DNA from: Escherichia virus TH25
Direction: 5' to 3' (one strand)
Sequence record: MT446399.1
DNA length: 51,729 bases
Part shown: piece after piece, positions 1 to 51,729 of the stretch
Layout of the letters: every line of letters begins with the position of its first letter
How positions within the stretch are numbered: the first letter of the stretch is position 1
Notes under the pieces: model-generated
Seen by the model: the letters and a program-made list of their open reading frames with translations, nothing else
The model's database searches: none
What the model was told of the DNA's origin: nothing
Made by a program: the position numbers and the translations under genes

Positions 1-27
1 GGACCACTGTTCGAACAAATTCCGGCT

Positions 28-79
28 AGATACAGCTGACCGATTGTGAATGAATCTACGTCCAGATACAGTTGACCGA
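28..79. repeat. Imperfect direct repeat pair AGATACAG(C/T)TGACCGA (28-43 and 64-79)
   Basis: Two 16-bp copies differing at one position, spaced 36 bp apart, in ORF-free sequence downstream of nrdB. Confidence 0.4.
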
Positions 80-262
80 CCATTTACCATTTGGTTTTGA
101 ACTTTACGCATTCCTAATATTACTCTTAATATTGTAGCAATATTGGGAATAAGTAATATTGAAAACTTACTTATTTTATTCTAGCTCAAAGAGAAACGAC
201 GCTAACGCATCGAATCTCTTCTCACATATTAACTGACAAACGTCAGCCTTCACCATATCCAA

Positions 263-1381
263 TCATAATTCAAATCCGCCCAGAGCATTGGTGTCAACTT
301 CGGAGTCAATCTGCCCGACAAGGTACGAACTAATCTCCGTTTCCTGTGGAGCAACCTGTACAGCATCCGAATTCAACCATGCATTAATCCACGGAATAGG
401 ATTCGTAGCACCCTTAAATGGAGCATCTAATCCAACTGCTTGCATACGAATATTCGTGATATATTCCACATACCCGCACAGAATTTGCTTGTTTAAGCCA
501 ATCATGGAGCCATCTTTGAACAAATAATCGGCCCAATCTTTCTCCTGTTGAGCAGCATCTTCGAACAATTTCTGGCATTCTTTGCGACATTCTTGAGCAA
601 TTTCACCCATTTCTGGGTCATCTTTGCCACTTGCCAGAATATTCAACATGTGCTGAGTTCCGGTCAAATGGAGTGCTTCATCTCGTGCAATCAGTCGAAT
701 AATCTTGGCATTTCCTTCCATTAACTTACGTTCAGCGAAGGCAAATGAGCAAGCAAAACTAACATAGAAGCGAATTGCTTCAAGTGCGTTGATAGACATG
801 AGGCATAAATAGAGCTTCTTCTTCAACTCACGAAGACTGATTTCATGACCAGCATGGTTCCCTTCTCCGAACAACTGCCATAATGCGGTGAGTTCTTGAA
901 GCTCGTCATAATATTGAGAGATGCCAATTGCTCGTGCTTTGATATGCTCGTTAGTTACAATTTCATCAAAGATAATGCTTGGGTCTGTAACGATGTTTCG
1001 AATAATGTGGGTGTAAGAACGTGAATGGATAGTCTCGGAGAAAGACCAAGTTTCAATCCAAGTTTCAAGCTCAGGAATGCTCACAATTGGAAGCAAAACT
1101 GTGTTCGGTCCACGTCCTTGAATTGAGTCCAGAAGGATTTGATATCGCAAATTACTGGTGAAAATGTGCTGTTCGTTTGCTGGAAGCTTCTGGTAATCAA
1201 TGCGGTCTTGTGAAACATCTACCTCTTCCGGTCTCCAGAAGAATGACAATTGTTTCTCAATCAACTTCTCGAATATACCATACTTCTGCTGGTCATAGCG
1301 AGCAACGTTGACGTTCTGACCAAAGAACATTGGTTCTAATAGTTGGTTATTCTTGGTTTGTGAAAAGGTAGTGTAAGACAT
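263..1381 (-). CDS. nrdB: Ribonucleotide reductase class I small (R2/beta) subunit
   Basis: 372-aa ORF; R2 di-iron ligand blocks [10 protein letters not shown] and ARDEALH and the [11 protein letters not shown] helix are recognisable in the translation. Confidence 0.85.
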
Positions 1382-1383
1382 TA

Positions 1384-1944
1384 TTATTTATTTCCTAAAT
1401 ACTTATAAAATTTGTGTCCACCGTAGGTTCCTCTTCCAACAACCCTTTTGAAATTACATTTCTCTGTAGCTGTGCAGAAGTGGGTGGCATCGGTTACATC
1501 TGGAGCATCCAACAATGCGAAGTTAATTGCTACATTCATGGTGTCCCAAACCTGTTTTGATTCAGTCTTCCAATTTGTTTTAACTATGTTCTTCCATTGA
1601 GCATTCTTCTTCTTTGCTTCTCTTGTCCAAGCAAACTGGTTGCGTTGATAAACTACATCGCAAACGGTGTTAGCGAATGGCTTCCCGAATTTGATTCGAT
1701 TACGGACGACATTAGCTACCAGAATCTTTCCATGTTTGCTTTCTCCACGAGCTTCAAACCAAATTACTTTGGCATAGCATTCTATATCTTTGCGTTGAGA
1801 AATAGATAGTTTCGGATTTCCATTTAAATAAGATTGACTTGCAAATTCTGTAATAGTGGCGTTCACTGCCCCAGCCGAAGCTGGGACATTTGCGTGAAAC
1901 AGACTCACCAACAGAAATGCAAGAACTTGTGCTGAGGGCATCAT
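1384..1944 (-). CDS. Secreted cell-wall hydrolase (SleB/CwlJ-type), probable endolysin
   Basis: 186 aa; N-terminal hydrophobic signal/SAR-like segment ([20 protein letters not shown]); [25 protein letters not shown] block typical of SleB/CwlJ hydrolases; immediately downstream of holin. Confidence 0.6.
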
Positions 1945-1959
1945 AGTTCCTTGTTTGCA

Positions 1960-2301
1960 TTATTTGGCCTTCTTAAACCAATTGAGTGGGTTGAGTTGTT
2001 TGATTGCAGCAGTGAAGCAATCTCGAATTGTGGTAATGATTAGGTTAGCCCCAATCAAACCAATCACCATTGCAGCGATTGTGGCATAGCGCGGTTCATT
2101 TTTGAATATGTCCACGAAGCCTGGGAGGGAGAAAACGAACGTACCAATGACTACACAAAGTAGGGCATCAAGAATGGCCTTCAATAAGCCTTCCTTTTCA
2201 TATGCCCCACGAATGAGTGCAGTCAATCCAGCAAGAAGTCCATGCAGGACTCCATACTGGTGCATTGCTTCCCACACCATCTGGAAAGTTTGTCTATCCA
2301 T
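1960..2301 (-). CDS. Holin (three predicted transmembrane segments, lambda S-like architecture)
   Basis: 113 aa; three hydrophobic stretches and charged C-terminus; several Met codons near N-terminus; adjacent to hydrolase. Confidence 0.5.
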   Translation of the reverse strand: MDRQTFQMVWEAMHQYGVLHGLLAGLTALIRGAYEKEGLLKAILDALLCVVIGTFVFSLPGFVDIFKNEPRYATIAAMVIGLIGANLIITTIRDCFTAAIKQLNPLNWFKKAK

Positions 2302-2843
2302 TAGATTTCATTCCAGTCAATTACTTCGGTTAAGTCTAGTTGAGAAAGTTTGATACGCTTCTTCTTAAGTTCAATCAACATTTCGTTGTCAGACTTCTTA
2401 GCCATACCAAGCTCAACCATGTCAGTGAGAATACCGATTTCTTCGGTCAGTGGTGCAAGTTTCTTCTTACGCATAAACTCGTTATATTTCACACGGTTTT
2501 CTTTATGCTCAACAAACTTCTCACCATCAAACTTCCAGAAGTGTCTGTTTTCTTCAACACCATCTGGCAGTGATTCCAGCTCAACTATGTTTCCACCGAG
2601 CGGTGTAGCCACAGTGTCACCAGGGCCAAAGTCAATGTGTCGGATAGAGCCATCATTTTCGTACACAACTTTGGCCGTACCATCTTTTAAAGATTTGCGA
2701 ATCTTATACCAGCATGTTCCGTTCTCGTCACAACCGAAGAGAATCTTGTGCTCGTCCTTGAGCACTTGCTGTTTTTCAGTTAGGTCTGTATTCTCAACAA
2801 ACCCTTTATAGTTACGTAGAATAGCAGTCATACCACGCTCCAT
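2301..2843 (-). CDS. Putative tail fibre assembly chaperone
   Basis: 180-aa ORF directly downstream of the last tail-fibre gene; assignment by position only. Confidence 0.3.
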   Translation of the reverse strand: MERGMTAILRNYKGFVENTDLTEKQQVLKDEHKILFGCDENGTCWYKIRKSLKDGTAKVVYENDGSIRHIDFGPGDTVATPLGGNIVELESLPDGVEENRHFWKFDGEKFVEHKENRVKYNEFMRKKKLAPLTEEIGILTDMVELGMAKKSDNEMLIELKKKRIKLSQLDLTEVIDWNEI

Positions 2844-4164
2844 TCACATATTTCTGCAATCTGCGACGACCAATGTAGTCGATAAGTTCGTCAGCAGTTT
2901 GGTTGATTATAGCGGTGATTACCCAACCAGATTCATCTCGATATCCATAGCCATGCCATGTGGTAGACTCTTGGTAAGACGCTAAACGAATGTCTCTCAG
3001 GAATGAGGATTCAGCCCAATTCTCTCGTGCAAATCGGAAAGGACCGCCATTGCCAGTGTAGTCGATGTTACCATCAAGACCAAACAGCCAGTTATGTACT
3101 GCGCCATCATCACTTCGACGAGAGATTACAGGACTTGAGAAGTTTGCTGTTCTGGAGTAAGCGCCGAAAGAAATCCAAGAGCCATATCCATATCCAGTTG
3201 TATTTGTGTTCAGCGTTACAATAGGAACCCAGGAATCTGGAGCAACTTGACAATTATATACACCATAAGGAACATTACCATCTGCCTCCTGACCCCAACC
3301 CCGACCCCAAGTTATGCCACGATACTGCCCAAGCAAATCAAGCTTAAAGTCCTGACCAGTGCCAAGCATCTTAAGTTGGTTGTAGCCCTCTGCGATAAGA
3401 CGTGCAGTGAAGTCTAAACCAGAGTTTGCATAATGGAAGTCGATGTATGGGGTGTTGTTATACAACTCTATTGCACCAACTTCTGTGATTCGGTCGCGTT
3501 GGTTTACTCTTGCAAGCTCTCTCCAGTCGGCCCAATTATGTGAGGCATCAAGTACACGACTTCGAACCCAAACGTTTCCGTAAATTGATGTATAACGTTG
3601 CTGAACATTGTATGCAGTTGGGAGAACTTCCAAAGTACCAGCCGCTGCCGCAGGGTATCCACCAGCAGAGCCAGCTACAGCATCAGATTCTTGGTAGTAA
3701 ACACCAACATCTGACGCACCTGTAAGCAGGTTAATGTTCATGTTTCCGGCATTCTTGCAAGTCATTACAGCATGTGCTGTGTATGCCCTGCTGCCAGACG
3801 AACCTTGGGAATAGTACATAATCGGAGGACGTGCTGCCTGACCATGTGTTACCAAGATTGAAGCATTACTATTATCAGACACGCCAAGGACAGTAATGAT
3901 TACATACGCACCGCTTACAGAAGATAAGTCCCACTTCTGTAACTCTGGGGGAACGTTGACAGCAGAGTTCATCTCAACGTAGAGAACTTCACCATTTACA
4001 AAAGTGTATGTATTGAAGTTGAAGTTTCTTACAAATGCTGTGGTTGGAATCTGGGCATTCTTTTGTCCAACAGTGATTACCTCACCACGAGCAGTACCTG
4101 CATTTAAGAATGCAGCAGACTTTAAGGCGGCAACTAAGCCGCCAAATGACCAACCTTTAGCCAT
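2812..4164 (-). CDS. Tail fibre protein (distal, receptor-binding candidate)
   Basis: 450-aa ORF, Gly/Tyr/Asn-rich beta-type composition, last of three consecutive fibre genes. Confidence 0.45.
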   Translation of the reverse strand: MAKGWSFGGLVAALKSAAFLNAGTARGEVITVGQKNAQIPTTAFVRNFNFNTYTFVNGEVLYVEMNSAVNVPPELQKWDLSSVSGAYVIITVLGVSDNSNASILVTHGQAARPPIMYYSQGSSGSRAYTAHAVMTCKNAGNMNINLLTGASDVGVYYQESDAVAGSAGGYPAAAAGTLEVLPTAYNVQQRYTSIYGNVWVRSRVLDASHNWADWRELARVNQRDRITEVGAIELYNNTPYIDFHYANSGLDFTARLIAEGYNQLKMLGTGQDFKLDLLGQYRGITWGRGWGQEADGNVPYGVYNCQVAPDSWVPIVTLNTNTTGYGYGSWISFGAYSRTANFSSPVISRRSDDGAVHNWLFGLDGNIDYTGNGGPFRFARENWAESSFLRDIRLASYQESTTWHGYGYRDESGWVITAIINQTADELIDYIGRRRLQKYVNGAWYDCYST

Positions 4165-4173
4165 TACATTACC

Positions 4174-5565
4174 TTATAAAGTGGATATTTGGTTTGGTGT
4201 CATCTTGAAATCCCAAACTCGGAAGTTACGAACCGCATAGTTTCTTGAGGTTGGGCGATAGTGAATCTGTGGGTATCTGCCAACACATGCAGCAGCAGCA
4301 TTCTGAGAAGTATCAGAAGCTACACGAACACCATCAACATAAATCTCAAGGCCAGTGGTTGTGCTAAGGGTTGCAACAATACGATACCAACGATTCACCT
4401 GGGCAGGAAGATTATAGTAAATCCAATCACTAGCTCCAGAGGCATTTCGGTTAATATTAAGCTGACCTTTGTTCTGCAAATAGAAATCTATGTTCTCGTT
4501 ATTCAACCCATTTAAGGAAAAGAATACGCCAACAGAATCATCACTACTCGGTGCACGAGGTGTATTAGATAGAATGTCTACACAGATTGTGCAGTCCATA
4601 AAACCATATCCAACACCTTCATACATCACATCCAGAGTATCTTGTCCAGCAGGTCGATACAAAGCACCACCGTAAGCATTGTTGAAGTACAAGCTATCGG
4701 GGGCGTTAATTGCACCCTTACCATAGTTAATGTTGAAATCACCAATCAAGTGCTGACAGAAGTTTGGTTCTGGTACAGCATACTTTGGTTCTTCACGAGC
4801 CTTAACTTCTGCAAATGTTGCATCAGTAATGATTCGAGAGTTGGTGTTTGTTGAAGCCTTGCCAACAACTGGAACACCACTGGCATCCAGACCAATATGT
4901 GTATCACCAGACTGCATGTAGAAGCCAGCAGGACCGAATGACAACTTTGTGGTTCCACTTGCATCAAACAACATACCTTGCTGGAATGTAACAGGTCCGG
5001 TATAAGTGCCGCCAATGATAGGCACAGCACCTGCCTGAGCAGCAGTTACTTGATGGGGATTGTTTCGGTCGTTGGCATGACTTGCAACAAGGGCATTATA
5101 TTGAGCAATCAACGAATCGATTTGTGCTTTGTTGTATGCACCAATCATATTGGCTGTTAGTCTGTGTGGGTTAGAAGTAACATCTGCAATGTGTGCAGAA
5201 ATCTTACTAACAATATCGTCGTAGTCATAACGAGATACTTGAATCGCACTTGCAGCCCACTGCCCTAAGTTCTGGCTAGGGCGCAGAGTACGACTAGGAG
5301 AACCAACAGTTGCAACATAAACAGTTCGAGTTGCATCATCCCACACAAGGGAGCCAAGTCCGTACTGAACATCGGTTCCCCATTCGAAGACACCACGTTC
5401 AGCTAATGCCAGAAGAGTAGTGTCAACCTTATACTGCAAATAGTTAAGAACCTGGAAGGTTGGGATTTCTGCAATCCACCCTTGAAGATACTTAGCATCC
5501 CCAGGGTCACGCCGTAAGTTGGCGTTGTTTGAAGTCCAGACTCTGTTAAGTTTTGGTCTTAACAT
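4174..5565 (-). CDS. Tail fibre protein
   Basis: 463 aa; N-terminal LQGWIAEIPTFQVLNYLQYKVD and repeated NPHxVT / GGTYTGPVTF blocks typical of myovirus tail fibres. Confidence 0.5.
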   Translation of the reverse strand: MLRPKLNRVWTSNNANLRRDPGDAKYLQGWIAEIPTFQVLNYLQYKVDTTLLALAERGVFEWGTDVQYGLGSLVWDDATRTVYVATVGSPSRTLRPSQNLGQWAASAIQVSRYDYDDIVSKISAHIADVTSNPHRLTANMIGAYNKAQIDSLIAQYNALVASHANDRNNPHQVTAAQAGAVPIIGGTYTGPVTFQQGMLFDASGTTKLSFGPAGFYMQSGDTHIGLDASGVPVVGKASTNTNSRIITDATFAEVKAREEPKYAVPEPNFCQHLIGDFNINYGKGAINAPDSLYFNNAYGGALYRPAGQDTLDVMYEGVGYGFMDCTICVDILSNTPRAPSSDDSVGVFFSLNGLNNENIDFYLQNKGQLNINRNASGASDWIYYNLPAQVNRWYRIVATLSTTTGLEIYVDGVRVASDTSQNAAAACVGRYPQIHYRPTSRNYAVRNFRVWDFKMTPNQISTL

Positions 5566-6764
5566 TATCGTCTCGCAAGCATAGAGATTTGGTTGGCAGA
5601 AAGTCTTGGATATACGGCAAAGAATCTTAGAGCCATCACAGTCTTGTCTGCAAATAAGTTATTATCAATGTAGTCTTTCAAATCGAGTCCGTCAGGAAAG
5701 TTGAAAGAATCTCCATTGGCAGTTCGTATGACCACGTCAACTTCATCGGTAGTAACTACAACAACCACAGTAGTAGGTATGTTCAGAATCGGACCAAAGA
5801 ATTTCAACCCATTGTCGGAGATTTTAAATCCACCATACCAAAACTCTGGGTCAATGGTTGTCTCGACAGTCCACAAACCAACAGACTCTGCGTCATTAAT
5901 GTCTTCATGGAAGTTGGCACGGAGCATTGGCACAGGAAGTGCAAACTGATTACCATACTTAATGTTGAAGCTATTGTAGTTTGCTTCCGTGATGATTTCA
6001 AAAGCGCCAGCAGAGTTGATGAACCACGCGTGTCCACCACTGTCCACACCTATTGCAGTGGTTCCGTTGACCAATTCAAATACACCAGTCGAATCATTTC
6101 GATGTGCATATTGTGAAACACCGCTACCAGCATACGCTTCTTCGATGAAAGTTATTGGCCCTGTGAAGGTTCCACCAGATGTTGGAAGTGTTCCAAGTTG
6201 TTCTGGAGTTACCCTGTGAACAGATGCACCAGTTCTGGAGATGTGATACGGGATTGTTGTAACTCGTTCGTCACTGGCAAACCTGTCATACACATAATCT
6301 TGAAGGTAGGTTCCATCAACAATTGTGTCTACAGTATCCTTGTGCGGGTTCTGTTCTGCCATGTGGGCATTGAACGTGTTCTTGAGATATTGAACCTTTT
6401 CATTATACTGAACGAGGTTAGTCTCAAGAACTTCCTGCCACCCACTTCCAGAGGTTGAAGGATTTATATTCCCAGGAATCTCTTCCCGCTTCTGATAAAT
6501 CTTACCATCAACTAATGCAAAAGCACCGAGCGAGTATGTTACAGTGTCGCACCATTGAAGTATGCCACCAAGCAACATCTCTCGAATCTTGACGTCAGTG
6601 ATTTGAGTTAAGAAGTTCTGCCATTGTTCAGGAGGCTTTTCAGCTTCCCAACCAACAGTGGCATATCGGTCTGGAATATAGGATGGTGCAGTTGTATCCA
6701 AGTCGGGGTCAAGTGCTTCGCCATCCTGCGCCCAATATTCTGGGTAATTCAAACGATTTGTCAT
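5565..6764 (-). CDS. Tail fibre protein (proximal)
   Basis: 399 aa; shares the SGGTFTGPITF collar-like block with the next fibre gene; follows baseplate genes. Confidence 0.5.
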   Translation of the reverse strand: MTNRLNYPEYWAQDGEALDPDLDTTAPSYIPDRYATVGWEAEKPPEQWQNFLTQITDVKIREMLLGGILQWCDTVTYSLGAFALVDGKIYQKREEIPGNINPSTSGSGWQEVLETNLVQYNEKVQYLKNTFNAHMAEQNPHKDTVDTIVDGTYLQDYVYDRFASDERVTTIPYHISRTGASVHRVTPEQLGTLPTSGGTFTGPITFIEEAYAGSGVSQYAHRNDSTGVFELVNGTTAIGVDSGGHAWFINSAGAFEIITEANYNSFNIKYGNQFALPVPMLRANFHEDINDAESVGLWTVETTIDPEFWYGGFKISDNGLKFFGPILNIPTTVVVVVTTDEVDVVIRTANGDSFNFPDGLDLKDYIDNNLFADKTVMALRFFAVYPRLSANQISMLARR

Positions 6765-7405
6765 TGGTTCTCCGGCGGATAAACTTTAGAGACGTATGGA
6801 AGGTCAATAGCACCACCATTGTCTGCAAGGGTTATGGAGATGCCAACAGGTTTAAAGTCTGGCAGCATGTAAGCTAACAAGACTTTCTCAGCAACTGACA
6901 AGGTATTATGAACCTGATAATGTAACGTCTGGAACCCTTCAACAATTTCAAGATTCAAGTTACGACCAAGAACAAGGTCTACATAAACAATCAGTTCTTC
7001 GATTGTACAGCTTCCGACAATCTTGCGAATACGAGCACGTATCGCATCTTTAAGCTGAGTGTCGGTACGAACAAAGTCACCAGAGTCCCGGTCACCATCT
7101 GACTTCAAGACACCACCAACGCCAGGATTATTGTCATCTCCAGCAGGGAATGCACTTGGGTCAGAATAGAAGCCGAAGTACCCAAGTGGTGCAGCACCAT
7201 AGATAGTACGGCTGGCACCAACGAGATATGCAATATCATCAACCATGACGCCGAATGAATCAGCAAGGTAGCGATATTTAACAGACTCTTCTTGAGCATT
7301 TTGAACGAGCTTTAACTCGTCCAAGAAAATCTGGATATATGCCCGTAAGTTTGGAGAATCACTATACTGCATTAGCAGCATATCTAAACCAGATTTACCA
7401 GCCAT
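6761..7405 (-). CDS. Baseplate wedge protein (P2 gpI / Mu gp48-like, tentative)
   Basis: 214-aa ORF immediately after J-like gene with ATGA overlap; position-based. Confidence 0.35.
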   Translation of the reverse strand: MAGKSGLDMLLMQYSDSPNLRAYIQIFLDELKLVQNAQEESVKYRYLADSFGVMVDDIAYLVGASRTIYGAAPLGYFGFYSDPSAFPAGDDNNPGVGGVLKSDGDRDSGDFVRTDTQLKDAIRARIRKIVGSCTIEELIVYVDLVLGRNLNLEIVEGFQTLHYQVHNTLSVAEKVLLAYMLPDFKPVGISITLADNGGAIDLPYVSKVYPPENQ

Positions 7406-7413
7406 GATTAACC

Positions 7414-8568
7414 TTATGGTGTTTCAGTGAAAATTACAGATGCAGTTGTGGCTTCTGCCTTCTTATCAATGTCCAGTTCGATTGTAGCAATTCCAGTAGG
7501 ACTTGCAGAAGTACCAATGAACAATGAATCAACCTGAACGCCATTAGTGGCATCCATGATAGGTTTGAAACATTCTGACCAGATAACAGAATCACCTGGG
7601 TTCAGGGAGTTGATATAATCCATCATAGCCGTTTGCAACTGGCGTGCAGCATCGTTGGAACTAATGTTAGAACCAGGGCGACGCTTGAATGTACCAGTTA
7701 CATAAATGGTTGCACCTTCTGGACGGCTGAACTTAACTTCGTGCGGATAACCTTTACTATCATAGATAGACACAGATGTAGTCCCGTGAGTAGGAACGCC
7801 ACCCGTTTTGGATGAATAGATTCGACGAGCAATTTCGTCTTCTGTTCCACCTTCTACGACAACAAAGACTGTACCCGAAGGCTGAGTCCCAATAGGAGCG
7901 CCGGTATCATTATCACGAATACGAAGGTAAGATAGATTAAGGTCAGCGAGTGCAGCGTAAATAGCTTCAACAAAGGCCGAACCGCTGTGCGCAGTAGTCC
8001 TGTCACGGCGAGTACGAAGTGCTGGGTCAGACTCATAATCCACACCTGTTTGACCAATCTCTGGGTTGTTAACTGATTCCCAACCTGCGACTGGTGTATT
8101 GATTTTATTAACAGTGTCGGCAGCAATATAATACTCACCAGTTTCTGTGGCTACTGCCGTAACAGTTCCTGGAATAGTGCAATCATACTGTGTTTCGAAA
8201 TCCATTGTTCCATCGCTGACAATAGAGCCAGCAGGTACAAGAGTGCCAGCCTGACCAGCACAACGGACACCAACACGAGAAGGCCAGTTGACCAATCGTT
8301 TAGTGAAGGTCAGTTCACAGATGTTGTCCAAACCAACCTTCTGCATTGCACCAGGACGATAGGCATTGAATACCATTTCAGCCTGTTGCCAGCACTTAGA
8401 GATTTCTTCCGAAATGATTCCAATAACCTGACCATCTGGGCCTTCTGGACTAATGTCAAAGTTGGCACCAAACACGCTAAGGAATCTGCTATTAATGTGC
8501 GACACGATTTCTTGAACAGGCTTCTGTACGAACCCGTTTTCAGTCACGCCGTACTGGATTGTTGCCAT
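7414..8568 (-). CDS. Baseplate protein J-like
   Basis: 384 aa; position between W-like and I-like genes and J-family-like N-terminus. Confidence 0.5.
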   Translation of the reverse strand: MATIQYGVTENGFVQKPVQEIVSHINSRFLSVFGANFDISPEGPDGQVIGIISEEISKCWQQAEMVFNAYRPGAMQKVGLDNICELTFTKRLVNWPSRVGVRCAGQAGTLVPAGSIVSDGTMDFETQYDCTIPGTVTAVATETGEYYIAADTVNKINTPVAGWESVNNPEIGQTGVDYESDPALRTRRDRTTAHSGSAFVEAIYAALADLNLSYLRIRDNDTGAPIGTQPSGTVFVVVEGGTEDEIARRIYSSKTGGVPTHGTTSVSIYDSKGYPHEVKFSRPEGATIYVTGTFKRRPGSNISSNDAARQLQTAMMDYINSLNPGDSVIWSECFKPIMDATNGVQVDSLFIGTSASPTGIATIELDIDKKAEATTASVIFTETP

Positions 8569-8915
8569 GTTAAGTAATCCTCAAGATTCCCGTAATCGGA
8601 GATAGCAATGAAAGAGATTCTTACTTCACGCTCACGGAAATCAGCATCAATGTTTATAGAGATAAGTTGTTGAACACCAGGAGTGCTTCGAATGACATTG
8701 GCGATAGCCGCCTCAATGTCGGCAGTTCGAACAGTTTTAGTGAAGATTCCTTCAAACCAAGGAAGACCAGTGGTCGGGTCATGTTTCCATTCTCCGAACA
8801 CCGTCAGTAATCTGCACTTAACTATTTGAGCAACCTCTTCTACACCACCAACCCTGGTTGCACCACGACCAATAATAATATCGTGGTTAGAATCTAATAG
8901 TAAGTTTCCAGCCAT
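8544..8915 (-). CDS. Baseplate protein W / gp25-like
   Basis: 123-aa ORF between V-like and J-like genes. Confidence 0.4.
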   Translation of the reverse strand: MAGNLLLDSNHDIIIGRGATRVGGVEEVAQIVKCRLLTVFGEWKHDPTTGLPWFEGIFTKTVRTADIEAAIANVIRSTPGVQQLISINIDADFREREVRISFIAISDYGNLEDYLTWQQSSTA

Positions 8916-9709
8916 TATTTCATCGGCCCTACATCGCCGCCTTCTGGGTTAGTGTGAGTGTGTTCGTTAACCGTGACCCCGTTAATGGTGAACGTACCCT
9001 GTTGAATCATGTTGCCTGTGATGGACATTGTTCCACCACCACTGCCACCGGACACAGACATTCCACCAAGTACAGTGAGTGACTTGGTAACTGTTGTGTC
9101 GCCATCCAGAAGGATTTGAGGCGAGATAACAGACGCTTTCTCTGTCGCTTCAATTACTATCTCCGAATCTTTCGTGATTGTAATCTTTGCAGCACCAGTA
9201 ATAAGTTCTACCTTTCCGTCACCATGAAGTGTCAGACGTTGGTCACGACTTGCATTTCGGAGTTCAGTAACTCCTGCATTAAATCCTGGTATTGCACCTG
9301 GAATTGGTTGTGTCCCAATAATACACACAGCAGAATTGTGAGAGAACAATTGGCTGAATGCTGGAGCAGGTCTTCCACCAATCATGCCAGCAGAGTCTTT
9401 ATTCTCTGCCAGCCAATGTTCGATTCCACGTTGAGCAAAATGAACATAGCAAGGAGTACCATCTGGGACTGGATGCGTTAAACTCCAGCCACCGCCCTGA
9501 ATGAATTGTACGGGAACATTTCTGAGCCGCTTCTTCTTCTCCAGGGTGTAGGCATTGGTGTAGCCTGTGAACAGGTTTTCGATTGCAAGCTGCACCTCAC
9601 ATGTTTGAGTTACAGCATCGAAGTTATAAATATGGCCTGGGTATCCTGTGTTAACAGTTGCAGACTTTACATCGTTGTTATGACTCGCCACGTTCAAGCA
9701 CACTCGCAT
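8915..9709 (-). CDS. Baseplate spike/hub protein (P2 gpV / Mu gp45-like)
   Basis: 264 aa; C-terminal NEHTHTNPEGGDVGPMK block resembles the conserved V/gp45 C-terminus. Confidence 0.5.
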   Translation of the reverse strand: MRVCLNVASHNNDVKSATVNTGYPGHIYNFDAVTQTCEVQLAIENLFTGYTNAYTLEKKKRLRNVPVQFIQGGGWSLTHPVPDGTPCYVHFAQRGIEHWLAENKDSAGMIGGRPAPAFSQLFSHNSAVCIIGTQPIPGAIPGFNAGVTELRNASRDQRLTLHGDGKVELITGAAKITITKDSEIVIEATEKASVISPQILLDGDTTVTKSLTVLGGMSVSGGSGGGTMSITGNMIQQGTFTINGVTVNEHTHTNPEGGDVGPMK

Positions 9710-10040
9710 CTACGATGAAGAGGAACATTTGTCGCCAAGTGTAGACCTCTTCTCCTGGGCTTACAGTATTCGTAACGTACATGTTCGGAAGTGGTGTACT
9801 GTATTGCTTAAGAATATCAATACCACCACGAATTGGGATTCCGTAAATCTTTTCAGATGCACCCCAAGCAAGGTCAAACATGTAACAGTTTAAATACTCG
9901 TTTAAATACAATGCAGACATTTTGACTGTGATTCCACGAAACTCAAAAGATACATCCTTTGAAATATCGTATGGAACAGTCTTCACATATCCTGGAGGGA
10001 GTAGTGATAATATTTCTTGCAGTGCTTGTTGTTCTGTCAT
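9678..10040 (-). CDS. Tail/baseplate protein, function unknown
   Basis: 120-aa ORF in baseplate cluster. Confidence 0.25.
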   Translation of the reverse strand: MTEQQALQEILSLLPPGYVKTVPYDISKDVSFEFRGITVKMSALYLNEYLNCYMFDLAWGASEKIYGIPIRGGIDILKQYSTPLPNMYVTNTVSPGEEVYTWRQMFLFIVDASVLERGES

Positions 10041-10939
10041 TTGAACAGCCTTCCTTTAACCGAGGACAGTGGAGATTCAAGTTTGGCAAGTTTGTCTTTC
10101 AACGTACCAAGTTGACTCACTGCCGTAGCACCTACTGCACCCAATCCAGGAAGAGAAATGCCAGCACCACCAAGAGCACCTATTCCAGCACTCTGTGCAA
10201 TCTTTGCAAACTCTGAATAGTCTGTCATTGATTGCATTGCTTTTCGAGCTTCAATTGCGAGCGTATCTTCTCCGATAACTTGCAACTCTTCGACTGTGAT
10301 TTCAACAGCCAATATTGCAGAAGTCATCTTGTCGGTTTTGGTTCGAATGCCTGTAACCACGCAATTCAAATAAGGTCCAACAATTGTAGAAATGTACAGC
10401 TTGGTTCCGTTTGCCCGAAAGCCATTAAACAATTCGTAGGTAGATTGGATTCGGTTGCTTGTTTCAAACGCAGAAGCAACAGCACCAGCAGCAGAGCCTA
10501 AGATTGGTATGATTGGGTTATTAAAGATTGCACCAGTTGCAACAGATAGACCTTGTACCGATGCAGTCCACATGGCAGAGTTCTGCATGTTGGAAGCAAC
10601 AGCAGTTAACTTAAGGACTCGGTTATGTTTGATGATGTGGTCACTGACTAAGAAGCCAGAGCTTACAGGAAACTTAGTAACTGTAGACTGCGCATCATGT
10701 TCTTCACTAACCATTGCATCAAACTTGAAAGAGTTAAAACTCTCTGGTGCATCTGTGGTGACAAGTGATTCCATTGCCTTGGCTATTCCACCAAAGGCTT
10801 TGCCAAACAACCCTTCATCTTCCTTCTGTGCAACTGGCCCATTAGACCACATAATTACGGACGGGTTGTGTCCATAACTAAAAGCCTTTGTTAGCATGGA
10901 GATTCCATCGCCCAACAAACTTGTATCAATTAATGCCAT
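10037..10939 (-). CDS. Tail/baseplate hub-associated protein, function unknown
   Basis: ORF 10037..10987 in track; ATG at 10939 overlaps upstream stop (TAATG), so start placed there. Confidence 0.3.
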   Translation of the reverse strand: MALIDTSLLGDGISMLTKAFSYGHNPSVIMWSNGPVAQKEDEGLFGKAFGGIAKAMESLVTTDAPESFNSFKFDAMVSEEHDAQSTVTKFPVSSGFLVSDHIIKHNRVLKLTAVASNMQNSAMWTASVQGLSVATGAIFNNPIIPILGSAAGAVASAFETSNRIQSTYELFNGFRANGTKLYISTIVGPYLNCVVTGIRTKTDKMTSAILAVEITVEELQVIGEDTLAIEARKAMQSMTDYSEFAKIAQSAGIGALGGAGISLPGLGAVGATAVSQLGTLKDKLAKLESPLSSVKGRLFK

Positions 10940-12045
10940 TAGAAAGACTCCATCGACATTCCACTGTTTAAATACATTTGCTGCCAAGCAGCTTCTTTAC
11001 CACCCATAGCAGTATTGCCACCAAGCATTGCTGTGATGGTAGTCTGGAAGACAGTTTCATGGGTTGAGCCATGATGAACAACTTCTGTAATGAAGTATTT
11101 ATCTTCCATAGCCCAGCGGAATACACTTTGGTCAGTGTTAAGAACAACACCCTTTCCGGTAACAGACGTTACACCATTTGCAAGCAGTTGCTCTCCCAAC
11201 AATGGGGATACATCAAGAATCATTCCTGGTTGATAACTTGCATTCAGGAATGTGTTCAATGAATATGTTGCAATGCCAGCAATCGGGTTGCCTATAACTT
11301 GGTTAGCATCCAGTTTGATTGGTTCACGGTCTTTCGACATTCTGTCTACGGCATCTTTATTCCCGTAGGTATCTGGGAAGATTTGAATCTCACCAGTGGT
11401 TACTGAGAACAGAAGATTGTATTCACCAAGAAGGGTTCTGAACTCTTCCAAGAATGTGTCATGAAATACACGACCGAGTTTAAGAACAGATTTGAAAACA
11501 GATTCATCAACACCAAAAGAAGAAATGGTTGAGAACCCATAGTCAGCACACATTGAACGAATAGCATCCTCAAGAGTTGCACCATTTGGAATGTCATTCA
11601 TTTGAGTGAATTCTGTTGATGCACCATATGCTTTGGAAATGCAGAACAACTGTGTTACGTGTTCTGGTGGACGTCTGAACCCAACTGCGTTTGTAACTAT
11701 GCCAGAAAAGATTGTCGGAAGTTTAGGACCAATTTCAATCCTTACTTCTGAATCAGCCTGTTCTGGACTTTGGTACTTACTATGACCAGCGTTTACTCCA
11801 CGCTCGTCTTCGAAATATCCTGCACGAATTTCAATATACATATCACCATAGGTCTTGTCTTGAAGGAACTTCACTTCATCAACACCAAGGTTGTATAGAG
11901 TAATGTCGGCAGTGTCAGCAGGCCAACCAACAGTTGACCGGATGGTGAAATCAATCTTGTGTGCTTTAAACACAGACTTTGTTTCAGGGTCATCCTTACG
12001 AGAGACAACTATCTCTATACCACGCATCCACGGCATGTTATACAC
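10939..12045 (-). CDS. Tail protein downstream of tape measure (distal tail/hub candidate)
   Basis: 368-aa ORF immediately after the tape-measure gene. Confidence 0.3.
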   Translation of the reverse strand: MYNMPWMRGIEIVVSRKDDPETKSVFKAHKIDFTIRSTVGWPADTADITLYNLGVDEVKFLQDKTYGDMYIEIRAGYFEDERGVNAGHSKYQSPEQADSEVRIEIGPKLPTIFSGIVTNAVGFRRPPEHVTQLFCISKAYGASTEFTQMNDIPNGATLEDAIRSMCADYGFSTISSFGVDESVFKSVLKLGRVFHDTFLEEFRTLLGEYNLLFSVTTGEIQIFPDTYGNKDAVDRMSKDREPIKLDANQVIGNPIAGIATYSLNTFLNASYQPGMILDVSPLLGEQLLANGVTSVTGKGVVLNTDQSVFRWAMEDKYFITEVVHHGSTHETVFQTTITAMLGGNTAMGGKEAAWQQMYLNSGMSMESF

Positions 12046-12111
12046 CTATTGAAATTAATACATGTTCAAATAATATTAAAGAAGAATGCCGAGATAAATC
12101 CCGGCACTTTC

Positions 12112-15100
12112 TTATCTACGTTCCATTGCACCATTACCCATGTTGATTGTTTGGGTAACAGTTTGACCGTTCGGAGTTGACACGGTTGCAGACGCTTGCT
12201 TATTGTTCACAGTAGCTTTGACTTCAACGTTAACTACAGTGGCCTGTGTCTGACCATAAGACAGCCCATTTCTGGTGAAGCCAGTTGCACCTTCTGCAAT
12301 AGAATCGCCCTGAGAAGCCCATTCACGGTACTTCTTGACGCGGTTCTGAGCCTGTAGAGGGACAGCATTGAGCCAATCAGTTCCGTGCTTGTTAATAGCA
12401 TCATCAACAGTTCCGGCACCATCTGTATACGCCGCCATAGCCTTCTCAGCGTCACCATTATAACGCTTGAGCATTGCATCGTAGTAGTCACGACCAACGC
12501 GAGCACGCTCTTCCAGTGAGTTATCACGGGCAGGTGTAACGCCGAATCCTGGGTCACGGGAAGTTGAATCAAGAACCTGCATACGACCTTTGGCACCAGT
12601 CGGAGATGTAACCACCGAACCGTCTGCGTTCAAATCGCGGTTCCCTGACTCTTCTCCTGCGATAAAGTCATATACCGTTCTGGTAGTATCAGCTAAACCA
12701 TTTGACGCTGTACGCGCTACTCTGGCTGCATCTCCACCTGCTTCGATAAATGAACTTCCGTAGGATATTGCAGCTTGCGGAACTGCGTATCCTGGCAGCA
12801 CCCCAGCACGCTCCGTCTGCGCTATTCCTAGCTGTGCAACACCATCGGCATACTGTGAGCTGGCTCCACGGCTTACGTTCTCCTGTGCCTCGTTTACGCT
12901 GTAATCTGTGCGGTCATAGGCGCGAGCCATGCCATCCAGACCTGCCATTTCCATAGCACCAGCGATACGCGCCTGACTCCAGCCCCGCTCCTGACCACGT
13001 TCACGCATTACCCGCGCTAAGGCTACAGGGTCGCCCTGTGCCGCACGAATGTCGCCAATAGTGATAAGACCACGGGTTCCCTGAACGATGTTGACAGCGC
13101 CGCTAGGGTCGCCATTCAGGAGGGTGTTATAGGCACTATGTGTGGTTCGATTGAGTCGGCCAGCTTGTTGCTGATTAAGCCCCAACATTTCCAAGCCCTG
13201 CGACATGGAAGAGTATTCATTAGGGTTATTGACACCAGCGTCTAAAGAGTTTCCATAGAAATCGTTCAGACCTTCTAGCGCCTCGTTACCAATCTGGGCA
13301 GCACCAATAGCCATACCCGCCACACGTCCCCACGGGGTCATCATGAGGGCATTCATTGCACCATTGGATAGTGAGCCTATGCTACCGCCAGCTACGCCAG
13401 CAGCCAATGCGCCACCAGCACGACCGAAGTCATCCGAGAAGCTGCCACCAACATTCCAACCACGACCGCCACCGCCACCGGAACCGCCTCCACCAATGCC
13501 ATAACTACTAGCATCGAAGGTGTCCCAGAAGCCACCACCACCGCCACGACCGCTATTGTCCCCGAAGTCGGCATCTTGTCCACGCAGCTTATTTTCTTCC
13601 TGAGCAGCGAGGATACCTTTCTTGACAGATACTGCCATCAGGTCATTGCCAGTTGTGCTGTCAGAGCCTACGGCAGAGGCTGTGGCTTCACCAACTCCAG
13701 CACTGGTACGGTTGCCTATGAATGGGTCATCGGCTGTACCAGCAGCGGCAGAGTAGCCACGCGTTGACTTCTGCTTAACATCCTTCCAGATGCCATCGCC
13801 AGTCATTGCAGCACGAGCACCTTTGATTAAATCATCATTGGACAAGTCTGAATTAGCTTCAACAAACTCTCGACCAGCATTAAGACGACCAATAGTAGAA
13901 TCAATCTTATCTTTGTTGCGTTCGTACCATCCCTCGTCCTTCTCAATCCATTCCGATACCGTCTTGTCTCCGATTGTCTGAGAGAACAATGCACGACTAC
14001 GGCCAGATACAAGCATACCAAATTGAATTTGGTCGAGATAATCCTTATGCTCACCAGCAGATAGGTTAGAAAACTTCTTAGCCCTTTCAGGGTTCTTGTG
14101 TTCCCAAATCGCGTCATCACCGATAAGGCCATCTGGGGAATACATGAACGACGGATAATTGTCATTTGTTATTGCGCCAGCTTGCTCAATGTCGAATCCA
14201 AACTCTTTGGCGACACGGTTACGAGCAACTTCTTCCGTCCGATGACCTGCTTCGAACATTCGTTGGGTAAATTCACTTGGCCCCTTTCCGCGTTGTAGGC
14301 CAATTTTATCAACCATTGCAGCCCAAGGTCGGGTATATTCATTGTTACCAAGAAACGAACCGACAGTTGAACCAGTAATGTCATATTGCTTGCGGAAGTC
14401 TAACCATTCCTGAGTGCCCTGTTCCATGTTGTGATAACGGATTGGGCCTTCTTGCGGAGCTGGTTGTGGAGCAGAGTCCAAATTAGATATAGCAATGCTC
14501 TCGCGACGGGCGCGAGCAGAGTTCCAACTTGTTGGAGAGTCAAGTTGTGCAAGAAACTCTGTAGAGGGACTCAGTTCTGCAGGTCCAGTATTCCTTAAAC
14601 GTTCAGCAGGGTCGAATGTTCGAGCGACTTCTGCCTCATTATATTGGTGAGCATCCTCAAGAACACCACGAATTGATGTACCAGAGTAACGAGGGTCGTC
14701 ACCAATATCTTTCTTAAGGTTATCGTAGCCGGAACGAACATCTGCAATGTCTGCATAACGAGAAGCAGAGTCCAGGATTAAGTCTCTGTCAGAAGATTGA
14801 GTGCGATATGCATTCATTCCTCTTTCAGCACCACCAGAATAAACCTTTGCCGCAGATTTAACTACGCCAGAAACATCTTGGTAGAGCGTTTTGCTTGCAT
14901 CAGACCAACCTGGAGAACCAGATAAGGATGCAGATAAAGAATATTCAGCCTTAATGCCACCACCAAACGAACCAAGAGGTAAACCAGATGCGTTAAGAGG
15001 TTGACGGGGATGCTGAATCCCACCAACAACAGATTCAGAACCAAGTTGAGGTAACGAATCCATGTATGAAAGTTTTGGCCCCGACTTATTTCCTACATTC

Positions 15101-15789
15101 ATTGCAGATACGGCAGCAACTTCTCGGAAGTTTTGCGGTAATTCTGATTCTAAACGTTTGGCTACACGATAAACATCTCGTGCATAGCGGTCTGGGTTGT
15201 CGTATTGTTCACGGTCAACATACATGTGAGCAAGATAGCCAAATGACTTGGCAATATCTCCACGGTTTGTGGAATATTCATCCATAATATTACCGGCATA
15301 GTGTCCGGCAAGTTCAGGCATTATATCTTGATGACCTGCAAGAGTATCTCGCATGTATGAGTTAAGCATTCCCCAATGACCTTCTGGCTTGTTGGGGTTA
15401 GCTTTAGGCATGTGCATCCAAACATCATCAGTGGATACACCAAGTTGTTCCATGTATGCGTGAACTGCTTCTACATGGTGTCCTGGTCCGTTCATTGCAG
15501 CATGGAATGTTTCAGTCAGCCCAGCGCCAGAAATCATCTGTGCTATATGTGCTGCATCTGAAATCATATCAGAAGTCCCGTATGAAGTTTCATCCTCATA
15601 CATCTGGGAATCTGGTTCGCCCAAAAGCTGTGAATTTGTTTCCATCCAACCTGACGCAGCACTTGATTCAAGTTGCTGGGCCATATCTCGTTTGCGCATA
15701 CCAGGATTGAAGGACAGACCGTACTGAGCACCCATGCCGATTAGCTCGGCCTCGGATAGCTTCATTAAATCTTTTAAGTTCTTAGCCAT
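12112..15789 (-). CDS. Tape-measure-like multidomain tail protein with internal YqaJ/lambda-exonuclease-like domain and lytic transglycosylase domain
   Basis: 1225 aa, in tape-measure position after G/G-T chaperone; aa ~455-640 match lambda Exo/YqaJ blocks (ITGSTVGS; MFEAGHRTEEVARNRV; YSPDGLIGDDAIWEHKNP; DQIQFGMLVSG); aa ~1035-1150 carry SLT motifs (EESGN..GAKGRMQ; AMAAYTDGAG); Gly-rich linker aa ~745-810. Confidence 0.6.
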   Translation of the reverse strand: MAKNLKDLMKLSEAELIGMGAQYGLSFNPGMRKRDMAQQLESSAASGWMETNSQLLGEPDSQMYEDETSYGTSDMISDAAHIAQMISGAGLTETFHAAMNGPGHHVEAVHAYMEQLGVSTDDVWMHMPKANPNKPEGHWGMLNSYMRDTLAGHQDIMPELAGHYAGNIMDEYSTNRGDIAKSFGYLAHMYVDREQYDNPDRYARDVYRVAKRLESELPQNFREVAAVSAMNVGNKSGPKLSYMDSLPQLGSESVVGGIQHPRQPLNASGLPLGSFGGGIKAEYSLSASLSGSPGWSDASKTLYQDVSGVVKSAAKVYSGGAERGMNAYRTQSSDRDLILDSASRYADIADVRSGYDNLKKDIGDDPRYSGTSIRGVLEDAHQYNEAEVARTFDPAERLRNTGPAELSPSTEFLAQLDSPTSWNSARARRESIAISNLDSAPQPAPQEGPIRYHNMEQGTQEWLDFRKQYDITGSTVGSFLGNNEYTRPWAAMVDKIGLQRGKGPSEFTQRMFEAGHRTEEVARNRVAKEFGFDIEQAGAITNDNYPSFMYSPDGLIGDDAIWEHKNPERAKKFSNLSAGEHKDYLDQIQFGMLVSGRSRALFSQTIGDKTVSEWIEKDEGWYERNKDKIDSTIGRLNAGREFVEANSDLSNDDLIKGARAAMTGDGIWKDVKQKSTRGYSAAAGTADDPFIGNRTSAGVGEATASAVGSDSTTGNDLMAVSVKKGILAAQEENKLRGQDADFGDNSGRGGGGGFWDTFDASSYGIGGGGSGGGGGRGWNVGGSFSDDFGRAGGALAAGVAGGSIGSLSNGAMNALMMTPWGRVAGMAIGAAQIGNEALEGLNDFYGNSLDAGVNNPNEYSSMSQGLEMLGLNQQQAGRLNRTTHSAYNTLLNGDPSGAVNIVQGTRGLITIGDIRAAQGDPVALARVMRERGQERGWSQARIAGAMEMAGLDGMARAYDRTDYSVNEAQENVSRGASSQYADGVAQLGIAQTERAGVLPGYAVPQAAISYGSSFIEAGGDAARVARTASNGLADTTRTVYDFIAGEESGNRDLNADGSVVTSPTGAKGRMQVLDSTSRDPGFGVTPARDNSLEERARVGRDYYDAMLKRYNGDAEKAMAAYTDGAGTVDDAINKHGTDWLNAVPLQAQNRVKKYREWASQGDSIAEGATGFTRNGLSYGQTQATVVNVEVKATVNNKQASATVSTPNGQTVTQTINMGNGAMERR

Positions 15790-16416
15790 TGTCTTCTTCT
15801 TTAGGTTTTAGTTCGTTACGCAAATCAAGTATTGCGTGGAAAGTTAACAAATCCATAATAGAGTAGGTTCCGTCCGATAGTTCTTTAAGAGAACAGAGAG
15901 AACTGTCCTCTATTACAGGACGGTGCAGGAAGTATTTTATTTCCGGGAACTTTTGAGTTAAATCGTTTCCGGACTCGAATTCTTCTGCTCGGCCATTTTG
16001 GATGCTTCCACCGCCTCCAATTGTCTGCGTTCGTTGAGTTCGAGCCCTTGCTTGAAAAAATCAAGGAAGTTCGATTCAAGAACAAATGCAAACACATGGT
16101 GCATGAGCATTAAATTGCCGTTGTACTTCATCTGCATAGTGCGTGGATTAACTTCGACACCATCAATGGTTGCCATACACACTACACGCTTAATTAATTC
16201 TGTTACTTCCGTATGAGTTCCACCTTGCTGCATCAAATGAATAATGTCTGCAAAGTTATATTTGTTCTCAACGAATGGGAATATCGAAATACCGAGTTTC
16301 TGAACAAGCTCGACCTGGAGGTCAAGAGCCTGGCTGGCACCGAGTTGTCGTGTACCAACCAAGACTATATCACCAGAGTCGGCTTGCAACTCGCGTTGGC
16401 GAAGTTCACAAGCCAT
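15782..16416 (-). CDS. Tail assembly chaperone G-T fusion product via -1 programmed frameshift
   Basis: -1 frame is open from 16060 down to a TAA at 15782-15784, overlapping the tape-measure ATG; shift site TTTTTTC at 16054-16060. Confidence 0.45.
15958..16416 (-). CDS. Tail assembly chaperone (gpG-like)
   Basis: 152-aa ORF between tube and tape-measure genes; contains slippery heptamer near its 3' end with a -1 frame open to the tape-measure start. Confidence 0.55.
   Translation of the reverse strand: MACELRQRELQADSGDIVLVGTRQLGASQALDLQVELVQKLGISIFPFVENKYNFADIIHLMQQGGTHTEVTELIKRVVCMATIDGVEVNPRTMQMKYNGNLMLMHHVFAFVLESNFLDFFKQGLELNERRQLEAVEASKMAEQKNSSPETI
16054..16060 (-). other. Slippery heptanucleotide T TTT TTC (candidate -1 frameshift site)
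   Basis: In-frame X XXY YYZ heptamer (GAT TTT TTC in G frame); both P- and A-site tRNA-Phe re-pair perfectly in -1 frame. Confidence 0.5.
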
Positions 16417-16432
16417 TCTCTCTTACCTTATA

Positions 16433-16888
16433 TTAGACGCCGATTTCTGGATACTGGCCAGTCACGATGGTAAGGCGTTCTACAAACACAGCCCACATAT
16501 TCGAAGTGAAGGTTACACCACGAACGATTGCTGGCTGTTGCAGAATTGCACCGTTGACACCGTTAACCAGTACGTCACCCATCTTGTCAACCAATTGCAA
16601 CTGCAAAGGTTCCCAGAGGGATTTGTTACCAGACAAACCAGTTGCACGAGTAAGCTGTGCACGTTGGTAAAGGATTTCGTTCCAATCTGCCGTTTGCAGC
16701 AGTGGGAAAGTAATAACCCCAGACTGGTCAGCAGTGGTTGCTACAGCAAGTTTGCCGTAAGCATCCATAACAGGAACATGCTGTGGCACGTTGTAGCGTG
16801 CCGTAATTACAGATTGCCCTGCCTGAAAACCGTCTACACGAGCACCGTCAATCAGGAGGTCTGTATTATAAAACGAATATTGCTTCAC
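16433..16888 (-). CDS. Tail tube protein
   Basis: 151-aa ORF immediately downstream of sheath gene; position-based. Confidence 0.5.
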   Translation of the reverse strand: MKQYSFYNTDLLIDGARVDGFQAGQSVITARYNVPQHVPVMDAYGKLAVATTADQSGVITFPLLQTADWNEILYQRAQLTRATGLSGNKSLWEPLQLQLVDKMGDVLVNGVNGAILQQPAIVRGVTFTSNMWAVFVERLTIVTGQYPEIGV

Positions 16889-16897
16889 TGTTCACCC

Positions 16898-18346
16898 TTA
16901 CTGAATGAAGTTGCCAGAGATTACAGCACCCTGGATTGCACCGGAACCGATAGCAATAAAGGAAGTACCTTCCCAAATACGTTCACCCTTCTGCGACTGC
17001 AAGAGTTCCAACGGAGTCGAGATAACTTTGTAGCCTTCTGGATAGAAGGTGCCTTCGTTATCGTAGCCCGGAGCGATAAGGCCGTTGGTCTTAGCGAGTT
17101 CAAGCGCCAGGGTTACTTGCTGGTTAACCATTGCTACACCAGTGTCCGTCCAAGGAATCTTGGTAGTGGAGGTGTAGAACAAGTTGAACACGTTCAGTCG
17201 AACTTTCTGAGTCAGCCACTCAACACCTTGTACGGAGTCGAACCATGTGCCGTCAGCCATACGACCGTTGTAGAACATTACGTTGCCAGCAACAGAAATG
17301 AATGCGTTACCACCACAAGAAAGCAGTGCGCTTACCTGACCAGAAGACAGGTCAGCAGTGGAGATACCTGGACCTTTCTTGTATGCCAGAATAAGAACAG
17401 AGTTTGCAACGTTGAAGTTAACAGTTGATGCACGACCCAGGATAGAAATTTCCGGATATTCATCACCATTCGCAGAAGCATCGTAAACACACAGAGTGTT
17501 ACGCAGGTTCTGGTTCTTAGCACGACGGAAGCTGTTATTAGTGCCGTTGATAAGAATGTTCTTGTCGTTATCACCCCAGCCAAATACTTTGCTGGATGCT
17601 TCACACCACTTCGCCACAGACATTTGGTTGTCTACTGGAGAGGTTTTGCCACGATACTGTCGGTCAAGGCCTACATAGAAGAAGTTGAATGGAGCATCTG
17701 CAATATTAGACAAGTCGGAAGAAATGGATAGCTCGTTCTTACCAGCAACAATAACTGCACTGTCAGAAGATTGCAGCTTCAACACTTCACCAACTTTACC
17801 ACCAACGTTACTGATAGTTGCATTGATGCCAGTTGCAGAAGTTGTCAGTTTGAACTTGCCAACTTCCTGAGTAACAGTTACGCCAGCACCAACAGAGGAC
17901 AGTGAGGTAGTTACCAAATTTGCAACTTCTTCGAAGTCAGCAGCAGCAGAGAAATCAATCGGGTCAGTAACATACTGAACACCGCTAACACTTAACTGCA
18001 TGGTTGCAGCAGTTTCCAGCTTAATGGTTGCCAATACAGCAGCAGTTGCAGCAGTAACAGTGGCAGGAGTTGCTGGAGTCAGGGTATCATACTTGATAGC
18101 ACCGACCAGGAAAGTCTTCGGAGTTGGCTTCTGCGAGTACCAAGCGGTAGCAGCTTTAGCAATCTCACCACCAGGGAAGTCTGCGAGAACTTCTTTCAAA
18201 CTGGTGTACGAGCGAACCGGATATACATCAACGGTTGGTACAAACTCTTTACTCAGGAAGAGCAACGGCCCAAAACCATCAGTCGCAATGGCGTTCGGGG
18301 AGATTGCGATATCAACCTGAACTAAGTCAGAAATTGGGATTGACAT
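16898..18346 (-). CDS. Tail sheath protein
   Basis: 482-aa ORF preceding tube gene; size and position typical of contractile-tail sheath. Confidence 0.5.
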   Translation of the reverse strand: MSIPISDLVQVDIAISPNAIATDGFGPLLFLSKEFVPTVDVYPVRSYTSLKEVLADFPGGEIAKAATAWYSQKPTPKTFLVGAIKYDTLTPATPATVTAATAAVLATIKLETAATMQLSVSGVQYVTDPIDFSAAADFEEVANLVTTSLSSVGAGVTVTQEVGKFKLTTSATGINATISNVGGKVGEVLKLQSSDSAVIVAGKNELSISSDLSNIADAPFNFFYVGLDRQYRGKTSPVDNQMSVAKWCEASSKVFGWGDNDKNILINGTNNSFRRAKNQNLRNTLCVYDASANGDEYPEISILGRASTVNFNVANSVLILAYKKGPGISTADLSSGQVSALLSCGGNAFISVAGNVMFYNGRMADGTWFDSVQGVEWLTQKVRLNVFNLFYTSTTKIPWTDTGVAMVNQQVTLALELAKTNGLIAPGYDNEGTFYPEGYKVISTPLELLQSQKGERIWEGTSFIAIGSGAIQGAVISGNFIQ

Positions 18347-18348
18347 TA

Positions 18349-18867
18349 TTAAACCTTTTTGGTTGTGATAAGTGTATTACCATCATAGAAGTTGCCACCA
18401 ACATATGCGCCAGACATGACTCCGATAGGACTCAAATCTTCACGAATGATATTGAATTGCATTTTAACCGCTTGTCGAACTTCCCAATTGGTTTCCATTT
18501 GTATGGTGGCAAGATTTAAAGGTTCTTTACCAAGAGCAGCAAACTTCTCCTGCTTCAATTTGGCTTGAACATCGGGACGGTAAAACGAATTATCAAACTT
18601 GATAAATTCATCACCCTCACGAGAAAACATTATTGCAAATGTCAGAATACGAACACCACGAGTACGGAACATTTCTTCGCCATCAATGGTTACTATCCTG
18701 TTCTCGTCAAAGCCTGGGTTGGTGCTTGATAAACATTTGATTGCGGCATACTCTCCATGGGGTCTGGGAGCATTGATTTGCATGTTGTAGGTAAACTGTG
18801 GAATACCTACACACACATCTACAATCTCTTTCATGGACTGTAGTTCTTCGAGTCGAATATCCATCAC
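18349..18867 (-). CDS. Neck/tail completion protein (putative)
   Basis: 172-aa ORF between head and tail genes. Confidence 0.3.
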   Translation of the reverse strand: MMDIRLEELQSMKEIVDVCVGIPQFTYNMQINAPRPHGEYAAIKCLSSTNPGFDENRIVTIDGEEMFRTRGVRILTFAIMFSREGDEFIKFDNSFYRPDVQAKLKQEKFAALGKEPLNLATIQMETNWEVRQAVKMQFNIIREDLSPIGVMSGAYVGGNFYDGNTLITTKKV

Positions 18868-19280
18868 TTCTCCAGTACGCGAGCGGCAATTACAGAGAAG
18901 AATCCGGCATCTTCATAATCGTTTATTGCTATAACTTTATACTGAATACCGTAAACAGTGATAATGGATTTCATCGGCATCTCAGTACGACTATGAATCT
19001 TCATGAATGCTGGTTGGCGCTCTCCAACATCTGTCGCTTTAAGCTGTTGACCAGCTACGCCAGAATCCCTGTCCCCATATGCAATAGGAGTACAGCGGAA
19101 CTTCTTCGGAGGTTCCCAAGAATCTTCCACCCAATTATTAAGATTGTCGTAATGACCTTCTACATATACTGCAAGGGTAGGACGACCCGTGGTTGTGTAT
19201 CTGTTGAAAGCTAGGCGTTGATTAATCAAAACTGGAACCCAGGACTTACCCTCGGCCCAGCAAATGCCATGCGCCGCCAT
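18864..19280 (-). CDS. Head-tail joining protein (putative)
   Basis: 138-aa ORF, ATGA-type overlap with downstream gene. Confidence 0.3.
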   Translation of the reverse strand: MAAHGICWAEGKSWVPVLINQRLAFNRYTTTGRPTLAVYVEGHYDNLNNWVEDSWEPPKKFRCTPIAYGDRDSGVAGQQLKATDVGERQPAFMKIHSRTEMPMKSIITVYGIQYKVIAINDYEDAGFFSVIAARVLEK

Positions 19281-19615
19281 TGCAAATAACGTTGACCGTA
19301 CACGGTTGACATGAAATCAGCTTCGATATATGGAATAGTCGAAATGATTCGGTCGCTGAACTCTACCTGTACATCGTCCACATCGGTACGACTTACAGGC
19401 ATAGCTGGCATTGCGGCATCACCAGGCATTATGTCGTCAATTGTTGAAGACCAATGCGCGACAAGTGATGCCATAGCTGGGTCATAAAACCCACACCAAC
19501 GCGATTCGATTGTACCCATCACAAGTTTTGCATCTTCAACTAAGATATCAAAACGGCCTTGGGTCATGTCAGCCATAGCCGGATAACGTTTCACCAAATC
19601 GGTCAGTGTAATCAT
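19226..19615 (-). CDS. Head-tail connector protein (putative)
   Basis: 129-aa ORF in neck cluster. Confidence 0.3.
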   Translation of the reverse strand: MITLTDLVKRYPAMADMTQGRFDILVEDAKLVMGTIESRWCGFYDPAMASLVAHWSSTIDDIMPGDAAMPAMPVSRTDVDDVQVEFSDRIISTIPYIEADFMSTVYGQRYLQWRRMAFAGPRVSPGFQF

Positions 19616-20055
19616 TATGCCAACTTATCGTAGAGGGCCAGTTTAGCTTCTTCCGGCATATCTTTGATGTTCACGCCATTAGCAACCAACACTTTATCAA
19701 TGTCAGGCATACCAACTTTCACGCGTTCAACAATAGACAGGCTGCCAGCTTTGATAGCTTCTTTGACCAGGTTTACTTTACGAGTTTTACCCGTGGTGTA
19801 ATATTCCTTAATCACGAGTGCTTCTTTGCCAGACTTAACGTCAGCACCGATGTTGGAGTCGTCCAGCTTAACTTCTTCTTCACGCATCACTTCAACTTCA
19901 GTGACAGAAGAGGTAATTGCTTTATACACTTCATCATCAATTTCAACAGTTGCACCGCCAGGAATGTGTACAAAATCCAGCACAGGTTTGCCAGATTTAT
20001 CCTTCTTGTAGAAGAAGAATTGGAGGTTGCGAGTTTCGTTGTTCTTAAGCTGCAT
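19615..20055 (-). CDS. Structural protein, function unknown
   Basis: 146-aa ORF immediately after major capsid gene. Confidence 0.3.
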   Translation of the reverse strand: MQLKNNETRNLQFFFYKKDKSGKPVLDFVHIPGGATVEIDDEVYKAITSSVTEVEVMREEEVKLDDSNIGADVKSGKEALVIKEYYTTGKTRKVNLVKEAIKAGSLSIVERVKVGMPDIDKVLVANGVNIKDMPEEAKLALYDKLA

Positions 20056-20098
20056 TACATTTCTCTTAAATTAGGTGAGATTTCTCCCGCCATCGGGA

Positions 20099-21106
20099 TT
20101 AAATACCGGAGTTGATGGAGATTGCTGCCGGATACATTGCCTGGAAGCCAGCGAAACGGCCACGACCAGGTACTTCATAAACCAGGCCATGCAGCTGAAC
20201 TGGTTGCCAAGTTAACGGCAGCGGTTCACGCAGACGGAAGGTACGGTTGCCCATAGCTTCACGGCACACAACTACGAAGCAATCTGCACCAGAAGCACCG
20301 TGACCTTTGATTGCGTTCAGACCCTTGATTTTGTCGCGGGAGTTGATGAACTGGTTGTTGTCAATGAAGAACTGACCGATAGTCTTGTCAGACTGCTCAG
20401 AACGTGCGGTGTTGAAGATGTACTGCTCATGCTCAACAGGCATCCAGATTTCAGAAGGACGCATGATTTTCAGAGTAGATGCGTACATTGCAGACACGGC
20501 AGTGGTCAGGTCGGCAATAACTTCGGTCGGAGTCTTCTCGTTCCACTTAGTAGAATTGCTAGCACCCTGAGCAACAGTTGCTTTGGTGACGTCTGGGTTT
20601 TCGAAGAAGCCAACGAAGCCGTTAGCCTGGTCGCCGTACCATGCAGCGGAGTTAACATACTGCTCGTAACCACGAATCGCAGCATTTGCTTTACGAGTTT
20701 CCAGCGGCAGACCAGTTACAGCAGCAGATGCTACTTCATCAATGTCGTAGTCGAATGCAGTACCAACAGACTTAACTGTTACGCTGTATTCTTTACCAGA
20801 AATGCTGGACTTCGGCAGGTCGGTTGCACGGGCGTTGATTACCTGAGCTTTACCAACATGGTTGTATGAACGGTAGGTCAGCGTGTTAACACCAGCGCCG
20901 CCAGTAGTATCAACACCGAAAGCAGCACGAGCTTCCAGTTCAGGATACAGGGTGTCGTAAGTTTGAGCTTCAATGAACTCAAGCTGACGTTGAAAGAACA
21001 CTGCGTCGTCGTCATTCAAAACAACGGTGCCAGAGTCCTGGATACGGGTGATGGCATCATTCAGTTCAAATTCAGAACCGTCGGCCAGTTTAATCATCTT
21101 TGGCAT
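20099..21106 (-). CDS. Major capsid protein (putative)
   Basis: 335-aa ORF downstream of scaffold and decoration genes; size and position. Confidence 0.55.
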   Translation of the reverse strand: MPKMIKLADGSEFELNDAITRIQDSGTVVLNDDDAVFFQRQLEFIEAQTYDTLYPELEARAAFGVDTTGGAGVNTLTYRSYNHVGKAQVINARATDLPKSSISGKEYSVTVKSVGTAFDYDIDEVASAAVTGLPLETRKANAAIRGYEQYVNSAAWYGDQANGFVGFFENPDVTKATVAQGASNSTKWNEKTPTEVIADLTTAVSAMYASTLKIMRPSEIWMPVEHEQYIFNTARSEQSDKTIGQFFIDNNQFINSRDKIKGLNAIKGHGASGADCFVVVCREAMGNRTFRLREPLPLTWQPVQLHGLVYEVPGRGRFAGFQAMYPAAISINSGI

Positions 21107-21150
21107 TAAATTTATTCCATTAGGCGCAGATTATTCTACGCCAATTAAAC

Positions 21151-21402
21151 TTAAGGGTGCGTAATGGTGATTGCTTTAGTAGCAGTTACACCAGATGCAG
21201 TCTTATGGGTTGCTTTGATTGTTGCAGAGGTCGCAGTACCAATCGTCGCAGTTGCAACAGTTACAGTACCATTGGCCGCCACAGAGACTCCAGTGACCGC
21301 TGGGCCAACAGTGAAGTTGTAGTCGCTAGCAACAGAGTTTGCAAACGTAAACAGTTTATCAACAGTTACGGTAGCATTTGTAGTTGAAGCATCAGCAGTC
21401 AC
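21151..21402 (-). CDS. Ig-like (Big_2-type) domain ORF, probably expressed as a C-terminal extension by -1 frameshift
   Basis: 83 aa, Thr/Ala/Val-rich beta-strand pattern; ORF begins at GTG; its frame is open upstream through a Pro/Thr linker into the 3' end of the preceding gene. Confidence 0.5.
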   Translation of the reverse strand: MTADASTTNATVTVDKLFTFANSVASDYNFTVGPAVTGVSVAANGTVTVATATIGTATSATIKATHKTASGVTATKAITITHP

Positions 21403-21443
21403 AGCCGCCGCTACCGCAGTAACGGTCGGTGCTGGAGGTGGCG

Positions 21444-21917
21444 TTACGACTTTGGGACTACGTTAATCATGACCGGAACAACATCACCAGCAGCAGCCGG
21501 ATAACGCAGAGCAGTTAGGTTGGTTGCCTTAGTATAGCCAGCACCAACACCACCAAATTGACCAGTGGCAGATACGCCAATGTTCTTGTCAGTGATTGCA
21601 GTAACCAGTTTAACCATGATTGGGCCAGACAGCATGACGCCCAGAGGCCAGCCAGCTTTGATTGCAACAGTGCCGTCACCAGGACGGGTTGCAGATTCGA
21701 TGTTAATCTGGCGCATAGTAATGCCCAGAACAGTGCCGTCGGCTCCAATACCAGGCTTAACCTGGTTGGAAGCAGTACCCTGAACAACAGCTAAACCAAA
21801 GTTAGCCATTTCAGTTTCAGCATTGAAAGTCAGGCGTTGAGAGTTAGTGGTAGCCAGGCCATATTGCTCACCCGCATATGCTGCACCAGTATTAATAGAC
21901 CAATCTTGCTTTGGCAT
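21444..21917 (-). CDS. Head protein (decoration/capsid-associated candidate)
   Basis: 157-aa ORF between scaffold-like gene and major capsid gene; carries slippery site at its 3' end. Confidence 0.4.
   Translation of the reverse strand: MPKQDWSINTGAAYAGEQYGLATTNSQRLTFNAETEMANFGLAVVQGTASNQVKPGIGADGTVLGITMRQINIESATRPGDGTVAIKAGWPLGVMLSGPIMVKLVTAITDKNIGVSATGQFGGVGAGYTKATNLTALRYPAAAGDVVPVMINVVPKS
21450..21456 (-). other. Slippery heptanucleotide C CCA AAG (candidate -1 frameshift site)
   Basis: In-frame X XXY YYZ heptamer 3 codons before the stop; -1 frame continues PKVVTPPPAPTVTAVAAAVTADASTT... into the Ig-like ORF. Confidence 0.45.
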
Positions 21918-21926
21918 TGTCTTACC

Positions 21927-22877
21927 TTATAAAGAGTTGAAGCGTTCTAAACGACGTTTGTTAGCTTCTTCGGAAATAGAAACTTTAGGCTTACGAGCTT
22001 CTGAATCTTTCTGAGCAGTAAATTGCATAGATTGATTCAGGGCATCGCCCAAAGTAATGGAATCACAATCTTCAAGTGCCGCATCGAAACGAGCGGAGAT
22101 ATAATCTTCACTCTTGTCGCTGAAATCCTTGTCATGCAATTTATTAACTACAGCCAACTTAACTTCCGAATCGGACTTGCCGGAGAAATCAAGACTGGAG
22201 AACTCGTCGCCAAGACGGGCCACATCAATGAGAAGCGCTGTACGAGCAACAACACGTTTGTCTACCTCAGCCTGGATGGCTTCATCGGATAGTCGTGCAG
22301 TTTCTGCATCAGCAAGTTTCTGCTCAAGGGTGCTAACCTTGTCAAGCGCTGCATCACGCTCTGCTTCAACAACATCAAAGGTTGCTTTATCAACAATGGA
22401 AATCTCTTCACCAGAGTCACCAATGCGAGTAGTCTGGGCGCGACCACGAACAACAATTGCAGCATGGTTAGGGATAATACGAACTTTGTCGAAGTCTGCA
22501 TCAGCATCTTCTGCAACAGCCAATTCTGCATTATGGCCCAGGGAGATTTGGTCAACACCAGAATCAACTAATCGAATAGCTTGCTCGTCATTCAAAACGA
22601 TTGATGCAGCCAAGAAAGAGCCGTCTGCAATTGGACGACCTTCGATAAACCCTTTCTGGAGTTCTTTGTTGTTCTTGATATTGACGTCATCTTTTGGATG
22701 ACCGATAGTAACCGGAATTGAACGACAACCTTCAATGGTTGCTTCATCAAATAATACTTCCGGCTTGGTGCGAACACGGCAAATAGATTCTGGGTCCAGA
22801 TGTTTTGCAATCTCACCAAGTTCTTTCGCTTTGTACAGCATAATGCCAGTACGAGCGATGGTGCATTCTGCAATCAT
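21927..22877 (-). CDS. Head scaffolding / maturation protein (putative)
   Basis: ORF 21927..23165 overlaps the portal gene; first ATG after the portal stop is at 22877; acidic, helical C-terminal half. Confidence 0.35.
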   Translation of the reverse strand: MIAECTIARTGIMLYKAKELGEIAKHLDPESICRVRTKPEVLFDEATIEGCRSIPVTIGHPKDDVNIKNNKELQKGFIEGRPIADGSFLAASIVLNDEQAIRLVDSGVDQISLGHNAELAVAEDADADFDKVRIIPNHAAIVVRGRAQTTRIGDSGEEISIVDKATFDVVEAERDAALDKVSTLEQKLADAETARLSDEAIQAEVDKRVVARTALLIDVARLGDEFSSLDFSGKSDSEVKLAVVNKLHDKDFSDKSEDYISARFDAALEDCDSITLGDALNQSMQFTAQKDSEARKPKVSISEEANKRRLERFNSL

Positions 22878-22959
22878 TTCGCCAGAGTCACGTAAACGAC
22901 GGGTCGTCAGAGTAGCTTTGTCGGTTAACAAAACTACTTCATTCACGGTATCTTCGTCG

Positions 22960-24276
22960 TTAAGCTGAACCAGGTTTTGGCTTTGCTTCACTTGCGTTAC
23001 CCTTTTGGATGTTAGGAGGTTTAGGATTTGGCTTTCCGAGGTCACAAGTTCCGAACACGCCCGAATGGAACATGACTTCGTTTGCAACTTCTGTAGTAAT
23101 GGTTCCATTGTTAACCAACAGGTCAACAGCGAATGCCAAATCTTTAGCTCGCTTCGCTTTCTCAACGTTGGATTCAGGGAAGATATCTAACCATTCATAG
23201 TCATATTCTTCAATGCCAAAGTGCGCCTGGACAATCTTATCTACCACATCTAAACGTGGGTCAAAGACAGAAGTCTGCAAGCCTGTCAACAAGTCGATAT
23301 AGTTTACGAGGTCAGATTCGCCCGTAGCGTTCATACCGTCTGGAGATGCAGAAAGGAAACGTGTAGCCGGAATACCAACTGCGGCAGCAACTATCTTTAA
23401 GTATTCCCAAATCAAATCTTTCACACCAGATAGTGCAATTGACTTGGTGTCATACTTCTCAGTGTTGTCGAGAATTAGGACATTATAAATACTCTTTGCC
23501 AGCTTCATGAGTTTGAAGCGCTTCATCACAGCAGCTTCACCTTCCGGTGATGTAAGCAGAGATTGTAAGCCTTCAACAGTTACCACATCAATTGTGGCTT
23601 CCTGCGCTAAACTGGCAGCAGCAGCAGCGGTTGTATAAAATTGGTCAATCGTTTTCAGCAGTGGAATAAGTACCGAATCAGAATACCACATGTTACGTTG
23701 GAATTCGAACAGTGGCAGTTCAGTACCCTCGAACCGAAGGAAACGAGTGTAGTGGATATAGCCGGGATACCCCGCCAAAGTGTAAAACTCTGGCAAACCA
23801 TAATGAGGACTCAGAGGGTCCAACACCATAGTTCCTGCGGCAAATAAGCGTGAGCGGTCAATAACTCTCATGGATTTAATACATCCAGTCTTCAAGTTAT
23901 CCAGACGCAATGGTGTATCAAGTTTACCCGTCCCTTTCAGGTCGAGTAATACAAATGAAGTCCCATAGAGTCTGGCCCATTGATATGCTTCACGGAACAG
24001 TTTGCGGATACGAAGTTTCTTATCTGCTTTACGTCCTTCTTCACTATCAATATGTCGCCACTTACGCGTCATGTCTTGAGGAATGACAGTGCACACTTTC
24101 TGCGATACCCAATCCTCACGGAAGCGGTTCATTAGTTCGCGATAGTTCGCGTTCTTATTGGAGAAAGACCACTGGTTAAAAGTAGACTTATCTGCCTGAC
24201 CGCCCAACCCCGTTACAAGGTTTTCTAATCCATCCGCAACTTTGACAGAGAGATTGTTTTTCTTTTTGGAAGTCAT
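22960..24276 (-). CDS. Portal protein (putative)
   Basis: 438-aa ORF downstream of terminase and upstream of scaffold-like gene. Confidence 0.55.
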   Translation of the reverse strand: MTSKKKNNLSVKVADGLENLVTGLGGQADKSTFNQWSFSNKNANYRELMNRFREDWVSQKVCTVIPQDMTRKWRHIDSEEGRKADKKLRIRKLFREAYQWARLYGTSFVLLDLKGTGKLDTPLRLDNLKTGCIKSMRVIDRSRLFAAGTMVLDPLSPHYGLPEFYTLAGYPGYIHYTRFLRFEGTELPLFEFQRNMWYSDSVLIPLLKTIDQFYTTAAAAASLAQEATIDVVTVEGLQSLLTSPEGEAAVMKRFKLMKLAKSIYNVLILDNTEKYDTKSIALSGVKDLIWEYLKIVAAAVGIPATRFLSASPDGMNATGESDLVNYIDLLTGLQTSVFDPRLDVVDKIVQAHFGIEEYDYEWLDIFPESNVEKAKRAKDLAFAVDLLVNNGTITTEVANEVMFHSGVFGTCDLGKPNPKPPNIQKGNASEAKPKPGSA

Positions 24277-24488
24277 TATTTCTTCCTTAGAACAGTTCCA
24301 TTACCTTTAACAATTTGAATGTTGTCGGAGGTGTGGAGTCGCAGATTTGACTCGTGCTTTAACTTAACACAGTCACTCTCTGTGGTAGAAACTGCCTCAA
24401 TCACGCACAGAATGTTCCCTTCCAAATCTTGAATCTGGAGGGAGTTGTTCTTGCGGGAGCGGGCATCTAATCGAGTGATTACCGCCAT
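24276..24488 (-). CDS. Small protein, function unknown
   Basis: ATG at 24488 immediately after terminase stop; TAATG overlap with portal start. Confidence 0.3.
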   Translation of the reverse strand: MAVITRLDARSRKNNSLQIQDLEGNILCVIEAVSTTESDCVKLKHESNLRLHTSDNIQIVKGNGTVLRKK

Positions 24489-24489
24489 A

Positions 24490-26508
24490 TTACATCCATG
24501 CCGAGTAGTTGGCACTTGGGCCGGAGAATTCGATTGCAACCATATCTGAAACGTTATCGACACAATCGTCGTGTCCAGTACCACTACCCAAAGAAGTGAA
24601 TCCAAGTATTTCACGTCTAACGTGGTCAATGTGTTCATGACCAGCAGGGAAGAATATCCTCTTTTGAGAGAAATATGGGATTGCGTTAAGGAATCGAGTT
24701 ACCTTGTCATTACCGTTAATGCCATCGCGAGGCAGTGGTAAGACTCGGACACTCCCATCTCTAATAAATTGTTGGTTCAAGAACTGTCCAGCAGACTTAT
24801 CTTCCATGTACAAAGCACGAGGAATGCAGCCTACATATTTCAAATCCAACTTATTGCATTTATTCCAGAAGTCGATAATAGCAGTCTTGAGTTCTGGAGT
24901 TTCAAACTTACCGAGCATGATATCTAAACAATAAACATCACGCTCTTTAGTCACGCCCCAATGCTTAAGGACCGAATAGTCAGAATAAGACTTGGCAGTT
25001 GATGCCGTGTCAGCAGTAATGAAACTTCTAACTATGCGACTTCTGTCGAAAGCGTCTGGCTCATACTCTTGCCACCAATCTTCTTTAACAAGGCCATGAC
25101 CTTGAGCAGATGGGTCGCCAGCATACTGTGAATTGTATGTGTATGGGTTCGACTCTTTCATTGCCTCCAGAGATTCTAAACTCTTACGTGAAGGCCACAA
25201 TGCAGACTTCTCTTCTTTCCTGTTCAAATCATAGAGAATAGGGATAGCATGAGTGTAGTTCTGCTTCTTAATTAATTTGTCGTACCACTGAGCACTGCCA
25301 ACACCTTTCTCAATAATCGCTGGGATATTGAGATAATGGTATTTATCAGAGGAACCACCACGGAGTATATAACCAACTAAATCTTGGTCATGAACTCGCT
25401 GCATGATGATAACCATTGGAGTACGTGAACACTTAATTTGGTTTCCACGGGAATCGGTTATGCACCCATCATTGGCAAGACGGGACATAAAGGTGTTATC
25501 AAATCGGTCGTTGATTTCTGCTCGAACTGTGTCAGAGTAGGCATCCTTCGGTTTGATAACGTCATCCACCACAAAGCAACCGGAGTAGTTTGCAACAAGA
25601 AGTCCAGCACCTTTACCGGTTAGCTTACCACCAGTAGGTACTGCGTGCATAACTCCAGCTTTGGTCGTACCCCAGCGTTCAAGGGAACGTTTGTTAGGGT
25701 CGATTCTCACCTTCGGGAATATGCGTTGGAACAGTGGGTCCAGCATTACTGCACGGATGTAACCACTAGATTCCAATACAACGTCTTCTGCATAGGAGGT
25801 GATAATGTTGTGGCTCGATTCATTGTGGCAGAATGAATACAGTGGTAGTGCAATACTCATAAGCTGAGTCTTGGAATGTCGTGGTGGAATGGTGACAATT
25901 AGTCGGTCAATCTCACCATCAACAACTTTCTGACCTACTTTGAATATTACATCGTGAAAGTCTTGAGACTGGAATGGGAATCCCATTTGAATATGGAACT
26001 GCCATTTACCGAAGGCTTCAAAACTCTTCATTAAAACTTTACGGACTTGTTCTGCAACCTTGGCTGGGATTACAGTTGGGTCAACGTTGTGTGGGTCATG
26101 TAGGATTTTATCAACAAGCTCTTGTGTATTGTCGTGTTCAGAAGTTGGCTCTTCTAAAGTCGAACCAGCTACACGGTCAGATACACCAGCTTGGATTCCT
26201 TTCTTCAACTCGTCGGCATACGCAGTTGAATCTTTCTTATCGCCAGAGCGAAGACGCTCAAGTTGTGCACGGAAAACGGAACGCAATACAGCATCGTTTT
26301 CCAGACCCTGGCCTTCTAACTCTGCTTGAATTTGTTCTTCATAGCTGTCAACTATCGCAGAGTTTTCTGAAATATATCGACGGAGCAATGGCAAAGATAG
26401 AATGCAGAATCTTTCTCTTGAGACTTTTAATACGTCACCGTAGTGTTTGGCAAGATACGAGGCTACTGTATCATTAAACTCCGGTCCGAGGTCATCAGTC
26501 TTTGACAT
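24490..26508 (-). CDS. Terminase large subunit
   Basis: ATPase Walker A-like block (TIPPRHSKTQ), Walker B-like (CFVVDDVIKP) and C-terminal nuclease region; track ORF begins at GTG 26535, first ATG at 26508. Confidence 0.8.
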   Translation of the reverse strand: MSKTDDLGPEFNDTVASYLAKHYGDVLKVSRERFCILSLPLLRRYISENSAIVDSYEEQIQAELEGQGLENDAVLRSVFRAQLERLRSGDKKDSTAYADELKKGIQAGVSDRVAGSTLEEPTSEHDNTQELVDKILHDPHNVDPTVIPAKVAEQVRKVLMKSFEAFGKWQFHIQMGFPFQSQDFHDVIFKVGQKVVDGEIDRLIVTIPPRHSKTQLMSIALPLYSFCHNESSHNIITSYAEDVVLESSGYIRAVMLDPLFQRIFPKVRIDPNKRSLERWGTTKAGVMHAVPTGGKLTGKGAGLLVANYSGCFVVDDVIKPKDAYSDTVRAEINDRFDNTFMSRLANDGCITDSRGNQIKCSRTPMVIIMQRVHDQDLVGYILRGGSSDKYHYLNIPAIIEKGVGSAQWYDKLIKKQNYTHAIPILYDLNRKEEKSALWPSRKSLESLEAMKESNPYTYNSQYAGDPSAQGHGLVKEDWWQEYEPDAFDRSRIVRSFITADTASTAKSYSDYSVLKHWGVTKERDVYCLDIMLGKFETPELKTAIIDFWNKCNKLDLKYVGCIPRALYMEDKSAGQFLNQQFIRDGSVRVLPLPRDGINGNDKVTRFLNAIPYFSQKRIFFPAGHEHIDHVRREILGFTSLGSGTGHDDCVDNVSDMVAIEFSGPSANYSAWM

Positions 26509-26527
26509 TGATTCGTTCTCTTTGGTT

Positions 26528-26713
26528 TTAATCACAATCCACTAATGGTTGAGTTTGCACGGGATTGATGCGAATGATGTTGCCCAAACTAGAATCAGCT
26601 TTTAAAATCAGTCGATTTAGTGGCATGAATGAATCACAGATGGGACATTGTTGGGTGATGAAATCATCCTCTGCCACTTCATAATGGCAGTTACTACATT
26701 GAATTGTGCGCAT
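26528..26713 (-). CDS. Zinc-ribbon small protein
   Basis: 61 aa with CxxC...CxxC pairs; GGAG 9 nt upstream of ATG. Confidence 0.3.
   Translation of the reverse strand: MRTIQCSNCHYEVAEDDFITQQCPICDSFMPLNRLILKADSSLGNIIRINPVQTQPLVDCD
26533..26548 (-). promoter_or_regulatory. Variant copy of recurrent intergenic motif (+ strand CACAATCCACTAATGG)
   Basis: Resembles consensus CACATCCAACTAATG with one indel; lies about 25 bp upstream of terminase ATG. Confidence 0.25.
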
Positions 26714-26732
26714 AAGCGACTCCGAATAAGAT

Positions 26733-26750
26733 AGGAGGCCAGATAGCCTC
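26733..26750 (-). terminator. Hairpin GGAGGC-n6-GCCTCC (weak intrinsic terminator/attenuator candidate)
   Basis: 6-bp GC-rich stem followed on the minus strand by TATCTTATT. Confidence 0.25.
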
Positions 26751-26767
26751 CCTATTATGCGTGCCGC

Positions 26768-27097
26768 TTAATATTTAATATCGCTCCAATCCATATCTTT
26801 AAAGAAATCTTCAAGATACTGTTGGGTAGAACCAACAACCACCACAATCTTAAATGGCAGTATTAGCGGCTTTACAGCCGACATTAAATCTTCGCGCCCA
26901 CGCTTGATACGTTCGACGTTCTTGATTGTATTTTCACCACGAGGAAGCATGAAAACGATAACATCCGCACCTGTTTCATTGCGCGTTGCAAGTGCACGGG
27001 TGAGATAAGTACCACCGCCAGTTGAAGTGACGGTGGATTTCAAATATGCAAACTTGACTTTGCGATTATTTACAACAACAGGTGAGGACAGTTTCAT
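26768..27097 (-). CDS. Hypothetical protein
   Basis: 109-aa ORF in replication module. Confidence 0.35.
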   Translation of the reverse strand: MKLSSPVVVNNRKVKFAYLKSTVTSTGGGTYLTRALATRNETGADVIVFMLPRGENTIKNVERIKRGREDLMSAVKPLILPFKIVVVVGSTQQYLEDFFKDMDWSDIKY

Positions 27098-27126
27098 TCA
27101 GATAGGTTCCAAATAGTTACTAATTA

Positions 27127-27579
27127 CTAAACTCGTCCAGTTGAACCAAACCCACCTTCACCACGAACAGTGGAATTTAAGTGGTCAACTTCAACGAAAT
27201 GGTGTTGAGTAGCTTTACTAACTTGCACTTGACAAACACGTTCGCCTGGTTGAATAACAAAGGCTGTGTCCGAGTCGTTGTGCAGCTTAACCATAAGATT
27301 ACCGCGATAGTCGGAATCCAGAATGCCTGTGCAGTTTGCAAGGCGAATACCAGACTTAAAGCCATGACCAGAACGGCTATGCACTTTGAGTTCGTATCCA
27401 ATTGGTACTTCGAACTGGAGGCCAGTATCGACAACAACAGAAGAGCCGGGATTGATAACAACAGTGGTATCGGATACAGTACAAACATCAGCAGCAGCAG
27501 CGCCAGCTGTAGCATACACAGGTAATTTCGCATTAGGGTGTACTCGTTTAACTGCAACAACTTGGGTCATACAAGACAT
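27127..27579 (-). CDS. dut: dUTP diphosphatase (dUTPase)
   Basis: 150 aa; dUTPase motifs RSGHGFK, GILDSDYRGNL, VIQPGERVCQ, RGEGGFGSTG. Confidence 0.85.
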   Translation of the reverse strand: MSCMTQVVAVKRVHPNAKLPVYATAGAAAADVCTVSDTTVVINPGSSVVVDTGLQFEVPIGYELKVHSRSGHGFKSGIRLANCTGILDSDYRGNLMVKLHNDSDTAFVIQPGERVCQVQVSKATQHHFVEVDHLNSTVRGEGGFGSTGRV

Positions 27580-27581
27580 GG

Positions 27582-28208
27582 TTATTTCTCTACTTGATAA
27601 GTTATGCGCTCAATCCAGTTGAACACTTTGAATACAGAATCTTCCACCTTACCATCAATTAGATGTTCATCCACTGTTACGCGGGTAGGTGTGTTTGGGA
27701 GGTTGATGTATCTGCGAGAATCGCCCGCGAAATCAAAACCATCACGATGCAAACGCACAATGATGACGAAATCATAAGCAGACTCAACGGCAACGACTTC
27801 ATCGCCAAAACCGCCATCGGGATAAATGACATTAATAACGCCACCCATACGCCCCGCGAGTTCTTTAACACGAGCAGCTTCAACATTGCCGAAGTAGTCC
27901 TGTCCGTGACGAGGTTTATAGATGTCTTCACTAACATGAATAAGAGCTTGGCGAGGTGTTCTGCCACCCAGACCTGCAAGGGAGATAGAGTCTTTGAGGT
28001 CACGGTCCGAAGCGTAGTGAATAAACTTGTCCACATCAACTTGAAAGTGTTTGGCAGTATGCTCATACAGTGCATCCTTAAACTGGTGTTTAGTGAATCG
28101 GCGCTTACCGAGAAAGTATGATTCCTCAGCAGCAACTATCTTGTTGGCAATTGTATCTTTACCACAGCCAGGTGGGCCATTAAGAATGACAGCTAAACGC
28201 TTAATCAA
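27582..28208 (-). CDS. P-loop nucleotide kinase (dNMP kinase-like)
   Basis: Walker A GPPGCGKDT; track ORF runs to 28310 but TTG at 28208 has GAGGAAA 5 nt upstream and sits 8 nt from the upstream stop. Confidence 0.45.
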   Translation of the reverse strand: MIKRLAVILNGPPGCGKDTIANKIVAAEESYFLGKRRFTKHQFKDALYEHTAKHFQVDVDKFIHYASDRDLKDSISLAGLGGRTPRQALIHVSEDIYKPRHGQDYFGNVEAARVKELAGRMGGVINVIYPDGGFGDEVVAVESAYDFVIIVRLHRDGFDFAGDSRRYINLPNTPTRVTVDEHLIDGKVEDSVFKVFNWIERITYQVEK

Positions 28209-28956
28209 AACTTTCCTCACTCTTGTCTGTGCGAAGACGTACCAAAGAAGGGAAGCGGAATTTGCCAGCTTCTGTCTTCTCACGATATCGAACTTGCATA
28301 ATCGAACCAACTAGCTCGTTACGATGTGCCCACAACCACTTACGGATTTCAGTGTTTGACTCTGGAATACCGTGGTCTGCCAGACAATCTTTCACCATCG
28401 AACCAGCACTGCCGTAGTTAGAGGAGATAGAGCCACACATACCTTTGAGAGCACCAGTACCTTCTTTCATACCAGTAATCTTCACATCGGCGTATTTGTA
28501 TGGTACAATCTTCCACCACTTACCTTTTGCATCACGGACAATGATACCTTCATGACCAAGCGCCAGATATTTATCCATCAATGCCTTAAGGTTTTCATTG
28601 CTTGGGTCTTTGCACCAGCCGATGTACAGGCGTGGGTCAACAGCACCATCACTCAACTCATACACATTGTCCTGGGTTAGGGGGATGCTTGGCGGGTCAA
28701 TACGTCCGAGGATGCTAGAAGTCTCATTCCAACTATTACGGAATATCTCAGCATCTCTGAACTGTAAGTGGTCCAAATGAGGTAGGGGTTTGGAATTACG
28801 ACTCCAGACACTACCTGATTTATTACGGATAGCTCGAATTCCGTCAATCTTGATGAAGAGTTCACAGCGCCCTTTGATACGGCAGTCTGGGTCTTCCCAA
28901 TCATGTGCGTGAGCCTTTGTGTATCTTGTACCATCATCGAGGAGCTTAATAGACAT
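28201..28956 (-). CDS. ATP-dependent DNA ligase (compact)
   Basis: 251 aa; adenylation motif I KIDGIR and EGIIVRDAKGKWWKIVP block. Confidence 0.7.
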   Translation of the reverse strand: MSIKLLDDGTRYTKAHAHDWEDPDCRIKGRCELFIKIDGIRAIRNKSGSVWSRNSKPLPHLDHLQFRDAEIFRNSWNETSSILGRIDPPSIPLTQDNVYELSDGAVDPRLYIGWCKDPSNENLKALMDKYLALGHEGIIVRDAKGKWWKIVPYKYADVKITGMKEGTGALKGMCGSISSNYGSAGSMVKDCLADHGIPESNTEIRKWLWAHRNELVGSIMQVRYREKTEAGKFRFPSLVRLRTDKSEESFD

Positions 28957-29470
28957 TAAGATTCTTTCTCAGGTATTCTCGAACAGCATTCTTGCGTCCG
29001 ATTTTGGTTTTAGGAACTGGCTCTATTTTAGCAAGATTGCACTTGGCAATTTGCTCTTCGTCAGACAATTTGGCAAATGCAATACACTTCTTCTCAATGA
29101 CTGCATCACGTCGTGATACACCATATCGTTCCATGTATGTGATAATGCCGTGACAATCTTTACACAGCAACTCCAAATCTTCTGGCTGAACCAGTAGAAG
29201 GTTGTCCACAAAGCGGTGCAGGTCTTCCAACTTAAGGAGGCCACCAACTTGAACTTTGTGGTTTACTTCAATCTCTTTGAGCTTATACAACTTCTTGCAA
29301 TGGTAGCATTGAATGTGGAAGATTGGTTTCTTTGAGTCACCGACCTTCAATGCAATGCGTCGAGATTGTATCAGCGCGAGTTTGCTTGGGTGTTTAGACC
29401 AAACACTGCGAATAGCAGACTGGAGCCAAGAAATAAACTTGGCTTCCGTTCCACAATAACCGTAAGCCAT
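28946..29470 (-). CDS. HNH-family endonuclease (putative homing endonuclease)
   Basis: 174 aa; paired Cys motifs (CYHCKK, CKDCHG) flanking an EVNHKV block. Confidence 0.45.
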   Translation of the reverse strand: MAYGYCGTEAKFISWLQSAIRSVWSKHPSKLALIQSRRIALKVGDSKKPIFHIQCYHCKKLYKLKEIEVNHKVQVGGLLKLEDLHRFVDNLLLVQPEDLELLCKDCHGIITYMERYGVSRRDAVIEKKCIAFAKLSDEEQIAKCNLAKIEPVPKTKIGRKNAVREYLRKNLNVY

Positions 29471-29481
29471 TTCAACTCCAA

Positions 29482-30555
29482 TTATTTCTGGAGATACTCT
29501 GCATGAGGGATTATACGGTTCTCTTTAAGATGGAATCGGTCAATGACACCTTTGTAGTGCCACAAGCGAACGAGATTCCCATCATCAATTTGGTGATGCA
29601 TGTACACGAGTCGACCAACTTTGAGAAGCTCTTCTTCCCAACCGTCACCGAATCGCATGATAAATGCACCAATAACTTTCTTCAAACCTTCTGCATAAGT
29701 AGTGGTCTTATCCAAAAGTTCGAAAGATTCGACAGCACCGACACCACTTCGACGGAAATATGTTTCTCCAGCCTTGGCACCAGTCTTGTAAATCTTCTCT
29801 TCCAATACGCCACAACCCATAACGTTATCCGTTGAGTCGCCGATAAGGAGTTGATGCAAGAAGAATTTAGGGCCACAACCTTTAACTTCTTTCTTCTTAG
29901 ATTTACCGTTGTCTTTGATAATTAATTTGAGTTCACCGTAATCCTTCGGGATTACAATCTTCTCACCAATACCCTGGGATTCACGCTCCCATTGGTAATG
30001 TTTGATTACTGGACCAGTGTCACCGAATTGTCCGATTTGGCGCAAGTCTTTGTCAAGCGACGCAATCCAAACTTCATCATATGTGCACGGACCAATACGC
30101 GTGAGGCTTTTAATCTCATTACGTTTACCCATTGTTGCTTCGTATTCATGGCGAGCGAATACAGCCAGAAGGTCATCTGCTTCCAGACCCTTCATCCACA
30201 TTCCATTCCATGCAACCATGAGATGTGCTTTCGCATTCTTAAGGTTTTCTGGACGCCATACGCCATCACGGTTGCCCTTGTAGTCAGGAGCAAATTCGTT
30301 GCGCATTGTTTTAGATGGCGAGATGAAAGTAATAACTTCCGTAGCACCAGCACGTTTGGCGAGGAATTCCATTTTAGAATCCATCGACATTTGAATCTTA
30401 GCAAAGTTAATATCTTCGGGGTCTTTGCCGTACTCTTCAGCAGCACAGTGGCTGAATGCAACCATGTCGCCGTCTACCAGCAACAATACTCGTTTCTTAC
30501 TCACTTTGGTAAGCTCCAAATTAAAGGCTCCCGAAGGAGCCATATTGTTCAACAA
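29482..30555 (-). CDS. 5'-3' exonuclease / flap endonuclease
   Basis: 357 aa; LLLVDGDMVAF, GLEADDLLA and LIGDSTDNV blocks of the FEN/5' nuclease family. Confidence 0.75.
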   Translation of the reverse strand: MLNNMAPSGAFNLELTKVSKKRVLLLVDGDMVAFSHCAAEEYGKDPEDINFAKIQMSMDSKMEFLAKRAGATEVITFISPSKTMRNEFAPDYKGNRDGVWRPENLKNAKAHLMVAWNGMWMKGLEADDLLAVFARHEYEATMGKRNEIKSLTRIGPCTYDEVWIASLDKDLRQIGQFGDTGPVIKHYQWERESQGIGEKIVIPKDYGELKLIIKDNGKSKKKEVKGCGPKFFLHQLLIGDSTDNVMGCGVLEEKIYKTGAKAGETYFRRSGVGAVESFELLDKTTTYAEGLKKVIGAFIMRFGDGWEEELLKVGRLVYMHHQIDDGNLVRLWHYKGVIDRFHLKENRIIPHAEYLQK

Positions 30556-31419
30556 TCAGAAGGGCATTCCAGTACCGCCAGCAGCACCACCTTCCGCTTC
30601 ACGCTGTGCTTTCGCAGCAGCTTGAGCTTCCAGTTCGGCTTTCATTGCTGCATCAACTTCTTCATCAGAAGCCTGATTCGGAACAGAATCATCAGCAGGT
30701 TTACCGCCCAGCAGAGCAGACAGTTTGGTTTTGTAGAAGTCAACACCAGCAGTGATGCGGTTCTTGATTGCGTAAGGAGAATCGCCACCAGGCAGCTTGT
30801 TGAACACTTCTAAGTCTGGCTCAGACATGTCGAAGAATACAGTCGGGTTAACCAGAGCTTTGGCTTCTTTCTTCTCTTTGGACTTCATCGGGGAGAAGGT
30901 AGCAACCTTGTTCGCAACCTGGCCAGCGTTCTTGCCAGACTGCTTGGTGTATTGGACAATGCCAACAACCAGAGGTTCGCCCAACCAATCTGGCAGGTTC
31001 TTAGCAGGGTGGCCCTGAATAGCCTGTTCCAGATTTGGTTTAACTTCCAGAGCATCAATCGCTTTAGCGAATTTGTAGATGTGGGAGTTGTCACCCATGA
31101 AGCCATCAGCGTTGTAGGTAAACTCAAAGTCAAACCAACGCGGCTTGTCTTCAAGATTCTTCGCCATCATTACGCCGTCATCTTCGTCCGGGTCTTGGAC
31201 CATGACCATAGCACCATTGCCATCAACCTCTTTCATGTACTCGTCGAGCAGTTCGAAAGTAACCAGAAGTTTCAGGGATGGGTTTGGATATTTAGCAGAG
31301 CCTGGCTGTAAGCCCAGGTCGATAATACGGCAGACACGAGCAGGATAACCACCCGCTTCCAGTAATGGTGCAGCAGAAGGAGTCTTGTTCGAGGCCAGAG
31401 TAGGAGCAGCAAATGCCAT
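30556..31419 (-). CDS. Putative ssDNA-binding protein (T7 gp2.5-like architecture)
   Basis: 287 aa; acidic/Ala-rich C-terminal tail ending in Phe; between exonuclease and polymerase. Confidence 0.35.
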   Translation of the reverse strand: MAFAAPTLASNKTPSAAPLLEAGGYPARVCRIIDLGLQPGSAKYPNPSLKLLVTFELLDEYMKEVDGNGAMVMVQDPDEDDGVMMAKNLEDKPRWFDFEFTYNADGFMGDNSHIYKFAKAIDALEVKPNLEQAIQGHPAKNLPDWLGEPLVVGIVQYTKQSGKNAGQVANKVATFSPMKSKEKKEAKALVNPTVFFDMSEPDLEVFNKLPGGDSPYAIKNRITAGVDFYKTKLSALLGGKPADDSVPNQASDEEVDAAMKAELEAQAAAKAQREAEGGAAGGTGMPF

Positions 31420-31430
31420 TTTGAGTACCT

Positions 31431-31676
31431 TTAAATTTCAATAATGTGAGAGTCAATGTCCAGGTCGGACAGGATAGATTGTGTTACTGCGAAATCTTCC
31501 GATTCCTTTAATGCTTTCAGGGCACTTTCGTAGGTAATATCGCCCTGATAATCACTTCCAAATAATGCCGAGGCGTGCATCTCAATTGCAGACACCGCCA
31601 GTTGTGTGGCCGGAATATCTCCAGCCGCTTGATGGAGTTCCATCTGTTGTTTGTCGTACAAGGCTAAAACACGCAT
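31431..31676 (-). CDS. Hypothetical protein
   Basis: 81-aa ORF; ATGA-type coupling with polymerase gene. Confidence 0.35.
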   Translation of the reverse strand: MRVLALYDKQQMELHQAAGDIPATQLAVSAIEMHASALFGSDYQGDITYESALKALKESEDFAVTQSILSDLDIDSHIIEI

Positions 31677-33610
31677 TAGTGAATCTCCGCGTAGTTATCA
31701 CCGAACTGTACATCACATGCACAATCACGGTTAAGTTTAAGTTCTTTGTTGGTACGTTCCATTGCTTCATTAAGCAAGTCCGTCCACAAATCACGGAAAC
31801 CTTTCTTAACTTGGAGAATCAATTCATCGTGGAATTGTCCAGACAGAAGCGGGTCACAGCCCCAACGTTCGTTGCAAATTGCAATAATGTTGTTACACCA
31901 GATATCAAACACATATGCACCAGTACCCTGACACAGTGTTGAGAAGCGGTCTTTCTCTGTACGCAGAGAATACCAGAATTTGTTTACTGGATTCTGTTGC
32001 CACATCTGACCATCAACTGTGATGACTTTAGTGTTAGCAGCAATCTCTTTGATTGACCAGTTCAGGTCCCAATATGCTTTATGCAGACGTGCAGCCGTTG
32101 ATTGGTCACAGTCAGCAGAACGAGCAACAGTTGGAATACCAGCACCATACTGACAAGCATAGTTAGTGGTCTTAAACATTGGACGTTGCTTACATTTCTG
32201 TATGCCATCCTTGTGGTCCTGAGATTCTTTCTCAGTGATGAACCCGCCGATTACGCCGATTGCAAGGTGAGCATCATAGTCTGGTGCCAACTGCTTCTTA
32301 ACATATTCAGGGTCATACATCCATTGGAAGTGGTGCTTACAGCGGTCTTCCAGTGAACACAAGTCCGAGCCTAGCTGTTCGTAATCTTCACGCCACGCTT
32401 CCAACATTGAACGCAGTTCTTCACCGCCAAATACACGAATAGAAGGGAGGTTAACAAGTTCGCGATGTTTAAGGCGTAAAGTATTGGTAAGGCCACCGCA
32501 TCTCGCAGTAAGGAATCCATCTTCATCGACGTCACGAAGGAAGCCGTTAACAACAGACAGACGGTGTTTATACACGCCCATCCCAATAAGATGTTGAATA
32601 CCGGAGTCGGGGTTTCTTTCTGCCAGCTTATGCAAGCTCGGACAAATTTCGGGATTACCATCTTCATCCTTAACCGTGATTTGAGGAATCTGGCGAGTTT
32701 CGCCTGTTTCTTTATTACGGTCAAACTTAAATGTTTCTGGAACCCAGCCAAGGCTGAATAACCAATCTTTGATTTGTACGTGAGAACCAGCGTTAGGTGC
32801 TTTATACCCTTTAAGAACCTTGATTCCCAGGTCGGGGTCTTTCCAATCCAAACCATTTGCATCACAAACAGCTTTCCACTTTATTCCAGTGGCAGACAAT
32901 TGGCCATTCATTTTGTGACATTTGGCAGGACGGGTTTTAATAACATACTCCGGAACACGAGGCATTGATGCTTCCAATGCATCCGTCTTCTCTTTAATCA
33001 TTGGTTCAAGTTTGGCTTTAAATGCCAGAGCTTTCTCAATGTTCAGCTTCCAGCGAGTACGTTGTTGAATAACTTGTTGACGAGCTTTGGTCATAAGGTA
33101 TTCAATAAAACGTCTAACTTCGCTAGGAGTTTTATAAATCTTGAGGAGTTGAATATACTGCTGTTCCCACAGCTTTAGCTGAATCTTACAGTCTTCCATC
33201 ACACGATGGTTATATTCTTCCTGAGTTTGATTTTCCCAATCATCAATGACTGGTTTCGGCACACCAAACTCTTCTCCATAACCTTCTAAGCCGTGCTTAA
33301 CACGACGAGGTTGCAGATACCAACTGATAAACAAAGTATCAATTAGTGTACATTTTGAAACGTCGTAACCCAAGAACTTCAATGCTTCAAAGTCAAAGGT
33401 TGCGCCGTTGTGCATAATTAGTGTTGGACCTGTGTCCAGAAAGTCTTGAATGGATTTTCGTTGTGTCCACTCAATTACAGTTTCTTCACGAGTCTGAACA
33501 TCAATGTATCCAATGTTGTGTAGACGTGGTGCAGCCTGTTTCTTCATCTGCTCCAACAGACCAGTTGTTTCAATGTCACTGGCATACATATTTTCCCAAG
33601 GATACAACAC
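31676..33610 (-). CDS. DNA polymerase, family A, with 3'-5' exonuclease domain
   Basis: 644 aa; Exo I motif SDIETTGL near N-terminus and Pol I palm motifs (YGAGIPTVA). Confidence 0.85.
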   Translation of the reverse strand: MLYPWENMYASDIETTGLLEQMKKQAAPRLHNIGYIDVQTREETVIEWTQRKSIQDFLDTGPTLIMHNGATFDFEALKFLGYDVSKCTLIDTLFISWYLQPRRVKHGLEGYGEEFGVPKPVIDDWENQTQEEYNHRVMEDCKIQLKLWEQQYIQLLKIYKTPSEVRRFIEYLMTKARQQVIQQRTRWKLNIEKALAFKAKLEPMIKEKTDALEASMPRVPEYVIKTRPAKCHKMNGQLSATGIKWKAVCDANGLDWKDPDLGIKVLKGYKAPNAGSHVQIKDWLFSLGWVPETFKFDRNKETGETRQIPQITVKDEDGNPEICPSLHKLAERNPDSGIQHLIGMGVYKHRLSVVNGFLRDVDEDGFLTARCGGLTNTLRLKHRELVNLPSIRVFGGEELRSMLEAWREDYEQLGSDLCSLEDRCKHHFQWMYDPEYVKKQLAPDYDAHLAIGVIGGFITEKESQDHKDGIQKCKQRPMFKTTNYACQYGAGIPTVARSADCDQSTAARLHKAYWDLNWSIKEIAANTKVITVDGQMWQQNPVNKFWYSLRTEKDRFSTLCQGTGAYVFDIWCNNIIAICNERWGCDPLLSGQFHDELILQVKKGFRDLWTDLLNEAMERTNKELKLNRDCACDVQFGDNYAEIH

Positions 33611-33675
33611 AGTATGGCTCCAATGGATTGGTGAGGTCTACGCTGGTGGGCGAACCATGCAGCGTAGAAGCTCTG

Positions 33676-35439
33676 TTATTGGTGAGGACCGTTCTTCTTA
33701 GTAAGTTGAACAATCTCTTTGGTTTCGAACAGTGAATCTTCCCAAGAACGTTGAATGATTCGACCAGAGTCTGAGTCATAATACGTCTTGAAGCCTTCTG
33801 TCTTACCACTCTTACGAGCTTTGATGGAACGAATGATTGAGCAGTTTGGGTCTACTGCCTGACTATTACGCTCAAAGCCAAACATGCCATGAGAATATTT
33901 AGCAGCAGCACGAGAACCAGTAAAGTCTGACTTCTTGATTCGTCCACCATCTTCATGAGGTCGCTGACCTTTTGCCACAGGGTTGAGGTGCGACAAGATA
34001 TTGACGTGGAACTGGTATTGGTCTGCCAGCTTAGTAATGTCTGCATACAGCTTGCCTAAGAAGTCGTTCTTCTCTGAGGCAGAAATCCCTTCCGATAAGT
34101 AGGTTAAGTTATCAAGAACAAACATATCAATGTCTGGACCAATCTGACGAAGAATCGTCTTTAACCCATCCCAAGTTTCATAAGGGTCTTCTCCAGCTTG
34201 CTTGCGGTCCCAAATCTCCATGTTACGAAGCATCTTCGCAGCAGTTTGACGGAACTTCGCTTCATCGTATCGAGGGTCTTCACGAGTAAACGCAGGTTCC
34301 CAATACGGCAAGTTGTCATTAAGGCCAGCCATACGTCGTAATGTTTCCGCAGGAGTTTCCTCCATGTATGCAGTAAACACTCCCCAATCGTGCTGGATAA
34401 TGTTGTGATGCACAATCTGTCGAGATAGTGTAGTTTTACCACCACCTTCTGCACCACCGATTGATATAACTTCGGCACGACGCTGACCAAACATTAAGTC
34501 GGTTAGCTTGGGCCAAGGATAGTCCACACCCTGTTCAACTTCGTCATCAAGTTCTTCCATAAGAAGTTCTTTATTGACAAGAGCTGTAGGCAGAGGGCGA
34601 GCAGCGCGGAATACAACAGCAGATTGAGTAGCTTTCAACAAGCCACGTTTCAAACAGTCGTTGGCATCGTTGGCAGGAAGTGTGGCAATCATTGCACCAG
34701 GCAACAAACGACATGCTTCCTTTGCAGCTTTACGCCCAGGTTCATCATCATCAAATACGATAACAACCTGTTCCCAACGTTGCTTGATTTCTTCTGCAAC
34801 TGGTGACAAACATTTGTGTACGGAATCGCTTCCATCACTCAAACTAATTACAGCAAAATCCAAATCTTCATATGCACCACCACGGTTCATAGTTTTGAGG
34901 ATTTGACGCAATGCGATACAGTCTTCTTCACCTTCTGTGATGAACAGTGTCTTACCGCCGATAGCTTTTGCAGCCATCCAGTTATATGGGTCGTTGCCCT
35001 GGGTATCACCAACAGACCACATAACTTTCTTGTTCAGAAGTTTAATCTTCCAGCGAACAAGTTTGCCATTCTTGGTGTATCCATGTGCCAAAGCATTTGG
35101 AGTCTTGCCATCAAACTCTGAATAGAGTAGGCGAACACCAGCAGCTTTCCAGAACTCAGGTTCAATACTGCGATGGTCTAAATCAAATGGAGGGCACGAG
35201 GTTATTTCGTCAATTTCTTCCTGAATTTCTTCTGGAGTCTTGACTTTAATTTCCGGAATATTCTCCGGATTATTGCCATACGGATTCGGAACGAGAACGC
35301 CACATGCAAAGCAGTAACCAGAGAAGTTCTTATTACCAGCTTCATCGACATTCAACCAAACCTGTAAAGACTTGCCAGATGTGGATTTACAGTCTGGTAC
35401 ATCGTGCTTAATCTTGGCAACACATTGCTTGACGTTCAT
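33676..35439 (-). CDS. Primase-helicase (T7 gp4-like)
   Basis: 587 aa; N-terminal Cys zinc finger (CFACGV), TOPRIM region, DnaB-type helicase Walker A (GGAEGGGKTT). Confidence 0.85.
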   Translation of the reverse strand: MNVKQCVAKIKHDVPDCKSTSGKSLQVWLNVDEAGNKNFSGYCFACGVLVPNPYGNNPENIPEIKVKTPEEIQEEIDEITSCPPFDLDHRSIEPEFWKAAGVRLLYSEFDGKTPNALAHGYTKNGKLVRWKIKLLNKKVMWSVGDTQGNDPYNWMAAKAIGGKTLFITEGEEDCIALRQILKTMNRGGAYEDLDFAVISLSDGSDSVHKCLSPVAEEIKQRWEQVVIVFDDDEPGRKAAKEACRLLPGAMIATLPANDANDCLKRGLLKATQSAVVFRAARPLPTALVNKELLMEELDDEVEQGVDYPWPKLTDLMFGQRRAEVISIGGAEGGGKTTLSRQIVHHNIIQHDWGVFTAYMEETPAETLRRMAGLNDNLPYWEPAFTREDPRYDEAKFRQTAAKMLRNMEIWDRKQAGEDPYETWDGLKTILRQIGPDIDMFVLDNLTYLSEGISASEKNDFLGKLYADITKLADQYQFHVNILSHLNPVAKGQRPHEDGGRIKKSDFTGSRAAAKYSHGMFGFERNSQAVDPNCSIIRSIKARKSGKTEGFKTYYDSDSGRIIQRSWEDSLFETKEIVQLTKKNGPHQ

Positions 35440-35444
35440 TTATA

Positions 35445-36095
35445 TTATTCCTGATTGGTCAAAGCCTTCCAGCAAATCGGAAACAGCTCTGACATAATTT
35501 TATTCACTTCTTCCGCAAGCAAGCGAACTTCATACTGCGCATGTTCGGAGGAACGTTGATTATACATGGATGCCCAGCCATAAAGGGAGCCAGTCCAAAC
35601 CCATTCAGTCATCATGGATTGTGGCAACACCATGCGAGCTTGCTCTGGAGCAATCCCCAAACCAATTAACATTTCATATTCTACGATGCAAGCCTTGTTG
35701 TGGCTTTCCATGCGATAATGAATGTCATCGGCAAAATCTTGTGGCAATGGTTGTGCAGATTGAGTCATTAGCTTTTCAGGACGACCAAATACAGTATCTG
35801 GAATGAAGAACTCAATCTCGATTGCTTCACCATCTTTGTAACGACGGCTAACCTCATTCCAACTAAATCCAGTTTGGTGTTTGCCAAGCTGACGTGCAAT
35901 GAAGATTGGAGCTTTGCAACGAAGAGTTACCTGTGCATGACGGAACGGCGTAATGTGTTTATGCTTGGCAAGAAACTCAATCAGCTTCTCGTCACGCAGT
36001 GACATTTCGTGGGATTCTGCACCGTAAGAAACTCGCGCAGCATTAACAGTTGTTAGGTCGCTGCCCATGTGGTCAACGAGTGTGGCAGTAATCAT
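35445..36095 (-). CDS. thyX: Flavin-dependent thymidylate synthase
   Basis: 216 aa; ThyX signature region ARQLGKHQTGFSWNEVSRRY. Confidence 0.8.
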   Translation of the reverse strand: MITATLVDHMGSDLTTVNAARVSYGAESHEMSLRDEKLIEFLAKHKHITPFRHAQVTLRCKAPIFIARQLGKHQTGFSWNEVSRRYKDGEAIEIEFFIPDTVFGRPEKLMTQSAQPLPQDFADDIHYRMESHNKACIVEYEMLIGLGIAPEQARMVLPQSMMTEWVWTGSLYGWASMYNQRSSEHAQYEVRLLAEEVNKIMSELFPICWKALTNQE

Positions 36096-36151
36096 TTGCT
36101 CTCCGGTTCATATGGTGGGAGATTAATTAGCTCCGCACCATAACAATGGTA

Positions 36152-36373
36152 TTATTTTAATGACGCCTGTAGAGACGCATTTAGTACAGAACGCTTTTCA
36201 TATTCGCGCTGGTTGTACGTGTTTGTCAGTGCTTCCGCAGCTTCTATTGACAGAATTGCAAAACCACCAAAGGCGTTGCGAACTTCTTCAAGATTCAGAT
36301 GCAGGACTTCACTGGTAATTTGGTTGGCTATTACAGCCTTGAAAATCTCTTCGGCAATTTCAGCAGTTTTCAT
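36152..36373 (-). CDS. Hypothetical protein
   Basis: 73-aa ORF. Confidence 0.3.
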   Translation of the reverse strand: MKTAEIAEEIFKAVIANQITSEVLHLNLEEVRNAFGGFAILSIEAAEALTNTYNQREYEKRSVLNASLQASLK

Positions 36374-37117
36374 GTTTCTCTCCAGTTAAATTTAAGTAAG
36401 TGCCCTGACGTGGACTATTACGAACATTACAATAAATTGGCTTAAATGGTGTTTCCACTGCGGCCAAGACACTTATTAAATTTGATTCGAACCGCCCAAG
36501 TGAATCAGCCTTGTTTATGGGGACCATCGGGGAAAAGTATAAACCCGCTTAATGCTCGCATCATGTTTGAACATTAAGAACCCTGACTTGCATATTTCAT
36601 GTGAATAGGAACATAGTCTGGATTTTGAATCCAGCTAACTTCGAGAAGAGGAGTAGCTCAAACGAAAGCCTGAACTTTCTTTCGACACATCACAATCAGC
36701 GCAACTGAGCCGTATCGCTACGGTATGCCAGACGCTAACTTGAGCCTTTTGAACAGAGGCATAACTGTTGGAGGAATTCTGTGGCCTTTACGCGGCCAAC
36801 GTGCCATTAATGCTGGCAAGACAGAGCTAACGTTCTCAAGCACTTTGGCGAGGATGTTCTCGGACACTGTTCTAGGAAGTGACCACCTGAACTTTCTCGC
36901 GTTCAATACGAGGCAGCAATTTTAATTGTTATGCCCAGAGCAACTTGCAGGTTTGTTTGAGTTGGAGTCCTGCTTCCAAACGCATGGGCTTACACCATCA
37001 TCGCAACAAGTAGCTAGAGTCTCGTTATTTAAAGTCGCGCACTCCCTCGACTATATTATACGTGTATTTAAAGTCCCGTACCGGACTGCCAAATGAAATG
37101 CGATGGCGAGCATTTGT

Positions 37118-37330
37118 TCACTCACTGTCGGGTAAGTTAGAACACTTTTGTGCCCACGTTTCATTGTGGACTAAAATCTGGGTTTTGGTTTCGCGTGACA
37201 AAACTTTTACTTCTGCAACATCCAAATAGATTGGTTGTGCAATCAAGCAATAATCACTTACGAACCCACTTTGAGAGCAACTCACTATCGACATTGCTAT
37301 CAGAACTGCTAGACACTTCTTTCTGAACAT
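37118..37330 (-). CDS. Outer-membrane lipoprotein, o-spanin (Rz1-like) candidate
   Basis: 70 aa; signal peptide with lipobox IVSC; starts inside the preceding gene in another frame and extends past it. Confidence 0.4.
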   Translation of the reverse strand: MFRKKCLAVLIAMSIVSCSQSGFVSDYCLIAQPIYLDVAEVKVLSRETKTQILVHNETWAQKCSNLPDSE

Positions 37331-37490
37331 GCGATTTAATCTCGATAGATTCTTTTAACGAATCGAATTGCTTCTCTTTGGCTTCCTGACGCTCCTCGGT
37401 TCTGCCTGAGCTTTTACCTTTGAGGAACACTGCAAGGAGAATGCCCAATGCAGTCAAGACGCCAAGAAAGATTGACTTAAGTTGTTGCAT
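37254..37490 (-). CDS. Inner-membrane i-spanin (Rz-like) candidate
   Basis: 78 aa; N-terminal transmembrane helix then charged helical region; GAGGTGA upstream of ATG. Confidence 0.4.
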   Translation of the reverse strand: MQQLKSIFLGVLTALGILLAVFLKGKSSGRTEERQEAKEKQFDSLKESIEIKSHVQKEVSSSSDSNVDSELLSKWVRK

Positions 37491-37498
37491 GATTCACC

Positions 37499-37639
37499 TC
37501 AGATGGCGCACGCACCACTTGAGCAGTCGTTATCGCCAGCACCAGGAACGATTGCTTCTTCGTCCTGCTTCTTCTTCAGTTCTTCAATTGCTTCTTCGGC
37601 AGCACCGAAGTCTAAATTATCAAGTGCATCAAAATCCAT
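37499..37639 (-). CDS. Small acidic protein
   Basis: ATG at 37639 with GGAG 8 nt upstream; 46 aa, acidic, C-terminal CSSGAC; upstream part of track ORF overlaps tRNA-like element. Confidence 0.3.
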   Translation of the reverse strand: MDFDALDNLDFGAAEEAIEELKKKQDEEAIVPGAGDNDCSSGACAI

Positions 37640-37669
37640 AAGGACTCCAGTGTTGCGGGTTATTAAAGC

Positions 37670-37765
37670 TGGTGGACAAGGTTGGATTCGAACCAACGAC
37701 ACATCTGTCGAACAGATTGCTCTACCTGACTAAGCTCTGGAGCAGACCTTCTGAGCTACTCGTCC
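37670..37765 (-). other. tRNA-like element (non-canonical: acceptor stem, D-arm and T-arm present, no 7-nt anticodon loop)
   Basis: Minus-strand GGACGAG..TA GCTCAG..GCTTAGTCAGGTAGAGC..GTTGG TTCGAAT CCAAC CTTGTCC A CCA; acceptor 7 bp with one G-U; 96 nt, too long for a standard tRNA. Confidence 0.3.
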
Positions 37766-38662
37766 AAAATTGGGTGGGTTTTGGTAACGCAGGTTTTCCC
37801 GAACTGCGAGGCTTGTAGAATCAGTGAGCCGCCTGTTTGGTATCTTCGGCCTGCCGTGGATTGATGGTCCCGACTCACTTCATCTCAGGTACGAGGCACT
37901 ACTTTGCGAGTGCAAGCAGGTGTTGAACCCAAGTACCAACAGGCAACCTAATTTATTCCACCGTTGTGGAAACCATTGGTTAGAGCAGTTTATTTCCATG
38001 CTCAGGGCAATTCACTTTAGGGCGAATTAGGTTATACAGTGCAGCTTCGAAGTCGCTGCCACAGGTTTGAGGTTCCTGTGTGGAGGGAAATCCAGAGGAG
38101 CACTTCCCCAAGGAGTTACGTTTCAAATTGGCATAGCTTCTCACACTAAACCAATTGAAGACATTCCAGTGTGCTCGTCCGTCCTCTAGAAATATCCAAC
38201 TGCATAATTAAGTTTGTACTCTGTCACATCCTACACGCGCGCTCTTAGGACTTAAGCTGGCTTACATCGCAGAATACAAATTAATTATTGCTCCGATTTA
38301 TTAATCACATCTCGAAGCCACAATGCGCCAAATTTGGTTACATGGGATTGGAAGACCACGGAGAGAACTTAAATTTAATTAAGCTGCAACTCGCATTTCA
38401 GAATCATTTGCACTTGTGTTTAGTGTTTAAAACAGTCGCAATAACTTCAGGCAGTTTAGGCCCGTCGTAAGACTCAGAAAACTACTTCAATGAACACTCT
38501 TGTCGGGGCCATGAGATTGGGCATCGGCCTACCTCCCAACTCTATTCACAAGAATGCTCATTGAAGCCCACTCACTCTGGAATGGGTTCAAGGCAGCACC
38601 GGACAACTTCCAGTGCACGCCAGATCGACTTAGCTTAGCTTCTCAAGTTTGCCCTTGGCAAC

Positions 38663-39001
38663 TTAGAATACCGGAGCTTCTTCAACAGCAGCTTCTGCTA
38701 CTACAGCAGCAGCTTCTTCTTCGACCTTAACTTCTTTCACGGTGTCAAACACAGTGCGTTCAACTTCCGGGCAACCAGCTTCAACCCACGGCAGATAGAA
38801 TGCCAGGAATGCAGCAGCGGTGTTGGTCTGCATTGAGCGAGAACGGTCAATCAGCTTGTTGGTGTTTGCGAACGCTTCAACAGCAGCTTCAATTTTAGCG
38901 CCGTTTTCCAGTTTAAAATCGTGTGCGTTACACTCAGCTTCGCTCAGGAACAGGGAACCATCGTTAGCTTCGTACTGAGTTACGGTTACAATCTTAGCCA
39001 T
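38663..39001 (-). CDS. Hypothetical protein
   Basis: 112-aa ORF with Ala/Glu-rich C-terminus; promoter-like motif 79 bp upstream. Confidence 0.4.
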   Translation of the reverse strand: MAKIVTVTQYEANDGSLFLSEAECNAHDFKLENGAKIEAAVEAFANTNKLIDRSRSMQTNTAAAFLAFYLPWVEAGCPEVERTVFDTVKEVKVEEEAAAVVAEAAVEEAPVF

Positions 39002-39079
39002 TTGTATATACCTTATATTAAATAGTTTTGCACGCCACGGTGACGTGACTTAGATAAAATTAAAGAGCCTTTCTCTTTT

Positions 39080-39094
39080 CACATCCAATTAATG
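39080..39094 (-). promoter_or_regulatory. Recurrent motif copy (+ strand CACATCCAATTAATG)
   Basis: One of 10 same-orientation copies of a 15-bp motif; 79 bp upstream of start at 39001. Confidence 0.35.
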
Positions 39095-39124
39095 TGTCAG
39101 GACTGCTCTGATTTAACAAACAAC

Positions 39125-39799
39125 TCAATACATATTGAATCGTTCGATTGTTTTGATTACCAAATCCTTTGTCTCATCGACAGTGAGTTCAGTGATGATT
39201 GATTCGTCATAACCCTCAATCTGGATTGCTACAAAACGCCCAACACCTGTTACGGTAAGTCGGTTAGTTCTGTCACGAACAACTACACCAGCTTCTTGCG
39301 CGACTGCTCGCAACAATTTCCAGCGTAAAGTTCGGTTTGGTACAGCAAAGCCCTTTGTCAAGAACAACTCTTTCATGAGTTCCCCGAGGCAAACAGCTTC
39401 AATGTTTTGTCCTCTTCCAACTAATTCTTGCAACAGGCACAGTGTCAACATTTCTAAATTGTTGAAGTGACCAGCGCGCTCCAAATTAAAGAACTCTGGA
39501 GGAACAGTTGAACGGGATTTAACAGCTTGCTTATATGCACGTTCTTCTTCCTGTGCAGCAAGCATTAGCATCTCTGGCTTGATATATTTCATAGCAGAGA
39601 AGCCAGCGCGTGTGGCTTTAATTATGCGACAAGCCTCTTTCATCTTGTAGCGTTGCCACTCACCGCGCTTCGATTCTGGATTAAAATGGACCCACATAAT
39701 GATAACATCTTCCTTGGCAAGATAGACGGCATCATTATCATTGAGCCATTGCTTGCACGTTGATAGTGCAATCTCTTTGTCATCATCATGATAAGACAT
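39125..39799 (-). CDS. Hypothetical protein
   Basis: Track ORF 39125..39856; ATG at 39799 follows upstream stop by 1 nt. Confidence 0.4.
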   Translation of the reverse strand: MSYHDDDKEIALSTCKQWLNDNDAVYLAKEDVIIMWVHFNPESKRGEWQRYKMKEACRIIKATRAGFSAMKYIKPEMLMLAAQEEERAYKQAVKSRSTVPPEFFNLERAGHFNNLEMLTLCLLQELVGRGQNIEAVCLGELMKELFLTKGFAVPNRTLRWKLLRAVAQEAGVVVRDRTNRLTVTGVGRFVAIQIEGYDESIITELTVDETKDLVIKTIERFNMY

Positions 39800-39800
39800 T

Positions 39801-40091
39801 TTAGTGGCCTTGTAGGATACGTTTGTTCGCAGTTTCTGCGTCGATTCCCAAATCAACTAATGTAACCAAGCACTGCGAAATCCGCTCTTGCGCAGCTTTC
39901 TCCAGAATTTGGTATTTTTCGTCGTTAACGCCTAACACATTCTTGGCATGAATGAGTGTAGCCATTAGGCCATGACCCAAAGCAACAGCTTGCATTGCCT
40001 GGAGTTCAAAGTTGATTGTGATGCCAGCGAGTTCGTGCTCCTTCTGGATAATCTCAATCAACTCTTCTTTGGATTTATCTTGCAAGTTCAA
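39801..40091 (-). CDS. Hypothetical protein
   Basis: 96-aa ORF, ATGA overlap with upstream gene. Confidence 0.35.
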   Translation of the reverse strand: MNLQDKSKEELIEIIQKEHELAGITINFELQAMQAVALGHGLMATLIHAKNVLGVNDEKYQILEKAAQERISQCLVTLVDLGIDAETANKRILQGH

Positions 40092-40408
40092 AATGGAACT
40101 CCGTAAATTGGTTGGTTAGTTGTCCATTCGCGAGTTGCGATTTGCATGGACTTGTTTGGTCCGTGGTAGAAGTATTTCTTAACTTCCTCAAGTGTATATT
40201 TAGCACTGCTTCCTAGTATGTCTTTGAAGGTGTGCTTCCAGAACCCATCTTTCTCCGAAATTCCTACGGTAAAGTCGTTGGTTCCGTTGTACCACCAACG
40301 TCCACCAATCAAAACGAAGTGGATTGTTTCTTCCTCACCTTCCCCACTTAGAACGGACGTTAGTACATTTCTTAATGTCAAAACTTTAGCAGAATGCTTG
40401 CGAATCAT
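40088..40408 (-). CDS. Hypothetical protein
   Basis: 106-aa ORF; GGAG 10 nt upstream of ATG. Confidence 0.4.
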   Translation of the reverse strand: MIRKHSAKVLTLRNVLTSVLSGEGEEETIHFVLIGGRWWYNGTNDFTVGISEKDGFWKHTFKDILGSSAKYTLEEVKKYFYHGPNKSMQIATREWTTNQPIYGVPF

Positions 40409-41046
40409 AGGAACTCTCCAATTTTCGATTCAGTGTTTGTGACTTCTCTTCTCATCTTTTGGCCCATGAAACAGGCCACAGGGTTGCGAAAATAGCCCTA
40501 TTTTAGGACTATAGCCAACCGTTTGTGTCAATTCTGGATAACTGCATTGGTGAAGGGTTACTCCCGTTAGGGTGCGGTACGCTAATCACATGAGTGTTGT
40601 CGCCTTACGGCTCAGGCGTGTCACAGAGGCTTTATAACCCTTCCCAATACATTCACCCAAATCCCAGCGTTGGCGTAGCTGGTGGCTTGGTTTTGTGCGG
40701 ATTATGCCACTCTAAGCCCTGTTTGTCCGACTTCCTCGGAGCACCAGCGGCTTGTGGCACAAACCTATTTTCGAATGACTAACATAAGCATGAGGCACAA
40801 CCCTCTAATTATTCAGCCCTAACAGCTTGCTTATTTAGTACCAATTCAACCCAATACATACACAACTATATACAATAGCGAACTATCTGCGAAAACTATC
40901 CGGCCCTATGGCCTAAGTTAAAGTTAATAGTGTGTGATGGAAACATTCCATCGAAAATAACTTTGTAGAATGAGTCGAACATTCTCGCACGTTATCGGCC
41001 GTAACGGTCTACCGAGTTACAAAGTTATTATCTGATGTTGTTTCTT

Positions 41047-41061
41047 CAATTCCAACTAATG
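41047..41061 (-). promoter_or_regulatory. Recurrent motif copy (+ strand CAATTCCAACTAATG)
   Basis: 15-bp motif family member in ORF-free region. Confidence 0.3.
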
Positions 41062-41181
41062 CCAATCTGTGCGACACACTCAGTCCAAGTTGTCCAGACT
41101 TGGTTGCTTAGGTCTGTGCTTATTGCAGTGGACTTCCTAGCAATTACTAATGACTAAGTATGTCGTCAGATTGACACTATT

Positions 41182-41196
41182 CAATTCCAACTAATG
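41182..41196 (-). promoter_or_regulatory. Recurrent motif copy (+ strand CAATTCCAACTAATG)
   Basis: 15-bp motif family member; followed by identical GTTTCAGA as the 41324 copy. Confidence 0.3.
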
Positions 41197-41267
41197 TTTC
41201 AGAATTATTCCAATATTCCAAACAAAAAAGAATAATAAGAATAAAATTAAATAAATGAAGAAAGTGC

Positions 41268-41297
41268 TTGACACCCATTTGGCGATAGGTGTATAAT
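41268..41297 (+). promoter_or_regulatory. Sigma70-type promoter candidate on the plus strand (TTGACA-18 bp-TATAAT with AT-rich upstream element)
   Basis: Consensus -35 at 41268-41273 and consensus -10 at 41292-41297, preceded by about 45 bp of A/T-rich sequence; oriented opposite to all genes. Confidence 0.4.
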
Positions 41298-41323
41298 GCC
41301 TTTCTTCCCTAAGAGGTCAGAAT

Positions 41324-41338
41324 CAAATCCCACTAATG
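41324..41338 (-). promoter_or_regulatory. Recurrent motif copy (+ strand CAAATCCCACTAATG)
   Basis: 15-bp motif family member. Confidence 0.3.
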
Positions 41339-41408
41339 TTTCAGACTAAAGCCGAAGGCCAATGCGAGCACAAAACCCGCTTGGCACTTCGAAGAAACCC
41401 GCCTGGAA

Positions 41409-41648
41409 CTATAGTGTTTTCCAATCTGAGTCAAATAACTCTTTCGGTCGTGTGTAGATAGTAGAAGAATCAATGCTCAAGAACGTATGATTCCCGTACT
41501 TCTTCACTTCTTGATAAGCAAACCCATCTACCCAACTTCCGCAGTGAGTTTTAATCTTTGTAGGCCCAAGAATACGATAGAAAGTGTTACGAGGCTGGTG
41601 GTGAACAATCAGTCCAGCCTCAAGTTCAGCAATATTTAAATCACGCAT
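41409..41648 (-). CDS. Hypothetical protein
   Basis: 79-aa ORF. Confidence 0.35.
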   Translation of the reverse strand: MRDLNIAELEAGLIVHHQPRNTFYRILGPTKIKTHCGSWVDGFAYQEVKKYGNHTFLSIDSSTIYTRPKELFDSDWKTL

Positions 41649-42189
41649 TTAAGAACAATACTCCTTCGGAGAAGATGTAGTCGCTGCCGTAATCTTTGAC
41701 GATTGCATCCCAATCAATATATGGACGAAGATGGTCTGGAACTTCTATACCATCATATTGTTTGAAGTAGTCTGCAATTGAATCACAACGAGTAATAAAC
41801 ATGTCATTCAAACTGTCGACGGTGAAAATATCAATCTCGCCACTACGGAATGCTGCAAGAATTACAAACAAATCAGTGTCATTTAAAAGCTCATTGAATT
41901 TGTCATACTTGCGTAGGCTGAATAGGCCATCAACAAAGCAAACTTCTGTAACATCCTCATCTCTTGATTCGAGAATGTCGTAAGTCCCTGTTTCTGGGTA
42001 CTCGATGCCATATTCTTCGTGTAAATATTCTGACATGTTGAAGTCATATAGCCGCCATGCCAGGCCATCAATCCAAGCATCTTCATGCTCGGAATTGTTT
42101 TCGCCTGTGTAGAAACGAACCAGTAAGGTTTCATCTCTACGCCAGGACTTAAGCTGTTCTACTGCTTGAGTAATGTTATCGTTTTGCAT
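41641..42189 (-). CDS. Strongly acidic early protein (DNA-mimic candidate)
   Basis: 182 aa with roughly 40 Asp/Glu versus about 13 Lys/Arg by eye; early-region position. Confidence 0.4.
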   Translation of the reverse strand: MQNDNITQAVEQLKSWRRDETLLVRFYTGENNSEHEDAWIDGLAWRLYDFNMSEYLHEEYGIEYPETGTYDILESRDEDVTEVCFVDGLFSLRKYDKFNELLNDTDLFVILAAFRSGEIDIFTVDSLNDMFITRCDSIADYFKQYDGIEVPDHLRPYIDWDAIVKDYGSDYIFSEGVLFLNA

Positions 42190-42466
42190 TGAGTTTCTCC
42201 CAAGTACCTTTCAATTCTGTGTCCAAAATTTTAAGCTGATTGATTCGCTCATTTCCACCTTTGATAAGTGCACTGAGGATAGCAGCCTTCTCGTTGTAAC
42301 TGACAGTGTAGACTACATCGTCAAGTTCCATAGTGTACTGCATCCTCTTCTCATCACCTACGTTAATTGATAGGTGCTGGTGGAGAATATTCTCTGCACG
42401 GATGGTTCTTGCCTCCAGTGCATTCAACTCTCTTGGGATATCTTCGTAATTCATCGGATGCTCCAT
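42176..42466 (-). CDS. Hypothetical protein
   Basis: 96-aa ORF. Confidence 0.35.
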   Translation of the reverse strand: MEHPMNYEDIPRELNALEARTIRAENILHQHLSINVGDEKRMQYTMELDDVVYTVSYNEKAAILSALIKGGNERINQLKILDTELKGTWEKLNAKR

Positions 42467-42474
42467 TGATGAAG

Positions 42475-42888
42475 TTATGCTGGAAGTTCGAAGTGCGGCA
42501 TATCAATCAGCTTCTTCTTACCTGGTGCAAGTGGTGGATACGGCTGATTTTCATCAATACGGCTCCAGTTCCCACCCCAACGAATGGTAATTCCAAGCTC
42601 TTTTGCAGCTTTGAACATATGATGAGCTAAAACTTTAAATCGTTCGAGGTCATTCCAGTCAATTGGATATGGCGCAATGTCCAAAGCGTTGCCTGACATG
42701 TGTCGGCTTACTGAAACTTTGGTTGCACCTTGCTTTAACAGCTCTTGTTGACGTTCATAAGAGCGTAAACCTTCCAGAACAGTTACATCAAAAGGCATGG
42801 TTTCACACGCCCGTTTGAAAACTGCAACTAATGAAGGATTTACTCCCTTAAGTCGGTCTAAAGAACGTTGACCGAGCTTAACATTCAT
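42475..42888 (-). CDS. Peptidase M15 family (L-alanyl-D-glutamate / D-Ala-D-Ala peptidase-like)
   Basis: 137 aa; zinc-ligand blocks SRHMSGNALD and DMPHFE. Confidence 0.65.
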   Translation of the reverse strand: MNVKLGQRSLDRLKGVNPSLVAVFKRACETMPFDVTVLEGLRSYERQQELLKQGATKVSVSRHMSGNALDIAPYPIDWNDLERFKVLAHHMFKAAKELGITIRWGGNWSRIDENQPYPPLAPGKKKLIDMPHFELPA

Positions 42889-43163
42889 TATTTGCCCTTT
42901 AACGCATCGTTTAAAGTGTTGTTTAGCAGTGTGTTGAGGTTATCAAGTTCATCAAATGCTGCCTGAGCCTTGGTAACTTCATCAACAAGTAATGCTCGAA
43001 GAACTGCATGCTCAACAAGCACCCATCCGTCGATACAGTCGATGAAAACTTTAACTTTATCAACTGGAGCATTTAAATCAAAGGCAGATAAGTCGGATTT
43101 GGCATTGTCCAACTTTCCTTTTGCCTTACTTAGTTCAACAGGAACTTGGTCTATCGAAATCAT
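42888..43163 (-). CDS. Hypothetical protein
   Basis: 91-aa ORF, start overlaps upstream stop. Confidence 0.35.
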   Translation of the reverse strand: MISIDQVPVELSKAKGKLDNAKSDLSAFDLNAPVDKVKVFIDCIDGWVLVEHAVLRALLVDEVTKAQAAFDELDNLNTLLNNTLNDALKGK

Positions 43164-43387
43164 TGAAAATTATTTCCACTAGGGTGAATGGTTAATTTAA
43201 AAGATACAGACTCCCGATTGATTTCGGTTGTTCCTTCCACGAGGGCCGTAGACAGAATTACTGCACCTTTCCCTGCTCGCTCCAAGAATTTGATTACTCG
43301 GTCGCGAAGTACTGGCCAGTGACGATATTCGCAACTGGATTCAAGTAAGTATGATATCCCATCAATGGTAAATTCAGATGACGTCAT
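43160..43387 (-). CDS. Hypothetical protein
   Basis: 75-aa ORF. Confidence 0.3.
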   Translation of the reverse strand: MTSSEFTIDGISYLLESSCEYRHWPVLRDRVIKFLERAGKGAVILSTALVEGTTEINRESVSFKLTIHPSGNNFQ

Positions 43388-43734
43388 TTAACTTCCTTAC
43401 AATAGGTTGATAACAATGGAAATTTGGCATGAAAGAAGTCAATGTCACGATAAATCTGTAGCACCAAACGTTCCTCAGCGTCAACACCAACTAAGGCCAG
43501 CTTACTGCTCTGTGTATTATAGAACACTGTTGACATTGGGTTAGGATTCCCGTTATCTGGAATCTCAATCCAAGTACCTTCGTGCAAAGAAATTGTTGCA
43601 ATGAGTGGCTGGCTCATTGTAATTGTTTCAACGGACATTTTGTATCCGCCACACTGGAAGCTGCGAACAGATGCTTCTGATTTGAATGCGAATACCCCAA
43701 ACAAAATTGTGAGTGCAATGTATAAAGTTTTCAT
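43384..43734 (-). CDS. Secreted/periplasmic protein, function unknown
   Basis: 116 aa with N-terminal signal peptide MKTLYIALTILFGVFAFKSEA. Confidence 0.4.
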   Translation of the reverse strand: MKTLYIALTILFGVFAFKSEASVRSFQCGGYKMSVETITMSQPLIATISLHEGTWIEIPDNGNPNPMSTVFYNTQSSKLALVGVDAEERLVLQIYRDIDFFHAKFPLLSTYCKEVK

Positions 43735-43789
43735 GAATGCTCCAGTGATAATTAATCGAGGCCACTCGAAGTGGAATGACCTCTGTTAA

Positions 43790-44713
43790 TTACAGCTTCT
43801 TGATAAGCTCTGCTGATTTGCTTGCAGCAACTTTCATTTCATCACGTGCGGCTTTAGTGATTGATGCCTTGTCCACGCGAATGTTGCAGTTGCCGATTGC
43901 AATCTTGCCATCTGCTGTTGGTGCAAGTTGCTGTAAGTCCAGCATTTGCTCCAGCTTTTGCAGAAGAATACGCTGTGCTTCGATTGCATTTTGGATATTT
44001 AAAGTTTCCATTACTGCTCTTACCTTTCTCGAATAAGTTCCAGTTAATACCAGACGTACTTGCAAACCTTTTACGTCGCCGTAGTCAACATTGACTTTAT
44101 TGTATGGTGAGTTTGGGTGCTTGTACACATTTGTAACAGTTGCCCAATTACCCTTAAACCAGATAACATCACCAACTTCCACATCAGCGCCTTTAACATC
44201 CTCTTCATCTGAGAATGGTTTCACTGCTTCCTCATAAGGAAGAAATACCGGTGTTATCTGCGTATTGTATGTTGCTGTTGGAGTTCCCAAAGCTGGTAGC
44301 TCGTTAACAATGTGGACTATGCGGTTAAGTGAAAAGTCAAAGTAGCCTGTTTCATGAATTAAGCGAACCGCCCTTTCTGGAATTTCCCCAAGGTCTTTAA
44401 CTTCCCTTATCTTAAAGAATTTGATTCCGTAAGATAAAGTGTTTCCGGGTCGCACTTGGTGTGCCAACACTGCGCGTGTTGAGGTCGGTTTTGCAAAAGA
44501 ACCTTTTGTAGGAAGTGGCCTGTCCAATATTTTGACTATACGGCCTAATTCAAAATTGAAGTATCCACCAGAATATTGTAGCTGAACTACATCACTGAGT
44601 CTGTTGATGTGAACAATCAGATACTCTTTATCTCCATGAAATACAACGTCGCCAGTTTTGACCAAGTTGGCAGGTATTTCAACAATTTTAGTCCCCATTA
44701 TGGTATTCCTCAC
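43790..44713 (-). CDS. Hypothetical protein with internal tandem repeat
   Basis: 307 aa; GYFNFELGRIVKI and GYFDFSLNRIVHI repeated about 90 aa apart. Confidence 0.4.
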   Translation of the reverse strand: MRNTIMGTKIVEIPANLVKTGDVVFHGDKEYLIVHINRLSDVVQLQYSGGYFNFELGRIVKILDRPLPTKGSFAKPTSTRAVLAHQVRPGNTLSYGIKFFKIREVKDLGEIPERAVRLIHETGYFDFSLNRIVHIVNELPALGTPTATYNTQITPVFLPYEEAVKPFSDEEDVKGADVEVGDVIWFKGNWATVTNVYKHPNSPYNKVNVDYGDVKGLQVRLVLTGTYSRKVRAVMETLNIQNAIEAQRILLQKLEQMLDLQQLAPTADGKIAIGNCNIRVDKASITKAARDEMKVAASKSAELIKKL

Positions 44714-44823
44714 GCATTGCTGAACAGTGCTTACACACCCAAAAGGTTACATAATCGTTTTCATGTGAAATCTCCCAATTATGTAGCCCTATAAAACATA
44801 AAATTTTCATAGGGCATCTCCAA

Positions 44824-45201
44824 TTAGAATGGAATGTCGTCGTCGAAGTCTTTCGGCTCGTCCGGATTGTAGTTGCTGTTCTGCGTCTGTTGCTGAACAG
44901 GTGCTTGCTGTTGTGCAGAAGGTTGCTGGCGTTGCTGTTGCTGTTGAGCGGCAGCTTGAGGTTGAGCTTTGGCTTTAGCCTTCTCTTCACGCTTACGCAT
45001 CATTTCATCGACTTGTTCTTGGGTCATGATGGTGAGTGCCAGCGAGGTAAATTCATTACCATTGGCTTGCTTGTTCCAACCGGACACCCAATACCAGATT
45101 CCGTCAACGTTAATACGTCCACGAACGTCAGGATGTTTTGGGTCTTTCTTGAAGCCATTGGAACCGATGATGCCAGTATTTACGTCTGAATATTGTGCCA
45201 T
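44824..45201 (-). CDS. SSB-like small protein with bacterial-SSB C-terminal tip (DFDDDIPF)
   Basis: 125 aa; Gln-rich linker then C-terminal PKDFDDDIPF matching the E. coli SSB acidic tip. Confidence 0.55.
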   Translation of the reverse strand: MAQYSDVNTGIIGSNGFKKDPKHPDVRGRINVDGIWYWVSGWNKQANGNEFTSLALTIMTQEQVDEMMRKREEKAKAKAQPQAAAQQQQQRQQPSAQQQAPVQQQTQNSNYNPDEPKDFDDDIPF

Positions 45202-45274
45202 GATTAAGATTCTCTTAAGTTAATTACAGTTTAAGTTTCAGTGACATTGCTAACCACGGAATAGCTTTGTCTCT

Positions 45275-45289
45275 CACATCCAACTAATG
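45275..45289 (-). promoter_or_regulatory. Recurrent motif copy (+ strand CACATCCAACTAATG)
   Basis: Consensus copy 74 bp upstream of start at 45201. Confidence 0.35.
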
Positions 45290-45329
45290 TTAGATTAATC
45301 AGGAACACTCAATGAATGCCCTTGTTAAT

Positions 45330-45530
45330 TTAACAGGATTTACAATCGTTTATAAACTTTCTACGCAATTTGCGCACTTGCTTTTTAGTGGGCTTTGCCG
45401 GAAAGAATTTGCACTCGATGTTATGCCAAAATGGGTTGTCATCCACTTCAACAAACCACAAAGTCCACCCAGCAGGAACTCCAGTAGGACTGTAACTTTT
45501 GTGGCTATACAAATGTGTATCTACAATCAT
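45330..45530 (-). CDS. Hypothetical protein
   Basis: 66-aa ORF. Confidence 0.3.
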   Translation of the reverse strand: MIVDTHLYSHKSYSPTGVPAGWTLWFVEVDDNPFWHNIECKFFPAKPTKKQVRKLRRKFINDCKSC

Positions 45531-45817
45531 TACATCACCTTTGAAACAGGAATCGGGTCGATGTTTGATTCAGGTTTATACCAACTTACTTCACCTGAAT
45601 CTTTCACAAGCTCCCACAGATTGGAGAATGTACGATAAGATAAATTGCGGTTATCATCATTAACGACAAAACCCAAAGGAGATTGAATATACGCACCGAG
45701 TGTACCATTGTTGCGAGGAACTCCGTCACCACGACCTGCGACGATTTTGTACTTCTTGCCTTTGGTAAAGCTGGAATTAGTTTCACCAACATACTTAACG
45801 ATTGAATTCTTGTTCAT
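45530..45817 (-). CDS. Hypothetical protein
   Basis: 95-aa ORF, 1-nt overlap coupling. Confidence 0.35.
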   Translation of the reverse strand: MNKNSIVKYVGETNSSFTKGKKYKIVAGRGDGVPRNNGTLGAYIQSPLGFVVNDDNRNLSYRTFSNLWELVKDSGEVSWYKPESNIDPIPVSKVM

Positions 45818-46101
45818 TTCTTAATTTTCTCCCATTTAGACAAACCACCCTCAAGACTGAATACGCGGTTACAACCAGATTCATCTTTAATGACAAATTG
45901 AGTTCCTGTCAGTTGAACTGGCTCAAGCGAACCAAACAACACTTTAGGTTTTGACAAGCTGGTGGCAAGAACCACATAAACTTTGCTTGGGCAAATATCA
46001 AAAGCAAAGTCACGAGTGTAAACTAAGTCACCAACTTTCAAATATGCTGGCAACAGGCGACCTGTGGCTGGGTCACGTTGTAAACGAGTACGTTGTTTCA
46101 T
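45814..46101 (-). CDS. Hypothetical protein
   Basis: 95-aa ORF, ATGA coupling. Confidence 0.35.
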   Translation of the reverse strand: MKQRTRLQRDPATGRLLPAYLKVGDLVYTRDFAFDICPSKVYVVLATSLSKPKVLFGSLEPVQLTGTQFVIKDESGCNRVFSLEGGLSKWEKIKK

Positions 46102-46164
46102 AAATGCTCCAAGTTAATTAATAATATTCAGCAACCACTCTCATTATAAGAATGGTTGAGGAAA

Positions 46165-46332
46165 TTATTTGACCTCTTCCCAAGACCAGATGCTGCCTTT
46201 TAACGGAATGCTTTCACCAACACTCCAGTAAGGTTTTCCATCAACATCCTTGTGGTCACTATCTTTCAAAAGGTTTATGCGAGCTTCCACACCATATTCC
46301 CTCTGAACATGTACAAGTTCTCCCTCAAGCAC
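46165..46332 (-). CDS. Hypothetical protein, probable GTG start
   Basis: Open frame of 69 codons without ATG; GTG at 46332 lies 3 nt before the stop of a 23-codon upstream ORF (ATG 46396). Confidence 0.25.
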   Translation of the reverse strand: MLEGELVHVQREYGVEARINLLKDSDHKDVDGKPYWSVGESIPLKGSIWSWEEVK

Positions 46333-46392
46333 GACACCAACTTGCGGAGAATACTTCCCAGAAGATGTTGATTTTTACACATTTAAACTTTG

Positions 46393-46620
46393 TCATTGCA
46401 ATACACCTTGTTCACAAATGTCTGCAAATTCTATACGATGGTCACGCTGCCATGTCCAGAATGCACCATTCATAGGAACGACAGCACCTTTACGAAATGC
46501 TGGAGAAATACTCTCAGCAGATTTGGTTACTTTAAATTCCAAAGGCGAAATAGCTTCACCTTCAATGATTAAGCCAACTGGAACGTAGTCTTTGTTGGAA
46601 GCAACACATTTAAATTTCAT
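46393..46620 (-). CDS. Hypothetical protein
   Basis: 75-aa ORF. Confidence 0.35.
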   Translation of the reverse strand: MKFKCVASNKDYVPVGLIIEGEAISPLEFKVTKSAESISPAFRKGAVVPMNGAFWTWQRDHRIEFADICEQGVLQ

Positions 46621-46873
46621 GGTATAAAACTCCTAATTCAGATTCTAATTTAAATTCACGGAAGAAATCCATTGTTACAAATCGGACTTTACCTTCGTCA
46701 TCAACTACGTTACAGGAAATGTCGGAGTGGACCATCCTGCCTAGCTTCAAAGCAACTTCTGAAAGATTCGCTTCGCCAGTCCCTGAGATTACACGGTAGA
46801 TGCGATATGGTGTAAAGCCGCTTAAAGAGTTATTACGGCTTGGGACAATCATCATGCCTGTTCTAGTAGCCAT
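46610..46873 (-). CDS. Hypothetical protein
   Basis: Track ORF 46610..46924; ATG at 46873 has GGAG 7 nt upstream. Confidence 0.35.
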   Translation of the reverse strand: MATRTGMMIVPSRNNSLSGFTPYRIYRVISGTGEANLSEVALKLGRMVHSDISCNVVDDEGKVRFVTMDFFREFKLESELGVLYHEI

Positions 46874-46886
46874 AATAACTCCAATA

Positions 46887-46970
46887 TTAAAAGTACATGA
46901 ATGCGCCAATAGTAAGTAGCACAAGTGGAAACATCAGAATACAGAATACTAATTTCTTTACGATATCCAT
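46887..46970 (-). CDS. Small hydrophobic peptide (27 aa, single TM helix)
   Basis: MDIVKKLVFCILMFPLVLLTIGAFMYF; TAATG overlap with upstream ORF; too short for the track. Confidence 0.25.
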   Translation of the reverse strand: MDIVKKLVFCILMFPLVLLTIGAFMYF

Positions 46971-47143
46971 TATTTCACCAGGAAGTAGAGAACAAGGGCA
47001 ACACCGACACATGCAATGATTGTTGGCATATAATTATCAATTTTACGATATTTACGTTCGACTGGCTTCTTGCCTTCGATGGCATTCATCAGTTCTTGAT
47101 GATTAATCTGCTGCATGAATGTGTTGAATTGCTGGTCGTTCAT
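46970..47143 (-). CDS. Small protein with C-terminal TM helix (57 aa)
   Basis: ATG at 47143 with GGAG 9 nt upstream; ends ...IIACVGVALVLYFLVK. Confidence 0.3.
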   Translation of the reverse strand: MNDQQFNTFMQQINHQELMNAIEGKKPVERKYRKIDNYMPTIIACVGVALVLYFLVK

Positions 47144-47308
47144 TTAATACTCCAGATATTCGTAAATTGATTTAACACGTCTTGCCACTTCACGAGCAGG
47201 CATACGTGGATTTGCTTCTTTAGCCATTTTCTTCAAACGTTTGTTTGAACTGCCGTAGGCAGCAGCGTAAACACAGGATTTAAAAGATTTGAAATGGGAT
47301 AATTTCAT
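47144..47308 (-). CDS. Small basic protein (54 aa)
   Basis: ATG at 47308 overlaps upstream stop (ATGA); stop TAA abuts next ATG. Confidence 0.25.
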   Translation of the reverse strand: MKLSHFKSFKSCVYAAAYGSSNKRLKKMAKEANPRMPAREVARRVKSIYEYLEY

Positions 47309-47493
47309 TTTGCCTCTAGAATTTGATTTAAAGAGCTGAACACGATTTCTTCATGTTCATCAGGTGTACATGCGTTGATGTAGTCAAAGTCATAACCAAC
47401 AAACTTCTCCGCCCACTGTTGCAAACGAAGTAAAGAATTGAAGTACAAACGTTGCTCTACACCATTTAACTTAAAGTAGACGATGAAGTCCAT
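47305..47493 (-). CDS. Hypothetical protein
   Basis: 62-aa ORF. Confidence 0.3.
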   Translation of the reverse strand: MDFIVYFKLNGVEQRLYFNSLLRLQQWAEKFVGYDFDYINACTPDEHEEIVFSSLNQILEAK

Positions 47494-47495
47494 GA

Positions 47496-47732
47496 TTAAC
47501 CTCGTGCTTTAATGAAGTGAGGGTGAGTAGCCATTGCCACAATTTTGTTGTGCTTGTCATTTTGAATTGCAAGCCAAACATATTCAGGGTGTGCAGCAGG
47601 TTTCCATACCAGACTTCCTCTTTCTCCATAAATCATCGTGTCAGCCAACATCACTGCCTTAGTTTTAATATTAACCAAGGCATGAGAAACAACACCATCA
47701 CGATTGATATATTGATACAGTGCGTAATCCAT
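47496..47732 (-). CDS. Hypothetical protein
   Basis: Track ORF 47496..47792; ATG at 47732 directly follows upstream stop. Confidence 0.3.
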   Translation of the reverse strand: MDYALYQYINRDGVVSHALVNIKTKAVMLADTMIYGERGSLVWKPAAHPEYVWLAIQNDKHNKIVAMATHPHFIKARG

Positions 47733-47733
47733 T

Positions 47734-47982
47734 TCAGAATCCTTTAGTGTACCCAACAGTTTTGCGCAGAATGATTTCATCATTTGAATCATCTGGCTCT
47801 AATTCGATTTCAATATTGACAACAATATTGTCGCTAAAAGTACATGCCTTACTTGAATCAAAGAACTTTACAGCATTATACTTATCTGACTCATTTACTT
47901 TAATCCACTTCACAGAACGAACAGTAAAGATTTGTCCATCTTGCAGGTCTTTAAAGTAAGCCGCTTTAGTAACAGTATCCAT
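47734..47982 (-). CDS. Hypothetical protein (first gene after repeat region)
   Basis: 82-aa ORF. Confidence 0.35.
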   Translation of the reverse strand: MDTVTKAAYFKDLQDGQIFTVRSVKWIKVNESDKYNAVKFFDSSKACTFSDNIVVNIEIELEPDDSNDEIILRKTVGYTKGF

Positions 47983-48268
47983 TTTTATTCTCCTAAGTTA
48001 AAAGAAAACTCCCGTCATAACGATTGTGGAGGTCTTGTGTTACCTTAATCCACCTTAAAGAATCAGGGAGTTACATATTAGTCTGTGTGTGCTGCTCTCG
48101 GTTACTTCCTAGTATTGCGAAGCTCTTGCACTCCCGCAAACCACACCTTTTGCACAGTCTATATGTGACACATTAAGTGCCGAAAACTACAATGATTAGC
48201 TTGGAGACATAATCTCTCTAAAATCTGTCACACAATTTCAGCAGAATTTACAGAGATTTGGTCTTATT

Positions 48269-48283
48269 CACATGCAACTAATG
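48269..48283 (-). promoter_or_regulatory. Recurrent motif copy (+ strand CACATGCAACTAATG)
   Basis: Motif family member about 290 bp upstream of gene start at 47982. Confidence 0.3.
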
Positions 48284-49183
48284 ATAAATGGACATGCTTA
48301 ATTGCAACCAATTCATCTGCCAAATAGACGAATTTAGTCACAATCAAACATGCTCATTAATTACAGGTTTGCTCCTATCTTGGAATGTATTTGGCACATC
48401 AAGAAGTGGCGCAATAGGTACGGAAAACCGACCATGTACAGCATAATAAAACTAATTAAATAAAGGGTTTTATCCCAATATTGTCACAATATTTACATGC
48501 GATGATAAAGCCTTCGCTTGGCTGGAAGCCAGTATTCATGCGGGTTGCAAGAATATTGGGTGAATATTGATACATTTATTACATGCGAAATTGGCACAAA
48601 TACTGTTACAAAATTAACATGCCGGATTGGTAGACAATTGTATCTTCGAGGTGATTAGTCCTCTAACAATTCTGCCACATTCTAACATGCCAATTTGTAG
48701 CAATATTTACATGCCATACTGTAGCAATATTGCCACAATATTTGTTGCTCAAAATCGGGGCGGCTTCTGCGTGAAAACGAGAGGCTTTGCTCCGACTCTT
48801 CTCTTCTTTCGAATTCTGATTGAAAGAAAGAAGCATGTCCAAAAGTTCCAGTCTTGCCAAAGTTATCTCCCGGCTTGTGGGTGGGCCTTGATAATAGGAG
48901 ATGGAGCAATATTGAAACAAGTGAACATGCTTAGGTTTGCTGACTTTCTTGTAACTTAATCAAGATGGCTAACACGATGTTCTGTTGTTAGTTCAGCACC
49001 GGAAGAACAGTTTCGAATGATAATCCTACTTCACACATGGTTGCTGGAACTTTGTCCGGCCAAAGACAGGGAGTTCAATGATTGCCACATCATTACAACG
49101 CTGTGTGTTTAGTTGACATGCTGAAATGTTTCTAGAATGATTTCAACATGACATGCGGAAGATTTCTCCGTATTCTGTTACTT

Positions 49184-49198
49184 CACATCCAACTAATG
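49184..49198 (-). promoter_or_regulatory. Recurrent motif copy (+ strand CACATCCAACTAATG)
   Basis: Consensus copy at right edge of repeat region. Confidence 0.3.
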
Positions 49199-49249
49199 TC
49201 GAATATCGGGACAATATCACATGCAGCAATATTGTCCGAATATTGGGAA

Positions 49250-49408
49250 TCAGTGTAGGGTAGGCTTAACTACATCGTAAACTTTATCACCATCTGTGAT
49301 ACATGCTTCATCATAGTTATAGCCAACTGCAAAGTCTCTTGCTTCTTGCAGTGTTGCAAACATACGAATGATTTCAAATTCAGTACTAGAAAGAATTAAA
49401 GTAAACAT
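49250..49408 (-). CDS. Small hypothetical protein
   Basis: Track ORF to 49465; ATG at 49408 has GGAG 9 nt upstream and lies 30 bp downstream of a motif copy. Confidence 0.35.
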   Translation of the reverse strand: MFTLILSSTEFEIIRMFATLQEARDFAVGYNYDEACITDGDKVYDVVKPTLH

Positions 49409-49437
49409 TATAAAAGTCTCCAATTGGTTATTAGATT

Positions 49438-49452
49438 CACATGCAACTAATG
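49438..49452 (-). promoter_or_regulatory. Recurrent motif copy (+ strand CACATGCAACTAATG)
   Basis: 30 bp upstream of ATG 49408. Confidence 0.35.
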
Positions 49453-49472
49453 CCATCCTTGGCACATAGTTG

Positions 49473-51413
49473 TTACTGGCAGAAGTAGTAAGCGTGTTCG
49501 CTCATCAGAAGTTCTTCTGTTACGATGTTCTCATGGTACATGTTGATGCCACCAAGTTGCTTGGACAGAGATTCAAACTGATTATTGTGAACAAAGATTT
49601 CAACATAAGCAGAACGAATAACTTCCATCATTTTAGGAGCATCAGCTAAGCAGCAACGGAAACAATCGTGAATTGAAGTGAAACCACGAAGACCAGCTTC
49701 TTTAGCTTTGACTGCAACAGTACGAGCAACCAATGCGTCAATACCTTGAATGTAGTTAACAACGAAGGTACGCTTGAATTCTTCTTTAGTTGGATTGGAC
49801 TCACGAATGGTCCAAGGCTTATTCTCCTGAATCTGACCAAAGATGACACGAGTTTGAGAGTCAACACGAATGCTGAACGCATCACAAACATCACGAGATG
49901 GGAAGCAAGGCTTCATTACAACCTGACCATCAGTGTGCTTATAGGTGATGTACTCTTTGTTGAGTTCAACACAACGGTTGTATGCAGCATCAGCAGCTTT
50001 CTCGATGAACATGTTAATCTTAGCACCCAATGCATTATGGATTGCTTCTACACAAAGTTCAGCAAATGCTTCTGCTTTCTCCATAGGAATCTGGAGCGCT
50101 TCTGTCATGTATGCGATGAAGTCAGAAGAACCAGTTAATGCAGCTTTACCACCACCATATTGGATAGCCATGTATGGAGTTTTGATAAACTTACGACCAG
50201 CTTTCGGATTCAAGAATTCATCCATAATTTCAGCGGATGGTTTCATTGAAGAACGGTCAAGCAACTTCAACAGTTCACGAAGAGATAACTGGTATGGGTC
50301 AGATGCTTTAGTCTCAGAATCAACCAGACCTGTTGCACGAGCCATCTCCATGTTACCAGCAATGAATGCCAGATATTGAGTACCAGAACATTTAGCATCT
50401 AAGCCAAAGCCTACACGAGAATCACACTCACCTGTAGTCTCAAACTTGAACCAATCCAGAGCTAATCGAACATAAGTGAATGGCTTAGAAGGACGCTCAC
50501 CTTTAGGCATGTTCAGCATACGAGCCAAAGAACCAGCAGGATTCTGTGCAACATAAGTTAAACGTTTAGCAGAAGTCCAGTCTCCACCAGCAATATCTTC
50601 CAGCTCAAGCATGAACATGTTGTATGCCAGAGTTGTAGAACCATCAGCATTAAACTTGCTCACAGTGTTCTCAACATTGTGGGAATACAGGCAACGAGCA
50701 AAGTCAGATGATTGTGGGTTAGGACCAGCACACGCTACGTGATACAGACGACCACGGTTATCAGCAAAGTAGTCAGAGAACAGAGTGTCCTGACCAACCA
50801 TTGCTACAGCATTGTTCCAAACATGGAGTTCAGTCTGGATTGCTTCTGGCATCTGCAAGCCACCAAATGTACGTTGTTCTAACATGGAAGAGATAACCTT
50901 AACCATTGTTGCATCGACGTGATATTCAGTATCTTGCAGGAATTCGATTGCAGCTTTCAGAGTCTTGGATGGCTTAACTTTGCCACCTTTAACGAAAGGC
51001 TTGCGACGAGATTCAGTTGTTACCTTCTCAGTGAATGGAACTGAGGTATCTTTGGTTGTAACCAGTTCAACCCATGCGTCAGTCATCTGGAACGATTTGT
51101 CCTCGTTCATGGTGATGAAACCGAAGTGTTTAGCCAGACCAATCAGGTTGATAGCTGGGTCAACATAGTGCATTGATTTCAAGTCGTTGTTGTAACGGTT
51201 GGCATCAGCAATAGAAGCAGAAGCCAGTTCAACCATCGAGATAGCCGGAATAACGTCATCACGCGTGAAAGACGTCATCATCTTGAATATGGCTAAGGCA
51301 GCAATAGCACAAGTCTGGGGCTGCATATAGTTCTGCTTCTCTTTGGCACGATATACCAGAGCGGTGATAGCAGGAACAACAGATTTGATAGTTTGAGTAG
51401 TGATAGTAGTCAT
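49473..51413 (-). CDS. Single-subunit DNA-dependent RNA polymerase (T7-like, compact)
   Basis: Blocks matching T7 RNAP: DNRGRLYHV (DWRGRVYAV), LDAKCSGTQY (DGSCSGIQH, motif A), YMAIQYGGGK (MTLAYGSKE, motif B), TSIHDCF (LIHDSFG, motif C); ATG at 51413 has GGAG 9 nt upstream; 646 aa. Confidence 0.8.
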   Translation of the reverse strand: MTTITTQTIKSVVPAITALVYRAKEKQNYMQPQTCAIAALAIFKMMTSFTRDDVIPAISMVELASASIADANRYNNDLKSMHYVDPAINLIGLAKHFGFITMNEDKSFQMTDAWVELVTTKDTSVPFTEKVTTESRRKPFVKGGKVKPSKTLKAAIEFLQDTEYHVDATMVKVISSMLEQRTFGGLQMPEAIQTELHVWNNAVAMVGQDTLFSDYFADNRGRLYHVACAGPNPQSSDFARCLYSHNVENTVSKFNADGSTTLAYNMFMLELEDIAGGDWTSAKRLTYVAQNPAGSLARMLNMPKGERPSKPFTYVRLALDWFKFETTGECDSRVGFGLDAKCSGTQYLAFIAGNMEMARATGLVDSETKASDPYQLSLRELLKLLDRSSMKPSAEIMDEFLNPKAGRKFIKTPYMAIQYGGGKAALTGSSDFIAYMTEALQIPMEKAEAFAELCVEAIHNALGAKINMFIEKAADAAYNRCVELNKEYITYKHTDGQVVMKPCFPSRDVCDAFSIRVDSQTRVIFGQIQENKPWTIRESNPTKEEFKRTFVVNYIQGIDALVARTVAVKAKEAGLRGFTSIHDCFRCCLADAPKMMEVIRSAYVEIFVHNNQFESLSKQLGGINMYHENIVTEELLMSEHAYYFCQ

Positions 51414-51481
51414 TTGTAAGTCTCCAAGATTGTGTATGATTTGAATGAAACGGATTATAATAGCGTAGCCATTACACAATT

Positions 51482-51496
51482 CACGTCCAACTAATA
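51482..51496 (-). promoter_or_regulatory. Recurrent motif copy (+ strand CACGTCCAACTAATA)
   Basis: 69 bp upstream of RNAP ATG; a TATAAT hexamer (minus strand, 51454-51459) lies between motif and gene. Confidence 0.35.
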
Positions 51497-51729
51497 TCAC
51501 AAACCTGTGCCATTGTTAGCACAGCACGGAGACTTTGACCTTGACTCATAAGCGAAGCGCCTAACTTGGTGTTGTTTGAAAGCCGATAGGCTGTAGAAAA
51601 AGTTGGGGTAGGGACCGTATTTAAGTCCGATAGGACGTTGGGCTTCCCCTCCCCGCCACCTCAAAAATAAAAATAATATTGCCACAATTCTAGTCTCATT
51701 AATATTGAAACAATTTGAGTCTCATTAAT

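What the first reader, a model, noticed from the sequence alone, without database searches (positions are those of the whole stretch)
40409..41408. 1-kb ORF-free region with three promoter-motif copies and a consensus sigma70 promoter pointing against all genes
The region between the genes starting at 40408 and ending at 41409 has no long ORF. It carries three copies of the 15-bp motif within 290 bp (41047, 41182, 41324). On the plus strand it has TTGACA-18 bp-TATAAT (41268-41297) preceded by about 45 bp of A/T-rich sequence that could act as an UP element. A strong host-type promoter firing antisense to a unidirectional phage genome could make a regulatory or antisense RNA, drive a tiny plus-strand ORF (ATG 41361, about 32 codons, with GAAGG just upstream), or prime replication.
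Basis: seen in the sequence. Interest (0 to 1): 0.45.

Follow-up and report, generated by a model that had tools for sequence, protein, structure and literature searches.

The report
Phage control region with large structured RNA
The "empty" kilobase is the early-to-middle control region of a phiEcoM-GJ1-like coliphage: tandem phage-polymerase promoters drive a conserved, about 600-nucleotide folded non-coding RNA that matches no catalogued family, and next to them a perfect host-type promoter pointing backwards is conserved across most of the phage subfamily.

Summary
Window 40409-41408 has no conserved ORF. It holds three copies of a 16-nt motif and the window's only perfect TTGACA-N18-TATAAT.

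The motif is the phage single-subunit RNA polymerase promoter. All three copies lie on the minus strand, pointing the same way as the genes.

Downstream of the third promoter, 41045-40440 (minus) is an about 600-nt non-coding RNA:
- Fold z-score is -6.6, against -2.1 for the other strand.
- 98.5% of predicted pair cells are paired.
- 30 pairs show compensatory changes, against about 9 in shuffles.
- G-U pairs outnumber A-C 254 to 13.
- Substitutions show no codon periodicity.
- Rfam gives no match.

Recognisable RNA motifs occur in the same gene neighbourhood in all eight Cleopatravirinae lineages examined, although flanking proteins are only 30-36% identical. In one relative, the apex of the RNA's 5' domain is a true tRNA-scoring element.

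The antisense sigma70 promoter is probably real. Both hexamers are perfect, with a 17-18 nt spacer, in all 22 sequences tabulated, from seven lineages. They decay only in Loessnervirus, where the spacer has collapsed to 8 nt.

The promoter faces promoter P1 and abuts an AT-rich block with repeated motifs, an arrangement like the T7 primary origin. The plus-strand mini-ORF is frameshifted in relatives and is rejected. Functions are inferred, not shown.

The parts
41354..41390 (-). Terminator-like hairpin after the stop codon of the upstream 79-aa gene. It is flanked by a direct repeat CCARGCGGGTTT (41373-41384 and 41395-41406).
   Evidence: Fold (z -3.7). The homologous site is annotated as a rho-independent terminator in SA91KD. 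Coordinates. The simple terminator scan did not list it.
41323..41338 (-). P1, a phage single-subunit RNAP promoter motif (CATTAGTGGGATTTGA).
   Evidence: The homologue is annotated 'putative phage promoter 4' in phiEcoM-GJ1. A P1-like motif lies 38-54 nt upstream of the sigma70 -10 complement in every lineage with the 18-nt spacer.
41268..41297 (+). Consensus sigma70 promoter TTGACA-N18-TATAAT pointing against the genes. The predicted start is near 41304-41305, face to face with P1.
   Evidence: 12/12 match. It is unique in the window, against 0.02 expected. Hexamers and 17-18 nt spacing are conserved in 22 sequences from 7 lineages. The hexamers decay where the spacing is lost.
41257..41307 (-). 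Hairpin in the P1 transcript that contains the complement of both sigma70 hexamers and is followed by a U-rich tract.
   Evidence: Fold (z -3.5). The spacer forms an inverted repeat in most lineages but not clearly in PP101 or Myduc (my reading of the sequences).
41197..41267 (.). A/T-rich block (80% A+T) with repeated TGGAATA/GAATAA motifs. The tandem TTGGAATATTGGAATAAT lies at 41204-41221, directly upstream of P2.
   Evidence: The block is 69-116 nt long, with 2-5 GGAATA copies in Carltongylesvirus, 4HA13, phiA050, Faunus and L050. It is absent in Loessnervirus.
41181..41196 (-). P2, a phage RNAP promoter motif (CATTAGTTGGAATTGA).
   Evidence: GJ1 'putative phage promoter 5' is the single P2/P3-type copy that this phage has here. 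P2 together with its upstream block is conserved at 85-87% nucleotide identity in 4HA13, phiA050 and Faunus.
41062..41180 (-). Variable promoter-bounded cassette ('module X') containing the hairpin CCAAGT-CTGGACA-ACTTGG (41085-41103).
   Evidence: Absent in TH23, TH24, Bp7, MLP1, 2KOFFS, BSBP01 and GJ1; replaced in Mangalitsa, PYps3T and YSF. Homologous to the apex of RNA domain 1 in phiA050 (score 64, against 21+-4.5 for shuffles).
41046..41061 (-). P3, a phage RNAP promoter motif and the last promoter before the structured RNA.
40440..41045 (-). Conserved structured non-coding RNA (or 5' leader) of about 600 nt.
   Evidence: MFE -199.4 kcal/mol, z -6.6, against z -2.1 for the plus strand. 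RNAalifold predicts 181 pairs. 98.5% of pair cells are paired, and 30 pairs change on both sides against 9.1+-1.9 in shuffles and 2-6 in slid controls. There are 254 G-U against 13 A-C pair cells. No codon periodicity: 83/84/77 variable columns by phase. No Rfam match.
40929..41044 (-). RNA domain 1: a long basal stem with a tRNA-shaped apex. Its parts are an acceptor-like stem (41018-41024 with the TACAAAG at 40961-40967), an anticodon-arm-like hairpin (40990-41006), a T-arm-like hairpin GAATG-TTCGACT-CATTC (40968-40984), and the invariant hairpin GATGGAATGTTTCCATC (40936-40952).
   Evidence: Helices 2 and 5 have 12 of 22 pairs with compensatory changes. In contig L050 the same slot scores 49.3 bits with Rfam tRNA and is called by ARAGORN. 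In the window itself there is no tRNA hit.
40778..40839 (-). Three-way junction holding the most conserved motif, AGCUGUUAGGGCUGAAUAAUUAGAG.
   Evidence: The motif is present in 4HA13, phiA050, Faunus, L022, L050 and L163; variants of it (GGGCUGAUAAUU, GGGCUGAUUGAAU) occur in Y2, Myduc and PP101. TH26 carries a replaced cassette that keeps the same fold (my reading of the alignment).
40699..40764 (-). Helix UGCCAC/GUGGCA enclosing a hairpin with a GGAAG loop (40726-40740).
   Evidence: Cross-genus compensatory changes: helix 8 has 4 of 5 pairs changed on both sides. The stems are UCCGA/UCGGA, GCUGA/UCAGC and UUGAA/UUCAA.
40533..40661 (-). Domain 3: a long helix of about 26 bp enclosing a hypervariable hairpin (40573-40626).
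   Evidence: Helices 18 and 19. A covariance model built only from Carltongylesvirus sequences finds this domain in L050 (E 1e-18), L022 (3e-4), 4HA13 (2.5e-3), phiA050 (0.03) and L163 (0.07), each on the sense strand; in 4HA13, phiA050, L050 and L163 the hit coordinates fall inside the homologous gap.
40461..40516 (-). Two 3' hairpins, followed by the conserved GUCACA element and a purine-rich tract (40435-40460).
   Evidence: Helices 22-24. CAGUCACA upstream of the ribosome-binding site is conserved across genera.
40406..40421 (-). Shine-Dalgarno sequence UUGGAGAG and the ATG of the downstream 106-aa gene.
41362..41457 (+).
   Evidence: Frameshifting 1-nt indels in six relatives. Only 3 nt separate GAAGG from the ATG.

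Best explanation
The gap is the intergenic control region between the early (host-takeover) genes and the DNA-metabolism genes of a phiEcoM-GJ1/ST32-like Carltongylesvirus phage (Chaseviridae, Cleopatravirinae).

Reading in the direction of the genes (minus strand):
1. Terminator-like hairpins close the early operon.
2. Three copies of the phage single-subunit RNA polymerase promoter (P1, P2, P3) restart transcription.
3. P3, with read-through from P1 and P2, transcribes an about 600-nt conserved, highly folded non-coding RNA that runs up to the ribosome-binding site of the next gene.

Shown: the RNA is not coding. It is structured on the minus strand only, its helices covary, and recognisable motifs of it sit in the same gene neighbourhood in all eight Cleopatravirinae lineages examined, upstream of at least five unrelated genes.

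Inferred, about 35-40% likely: it acts as an abundant leader that is processed. Its two helices of about 25 bp have the size of RNase III substrates, like the T7 R-sites. Processing would leave a stable folded RNA module and a defined mRNA 5' end. The apex of domain 1 is a swappable slot that holds a tRNA or tRNA-like element in some lineages.

On the opposite strand sits a genuine host sigma70 promoter (about 75% likely to be functional). It lies face to face with P1 and has an A/T-rich, repeat-bearing block behind it.

Inferred, about 30% likely: host polymerase bound or firing there gates P1 and helps open the A/T-rich block, so that P1, the A/T block and P2 act like the T7 phi1.1A/B primary origin.
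For: Identity and context:
- DNA is 84-93% identical to Carltongylesvirus phages.
- The RNAP gene is at 49473-51500, primase/helicase at 33676-35439 and DNA polymerase at 31676-33610.
- The same gene order, ending in ArdA, a small gene and then a gap, is seen in SA91KD, Mangalitsa, ST32, 4HA13, Faunus, Y2, PP101 and Myduc.

Promoters:
- 11 motif matches against 0.22 expected, 10 of them on the gene strand.
- GenBank annotates them as promoters in GJ1 and SA91KD.

RNA:
- z -6.6 on the minus strand against -2.1 on the plus strand.
- Alifold energy -167 for the sense strand against -134 for the antisense strand; 254 G-U against 13 A-C pair cells.
- 30 of 181 pairs have double changes, against 9.1+-1.9 in shuffles (0/500) and 2-6 in slid controls.
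- In the cross-genus alignment, 16 of 47 pairs have double changes, against 3.8+-1.6 in shuffles.
- A covariance model built from one genus finds domain 3 in five other lineages.
- No codon periodicity, whereas the flanking genes give 6/3/26 and 29/22/82 variable columns by codon position.
- Islands of 78-95% nucleotide identity persist where ArdA is 30-36% identical.
- The downstream genes differ between lineages.

tRNA slot: 49.3 bits with Rfam tRNA, and an ARAGORN call, in L050.

Sigma70 promoter. Where the spacer is 8 nt (Loessnervirus), the hexamers drift and the A/T block and P2 are missing.
Against: - No transcript, RNA end or processing data exist. All promoter and RNA-end assignments are computational.
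- Relatedness inflates the shuffle controls, and the effective number of sequences in the covariance model is only 1.16. Many 'double changes' are whole-hairpin swaps by recombination.
- phiEcoM-GJ1 lacks the RNA core: window 40550-40815 is replaced there by 583 nt carrying a 133-aa ORF. The RNA is therefore not essential for lytic growth, at least in that phage.
- No terminator separates the RNA from the downstream gene, so a free-standing RNA would need processing.
- The window's own domain 1 does not score as a tRNA.
- Loessnervirus keeps both hexamers only 8 nt apart, so they might serve something other than sigma70.
- Loessnervirus also lacks the A/T block, which argues against an indispensable origin.
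- GC skew shows no inflection near 41 kb.
Confidence: 0.6

Rival explanations
1. One reading: the key element is the antisense sigma70 promoter. Host polymerase makes a regulatory antisense RNA against the 3' end of the early operon (the 79-aa gene and ArdA), or translates the tiny plus-strand ORF.
For: The promoter is perfect and deeply conserved. The plus-strand region 41298-41408 that it would transcribe is nearly invariant within the genus.
Against: The mini-ORF is frameshifted in six relatives. No plus-strand terminator lies downstream, so no defined small RNA is predicted. The invariance of 41298-41408 is equally explained by the minus-strand terminator hairpins and P1. This view leaves 600 nt of conserved structured minus-strand RNA unexplained.
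Confidence: 0.2
2. The P1 / A/T-rich / P2 segment (41181-41338) is the phage's primary replication origin, of the T7 phi1.1A/B type. Transcripts from the phage promoter enter an A/T-rich unwinding element and prime DNA synthesis. The sigma70 promoter and P2 fire away from the A/T block in opposite directions and help to open it.
For: Tandem phage promoters are followed by a 71-nt block of 80% A+T with repeated TGGAATA/GAATAA motifs. The segment lies about 20% from the left end, just upstream of the replication genes, and the phage encodes T7-like RNAP, primase-helicase, family-A DNA polymerase and 5'-3' exonuclease. The block and P2 are conserved at 85-87% nucleotide identity across genera. 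The resemblance to T7 rests on established knowledge of the T7 primary origin, not on a test made here.
Against: Loessnervirus phages lack the A/T block and P2. PP101 and Myduc have A/T-rich sequence but lack the TGGAATA repeats (none in PP101, one GGAATA in Myduc). There is no skew signal. The primase recognition sequence is unknown. T7 has no sigma70 promoter at its origin.
Confidence: 0.3
3. The structured RNA acts in trans as an accessory factor. One example would be a decoy or mimic, with its tRNA-like apex, against host tRNA-targeting or RNA-sensing defences. It would not be a cis-acting leader.
For: It is independent of the identity of the downstream gene. It is dispensable in GJ1. It lies next to the anti-restriction gene in the host-takeover module. 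It is driven by tandem promoters. Its apex slot is swappable and holds a true tRNA-scoring element in L050. Its blocks are far more conserved than the neighbouring proteins.
Against: There is no terminator or known processing site to release it. The tRNA-like apex is absent in Faunus, phiA050, L163 and MLP1. No host homologue that it could mimic was found: there is no match in 5,426 E. coli genomes and only three chance hits in GTDB genomes.
Confidence: 0.2
4. The sigma70 match is a by-product: the ATTATA and TGTCAA hexamers are conserved for another reason, such as a site for a phage protein or a signal in the P1 transcript.
For: Loessnervirus phages keep both hexamers only 8 nt apart, where no sigma70 promoter can form. 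In several lineages the spacer is a hairpin in the P1 transcript.
Against: In 22 sequences from 7 lineages the spacing is exactly 17-18 nt with zero hexamer mismatches, although the spacer sequences differ and PP101 and Myduc show no clear hairpin. In the 8-nt lineage, two of four sequences already carry a hexamer mismatch. An A/T-rich, UP-like tract accompanies every 17-18-nt version except metagenome contig L064, where the block is replaced.
Confidence: 0.15
5. The gap is decayed coding sequence or recombination debris with no function.
For: Annotators call different small ORFs here in different genomes. Cassettes are gained and lost.
Against: Blocks of about 100 nt are nearly invariant. Islands stay conserved across genera where proteins have diverged to 30-36% identity. 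Helices covary, stability is strand-specific, and there is no codon periodicity.
Confidence: 0.03

Closest known systems
Phage T7 class II start region: promoters phi1.1A/phi1.1B with the primary replication origin and the early terminator TE
   Same: A phage-encoded single-subunit RNAP. Tandem phage promoters at the early/DNA-metabolism boundary, about 15-20% from the left end. An A/T-rich block directly downstream of a promoter. A terminator-like hairpin ending the early unit.
   Different: T7 has no antisense sigma70 promoter there and no 600-nt structured leader. Here the RNAP gene is the first gene of the genome. Origin function was not tested here, and the A/T block is missing in one genus.
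T7-type RNase III processing hairpins (R-sites) in intergenic leaders
   Same: Long, imperfect helices of about 25 bp in phage-RNAP transcripts between genes (domain 1 basal stem and domain 3 helix).
   Different: T7 R-sites are single hairpins of about 60 nt. This is a multi-domain fold of about 600 nt with invariant junctions. Cleavage was not tested.
Large ornate phage-associated RNAs (GOLLD, ROOL) in Rfam
   Same: A large (over 500 nt), multi-domain, covarying non-coding RNA carried by phages, with function unknown. GOLLD and ROOL are described as large ornate bacterial RNAs in PMC12286853 (listed); their association with phages is from my own knowledge.
   Different: No covariance-model match to these or any of the other 4227 Rfam families, even at E<=5. 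Different hosts. Here the RNA is a leader fused to an mRNA and transcribed by a T7-like RNAP.
tRNA genes and tRNA-like structures of phages
   Same: The apex of domain 1 has an acceptor-like stem and a T-arm-like hairpin (TTCGACT loop) that covaries. The same slot in L050 scores 49.3 bits as tRNA.
   Different: In the window it fails both ARAGORN and the Rfam tRNA model. The 'acceptor' stem continues into a long helix without a CCA end, and other lineages carry unrelated hairpins there.
ColE1 RNA II / RNA I replication primer system
   Same: A folded transcript of about 550-600 nt next to a candidate origin, in a replicon that uses a family-A DNA polymerase, with an opposing sigma70 promoter nearby (from my own knowledge of ColE1; a lead only).
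   Different: The antisense promoter lies upstream of P3, so its transcript does not overlap the structured RNA. No RNA-DNA hybrid signals were identified. The RNA core is dispensable in GJ1.

Membership tests
Single-subunit (T7-like) phage RNAP promoter | A conserved motif of about 16-20 nt, repeated through the genome in the direction of the genes | tested here: met
   11 matches against 0.22 expected, 10 on the gene strand; consensus CATTAGTTGGAWKTGA.
Single-subunit (T7-like) phage RNAP promoter | The phage encodes a single-subunit RNAP | tested here: met
   Pfam RNA_pol PF00940, E 1.3e-18, for window 49476-51500.
Single-subunit (T7-like) phage RNAP promoter | Transcription starts mapped at the motif | not testable with these tools
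   No transcript data are available. The ICTV profile states that Chaseviridae promoters are not yet identified, while GenBank records annotate them as putative.
Bacterial sigma70 promoter | -35 TTGACA and -10 TATAAT hexamers separated by 17+-1 nt | tested here: met
   12/12 match with an 18-nt spacer; unique in the window.
Bacterial sigma70 promoter | Hexamers and spacing kept under selection in relatives | tested here: met
   All 22 sequences from 7 lineages have perfect hexamers and a 17-18 nt spacer. The exception is Loessnervirus, where the spacer is 8 nt and the hexamers drift.
Bacterial sigma70 promoter | Open-complex formation and a transcript start with host holoenzyme | not testable with these tools
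   This needs in vitro transcription or 5'-end mapping.
T7-type primary replication origin | Phage promoter(s) followed by an A/T-rich unwinding region | tested here: met
   P1 is followed by 71 nt of 80% A+T and then P2.
T7-type primary replication origin | The element is conserved in all relatives that share the replication machinery | tested here: inconclusive
   An A/T-rich tract behind the promoter is present in 7 lineages, but P2 and the TGGAATA repeats accompany it only in Carltongylesvirus, 4HA13, phiA050, Faunus and L050. The A/T block and P2 are absent in Loessnervirus.
T7-type primary replication origin | Replication initiates there | not testable with these tools
   No replication mapping is available, and GC skew is uninformative.
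tRNA | A cloverleaf that passes ARAGORN or the Rfam RF00005 threshold | tested here: not met
   In the window there is no ARAGORN gene and no RF00005 hit at E<=10 on 40935-41045. The same slot in relative L050 passes with 49.3 bits against a 29-bit threshold, and is called by ARAGORN.
Any Rfam 15 family (including GOLLD, ROOL, OLE, RNase P, tmRNA, group I/II introns, riboswitches) | A covariance-model match at the gathering score | tested here: not met
   No match in the window at gathering thresholds. Only two chance-level hits at E<=5 in 40300-41500.
Structured non-coding RNA (generic) | Strand-specific thermodynamic stability beyond shuffled sequence | tested here: met
   z -6.6 on the minus strand against -2.1 on the plus strand.
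Structured non-coding RNA (generic) | Compensatory base-pair changes beyond the controls | tested here: met
   30 pairs against 9.1+-1.9 in shuffles and 2-6 in slid controls. In the cross-genus alignment, 16 pairs against 3.8+-1.6.
Structured non-coding RNA (generic) | Absence of a protein-coding signal | tested here: met
   Variable columns by phase are 83/84/77, against 6/3/26 and 29/22/82 in the flanking genes. Stops occur in all frames.
Intrinsic (rho-independent) terminator | A G+C-rich hairpin immediately followed by a U run | tested here: inconclusive
   The simple scan lists no minus-strand site in 40200-41900. Stable hairpins are present at 41354-41390 and 41257-41307, the latter followed by a U-rich tract. 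The homologue of the first is annotated as a terminator in SA91KD.
Protein-coding gene (plus-strand mini-ORF 41362-41457) | The reading frame is conserved in relatives | tested here: not met
   1-nt indels in TH26, Mangalitsa, GJ1, Bp7, 2KOFFS and BSBP01.

The most novel reading that the evidence does not exclude
The about 600-900 nt element is a previously undescribed class of large, multi-domain phage RNA. It would be made in quantity by a T7-like polymerase, released from its mRNA, and would act in its own right, for example as a decoy against host RNA- or tRNA-directed immunity or as a scaffold or primer for replication. Its swappable apical slot can hold a tRNA. In this reading, the deeply conserved backward-facing host promoter next to it is a dedicated switch through which the state of the host polymerase controls phage promoter P1 and the adjacent A/T-rich origin-like block.
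Probability: 0.25. Interest if true: 0.85.

Novelty: new variant of a known kind. Interest (0 to 1): 0.62.

Why it matters
Chaseviridae combine a myovirus body with a T7-like transcription system, and their regulation is essentially unstudied. The ICTV profile still says their promoters are unidentified.

This one kilobase offers three directly testable things:
- A statistically solid promoter motif for the phage polymerase.
- A host-type promoter kept perfect across seven lineages while pointing the 'wrong' way. That implies an unrecognised use of host RNA polymerase in the middle of a T7-like programme.
- A large covarying RNA with no Rfam family. It adds to the short list of big structured phage RNAs and is easy to study in E. 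coli. It is naturally deleted in one sequenced relative (GJ1), which supplies a ready control.

There is also a practical point. Many GenBank records fill this gap with spurious small ORFs, and several assemblies break at its promoter repeats.

Tried and rejected
- Rfam at gathering and at relaxed thresholds gave nothing, so RNase P, tmRNA, introns, GOLLD/ROOL and riboswitches are rejected.
- ARAGORN on the window and 25 loci found only an unrelated tRNA-Ser in SA91KD and the L050 element. The Rfam tRNA model on the window and on BSBP01 domain 1 gave no hit.
- Pfam on the flanking small proteins and on the GJ1 insert ORF gave no families.
- The search for related loci with ArdA returned only close relatives.
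Screening by nhmmer left only four real homologues: L050, L064, and L086 and L123, which gave identical scores. The viral-contig scan with the same pattern added L163. Five of the 11 viral-contig hits to GGGCTGAATAATTWGAG were L021, L025, L026, L031 and L022: the first four were chance matches, and L022 is a partial homologue.
- There is no homologue in 5,426 E. coli genomes or in GTDB genomes, so host-RNA mimicry and a prophage origin have no support.
- The Nefertitivirinae phage pAh6-C has no homologue of the RNA or of the sigma70 element.
- The phiEcoM-GJ1 paper (AEM 2008) is not held. The ST32, Yersinia-phage and other papers checked do not mention this region. The catalogue of 10,006 viral candidate structured RNAs (PMC10690425) could not be checked for overlap.
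- A hidden small protein in the invariant core (for example the 35-aa GTG ORF at 40653-40760) was considered and rejected. It has no Shine-Dalgarno sequence, the ORF lengths differ between relatives (35-73 aa), and the cross-genus changes are compensatory in helices rather than synonymous.
- C/D-box or K-turn, ColE1-like antisense control and polypurine-primer ideas were considered from the sequence and dropped, because the motifs are not conserved across lineages.
Full report
**What the window is.** The DNA around the finding is 84-93% identical to about 48 sequenced phages of the phiEcoM-GJ1/ST32 group (Chaseviridae, Cleopatravirinae, Carltongylesvirus). All genes run on the minus strand. 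The single-subunit RNA polymerase gene is at the right end of the window, which is the left end of the phage (49473-51500; Pfam RNA_pol). Primase-helicase (33676-35439), family-A DNA polymerase (31676-33610), ThyX and a 5'-3' exonuclease lie further down. The gap at 40409-41408 follows the endolysin, the ArdA-like anti-restriction gene (41641-42189) and a 79-aa gene (41409-41648). It precedes the block that leads to the replication genes. The gap therefore sits at the early/DNA-metabolism boundary, about 20% from the phage left end.

**Checking the observation.**
- No ORF longer than 62 aa lies in the gap.
- The motif CATTAGTKGGAWTTGA occurs at 41046-61, 41181-96 and 41323-38. The window has 11 matches against 0.22 expected, 10 of them on the minus strand.
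- TTGACA-N18-TATAAT at 41268-41297 (+) is a 12/12 match and the only perfect one in 51.7 kb, against 0.02 expected.
- The tract behind it (41197-41267) is 80% A+T.
- The correction that matters: the three motif copies are on the gene strand. The GenBank record of phiEcoM-GJ1 annotates 'putative phage promoters 4 and 5' here, and SA91KD annotates two promoters. I call the three copies P1, P2 and P3, in the order of transcription.

**The gap has two parts.** An alignment of 16 relatives shows a promoter-proximal part and a transcribed part.
- The promoter-proximal part (41062-41408) is 93-98% conserved, except for a cassette between P2 and P3 (41062-41180).
- That cassette is absent in seven relatives, which then have only two promoters, and is replaced in three others.
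- The transcribed part (40409-41061) is present in all relatives.
- The promoters therefore bound exchangeable cassettes. The window's cassette is homologous to a piece that sits inside the RNA in Aeromonas phage phiA050.

**The transcribed part is a structured RNA.** The evidence is as follows.
- The alignment shows nearly invariant blocks of up to about 100 nt, interrupted by hairpins whose sequences are completely different in different phages but always self-complementary.
- The minus-strand sequence 41045-40440 folds to -199.4 kcal/mol with z = -6.6. The plus strand gives z = -2.1.
- RNAalifold predicts 181 pairs. The consensus energy is -167 for the sense strand against -134 for the antisense strand.
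- The sense structure contains 254 G-U cells but only 13 A-C cells. The same helices would therefore carry 254 mismatches on the other strand.
- On this structure 98.5% of cells are paired, and 30 pairs change on both sides. Column shuffles give 9.1+-1.9 (0 of 500 reach the observed value), and structures slid by 1-3 columns give 2-6.
- Substitutions show no codon periodicity: 83/84/77 variable columns by phase, against 6/3/26 and 29/22/82 for the two flanking genes. All frames carry stops in all relatives. The small ORFs that various annotators placed here are inconsistent between genomes.
- Rfam 15 has no match at gathering or at relaxed thresholds.

**Architecture of the RNA (window coordinates, minus strand).**
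- Domain 1 (41044-40929) is a long basal stem with a tRNA-shaped apex. The apex has an acceptor-like stem, an anticodon-arm-like hairpin and a T-arm-like hairpin, GAATG-TTCGACT-CATTC, whose stem covaries (GAACG/CGTTC, ACAGG/CCTGT, AAGG/CCTT). The domain ends with the invariant hairpin GATGGAATGTTTCCATC.
- A three-way junction (40839-40778) carries the most conserved motif, AGCUGUUAGGGCUGAAUAAUUAGAG.
- A helix (40764-40699) encloses a hairpin with a GGAAG loop.
- Domain 3 (40661-40533) is a helix of about 26 bp enclosing a hypervariable hairpin.
- Two 3' hairpins follow, then a conserved CAGUCACA element just before the ribosome-binding site.

**How far the RNA extends.** In phages whose ArdA protein is only 30-36% identical to the window's, stretches of the RNA remain 78-95% identical at the nucleotide level, and the helices are kept through compensatory changes.
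- The GGAAG hairpin stem is UCCGA/UCGGA, GCUGA/UCAGC or UUGAA/UUCAA.
- The enclosing helix is UGCCAC/GUGGCA, GCCUAU/AUAGGC or GCCAUUU/AAAUGGC.
- On the cross-genus alignment, 16 of 47 pairs change on both sides, against 3.8+-1.6 in shuffles.
- A covariance model of domain 3 built only from Carltongylesvirus sequences finds the homologous domain, on the sense strand, in metagenome contig L050 (E 1e-18), IMG/VR contig L022 (3e-4), 4HA13 (2.5e-3), phiA050 (0.03) and L163 (0.07).
- The same gene order, ending in ArdA, a small gene and a gap of 0.5-1.1 kb, is annotated in Faunus, Y2 (Loessnervirus), PP101 (Suwonvirus) and Myduc (Myducvirus). Recognisable RNA motifs occur in those gaps.
- No homologue was found in the Nefertitivirinae phage pAh6-C, in 5,426 E. 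coli genomes or in GTDB genomes.
- The gene downstream of the RNA differs among lineages, with at least five unrelated N-termini. The RNA is therefore a module of its own rather than the private leader of one gene.

**The tRNA question.**
- In contig L050 the apex of domain 1 scores 49.3 bits with the Rfam tRNA model, whose threshold is 29, and ARAGORN calls it a tRNA with an odd anticodon loop.
- In the window the same slot keeps the shape, but it fails both tools.
- Faunus, phiA050, L163 and MLP1 carry unrelated hairpins there.
- I therefore describe the window's element as tRNA-like in shape only. It occupies a slot that holds a real tRNA-type element in at least one relative.

**A caution on essentiality.** phiEcoM-GJ1 replaces window 40550-40815 (domain 3, the GGAAG helix and half of the junction) with 583 nt that hold a 133-aa ORF with no Pfam match. 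The RNA core is therefore dispensable for that phage. This points to an accessory or host-dependent role rather than an indispensable one.

**The antisense sigma70 promoter.**
- I tabulated the element in 22 sequences and then in PP101 and Myduc. In Carltongylesvirus, Sabourvirus (4HA13), Faunusvirus, phiA050, L050, Suwonvirus and Myducvirus, both hexamers are perfect and the spacer is 18 nt. It is 17 nt in three sequences.
- The spacer sequence differs between lineages. It is a hairpin-forming inverted repeat in most lineages, but not clearly so in PP101 or Myduc.
- An A/T-rich tract always lies behind the -35. The one exception is metagenome contig L064, where that block is replaced.
- In Loessnervirus (Y2, SNUABM_27, Papaline) and in L022, the two hexamers are only 8 nt apart. 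The A/T block and P2 are missing there, and two of the four sequences already carry a hexamer mismatch (TAAAAT, TTGACG).
- Perfect conservation wherever the geometry fits sigma70, and drift where it does not, is what selection for promoter function predicts. I put about 75% on a working host promoter.
- Its predicted start (near 41304) faces P1, whose predicted start is near 41322, so the two would overlap head-on by about 18 nt. In other lineages the P1-like motif lies 38-54 nt from the -10 complement, so this face-to-face layout is conserved.
- No plus-strand terminator follows the promoter.
- The 31-codon plus-strand ORF is broken by 1-nt indels in six relatives.

**The A/T-rich block.**
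- It is 69-116 nt long and 75-82% A+T in the lineages in which P2 follows it. It carries 2-5 GGAATA and 1-5 GAATAA motifs.
- The tandem TTGGAATATTGGAATAAT directly upstream of P2 is nearly invariant across the lineages that have P2.
- On the minus strand, the P1 transcript first forms a stable hairpin (41307-41257, z -3.5) and then runs into this U-rich tract.
- A phage promoter followed by an A/T-rich block, at about 20% of the genome and just before the replication genes, is the layout of the T7 primary origin (phi1.1A/B). That comparison rests on established knowledge of T7, not on a test made here.
- In addition, the sigma70 promoter and P2 fire away from the block in opposite directions, which would favour its unwinding. 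This is inference.
- Against an essential origin: Loessnervirus lacks the block, and GC skew shows nothing at this position.

**Most likely mechanism, and how sure I am.**
- Shown by computation: a promoter cluster for the phage polymerase, a conserved strand-specific covarying non-coding RNA, and a conserved sigma70-type promoter in antisense orientation.
- Inferred at 35-40%: the RNA is an abundant leader processed at its long helices, like the RNase III sites of T7. Processing would leave a stable folded module and a defined mRNA 5' end.
- Inferred at about 20%: the RNA acts in trans as an accessory factor, for example as a decoy.
- Inferred at about 30%: P1, the A/T block and P2 form a T7-like origin, and host polymerase at the antisense promoter gates or assists it.
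- None of these can be decided without transcript mapping, probing and mutants.

**Novelty.**
- The promoters themselves are already annotated as putative, although the ICTV profile still calls Chaseviridae promoters unidentified.
- I found no description of the structured RNA or of the conserved antisense host promoter in the papers available. Two gaps remain: the 2008 GJ1 paper is not held, and the anonymous catalogue of 10,006 viral candidate structured RNAs could contain fragments of this RNA.
- I rate the finding as a new variant of a known kind. The early/middle control region is T7-like, but it carries two undescribed elements.

Noticed in passing
window 41062-41180 (minus); L006 (phiA050) RNA domain 1: The cassette between P2 and P3 is homologous to the apex of RNA domain 1 in Aeromonas phage phiA050 (local score 64, against 21+-4.5 for shuffles) and to the same cassette in IMG/VR contig L163. 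RNA modules therefore appear to move between promoter-bounded slots.
   Followed up: partly
L003 (phiEcoM-GJ1) 1642-2224: GJ1 replaces the RNA core (window 40550-40815) with 583 nt containing a 133-aa ORF annotated 'putative exonuclease SbcC'. The ORF has no Pfam match.
   Followed up: partly
L007 (Faunus) about 1815-2000 and L006 (phiA050) about 1990-2135, minus strand: Between their P2 and P3 promoters, Faunus and phiA050 carry small unannotated ORFs (about 61 and 45 aa). They are Cys-rich, with CxxC...CxxC in Faunus.
   Followed up: no
MN850594 (flopper) record end; OQ818695, OQ818697, OQ818699, OQ818700, OQ818702 record ends: Six GenBank records end at the promoter repeat inside this gap. 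These are probably assembly breaks at the tandem promoter copies rather than physical genome ends.
   Followed up: no
PP952070.1 'Staphylococcus phage Pel53': This record is about 90% identical in DNA to these coliphages across the gap and carries the same ArdA gene. The Staphylococcus hyicus host label looks doubtful.
   Followed up: no
window 41641-42189 and its homologues: The ArdA-like anti-restriction gene is annotated 'tail fiber protein' in PYps3T, PYps4T, PYps16T, PYps23T, MLP1 and FXie-2024a, and 'replication inhibitor protein' in Pel53.
   Followed up: no
window 41373-41384 and 41395-41406: A direct repeat CCARGCGGGTTT lies just after the stop codon of the upstream gene. Related double motifs occur in other genera: GTTCCAAGC twice in 4HA13 (GTTCCAAGC plus GTTCCAATC in Faunus, TTCCAAGC plus GTGCCAAAC in PP101), and ACTTGGAAC twice in Y2. 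These could be a protein-binding site or part of the terminator.
   Followed up: no
L167 (Y2) 7541-8026: The annotated gp30 of Erwinia phage Y2 starts inside sequence that matches RNA domain 3 (GUGAUUAUAUCGGGUAGGGCU...), so its start codon or the CDS itself may be wrong.
   Followed up: no
L172 (Aeromonas phage pAh6-C, Nefertitivirinae) 34-1157 and 6599-7134: The other subfamily has no homologue of the RNA. It does have a 1.1-kb ORF-free stretch right after its RNAP gene and a 535-nt gap that appears to hold tRNA genes.
   Followed up: no
window 12500-14000: G+C rises to 0.55, against about 0.44 for the rest of the genome, inside the 1225-aa ORF (12112-15789).
   Followed up: no
window 49784-49799 (+): The only plus-strand match to the phage promoter motif (CTTTAGTTGGATTGGA, 2 mismatches) lies inside the RNAP gene region.
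   Followed up: no

Follow-up and report, generated by a model that had tools for sequence, protein, structure and literature searches.

The C-terminal tip of bacterial SSB is bound by host enzymes that include Pol III chi, DnaG, PriA, RecQ, RecO, ExoI, Ung and others. Among phages, T7 gp2.5 is the SSB of the T7-like replisome; it has an OB-type fold and an acidic C-terminal tail that ends in Phe (…EADEDGDF) and serves for docking to the polymerase and helicase of the phage. A non-canonical phage SSB is that of HK620 (HkaK, Pfam DUF669), a distant homolog of N4 SSB whose C-terminal acidic tail (hexapeptide NDYPPF) is required to stimulate the partner protein Sak4 (PMC5928155). In phage T5, a PC4-like protein (PDB 4bg7) has been discussed as an ssDNA-binding factor of replication/recombination, and PC4-like proteins in general occur as type I and type II (PMC7549692).

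We analyzed a 51,729-nucleotide stretch of DNA from Escherichia virus TH25 (MT446399.1; the whole stretch is hereafter designated as the window), which encodes a 125-aa protein with an SSB-type C-terminus. Similar to bacterial SSB (PF00436, TIGR00621), this protein has a disordered, low-complexity linker that is followed by an acidic tip. Unlike bacterial SSB, it has an N-terminal domain of only ~60–80 aa (~112 aa in bacterial SSB) that is predicted to be non-OB and has no sequence similarity to the OB domain, and the protein is likely a dimer, whereas bacterial SSB is a tetramer. It shows no similarity to T7 gp2.5 (PHROG 7364 and 112, respectively; hhalign probability, 0.0), from whose OB-type fold its predicted fold differs, and no similarity to HK620 SSB, a member of another domain family (PHROG 743), was detected. 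We consider it probable that the 125-aa protein is the phage's own ssDNA-binding protein, in which a non-OB scaffold presents the docking peptide of host SSB. The annotation of the gene as SSB and the precedent of a PC4-like phage SSB in T5 are already known. However, the combination of a PC4-like (or new) β-meander with the linker and tip of bacterial SSB, in a large family that has no Pfam model, appears to be undescribed in the searchable literature, in which we found no paper describing the fold of the family.

Gene layout and the phage transcription unit

The ORF of the 125-aa protein (MAQYSDVNTGIIGSNGFKKDPKHPDVRGRINVDGIWYWVSGWNKQANGNEFTSLALTIMTQEQVDEMMRKREEKAKAKAQPQAAAQQQQQRQQPSAQQQAPVQQQTQNSNYNPDEPKDFDDDIPF) had been called in the first-pass annotation without a strand; it was confirmed here and lies on the minus strand (Table 1), as do all large ORFs of the window. 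Plus-strand ORFs overlapping this gene have Leu-rich products that mirror the CAG-rich linker codons; they were rejected as genes. The linker (69% Q+P+A) varies in length and sequence among homologs and is predicted to be disordered, with a pLDDT of <50 over residues 81–114 in our first AF2 model; the Gln-rich segment that had been noted earlier, QPQAAAQQQQQRQQPSAQQQAPVQQQTQ, corresponds to residues 80–107.

Table 1. Positions of the 125-aa SSB-like gene, its parts and other features of the window
Feature	Position	Strand	Remarks
CDS of the 125-aa SSB-like protein	44824..45201	−	ATG at 45201; stop codon, 44824-44826
Predicted four-strand antiparallel β-meander, aa 1-60	45022..45201	−	AF2 model (pLDDT 95.1) and conservation
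Predicted C-terminal α-helix of the domain, aa 61-79	44965..45021	−	Subfamily feature
Predicted disordered Gln/Pro/Ala-rich linker, aa 80-115	44857..44964	−	pLDDT, composition and alignment
Acidic tip PKDFDDDIPF, aa 116-125	44827..44856	−	tblastn with E. coli SSB
Phage single-subunit-RNAP promoter, phiEcoM-GJ1 type	45273..45291	−	AACATTAGTTGGATGTGAG; perfect copy
40-aa Cys-rich ORF, co-transcribed	44688..44810	−	MKILCFIGLHNWEISHENDYVTFWVCKHCSAMREEYHNGD; equivalent to SA91KD gp20
307-aa ORF, co-transcribed	43790..44713	−	PHROG 20048 (unknown function); equivalent to SA91KD gp21
Terminator-like hairpin at the end of the promoter–SSB–40-aa–307-aa unit	43758..43783	−	Terminator annotated at the same place in SA91KD
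Single-subunit RNA polymerase gene	49473-51500
Primase-helicase	33676-35439		T7-like replication module
Family-A DNA polymerase	31676-33610		T7-like replication module
287-aa ORF	30556..31419	−	Between DNA polymerase A and 5'-3' exonuclease; acidic tail ending in MPF

The gene is preceded by a phage promoter that exactly matches the phiEcoM-GJ1-type promoter shown at the corresponding position in the annotation of phage SA91KD. The first-pass annotation had also seen this motif copy and placed it 74 bp upstream; we measured 71 nt from the 3' end of the motif to the ATG, a trivial difference that results from bounding the motif differently. With up to three mismatches, the motif occurs six times in the window, always on the minus strand and within the early/middle region (39078–49200), where no copy is expected by chance, and the copy ahead of the SSB-like gene is the sole perfect match to the SA91KD 19-mer.

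The 40-aa ORF follows the SSB-like gene at a distance of 14 nt, is conserved as SA91KD gp20 and phiEcoM-GJ1 gp16, and has the pattern C-x4-H ... C-x2-C; its product may be a small zinc-binding protein. The match of the 307-aa ORF to its PHROG is limited to the C-terminal half. By eye, a small 'VKxGDVV...IVHI' β-module can be discerned three times in its N-terminal part.

The window is 87–94% identical to phiEcoM-GJ1-like coliphages (Chaseviridae, Carltongylesvirus). In addition to the polymerase and primase-helicase, the T7-like replication module includes ThyX, the 287-aa ORF, an endonuclease, a ligase and, at 29482-30555, a 5'-3' exonuclease. The SSB-like gene lies ~9 kb from this module, within its separate promoter-to-hairpin unit. 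A 53.7-kb record, PP952070.1, is designated as 'Staphylococcus phage Pel53' with Staphylococcus hyicus as host; its DNA identity of 90% to this family of phages, the E. coli and Yersinia Chaseviridae, suggests a mislabelled host or a contaminant.

The acidic tip and the origin of the SSB name

The SSB-type end PKDFDDDIPF that had been pointed out earlier was borne out: the last eight residues (DFDDDIPF) are identical to residues 171–178 of E. coli SSB. When E. coli SSB (a query sequence 100% identical to PDB 1eqq_A) was compared with the whole window by tblastn, the sole match was that of its last 10 residues to the tip (9/10 identical), and no canonical SSB or gp2.5 homolog was detectable elsewhere in the window. 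The 125-aa protein has 51 close homologs, on contigs of ~53 kb, among which D120, I123, P124 and F125 are invariant. In Klebsiella and Erwinia phage relatives, up to 12 tail residues (EPPMDFDDDIPF) are common with E. coli SSB.

GenBank records and PHROGs already name the gene SSB. The protein matches PHROG 7364 (E=1.7e-42) and PHROG 18154 (E=1.3e-16), both 'single strand DNA binding protein', a family name that represents annotation and not tested function; both are matched by all 94 superfamily members. No domain was found when the 125-aa protein was searched against Pfam. The NCBIfam SSB models scored below their curated cutoffs (PRK09010, 25.1 bits vs 260; TIGR00621, 22.3 vs 53.95) and matched only residues 40–125, from the last part of the domain through the linker to the tip. 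A sequence search of all PDB chains with the 125-aa protein and two family profiles yielded no relative; weak matches were confined to the SSB tail, the Shiga-toxin B subunit and regions of low complexity. Since no relative was found in Pfam or PDB and the NCBIfam matches are restricted to residues 40–125, the SSB name comes from the tail and not from the DNA-binding domain. This is of consequence for readers of phage genomes, in which the SSB label is routine and an OB fold tends to be assumed from it.

In several homologs (P0007, P0020, phiVC8 at L003:4001-4516, P0134, P0141, P0170 and P0078), of which P0007 and P0020 are close, the ORF runs 5–15 residues past IPF, as in ...DSDIPFAPIGLQEGRRYLHCI and ...DDDIPFMDTYHRQSKLGHCV, so that the tip would not be C-terminal there. 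Loss of a stop codon, a sequencing error or a regulated variant could account for these extensions.

Predicted fold of the N-terminal domain and its distribution

The first-pass annotation had proposed a fold prediction for an OB fold in aa 1–80, and the outcome went against such a fold. A first AF2 model, built from 26 close homologs, had a moderately confident core; a domain-only model built from a 99-sequence superfamily alignment reached a pLDDT of 95.1 and a pTM of 0.77. DSSP assigns to the predicted structure the elements β9–14, β26–32, β35–46, β49–58 and α61–79, which form a simple antiparallel meander of four strands plus a helix and not the five-strand Greek-key barrel of the OB fold. 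In a Foldseek search of BFVD, mostly unnamed phage proteins were retrieved, together with one DUF736 protein (rank 19, prob 0.97).

The β-β-β-β-α topology by which a PC4-like fold is recognized is present in the predicted model; judging from this model, the domain would belong to the fold class of PC4/Sub1, Pur-α, Whirly, YdbC and the T5 PC4-like SSB. The first, weaker model led to the same families. In hhalign comparisons, the 99-sequence domain profile aligned with the C-terminal domain of human PC4 (sequence 100% identical to 1pcf) with a probability of 62% (E=7.5e-5), and with an eight-sequence PC4 profile, which included two phage homologs, with a probability of 52% and a score of 26.1. 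Reversed profiles scored 10.8–12.8, the OB domain of E. coli SSB 11.3 and T7 gp2.5 7.4, while 100 column-shuffled PC4 profiles gave a mean of 9.3 ± 2.6 and a maximum of 16.2. These control scores are far below the PC4 score; at the level of sequence profiles, therefore, the local similarity of the domain to PC4 is above chance, with registers in sequence and in structure that disagree. The PC4 family itself (PF02229) gave no match to the 125-aa protein even when E-values of up to 10 were allowed, nor was it among the families that the 94 superfamily members matched at an E-value cutoff of 0.01. The T5 PC4-like protein differs from the phage SSB-like domain in having an extra helix (PMC7549692), and the phage PC4 homologs of Rhizobium TM39 and Vibrio 70E34-1a differ from the 125-aa protein in that they are devoid of an SSB-type linker or tip.

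To survey the family by its domain, we searched 1.84 billion proteins at E ≤ 0.001 with an N-domain profile that contained neither linker nor tip and obtained 2,033 cluster representatives (~2,000 clusters at 50% identity). The best 149 of these 2,033 representatives have a median length of 103 aa, and in the majority of the family the domain is followed by a disordered linker and DD(D/E)IPF: an [ILMV]PF end is present in 89 of these 149, preceded directly by two or more acidic residues in 87 of the 89, the commonest end is DDDIPF, and an aromatic tail of some kind is found in 113. About 14 of the approximately 150 best representatives contain at least two tandem copies of the domain, as does the phiVC8 homolog. 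Such copies fit a functional unit of two domains, as in the type I and type II PC4-like proteins (PMC7549692). Separately, a predicted protein of 1,158 aa (P0054) has 21 matches to the N-domain profile in a repeated unit of ~51 aa (…HTPGYWYSSW…); it probably represents either the translation of a tandem DNA repeat or an artefact.

Across the superfamily, only G28 and W42 are invariant; G10, N15, P24, G34, G48 and S53 are nearly so, and W36, Y37, W38 and F51 are also conserved in the domain. The C-terminal helix of the domain is kept by ~23 of the 94 superfamily members. The sole Pfam family touched is DUF736 (PF05284), matched by 4 of the 94 (best E=3.1e-4); this family has no known function, and its match to the 125-aa protein is below significance.

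The gene is carried by ~145 cultured phage genomes, all with proteobacterial hosts. A tblastn search of 72,556 plasmids with a central family member gave no match, and a scan of bacterial genomes, swamped by ssb genes, revealed three MAG loci. Homologs directly adjoin a DNA polymerase and a helicase in Vibrio phiVC8 (L003), Klebsiella VLCpiS6a (L004), Acinetobacter Bhz20 (L011) and Burkholderia Bm1 (L012). In the last three, a PurZ-type adenylosuccinate synthetase gene also adjoins the homolog, and dATPase-type genes are present in the Acinetobacter phage. PurZ-type gene clusters are associated with 2-aminoadenine genomes, and the family may include the SSB of the replication cluster of such phages. 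In phage C72C1, the gene immediately preceding the homolog encodes a Sak-like annealase. These polymerase/helicase and annealase neighborhoods argue for an ssDNA-related role in replication or recombination.

Possible roles of the 125-aa protein and of a second tailed protein

In the probable role as the phage's own SSB, the four-stranded meander formed by the N-terminal 60–80 residues, backed by the helix, would contact ssDNA through conserved tryptophans, a tyrosine and basic residues, probably as a dimer, and the Gln-rich disordered linker would present the C-terminal DFDDDIPF, a copy of the bacterial SSB tip. Because the tip is copied on the phage protein, ssDNA coated by this protein would still display the docking peptide to SSB-binding pockets. 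The tip may be read by host enzymes or by T7-like proteins of the phage itself, namely its polymerase, primase-helicase or exonuclease. If the N-terminal domain is indeed a PC4-like ssDNA module joined to an SSB docking peptide, it would represent a second non-OB solution to a phage SSB, after that of T5. The SSB tip would then be a transferable element, which phages fuse to unrelated DNA-binding proteins, and the 14-kDa protein would serve as a compact tool to ask which partners, of host or phage origin, read the tip. Given that the family is large (~2,000 clusters) and includes the SSB-like proteins of PurZ phages, one study of structure and binding would suffice to annotate many genomes.

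The first-pass annotation had suggested either a minimal SSB or a decoy, and this interpretation was partly supported: an SSB role is favored, but in a non-OB form, and the decoy is the less likely of the two. A minimal canonical SSB, with a small OB fold in the N-terminal 80 residues, would accord with the database annotation and the weak NCBIfam matches, but it is largely refuted by the present analysis and is highly improbable. As a decoy or hijacker, the protein would mainly use its tip to draw SSB-interacting proteins away from host SSB, thereby shutting down host replication and repair or diverting the enzymes to phage DNA, and DNA binding would be secondary. The host-identical tip is consistent with this role, as are the expression of the gene from its own strong phage promoter in an early/middle region that is separate from the genes of the replisome, a T7-like replisome that may not need host partners, and the second tail-bearing candidate SSB in the replication module. 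However, a decoy would need neither an N-terminal domain whose invariant aromatics are kept over ~2,000 clusters nor tandem-domain versions, and its relatives are located in replication or recombination modules. This conservation of the domain and these gene contexts disfavor a pure decoy, which we regard as unlikely; the decoy and SSB roles are not exclusive, and the former may apply particularly as a second role.

Two further explanations retain ssDNA binding and assign it to other processes. The protein could serve an annealing or recombination pathway and not fork replication, in the manner of HK620 SSB and Sak4, for which tail-dependent stimulation provides a precedent (PMC5928155). The position of the C72C1 homolog directly after a Sak-like annealase agrees with such a partnership, but no Sak, Erf or RecT is annotated beside the gene in TH25 and the polymerase-adjacent contexts constitute the majority of those examined, which makes it quite unlikely here. 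Alternatively, the protein might be a transcription cofactor that binds melted promoter DNA and assists the short single-subunit RNA polymerase of the phage, like eukaryotic PC4 or Drc of the N4-type RNA polymerases. The PC4-like fold class and the location of the gene in the early region, downstream of the RNA polymerase gene and not with the replication genes, point in this direction, and ssDNA-binding RNA polymerase cofactors have a precedent in N4-like phages (PMC7145618). Nevertheless, no role in cofactors of this kind is known for an SSB-type linker and tip, and the four neighborhoods examined adjoin DNA polymerases, with no phage RNA polymerase annotated within the 7–8 kb inspected; we therefore judge a cofactor role very unlikely.

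The first-pass annotation had also proposed a gp2.5-like SSB candidate in the replication module. The 287-aa ORF does exist there and has an acidic tail with a PF end, but the similarity to gp2.5 was not upheld (PHROG 862 vs 112; nothing by BLASTP; hhalign, 0.2%). An assignment as a DUF669-type SSB of the HK620 kind was likewise rejected for lack of similarity; DUF669 was touched by 1 of 32 homologs (E=0.0046), which is not enough. No match was found among PDB chains, with a profile search included. An SSB or annealase is a reasonable candidate function for this ORF, whose relatives have a phage promoter of their own. In a bolder and rather doubtful extension of the SSB reading, the 125-aa protein would represent a large non-OB class that has neither a Pfam model nor a solved relative, in which a β-meander of ~55 aa, PC4-like at best, has become linked, either in repeated events or in an ancient one, to the SSB linker and tip. 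In TH25, where a strong promoter of its own drives the gene at a distance from the replisome genes, the protein would take the place of host SSB on ssDNA and acquire its interactome, while the 287-aa protein would serve the replisome. Among 120 homologs of the 287-aa ORF, the ends that follow the acidic stretch are IPF (36), MPF (18), VPF (9) and other xPF/xPY/xW forms, from which it follows that the phage encodes two proteins with SSB-style C-terminal tips.

What the first reader, a model, noticed from the sequence alone, without database searches (positions are those of the whole stretch)
48269..49249. About 1 kb ORF-free region packed with ACATGC and CAATATTG short repeats (candidate origin or regulatory hub)
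Between the early gene block and the RNAP-proximal gene there are about 13 copies of ACATGC, mostly in the context TT(T/A)ACATGC(G/C), where well under one is expected by chance. There are also about 10 copies of the palindrome-like CAATATT(G), including the composite CAATATTTACATGC twice, and two promoter-motif copies. Near-identical AATATTGCCACAAT and AATATTGAAAC strings recur at 51672-51711 and at 120-175. Iteron-like arrays of this density usually mark a replication origin or a cluster of binding sites for a phage or host DNA-binding protein. ORFs called here on either strand (48627-48959, 48663-48920) lack ribosome-binding sites and look like artefacts of the repeats.
Basis: seen in the sequence. 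Interest (0 to 1): 0.6.

Follow-up and report, generated by a model that had tools for sequence, protein, structure and literature searches.

The report
Structured noncoding hub at terminal-repeat boundary
The "short repeats" are real, but they are mostly the paired arms of conserved hairpins in a roughly 1 kb untranslated stretch that every phage of this family carries just after its RNA polymerase gene, and in which the genome's long terminal repeat ends.

Summary
The window is a phiEcoM-GJ1-like phage genome (Chaseviridae, Carltongylesvirus), with all genes on the - strand. ACATGC occurs 12 times on the + strand in 48269-49249, against 0.23 expected (P=4e-17). CAATATT/AATATTG is also enriched. 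The two ORFs are broken in all six close relatives.

On the gene strand the hexamer is GCATGT. A strand-specific array of 9-13 copies sits in the same gap after the RNA polymerase gene in four other genera. More distant relatives carry GTATGA or GTGTGA arrays there. GCAUGU pairs with GCAUGU (G.U, C-G, A-U, U-A, G-C, U.G) and closes conserved hairpins. Three hairpins show compensatory changes across genera, and the sense strand folds better than the antisense strand.

The region is bracketed by phage-promoter-like motifs. By homology to five relatives, the right end of the ~2.8 kb direct terminal repeat lies at 48797/48798, in a variable spacer between two hairpin modules.

Best reading: a family-wide structured noncoding RNA or leader, with sense-strand ssDNA as the alternative. 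Its invariant GCAUGU helices would be recognition sites. A dsDNA iteron origin is less likely. No Rfam family matches, and I found no description in the accessible literature. The function is untested.

The parts
49436..49452 (-). Phage-RNAP promoter-like motif CATTAGTTGCATGTGAA (P_A). It lies between the RNAP stop codon and the small ORF, and it holds one ACATGC copy.
   Evidence: the motif has 11 sites, all on the gene strand, against 0.5 expected.
49250..49409 (-). Small ORF (about 53 aa from the ATG at 49409), annotated as a hypothetical protein in relatives.
49202..49245 (.). Two AATATT-type palindrome-like sites (49202, 49228) flanking a GCATGT copy (49219-49224), directly upstream of P1.
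49182..49198 (-). Promoter-like motif P1 (CATTAGTTGGATGTGAA). Its equivalent in phiEcoM-GJ1 is annotated 'putative phage promoter 1'. It is conserved in 13 of the 14 aligned genomes.
49116..49156 (-). Hairpin A, formed between two GCATGT copies (49151, 49116). Its covariation support is weak.
49073..49099 (-). Small hairpin A2, with compensatory changes (for example AU:6/UA:5 and UA:10/CG:4).
   Evidence: pairs 253-258 with 270-275.
48831..48932 (-). Helix D. Its outer arms are AAGCAUGU... (48906-48932) and ...ACAUGCUU (48831-48857). They enclose an apical hairpin (48865-48902) with the invariant loop UAUUAUMAAGGCCCACCCACAAGCC.
   Evidence: (I1). In one search, 92.6% of cells are paired against 77.3% in shuffles, and the covariation score is 0.383 against 0.072 (0/500).
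48798..51624 (.). Inferred direct terminal repeat (2827 bp). It holds the RNAP gene, the small ORF, P_A, P1 and hairpins A to D. Its right end, at 48797/48798, lies inside the finding.
   Evidence: Mapped by homology from Mangalitsa, 4HA13 and Myduc (PhageTerm features) and from Y2 and PM1 (the repeat is duplicated in those records). It was not measured for this phage.
48764..48797 (.). Hypervariable spacer directly outside the end of the repeat. It is preceded, inside the repeat, by a purine-rich box (GAAAGAAGAGAAG).
48581..48714 (-). Extended hairpin B, with four GCATGT copies nested (48709 with 48581 enclosing 48685 with 48617). The core is 48617-48690 and has four helices.
   Evidence: 94.1% paired against 86.4% in shuffles, and 9 pairs with changes on both sides against 3.4 (0/500); nested closure appears in the minimum-energy folds of 4 of 5 genera; the spacing is conserved.
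48442..48500 (-). The best composite unit, GCATGT + A + the 17-bp perfect palindrome AATATTGTGACAATATT (48477-48500), followed by an AT-rich tract (48442-48481).
   Evidence: (D1). The AT-rich tract is the fifth least stable 40-mer of the genome (z=3.5).
48417..48433 (-). Small hairpin F (GGUCGGUUUUCCGUACC).
   Evidence: pairs 1080-1096 (GC:11, AU:2).
48292..48353 (-). Hairpin C: 62 nt with a stem of about 27 bp, closed by GCAUGU:GCAUGU (48348 and 48292). The 7-nt loop is AUUUGGC in 11 of 14 genomes (AAUUGGC or AAUCGGC in the others).
   Evidence: In one search, 92.9% of cells are paired against 52.5% in shuffles, 7 of 7 apical pairs change on both sides, and the score is 1.159 against 0.307 (0/500).
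48267..48283 (-). Promoter-like motif P2 (CATTAGTTGCATGTGAA). Its equivalent in phiEcoM-GJ1 is annotated 'putative phage promoter 2'. Its 3' part is itself a GCATGT.
48000..48071 (-). Terminator-like hairpin plus U-run, just upstream of the ribosome-binding site of the first early gene (ATG at 47982).
   Evidence: Read from the sequence and the alignment. The stem changes ACUCCC/GGGAGU to GCUCC/GGAGC in PM1.
51625..51729 (.). Left flank of the repeat (it continues at window 1-262). It holds AATATT-containing 26-bp repeats and a palindrome-like site about 45-60 bp outside the left boundary.

Best explanation
Window 48.0-49.25 kb is a conserved, untranslated and highly structured segment that all Chaseviridae carry just downstream of their single-subunit RNA polymerase gene.

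Proposed mechanism. It is read in the gene direction from phage-promoter-like sites (P_A at 49436, P1 at 49182). The transcript folds into a string of hairpin modules: A, A2, D, extended B, F and C. The ACATGC 'repeats' are GCAUGU on that transcript. Two GCAUGU copies pair antiparallel (G.U, C-G, A-U, U-A, G-C, U.G) and form the closing helix of the large hairpins. The AATATTG/TGTGACA elements form the adjoining helices. The closing helix never varies while neighbouring pairs covary. I therefore infer that it is recognised sequence-specifically as a symmetric duplex, most simply by a dimeric dsRNA-binding or processing protein (host RNase III or a phage protein). That would give multiple processing or binding sites ahead of P2 and the early genes. 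The right end of the ~2.8 kb direct terminal repeat falls in the variable spacer between modules D and B.

Shown: the enrichment, strand specificity and noncoding status; conservation across genera; covariation in three hairpins; the sense-over-antisense folding bias; the flanking promoter-like motifs.

Inferred: that the folded molecule is RNA rather than sense-strand ssDNA; that P1 is active; what binds the helix; and the position of the repeat end in this particular phage.
For: Identity of the phage.

Local strand-specific enrichment.

ORFs broken in relatives.

Array conserved on the gene strand: 4HA13 has 9 copies, Myduc 13, Y2 9 and PM1 10, with 0-3 ACATGC copies in each whole 6-kb locus and none in the gap. 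The copies are syntenic in a 14-genome alignment.

Distant relatives: the same 1.0-1.3 kb gap carries other sense-strand hexamers, GTATGA x7 and GTGTGA x8.

Covariation:
- Hairpin C: 92.9% paired against 52.5% in shuffles, 7 of 7 pairs changed on both sides, slid controls at or below 0.27.
- Hairpin B: 9 pairs changed on both sides against 3.4 expected, 0/500. The six GCAUGU:GCAUGU pairs are invariant in 9 of 9 sequences. Pair 19-65, inside TGTG[R]CA, reads AU:4, GC:4, CG:1.
- Hairpin D: score 0.383 against 0.072, 0/500.

Nested closure of extended hairpin B in 4 of 5 genera.

Folding: sense z=-8.0 against antisense -4.3 in the window, and -6.3 against -3.05 in 4HA13. In ZPAH14, VPs20 and Spp001 the sense strand is 20-44 kcal/mol more stable than the antisense strand. 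Coding controls give z -0.4 to -4.6, against -14.2 for the region with the same mononucleotide shuffle.

Promoter-like motif: 11 sites on the gene strand against 0.5 expected.
Against: - No transcript data exist for any Chaseviridae. The ICTV profile says the promoters of the family are unidentified.
- CATG is a palindrome and AATATTGTGACAATATT is a perfect palindrome, so part of the folding signal is automatic. The antisense strand also folds better than shuffles.
- The structures were derived from the same sequences on which the pairs were counted, and the set holds only about 9 distinct lineages.
- RNAalifold on the whole 1423-column alignment gave a weak consensus (-43 kcal/mol, covariation term -3.1).
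- An invariant hexamer could equally be a dsDNA protein site. Palindrome-like sites also occur on both flanks of the terminal repeat and upstream of P1, which a purely RNA reading does not explain.
- Several GCATGT copies (49219, 48495, 48270) have no assigned partner.
- Sense-strand ssDNA has the same sequence as the RNA and cannot be excluded.
Confidence: 0.5

Rival explanations
1. Concatemer-junction element. The arrays are cis-acting signals for making the terminal repeat and starting packaging. They would work either as sense-strand DNA hairpins exposed during strand-displacement copying of the repeat, or as pause or binding sites for the phage RNA polymerase next to the cut site. The model is phage T7, where a strand-specific class II pause site sits in the concatemer junction.
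For: - In five Cleopatravirinae genomes the repeat ends at homologous positions inside this gap, about 55-80 bp before the dense array.
- In the distant phage ZPAH14 the 3373-bp repeat ends inside its GTATGA array.
- AATATT/TGTGRCA repeats flank both ends of the repeat in all genera.
- A purine-rich box precedes both cut sites.
- The T7 repeat arrays SRL/SRR beside the terminal repeat are recalled from my own knowledge.
Against: - GCATGT occurs on one flank only.
- The T7 class II core ATCTGTT is absent from the region.
- G.T pairs are poor in DNA, yet the invariant closing helix has two of them.
- No experiment links the array to packaging.
- The repeat end lies in the least conserved spacer, which could simply be a tolerated place to cut.
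Confidence: 0.2
2. One reading: a replication origin or an array of dsDNA protein-binding sites. The composite 24-26-bp units (GCATGT plus a 17-bp palindrome) would be iterons or operators for a phage or host DNA-binding protein. The nearby AT-rich tract would be the unwinding element, and transcription from P_A/P1 would activate it, as at the T7 primary origin.
For: - A family of five composite units (D1), one holding a perfect 17-bp palindrome.
- The AT-rich tract 48442-48481 is the fifth least stable 40-mer of the genome.
- Position after the RNAP gene, with tandem phage-promoter-like sites. The resemblance to the T7 origin architecture is from my own knowledge.
- A T7-like primase-helicase and a family A polymerase are encoded.
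- The hexamer differs between subfamilies, as expected if the partner is phage-encoded.
Against: - Irregular spacing: 86, 36, 92 and 35 bp.
- No initiator or DNA-binding protein was recognised.
- Covariation between an 'operator' base and a partner about 45 nt away is not expected for dsDNA sites.
- The second half of the palindrome is lost in Myduc, while GCATGT and its pairing partners stay.
- DnaA-box and IHF matches are absent or not conserved.
- The gap at 40.4-41.4 kb fits a T7-style origin better.
Confidence: 0.15
3. A cluster of weak host sigma-70 promoters of the extended -10 type. GCATGT followed by (T/A)A..AT reads as TGn plus a -10-like hexamer. Such a cluster could load host RNA polymerase ahead of the early genes.
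For: - Several copies read TGTTAGAAT, TGTAATATT or TGTAAGAAT, with A at position 2 and T at position 6 of the hexamer.
- The T7 CJ and the artificial VSV class II terminators act as extended TGn promoters for E. coli polymerase.
Against: - The generic promoter scan found no excess: 7 sites against 6.5 +/- 2.9 expected, and only one on the gene strand.
- The invariant 'GCA' is not needed by sigma-70.
- The Shewanella-phage motif GTGTGA is not -10-like.
- This reading does not explain the covariation.
Confidence: 0.05

Closest known systems
RNase III processing hairpins in phage T7 polycistronic mRNAs (R0.3, R1.1 and others)
   Same: - Phage with a T7-type single-subunit RNA polymerase and genes all on one strand.
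- Long hairpins (stems of about 20-27 bp) in untranslated transcript segments.
- Hairpins that share sequence features with one another.
   Different: - Here the hairpins are clustered in one ~1 kb gene-free block instead of lying between genes.
- They are closed by an invariant symmetric GCAUGU:GCAUGU helix.
- No cleavage data exist.
- The comparison rests on my own knowledge of T7 and was not tested.
T7 concatemer-junction region (class II pause site CJ and the SRL/SRR repeat arrays next to the terminal repeat)
   Same: - Short strand-specific elements immediately inside the unique DNA next to a direct terminal repeat.
- A phage that encodes its own RNA polymerase.
- Noncoding DNA between the repeat and the first early genes (for CJ).
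   Different: - The repeat is about 2.8 kb and contains the RNAP gene, against 160 bp in T7.
- The motif is different, and ATCTGTT is absent.
- The elements here form covarying hairpins, whereas class II sites are thought to act without secondary structure.
Iteron-type and T7-type replication origins
   Same: - Direct repeats.
- An AT-rich tract.
- Nearby promoters.
- Position after the RNAP gene.
   Different: - Irregular spacing.
- No recognisable initiator.
- The repeats pair with each other, with covariation and G.U pairs.
- A rival AT-rich, tandem-promoter locus at 40.4-41.4 kb.
Large structured noncoding RNAs of phages and bacteria with unknown or recently found roles (GOLLD, ROOL, OLE) and phi29 pRNA
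   Same: - Hundreds of nucleotides of conserved multi-hairpin structure without coding capacity.
- Encoded by a phage. In the case of pRNA, encoded near a genome end.
   Different: - No sequence or structure match to any Rfam family.
- A transcript has not been demonstrated.
- The comparison is by general kind only.
T5 injection-stop-signal region at the inner edge of its long terminal repeat
   Same: A complex noncoding set of repeats and inverted repeats at the inner edge of a long direct terminal repeat that carries the first-expressed genes. This is from my own knowledge.
   Different: - In T5 the region lies inside the repeat and contains DnaA boxes.
- Here most of it lies outside the repeat, and conserved DnaA boxes are lacking.
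- Two-step DNA entry is not known for Chaseviridae.

Membership tests
Iteron-type replication origin | Three or more direct repeats of about 17-22 bp, in helical phase | tested here: inconclusive
   There are five composite units of about 26 nt at 69-100% identity, but their spacing is 86, 36, 92 and 35 bp.
Iteron-type replication origin | Adjacent AT-rich unwinding element | tested here: met
   48442-48481 is the fifth least stable 40-mer of the genome (z=3.5). It is not the least stable: 41203-41262 ranks first at 60 and 100 bp.
Iteron-type replication origin | A cognate initiator protein is encoded | tested here: not met
   No Rep/O-like or helix-turn-helix protein was recognised among the 30 proteins scanned against PHROGs or the 10 scanned against Pfam. 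Many small early proteins have no known function, so absence is not proven.
T7-type primary origin | Tandem phage promoters followed closely by an AT-rich tract, downstream of the RNAP gene | tested here: inconclusive
   P_A and P1 follow the RNAP gene, but the AT-rich tract lies about 700 nt further on. The gap at 40.4-41.4 kb has three tandem sites next to the most AT-rich DNA. Origin activity cannot be tested here.
T7 class II pause/termination site | Seven-base conserved core (ATCTGTT) on the non-template strand | tested here: not met
   There is no ATCTGTT in 47900-49500 on either strand.
Any described RNA family (Rfam 15) | A covariance-model match at the gathering score | tested here: not met
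   There are 0 matches in the whole window. In the region the only hit is a chance miRNA-hairpin match at E=0.94.
Structured noncoding RNA (general) | Base pairs kept through compensatory changes in related sequences | tested here: met
   Hairpins C, B and D. All exceed both the shuffled and the slid controls.
Structured noncoding RNA (general) | The segment is transcribed | not testable with these tools
   Promoter-like motifs lie upstream on the same strand. No transcriptome for this family was found.
Protein-coding gene | An open frame conserved in relatives, with substitutions favouring third codon positions | tested here: not met
   Stop codons or frameshifts occur in all six relatives. 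Substitutions are spread 17:17:19 and 18:15:14 over codon positions.
Sigma-70 promoter cluster | An excess of -35/-10 matches on the gene strand | tested here: not met
   7 sites were found against 6.5 +/- 2.9 expected, and only one is on the - strand.
Direct-terminal-repeat boundary (Chaseviridae) | The repeat end maps inside the region | tested here: met
   By homology only. The boundaries of Mangalitsa, 4HA13, Myduc, Y2 and PM1 align within about 15 nt, at window 48797/48798 and 51624/51625. PYps23T reports a different repeat of 2339 bp.

The most novel reading that the evidence does not exclude
Chaseviridae encode a previously undescribed large (about 0.9-1.2 kb) structured noncoding RNA, built from hairpins closed by an invariant self-pairing hexamer. 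The hexamer is GCAUGU in one subfamily and GUAUGA or GUGUGA in more distant relatives, so it would co-evolve with a phage factor. This RNA, or its transcription, would take part in forming the long terminal repeat or in packaging. Alternatively it would act as a multi-site decoy for a host or phage protein. A second structured ~1 kb noncoding region at 40.4-41.4 kb could be a sister element.
Probability: 0.2. Interest if true: 0.8.

Novelty: new variant of a known kind. Interest (0 to 1): 0.6.

Why it matters
About 2% of the genome of every member of this phage family is spent on a gene-free block that is better conserved than many of its proteins. Records either leave it blank or fill it with spurious small ORFs. 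I found no description of it in the accessible literature.

If the hairpin reading is right, three things follow:
- It gives a concrete, testable set of elements: hairpins B, C and D, the GCAUGU helix, and the promoters P1 and P2. These bear on two open points for the family, namely what its T7-like polymerase recognises (said to be unidentified in the 2022 ICTV profile) and how its unusually long terminal repeat, which carries the polymerase gene itself, is delimited.
- It warns annotators not to call ORFs in this block.
- These phages are candidates for phage therapy and biocontrol (E. coli, Erwinia, Pectobacterium, Aeromonas). Essential cis-elements matter when engineering them.

Tried and rejected
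- tRNA and Rfam scans found nothing.
- Coding capacity of the two ORFs: rejected.
- Generic sigma-70 promoter and terminator scan: no excess.
- DnaA, IHF and T7 class II motifs: absent or not conserved.
- The idea that GCATGT is just the 3' half of the phage promoter: rejected. In Myduc and 4HA13 the promoter-like sites have GAGTGT or GAAATT there, while the array keeps GCATGT.
- A DNA-binding or initiator protein among 30 proteins scanned against PHROGs and 10 against Pfam: none recognised.
- The composite motif outside the family: an IMG/VR scan gave 68 loci, and only Chaseviridae-type contigs carry arrays.
- Promoter discovery in the distant phage ZPAH14, to test co-variation of hexamer and promoter: it gave only a hairpin motif, GGCTC-TTCG-GAGCC-AAAAGA, so it was inconclusive.
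- NrdR, Fur, LacI, Tus-Ter and sigma-54 resemblances, considered from memory: spacing or key bases do not fit, and they were not pursued.
- Whole-region RNAalifold on the MAFFT alignment: weak. Block-wise RNAalifold on helix D and block E failed because of alignment shifts. Helices were then defined by hand and tested separately.
It was replaced by the strand folding and by mononucleotide shuffles.
- The phiEcoM-GJ1 and Y2 genome papers are not in the held library. I cannot exclude that they mention the repeats.
Full report
WHAT THE WINDOW IS. The 51.7 kb window is a complete or near-complete genome of a phiEcoM-GJ1-like myovirus (family Chaseviridae, genus Carltongylesvirus). It is presented as the reverse complement of the GenBank convention, so essentially all genes lie on the - strand. 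[quoted passage not shown] The finding covers the gene-free stretch between that gene (plus a small ORF at 49250-49409) and the first small early gene, whose ATG is at 47982.

THE OBSERVATION. It is correct.
- ACATGC occurs 37 times in the genome, which is what chance gives. But 12 copies lie on the + strand inside 48269-49249, plus one on the - strand.
- The expectation is 0.23 per strand (Poisson P=4e-17). Markov simulations of the region never exceeded 5 copies. No other kilobase of the genome has more than 3 same-strand copies.
- CAATATT is enriched genome-wide (36 against 10) and locally.
- The composite CAATATTTACATGC occurs twice. The promoter-motif copies and the recurrences at the window ends are all there.
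Substitutions are spread evenly over codon positions. The stretch is noncoding.

THE SURROUNDINGS.
- The motif CATTAGTTGGATGTGAA occurs 11 times, always on the gene strand, against 0.5 expected. The nine best copies sit in intergenic DNA upstream of genes. Two of them (49182, 48267) correspond to sites annotated 'putative phage promoter 1/2' in the phiEcoM-GJ1 record. The 2022 ICTV profile nevertheless states that the promoters of the family are not identified. Two ACATGC copies (48270, 49439) are simply promoter variants with GCATGT in place of GGATGT.
- The family has direct terminal repeats of about 3 kb. The ends annotated by PhageTerm in Mangalitsa, 4HA13 and Myduc, and the ends implied by the duplicated termini in the Y2 and PM1 records, all fall at homologous positions. 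Mapped to the window, the repeat is 48798-51624.
- The repeat therefore holds the RNAP gene, the small ORF, P_A and P1. It ends inside the finding, in a short hypervariable spacer (48764-48797) that follows a purine-rich box. A similar purine-rich box precedes the left cut site.
- One report (PYps23T, 2339 bp) places both ends inside copies of the promoter-like motif. I regard that as unresolved.

COMPARATIVE EVIDENCE.
- Every Chaseviridae genome examined has an unannotated, or spuriously annotated, gap of 1.0-1.35 kb after the RNAP gene.
- In four other genera of the subfamily Cleopatravirinae the gap holds 9-13 copies of GCATGT on the gene strand and none of its complement. The copies sit at syntenic positions with conserved spacing, although the RNAP proteins are only 66-77% identical.
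- In more distant relatives the same gap carries other gene-strand hexamers: GTATGA x7 in an Aeromonas and a Vibrio phage, GTGTGA x8 in a Shewanella phage. In the Aeromonas phage ZPAH14 the 3373-bp repeat ends inside that array.
- A scan of 2.9 million viral contigs found such arrays only in Chaseviridae-type contigs.
- The array is therefore a conserved, lineage-specific and strand-specific feature.

WHAT THE REPEATS ARE. At first the units looked like composite protein sites: GCATGT, one base, then the perfect 17-bp palindrome AATATTGTGACAATATT. Folding changed that view.
- The 898-nt sense strand between P1 and P2 folds far better than shuffles (z=-8.0) and better than its antisense strand (z=-4.3). 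The same holds in 4HA13 (-6.3 against -3.05).
- In the three distant relatives examined (ZPAH14, VPs20, Spp001) the sense strand is 20-44 kcal/mol more stable than the antisense strand.
- Coding controls from the same genome give z of -0.4 to -4.6, against -14.2 for the region under the same mononucleotide shuffle.
- GCAUGU can pair antiparallel with another GCAUGU: a CAUG core flanked by two G.U pairs, which become A.C mismatches on the other strand.

This pairing closes several conserved hairpins.
- Hairpin C (48292-48353) has a stem of about 27 bp and a 7-nt loop that reads AUUUGGC in 11 of the 14 genomes and AAUUGGC or AAUCGGC in the rest. Its apical seven pairs all change on both sides among ten lineages. 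92.9% of cells are paired against 52.5% in shuffles, and the slid controls reach at most 0.27 against 1.16.
- Hairpin B (core 48617-48690) has four helices. Nine pairs have compensatory changes against 3.4 expected (0/500). The six closing GCAUGU:GCAUGU pairs are invariant. A pair inside the supposed protein half-site TGTG[R]CA reads AU:4, GC:4, CG:1.
- Two further GCATGT copies (48709, 48581) nest around hairpin B. They close an extended ~150-nt hairpin in the minimum-energy folds of 4 of 5 genera.
- Helix D (48831-48932) pairs AAGCAUGU with the single opposite-strand copy ACAUGCUU. It encloses an apical hairpin with covarying pairs and a 25-nt invariant loop.
- Smaller hairpins (A2, F) also show compensatory changes.
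- No Rfam family matches.

MOST LIKELY MECHANISM. I commit to the following, at about 0.5. The block is transcribed in the gene direction from P_A and P1, and it folds into these modules. The invariant symmetric GCAUGU helices are read by a protein, most simply a dimeric dsRNA-binding or processing enzyme. This would give several processing or binding sites upstream of P2 and the early genes. The steps shown are the enrichment, conservation, covariation, strand bias and promoter-like motifs. The steps inferred are transcription, RNA rather than sense ssDNA, and the partner. The end of the terminal repeat lies in the spacer between modules D and B. That may be functional, or merely a tolerated place to cut.

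RIVALS.
(i) A concatemer-junction or packaging element (about 0.2).
- For: the repeat ends here in six genomes. AATATT/TGTGRCA repeats flank both ends of the repeat. T7 offers a precedent, a strand-specific polymerase pause site in its concatemer junction.
- Against: GCATGT is on one flank only, the T7 core motif is absent, and G.T pairs are poor in DNA.
- For: composite repeats, an AT-rich tract and the T7-like position.
- Against: the spacing is irregular. No initiator was recognised. Covariation with distant partners is not a property of dsDNA sites. The gap at 40.4-41.4 kb, with three tandem promoter-like sites and the most AT-rich DNA of the genome, fits a T7-type origin better.
(iii) A cluster of extended -10 host promoters (about 0.05). 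Some copies read TGnTAnnnT, but there is no statistical excess, and this reading explains neither the invariant GCA nor the covariation.
These readings are not mutually exclusive.

CAVEATS.
- The covariation set holds only about nine independent lineages.
- The structures were derived from the same sequences on which they were tested.
- Palindromic motifs inflate the folding z-scores.
- The whole-region consensus fold is weak because the alignment is gappy.
- The two founding genome papers could not be read.
- There are no transcript, probing or end-mapping data for this phage.

NOVELTY AND VERDICT. The best description is a previously uncharacterised, family-wide structured noncoding region at the inner boundary of the terminal repeat. 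I rate it a new variant of a known kind, with interest 0.6.

Noticed in passing
window 40409-41408 (- strand): A second ~1 kb ORF-free gap. It holds three tandem promoter-like sites (41322, 41180, 41045) and the least stable 60- and 100-bp stretches of the genome (41203-41262). As RNA it has a very strong folding signal (z=-9.0). It is conserved, and mostly unannotated, across Carltongylesvirus. It is a candidate T7-style origin, a second structured RNA, or both.
   Followed up: partly
window 51480, 49436, 49182, 48267, 45273, 41322, 41180, 41045, 39078 (plus weaker sites at 31551 and 24839), all on the - strand: The motif CATTAGTTGGATGTGAA occurs 11 times on the gene strand only, against 0.5 expected. 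The best nine copies are intergenic and upstream of genes. It loosely resembles the SP6 promoter. The ICTV profile says the promoters of this family are not yet identified.
   Followed up: partly
whole window: GATC is almost absent. There are 2 strand-counts, which is a single palindromic site in 51.7 kb, where about 200 would be expected.
   Followed up: no
L004/L005 (Yersinia phage PYps23T); window 51485 and 49188: The published 2339-bp terminal repeat of PYps23T begins and ends inside two copies of the promoter-like motif. This differs from the boundaries of five other genomes. It may be a real alternative or an effect of the shared 16-bp motif on the PCR and sequencing assay.
   Followed up: partly
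window 51625-51729 plus 1-262, and the equivalent flanks in L010, L011, L012, L016 and L017: The left flank of the terminal repeat carries 26-bp direct repeats (AATATT-AATGAGACT..AATTGT..C). It also carries one or two copies of GGTCGGTCAACTGTA. Both are conserved in kind across genera.
   Followed up: partly
window about 48798-48815 and 51630-51660; relatives: Both cut sites of the terminal repeat are preceded by a purine-rich box (GRAGRGRG-like), within about 0-25 nt. This could be a shared terminase recognition element.
   Followed up: no
L013+L019 (Aeromonas phage ZPAH14): 2794, 2914, 3507, 4719, 6796, 9190: A hairpin motif, GGCTC-TTCG-GAGCC followed by AAAAGA, recurs at six intergenic sites of the early region. 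Its function is unknown.
   Followed up: no
window 48935-49001 and 48092-48160: There is a 67-bp segment present here and in phiEcoM-GJ1 but absent from Mangalitsa, SA91KD, PYps23T, ST32 and flopper. There is also a ~70-nt insertion in the P2 leader, not present in the six other genomes aligned there (GJ1, Mangalitsa, 4HA13, Myduc, Y2, PM1). The noncoding block tolerates modular indels between hairpins.
   Followed up: no
GenBank PP952070.1: A record labelled 'Staphylococcus phage Pel53' (host S. hyicus) is about 89% identical to this coliphage region, and its RNAP is 98.8% identical. The host assignment looks doubtful.
   Followed up: no
window 48000-48071 (- strand): A conserved terminator-like hairpin with a U-run lies between P2 and the ribosome-binding site of the first early gene. 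PM1 shows a compensatory stem change. It could be an attenuator, a terminator for the structured RNA, or a 5' stabiliser.
   Followed up: partly

What the first reader, a model, noticed from the sequence alone, without database searches (positions are those of the whole stretch)
49473..51413. Compact (646 aa) T7-like RNA polymerase lacking most of the N-terminal domain
The catalytic motifs are clearly T7-like, but the protein is about 240 aa shorter than T7 RNAP, which is 883 aa (the pasted reference translation was used for comparison). The missing part corresponds to the N-terminal promoter-melting and AT-rich-recognition region. Its size is close to the combined N4 RNAP II subunits, which need an accessory factor to use promoters. 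The phage may therefore rely on a separate specificity factor among the early proteins, which fits the unusual promoter-like motif.
Basis: partly seen in the sequence, partly recalled or inferred. Interest (0 to 1): 0.5.

Follow-up and report, generated by a model that had tools for sequence, protein, structure and literature searches.

The report
Compact T7-like RNA polymerase of a chasevirus
This gene is the already-annotated single-subunit RNA polymerase of phiEcoM-GJ1-like (Chaseviridae) coliphages; it really is a trimmed T7-type enzyme, but it keeps a small promoter-binding module, so its need for a helper factor is open rather than implied.

Summary
The ORF is real. It runs 49473-51413 on the minus strand, encodes 646 aa, and has a GGAG ribosome site 8 nt upstream of the ATG. 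It is the gp01 RNA polymerase (RNAP) of Carltongylesvirus phages: 99% aa identity to GenBank phages and 95.5% to phiEcoM-GJ1. Homologues down to 35% identity are almost all 604-670 aa, and no other ORF in the window matches a T7 N-terminal domain. The small size is therefore genuine.

The 237-aa deficit is spread out. About 126 aa are missing before T7 residue 213, by inference residues 1-67 and subdomain H. Another 37 aa are missing from the thumb, and the rest come from small deletions. A reduced, winged-helix-like promoter-binding module is kept, with a shortened beta-hairpin homologous to T7's intercalating hairpin. The specificity loop is kept too (T7 R746 = R522).

A 17-bp motif, CATTAGTTGGATGTGAA, occurs nine times. 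All copies are on the coding strand and outside the supported coding sequences, and the motif is conserved in three other genera.

Self-sufficient promoter recognition is somewhat more likely than dependence on a factor, but neither is shown. The family is already known; interest is modest.

The parts
49473..51413 (-). RNAP coding sequence, 646 aa plus stop; orthologue of phiEcoM-GJ1 gp01
   Evidence: ORF list. Pfam PF00940 and phrog_414 hits. 93.7% nt and 95.5% aa identity to GJ1 gp01, and 99.4% aa identity to phages TH29 and PYps16T.
51422..51425 (-). GGAG ribosome-binding site, 8 nt upstream of the ATG
   Evidence: Sequence read directly. The same SD and start are tabulated for ST32 ORF1.
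51039..51413 (-). Residues 1-125: reduced N-terminal promoter-binding module with winged-helix-like topology (helices 6-27, 32-46, 57-73, 76-81, 87-96, a beta-hairpin, then helix 112-118)
51078..51122 (-). Residues 98-112 (GFITMNEDKSFQMTD): beta-hairpin aligned to the T7 intercalating-hairpin region 226-249, 7 aa shorter
   Evidence: Strands 100-102 and 107-110 in both models. hhalign places the gap at T7 232-238.
50964..51038 (-). Residues 126-150: conserved basic loop (RRKPFVKGGKVKPSK, net +6) holding the only invariant N-terminal residue, R136
   Evidence: Alignment conservation. Charge calculation. Aligns to T7 ~288-317 with 20-aa and 8-aa deletions.
50799..50966 (-). Residues 150-205: end of the N-terminal domain plus a truncated thumb, missing T7 349-385
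   Evidence: hmmsearch of the family profile against PDB pairs profile 162-618 with T7 318-850 at E 1e-17, with a 37-aa gap. hhalign agrees.
49476..50777 (-). Residues 213-646: palm and fingers catalytic core with DxRGRxY, motifs A, B and C, and the C-terminal YYFCQ
49791..49877 (-). Residues 513-541: specificity-loop beta-hairpin (FSIRVDSQTRVIFGQIQENKPWTIRESNP)
   Evidence: Aligned to T7 739-770 with R746 = R522. Predicted strands 522-525 and 534-537. Strands are conserved and the tip is variable among genera.
51480..51496 (-). Promoter-like motif TATTAGTTGGACGTGAA, 66 nt upstream of the RNAP ATG
   Evidence: Equivalent sites lie upstream of the RNAP gene in Myduc and PM1.
49436..49452 (-). 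Promoter-like motif CATTAGTTGCATGTGAA, 20 nt after the RNAP stop codon
   Evidence: Equivalent sites lie just after the RNAP gene in Y2, Myduc and PM1. GJ1 annotates its own motif copies as 'putative phage promoter'.
49182..49198 (-). Promoter-like motif, exact consensus CATTAGTTGGATGTGAA, intergenic
48267..48283 (-). Promoter-like motif, intergenic
45273..45289 (-). Promoter-like motif, 71 nt upstream of the SSB gene (44824-45201)
41322..41338 (-). Promoter-like motif, first of three tandem copies in a 1-kb non-coding stretch
41180..41196 (-). Promoter-like motif, second tandem copy
41045..41061 (-). Promoter-like motif, third tandem copy
39078..39094 (-). Promoter-like motif, 76 nt upstream of ORF 38663-39001

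Best explanation
The gene encodes the Chaseviridae (phiEcoM-GJ1 gp01-type) single-subunit RNA polymerase.

Shown: it is a full, catalytically complete T7-family enzyme carried on one 646-aa polypeptide. Relative to T7 it lacks about 126 residues ahead of T7 position 213, 37 residues of the thumb, and several smaller loops. It keeps a small winged-helix-like promoter-binding module with a shortened hairpin homologous to T7's intercalating hairpin, and it keeps the specificity loop.

Inferred: the lost N-terminal parts are T7 1-67 (including the C-helix) and subdomain H (~150-205), and the AT-rich loop is cut down.

Inferred mechanism: the gene sits at the leading end of the genome and is transcribed first by host RNAP. 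The enzyme then recognises the 17-bp element CATTAGTTG(G/A)A(T/A)GTGAA upstream of the early and middle gene clusters, including a copy in front of its own gene that would give positive feedback. It reads the element with the specificity loop and the reduced N-terminal module, and it opens the DNA with the short hairpin. It probably needs no dedicated specificity factor. Because it lacks the elements that T7 refolds to leave the promoter, it may enter elongation without a large N-terminal rearrangement, as reported for N4 RNAPII.
For: Identity and true size. Homologues are 604-670 aa down to 35% identity, and only Chaseviridae records match in the phage collection.

No split subunit: a T7 N-terminal-domain profile finds nothing in the six-frame translation of the window. 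The gene is the first gene of the genome, and in circularly permuted records the upstream neighbour is RNR-beta.

Catalytic residues.

Domain map.

Retained hairpin and specificity loop.

Motif: 11 matches against 0.54 expected, all on the coding strand. The nine strong sites lie in the ~9% of the genome outside the supported coding sequences. The motif is conserved with the same placement in Erwinia Y2, Proteus Myduc and Pectobacterium PM1, whose RNAPs are 66-71% identical. The distant Vibrio phage VPs20 (RNAP ~35% identical) instead carries a different repeated element, GCTCGCCCACTAG, downstream of its RNAP gene.

Cofactors: no homologue of N4 gp1 or gp2.
Against: Nothing here is biochemical. 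No transcription start has been mapped for any chasevirus, and the ICTV profile states that the promoters 'have not yet been identified'.

The hairpin is 7 aa shorter and lacks a counterpart of T7 V237, so it may not intercalate.

The upstream half of the motif (CATTAGTTG) is highly specific, and a separate DNA-binding protein could equally well read it.

Only nine sites exist, all in the first ~13 kb, so late-gene transcription is unexplained.
Confidence: 0.55

Rival explanations
1. Factor-dependent minimal RNAP. The trimmed N-terminal domain can no longer find or open promoters by itself. One of the small early proteins, or the phage SSB, would bind the 17-bp motif or melted DNA and recruit the polymerase, as gp2 or Drc does for N4-type RNAPII and Mtf1 or TFB2M does for mitochondrial RNAPs.
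Against: There is no gp1 or gp2 homologue and no recognisable DNA-binding regulator among ten early proteins. The motif is a long, specific 17-mer, not a short AT-rich melting element. The specificity loop is retained and not acidic, whereas the N4 RNAPII loop is described as too negatively charged to bind DNA. By sequence the enzyme is far closer to T7-like RNAPs (E 1e-28) than to N4 gp16 (E 5e-8).
Confidence: 0.3
2. The 17-bp motif is not this polymerase's promoter. It could be an operator for a phage regulator or a processing or termination signal, and the RNAP would use other, unrecognised start sites.
For: No start sites have been mapped. Motif copies are confined to the first quarter of the genome. 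One copy follows a terminator-like stem-loop.
Against: The motif shows strict strand bias and intergenic placement 30-80 nt ahead of several start codons. Its size is that of a T7 promoter. It is conserved across genera, and a different repeated element sits in the same kind of position in the clade with a divergent RNAP. It does not fit a sigma-70 promoter.
Confidence: 0.1
3. Annotation artefact. The true protein would be longer through an upstream start, or the N-terminal domain would be encoded by a separate gene, as in the split N4 RNAPII.
For: The ORF is open for 29 more codons up to a GTG at 51500. Some database calls are longer, for example 704 aa.
Against: The extension overlaps the promoter-like motif and has no ribosome site. 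GGAG precedes the ATG. N-termini coincide across genera. Only 316 nt remain upstream in the window, and RNR-beta is the upstream neighbour in permuted genomes. No ORF in any frame matches a T7 N-terminal-domain profile or N4 gp15.
Confidence: 0.02

Closest known systems
phiEcoM-GJ1 gp01 and other Chaseviridae RNA polymerases (ST32 ORF1, Y2 gp01, PM1_001, Myduc 001)
   Same: It is an orthologue: 93-99% aa identity within the genus and 66-71% to other Cleopatravirinae. It has the same position as the first gene, the same length (631-648 aa), and the same flanking 17-bp motif.
   Different: No difference of substance. The tip of the specificity loop differs by a few residues from GJ1.
T7 RNA polymerase and Autographiviridae RNAPs (Pfam PF00940 + PF14700)
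   Same: Right-hand fold, all catalytic residues, DxxGR, specificity loop, the hairpin region, the C-terminal aromatic foot, and a promoter-sized 17-bp motif.
   Different: It is 237 aa shorter than T7 and about 130 aa shorter than the smallest sampled autographivirid enzyme, which span 779-893 aa. PF14700 is not detectable. It has no counterpart of roughly T7 1-67 and subdomain H, a shorter hairpin and a truncated thumb. It is carried by a myovirus, and a promoter-like site lies in front of its own gene.
N4 RNAPII (gp15 + gp16; PDB 6DT7)
   Different: It is one polypeptide, not a heterodimer. There are no gp1 or gp2 homologues. Sequence similarity is weaker than to T7. N4 RNAPII uses a short AT-rich -7..+2 promoter on melted DNA, whereas here the motif is a specific 17-mer.
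Mitochondrial RNA polymerases (yeast Rpo41, human POLRMT)
   Different: They are much larger, carry PPR and other N-terminal extensions, and depend on Mtf1 or TFB2M. Sequence similarity is limited to motif C and the palm.

Membership tests
[quoted passage not shown] | PF00940 domain above the gathering score | tested here: met
   67.1 bits against a cut-off of 22, residues 329-620.
[quoted passage not shown] | Catalytic motifs: DxxGR, motif A Asp, motif B R/K/Y/G, motif C His-Asp | tested here: met
   D218/R222, D339, R407/K411/Y419/G420 and H582/D583 align to T7 D421/R425, D537, R627/K631/Y639/G640 and H811/D812. Most are invariant in 65 homologues.
[quoted passage not shown] | Right-hand polymerase fold superposable on solved T7 or mtRNAP structures | tested here: met
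[quoted passage not shown] | Specificity loop (beta-hairpin in the fingers that reads the promoter) | tested here: met
   Residues 513-541 align to T7 739-770, with R746 = R522. A beta-hairpin is predicted there. Its function was not tested.
[quoted passage not shown] | Full N-terminal domain (Pfam PF14700 RPOL_N) | tested here: not met
   No PF14700 hit at E <= 1, and none among the precomputed domains of 116 homologues. All listed T7 relatives carry it.
[quoted passage not shown] | Intercalating beta-hairpin | tested here: inconclusive
   A hairpin at residues 98-112 aligns to T7 226-249, but it is 7 aa shorter and lacks a counterpart of V237. Intercalation is not testable here.
[quoted passage not shown] | AT-rich recognition loop | tested here: inconclusive
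   Only a non-significant colinear alignment (E 0.05) places RAKEKQ opposite T7 KAKRGK. Net charge is +2 against +5.
[quoted passage not shown] | Factor-independent, promoter-specific initiation | not testable with these tools
   Needs in vitro transcription. The only evidence here is an indirect one, the conserved motif.
Chaseviridae gp01-type RNAP | High identity and synteny with phiEcoM-GJ1 gp01 (first gene, followed by small early ORFs, all on one strand) | tested here: met
N4 RNAPII-type minimal, factor-dependent RNAP | Heterodimer encoded by two adjacent genes | tested here: not met
   A single uninterrupted ORF.
N4 RNAPII-type minimal, factor-dependent RNAP | Cofactors gp1 and gp2 (or Drc) encoded by the phage | tested here: not met
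   phmmer of N4 gp1 and gp2 against all minus-strand ORFs finds nothing at E <= 10. Drc was not tested, and functional analogues cannot be excluded.
N4 RNAPII-type minimal, factor-dependent RNAP | Truncated N-terminal domain and thumb | tested here: met
N4 RNAPII-type minimal, factor-dependent RNAP | Closest sequence relationship is to gp15 and gp16 | tested here: not met
   gp15 gives no match and gp16 gives E 5e-8, against E 1.4e-28 for the T7-like profile.

The most novel reading that the evidence does not exclude
The chasevirus enzyme may be the smallest self-sufficient, promoter-specific T7-family RNA polymerase carried on one chain. It would read a 17-bp promoter with the specificity loop plus a winged-helix-like remnant of the N-terminal domain. 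It would escape the promoter without the C-helix and subdomain-H refolding that defines the T7 initiation-to-elongation switch. That would give a natural minimal scaffold for in vitro transcription and orthogonal expression, and a test of which parts of T7's N-terminal domain are dispensable.
Probability: 0.35. Interest if true: 0.55.

Novelty: already known. Interest (0 to 1): 0.3.

Why it matters
The gene family has been annotated since 2008 and defines the Chaseviridae, so the gene itself is not new.

What remains open is how transcription works. The ICTV profile says chasevirus promoters are unidentified. I found no biochemical or transcriptomic study of this polymerase in the searchable literature.

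The domain map given here narrows the question. The enzyme is not simply 'T7 without its N-terminal domain'. It is T7 with a cut-down promoter-binding module, and it has lost the pieces that T7 refolds on promoter escape.

If it works alone on the 17-bp motif, it would be a useful 73-kDa alternative to T7 RNAP and a natural deletion experiment on the T7 mechanism. If it needs a helper, it would be a second, independent case of the N4 RNAPII solution.

Tried and rejected
1. A start further upstream (GTG at 51500). Rejected: it has no ribosome site, it overlaps the motif, and N-termini coincide across genera.

2. A separate N-terminal subunit elsewhere in the genome. Rejected: a T7 residue 1-325 profile and N4 gp15 find nothing in the six-frame ORFs.

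4. The motif as a sigma-70 promoter. Rejected: there is no consistent -10 element at the right spacing, and the consensus scan finds no minus-strand promoter upstream of the gene.

5. Homologues of N4 gp1 and gp2. None found.

6. PHROG and Pfam annotation of ten early proteins. This gave an SSB, an endolysin-like peptidase, an anti-restriction protein and proteins of unknown function, but no regulator.

7. Rfam and tRNA scans of the whole window. Nothing found.

8. A single-sequence T7 comparison aligned only from residue 197. A 17-sequence T7-like profile was needed to reach residue 87. Residues 1-86 stayed below significance.

9. The 2008 phiEcoM-GJ1 paper and the 2018 N4 RNAPII structure paper could not be read. 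Statements about them rely on papers that cite them.

10. No tool returned model coordinates or residue-level structural alignments. The mapping of the first 86 residues is therefore an inference.

Full report
WHAT IS THERE

The window is a complete or near-complete genome of a phiEcoM-GJ1-like myophage (Chaseviridae, Carltongylesvirus). It is written in reverse orientation relative to the reference.

- The reported span matches GenBank phages at 94-97% nucleotide identity, and phiEcoM-GJ1 gp01 'RNA polymerase' at 93.7%.
- At protein level it is 99.4% identical to phages TH29 and PYps16T.
- The far end of the window carries the RNR-beta gene, which is the last gene of GJ1-type genomes.
- The ORF runs 49473-51500 on the minus strand. 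The ATG at 51413 gives 646 aa and is preceded by GGAG 8 nt upstream. ST32 ORF1 (646 aa) was annotated with the same start.

IS THE SMALL SIZE REAL?

Yes, on three grounds.

- Of 116 homologues found among 5.8 billion proteins, nearly all are 604-670 aa, down to 35% identity. Their N-termini coincide across genera.
- Only 316 nt lie upstream in the window. In circularly permuted records the upstream neighbour is RNR-beta.
- A profile of T7 residues 1-325, and N4 gp15, find nothing in a six-frame translation of the whole window. No split-off N-terminal subunit exists.

For scale, T7 RNAP is 883 aa. Nine sampled Autographiviridae enzymes are 779-893 aa. Of 2727 phage records matching T7 RNAP, 2580 cover at least 80% of it.

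IS IT A T7-FAMILY ENZYME?

Yes.

- It hits Pfam PF00940 at 67 bits and phrog_414 at 5e-95.
- A profile-profile alignment against 17 T7-like sequences gives 99.8% probability and E 1.4e-28 over query 87-645 against T7 213-883.
- Every T7 catalytic residue has its counterpart: D421/R423/R425/Y427 = D218/R220/R222/Y224, D537 = D339, R627/K631/Y639/G640 = R407/K411/Y419/G420, and H811/D812 = H582/D583. Most are invariant in the family alignment.
- The AlphaFold2 model is confident (pLDDT 92.4, pTM 0.86).

WHERE THE 237 MISSING RESIDUES ARE

Within the significantly aligned part, the deletions relative to T7 are as follows (the thumb gap is independently seen).

| T7 residues | Length | Location |
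|---|---|---|
| 232-238 | 7 aa | tip of the intercalating hairpin |
| 268-287 | 20 aa | N-terminal domain |
| 306-313 | 8 aa | N-terminal domain |
| 349-385 | 37 aa | thumb |
| 471-479 | 9 aa | palm |
| 592-614 | 23 aa | fingers |
| 666-670 | 5 aa | fingers |
| 711-721 | 11 aa | fingers |
| 852-861 | 10 aa | C-terminal region |

Three small insertions in the query partly offset these. The remaining 126 residues of deficit lie before T7 position 213, where query 1-86 stands opposite T7 1-212.

That stretch is not alignable with significance. The best local alignment (E 0.05, probability 1%) is colinear. It puts helix 6-27 on T7 helix D, RAKEKQ on T7's KAKRGK (the AT-rich loop, which would be shortened), and helix 32-46 on helix E. 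A weak HMMER alignment agrees with this.

If that alignment holds, the lost parts are T7 1-67, subdomain H (~150-205) and part of the AT-rich loop. I treat this as inference. Pfam's N-terminal model PF14700, present in all listed T7 relatives, is not detected here.

WHAT THE N-TERMINUS LOOKS LIKE

- The 'wing' is the beta-hairpin 98-112. Together with the helices on either side (residues 87-123) it is significantly homologous to T7 213-264, the region of helix I and the intercalating hairpin.

The module is therefore a cut-down T7 promoter-binding domain, not a foreign acquisition.

A conserved basic loop follows (RRKPFVKGGKVKPSK, net +6). It contains R136, the only invariant N-terminal residue.

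The N-terminal 200 residues have relatives in only 11 of 1.84 billion representative proteins, so this form of the domain is narrow in distribution.

THE SPECIFICITY LOOP IS KEPT

Residues 513-541 align to T7 739-770, with R746 = R522, and form a predicted hairpin. The net charge is +1, against +2 in T7 and -1 in N4 gp16. The N4 RNAPII loop has been described as too negatively charged to read DNA (citing Molodtsov and Murakami 2018).

THE PROMOTER-LIKE MOTIF

CATTAGTTGGATGTGAA has 11 matches at up to 3 mismatches, against 0.54 expected, all on the coding strand.

- Nine strong copies lie at 51496, 49452, 49198, 48283, 45289, 41338, 41196, 41061 and 39094 (upper coordinates).
- Seven are strictly intergenic. 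The other two fall only in the unsupported upstream extensions of ORFs. The genome is about 91% ORF.
- One copy is 66 nt ahead of the RNAP ATG and another is 20 nt after its stop codon.
- GJ1's record calls two copies of the motif downstream of gp01 'putative phage promoter'.
- The motif recurs with the same placement and strand in Erwinia Y2, Proteus Myduc and Pectobacterium PM1. Lineage-specific variation is confined to positions 10 and 12.
- Vibrio phage VPs20, whose RNAP is about 35% identical, lacks the motif. It has another repeated element, GCTCGCCCACTAG, six times downstream of its RNAP gene.

This co-variation between polymerase clade and motif is what T7-type promoter systems show. 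It rests on few taxa, and no start sites have been mapped. The ICTV profile says the promoters are unidentified.

COFACTOR QUESTION

No homologue of N4 gp1 or gp2 is present. Ten early proteins gave an SSB, a peptidase or endolysin, an anti-restriction protein and proteins of unknown function.

[quoted passage not shown] It has a truncated thumb and N-terminal domain, binds only single-stranded DNA, uses a -7..+2 AT-rich promoter, and needs gp2.

The present enzyme shares the trimming. It does not share the split gene, the cofactors or the promoter type, and by sequence it is much nearer to T7.

I therefore rate self-sufficient recognition at about 0.55 and factor dependence at about 0.3. Both are inferences.

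COMPARISON AND NOVELTY

The protein belongs to a family named in the title of the 2008 phiEcoM-GJ1 paper, and it is a hallmark of the Chaseviridae. It is already known.

Compact T7-family polymerases of 600-700 aa also exist in other phage lineages, according to predicted-structure matches, so the small size is not unique.

What I could not find in the searchable literature is any dissection of its domains, any biochemistry, or any transcriptome. The ICTV text even calls it a 'large' single-subunit RNAP.

VERDICT

This is a correct but ordinary gene call, with a real and under-described architectural reduction. The cofactor proposal is possible but is not the favoured reading.

Noticed in passing
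L008 (Vibrio phage vB_VpaM_VPs20) 2317, 2351, 2472, 3554, 5106, 8237: A different repeated intergenic element, (GGGCTCG-n3-)GCTCGCCCACTAG, occurs six times on the coding strand downstream of the RNAP gene of this Nefertitivirinae phage. It is a candidate promoter for the divergent RNAP clade.
   Followed up: partly
L006 1-3202 (Proteus phage Myduc); also Mangalitsa and 4HA13 records: The RNAP gene and the first motif copies lie inside the long direct terminal repeat predicted by PhageTerm. The polymerase gene would then be present at both genome ends and would enter the cell first.
   Followed up: no
L018 6881-11947 (Hafnia alvei chromosome); L021 8515-19732 (Pseudomonas brenneri chromosome): Compact RNAP homologues (52% and 36% identity) sit in bacterial chromosomes next to integrase, holin or lysozyme, and tail or baseplate genes. 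These look like integrated prophage relatives of a family described as strictly lytic.
   Followed up: partly
window 47983-49249 and 40409-41408: Two stretches of about 1.0-1.3 kb have no convincing ORF. They carry two and three tandem motif copies respectively. There is no Rfam family and no tRNA in them, so their content is unexplained.
   Followed up: partly
window 51505-51524 (minus strand): A terminator-like stem-loop (CTGTGCTAACAATGGCACAG followed by a T-rich tail) lies immediately upstream of the motif copy that precedes the RNAP gene.
   Followed up: no
PP952070.1 (hit H9): A record named 'Staphylococcus phage Pel53', with host Staphylococcus hyicus, is 96.5% identical over the RNAP gene to these coliphages and Yersinia phages. 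The host assignment looks doubtful.
   Followed up: no
L008 1-2157, alignment: The VPs20 RNAP is annotated as 718 aa, starting at base 1 of the record. It shows an insertion of about 55 aa between the first two N-terminal helices, the position that would correspond to T7's AT-rich loop. The annotated start is uncertain.
   Followed up: no
window 12001-14000: GC content is 0.515 against about 0.44 for the rest of the genome, with a strongly negative GC skew. This is a compositional outlier in the late region.
   Followed up: no
literature: The sources disagree. The GJ1 GenBank record annotates 'putative phage promoters', and a 2021 review says chasevirus RNAP uses promoters of similar sequence. 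The 2022 ICTV profile says the promoter sequences have not been identified.
   Followed up: partly
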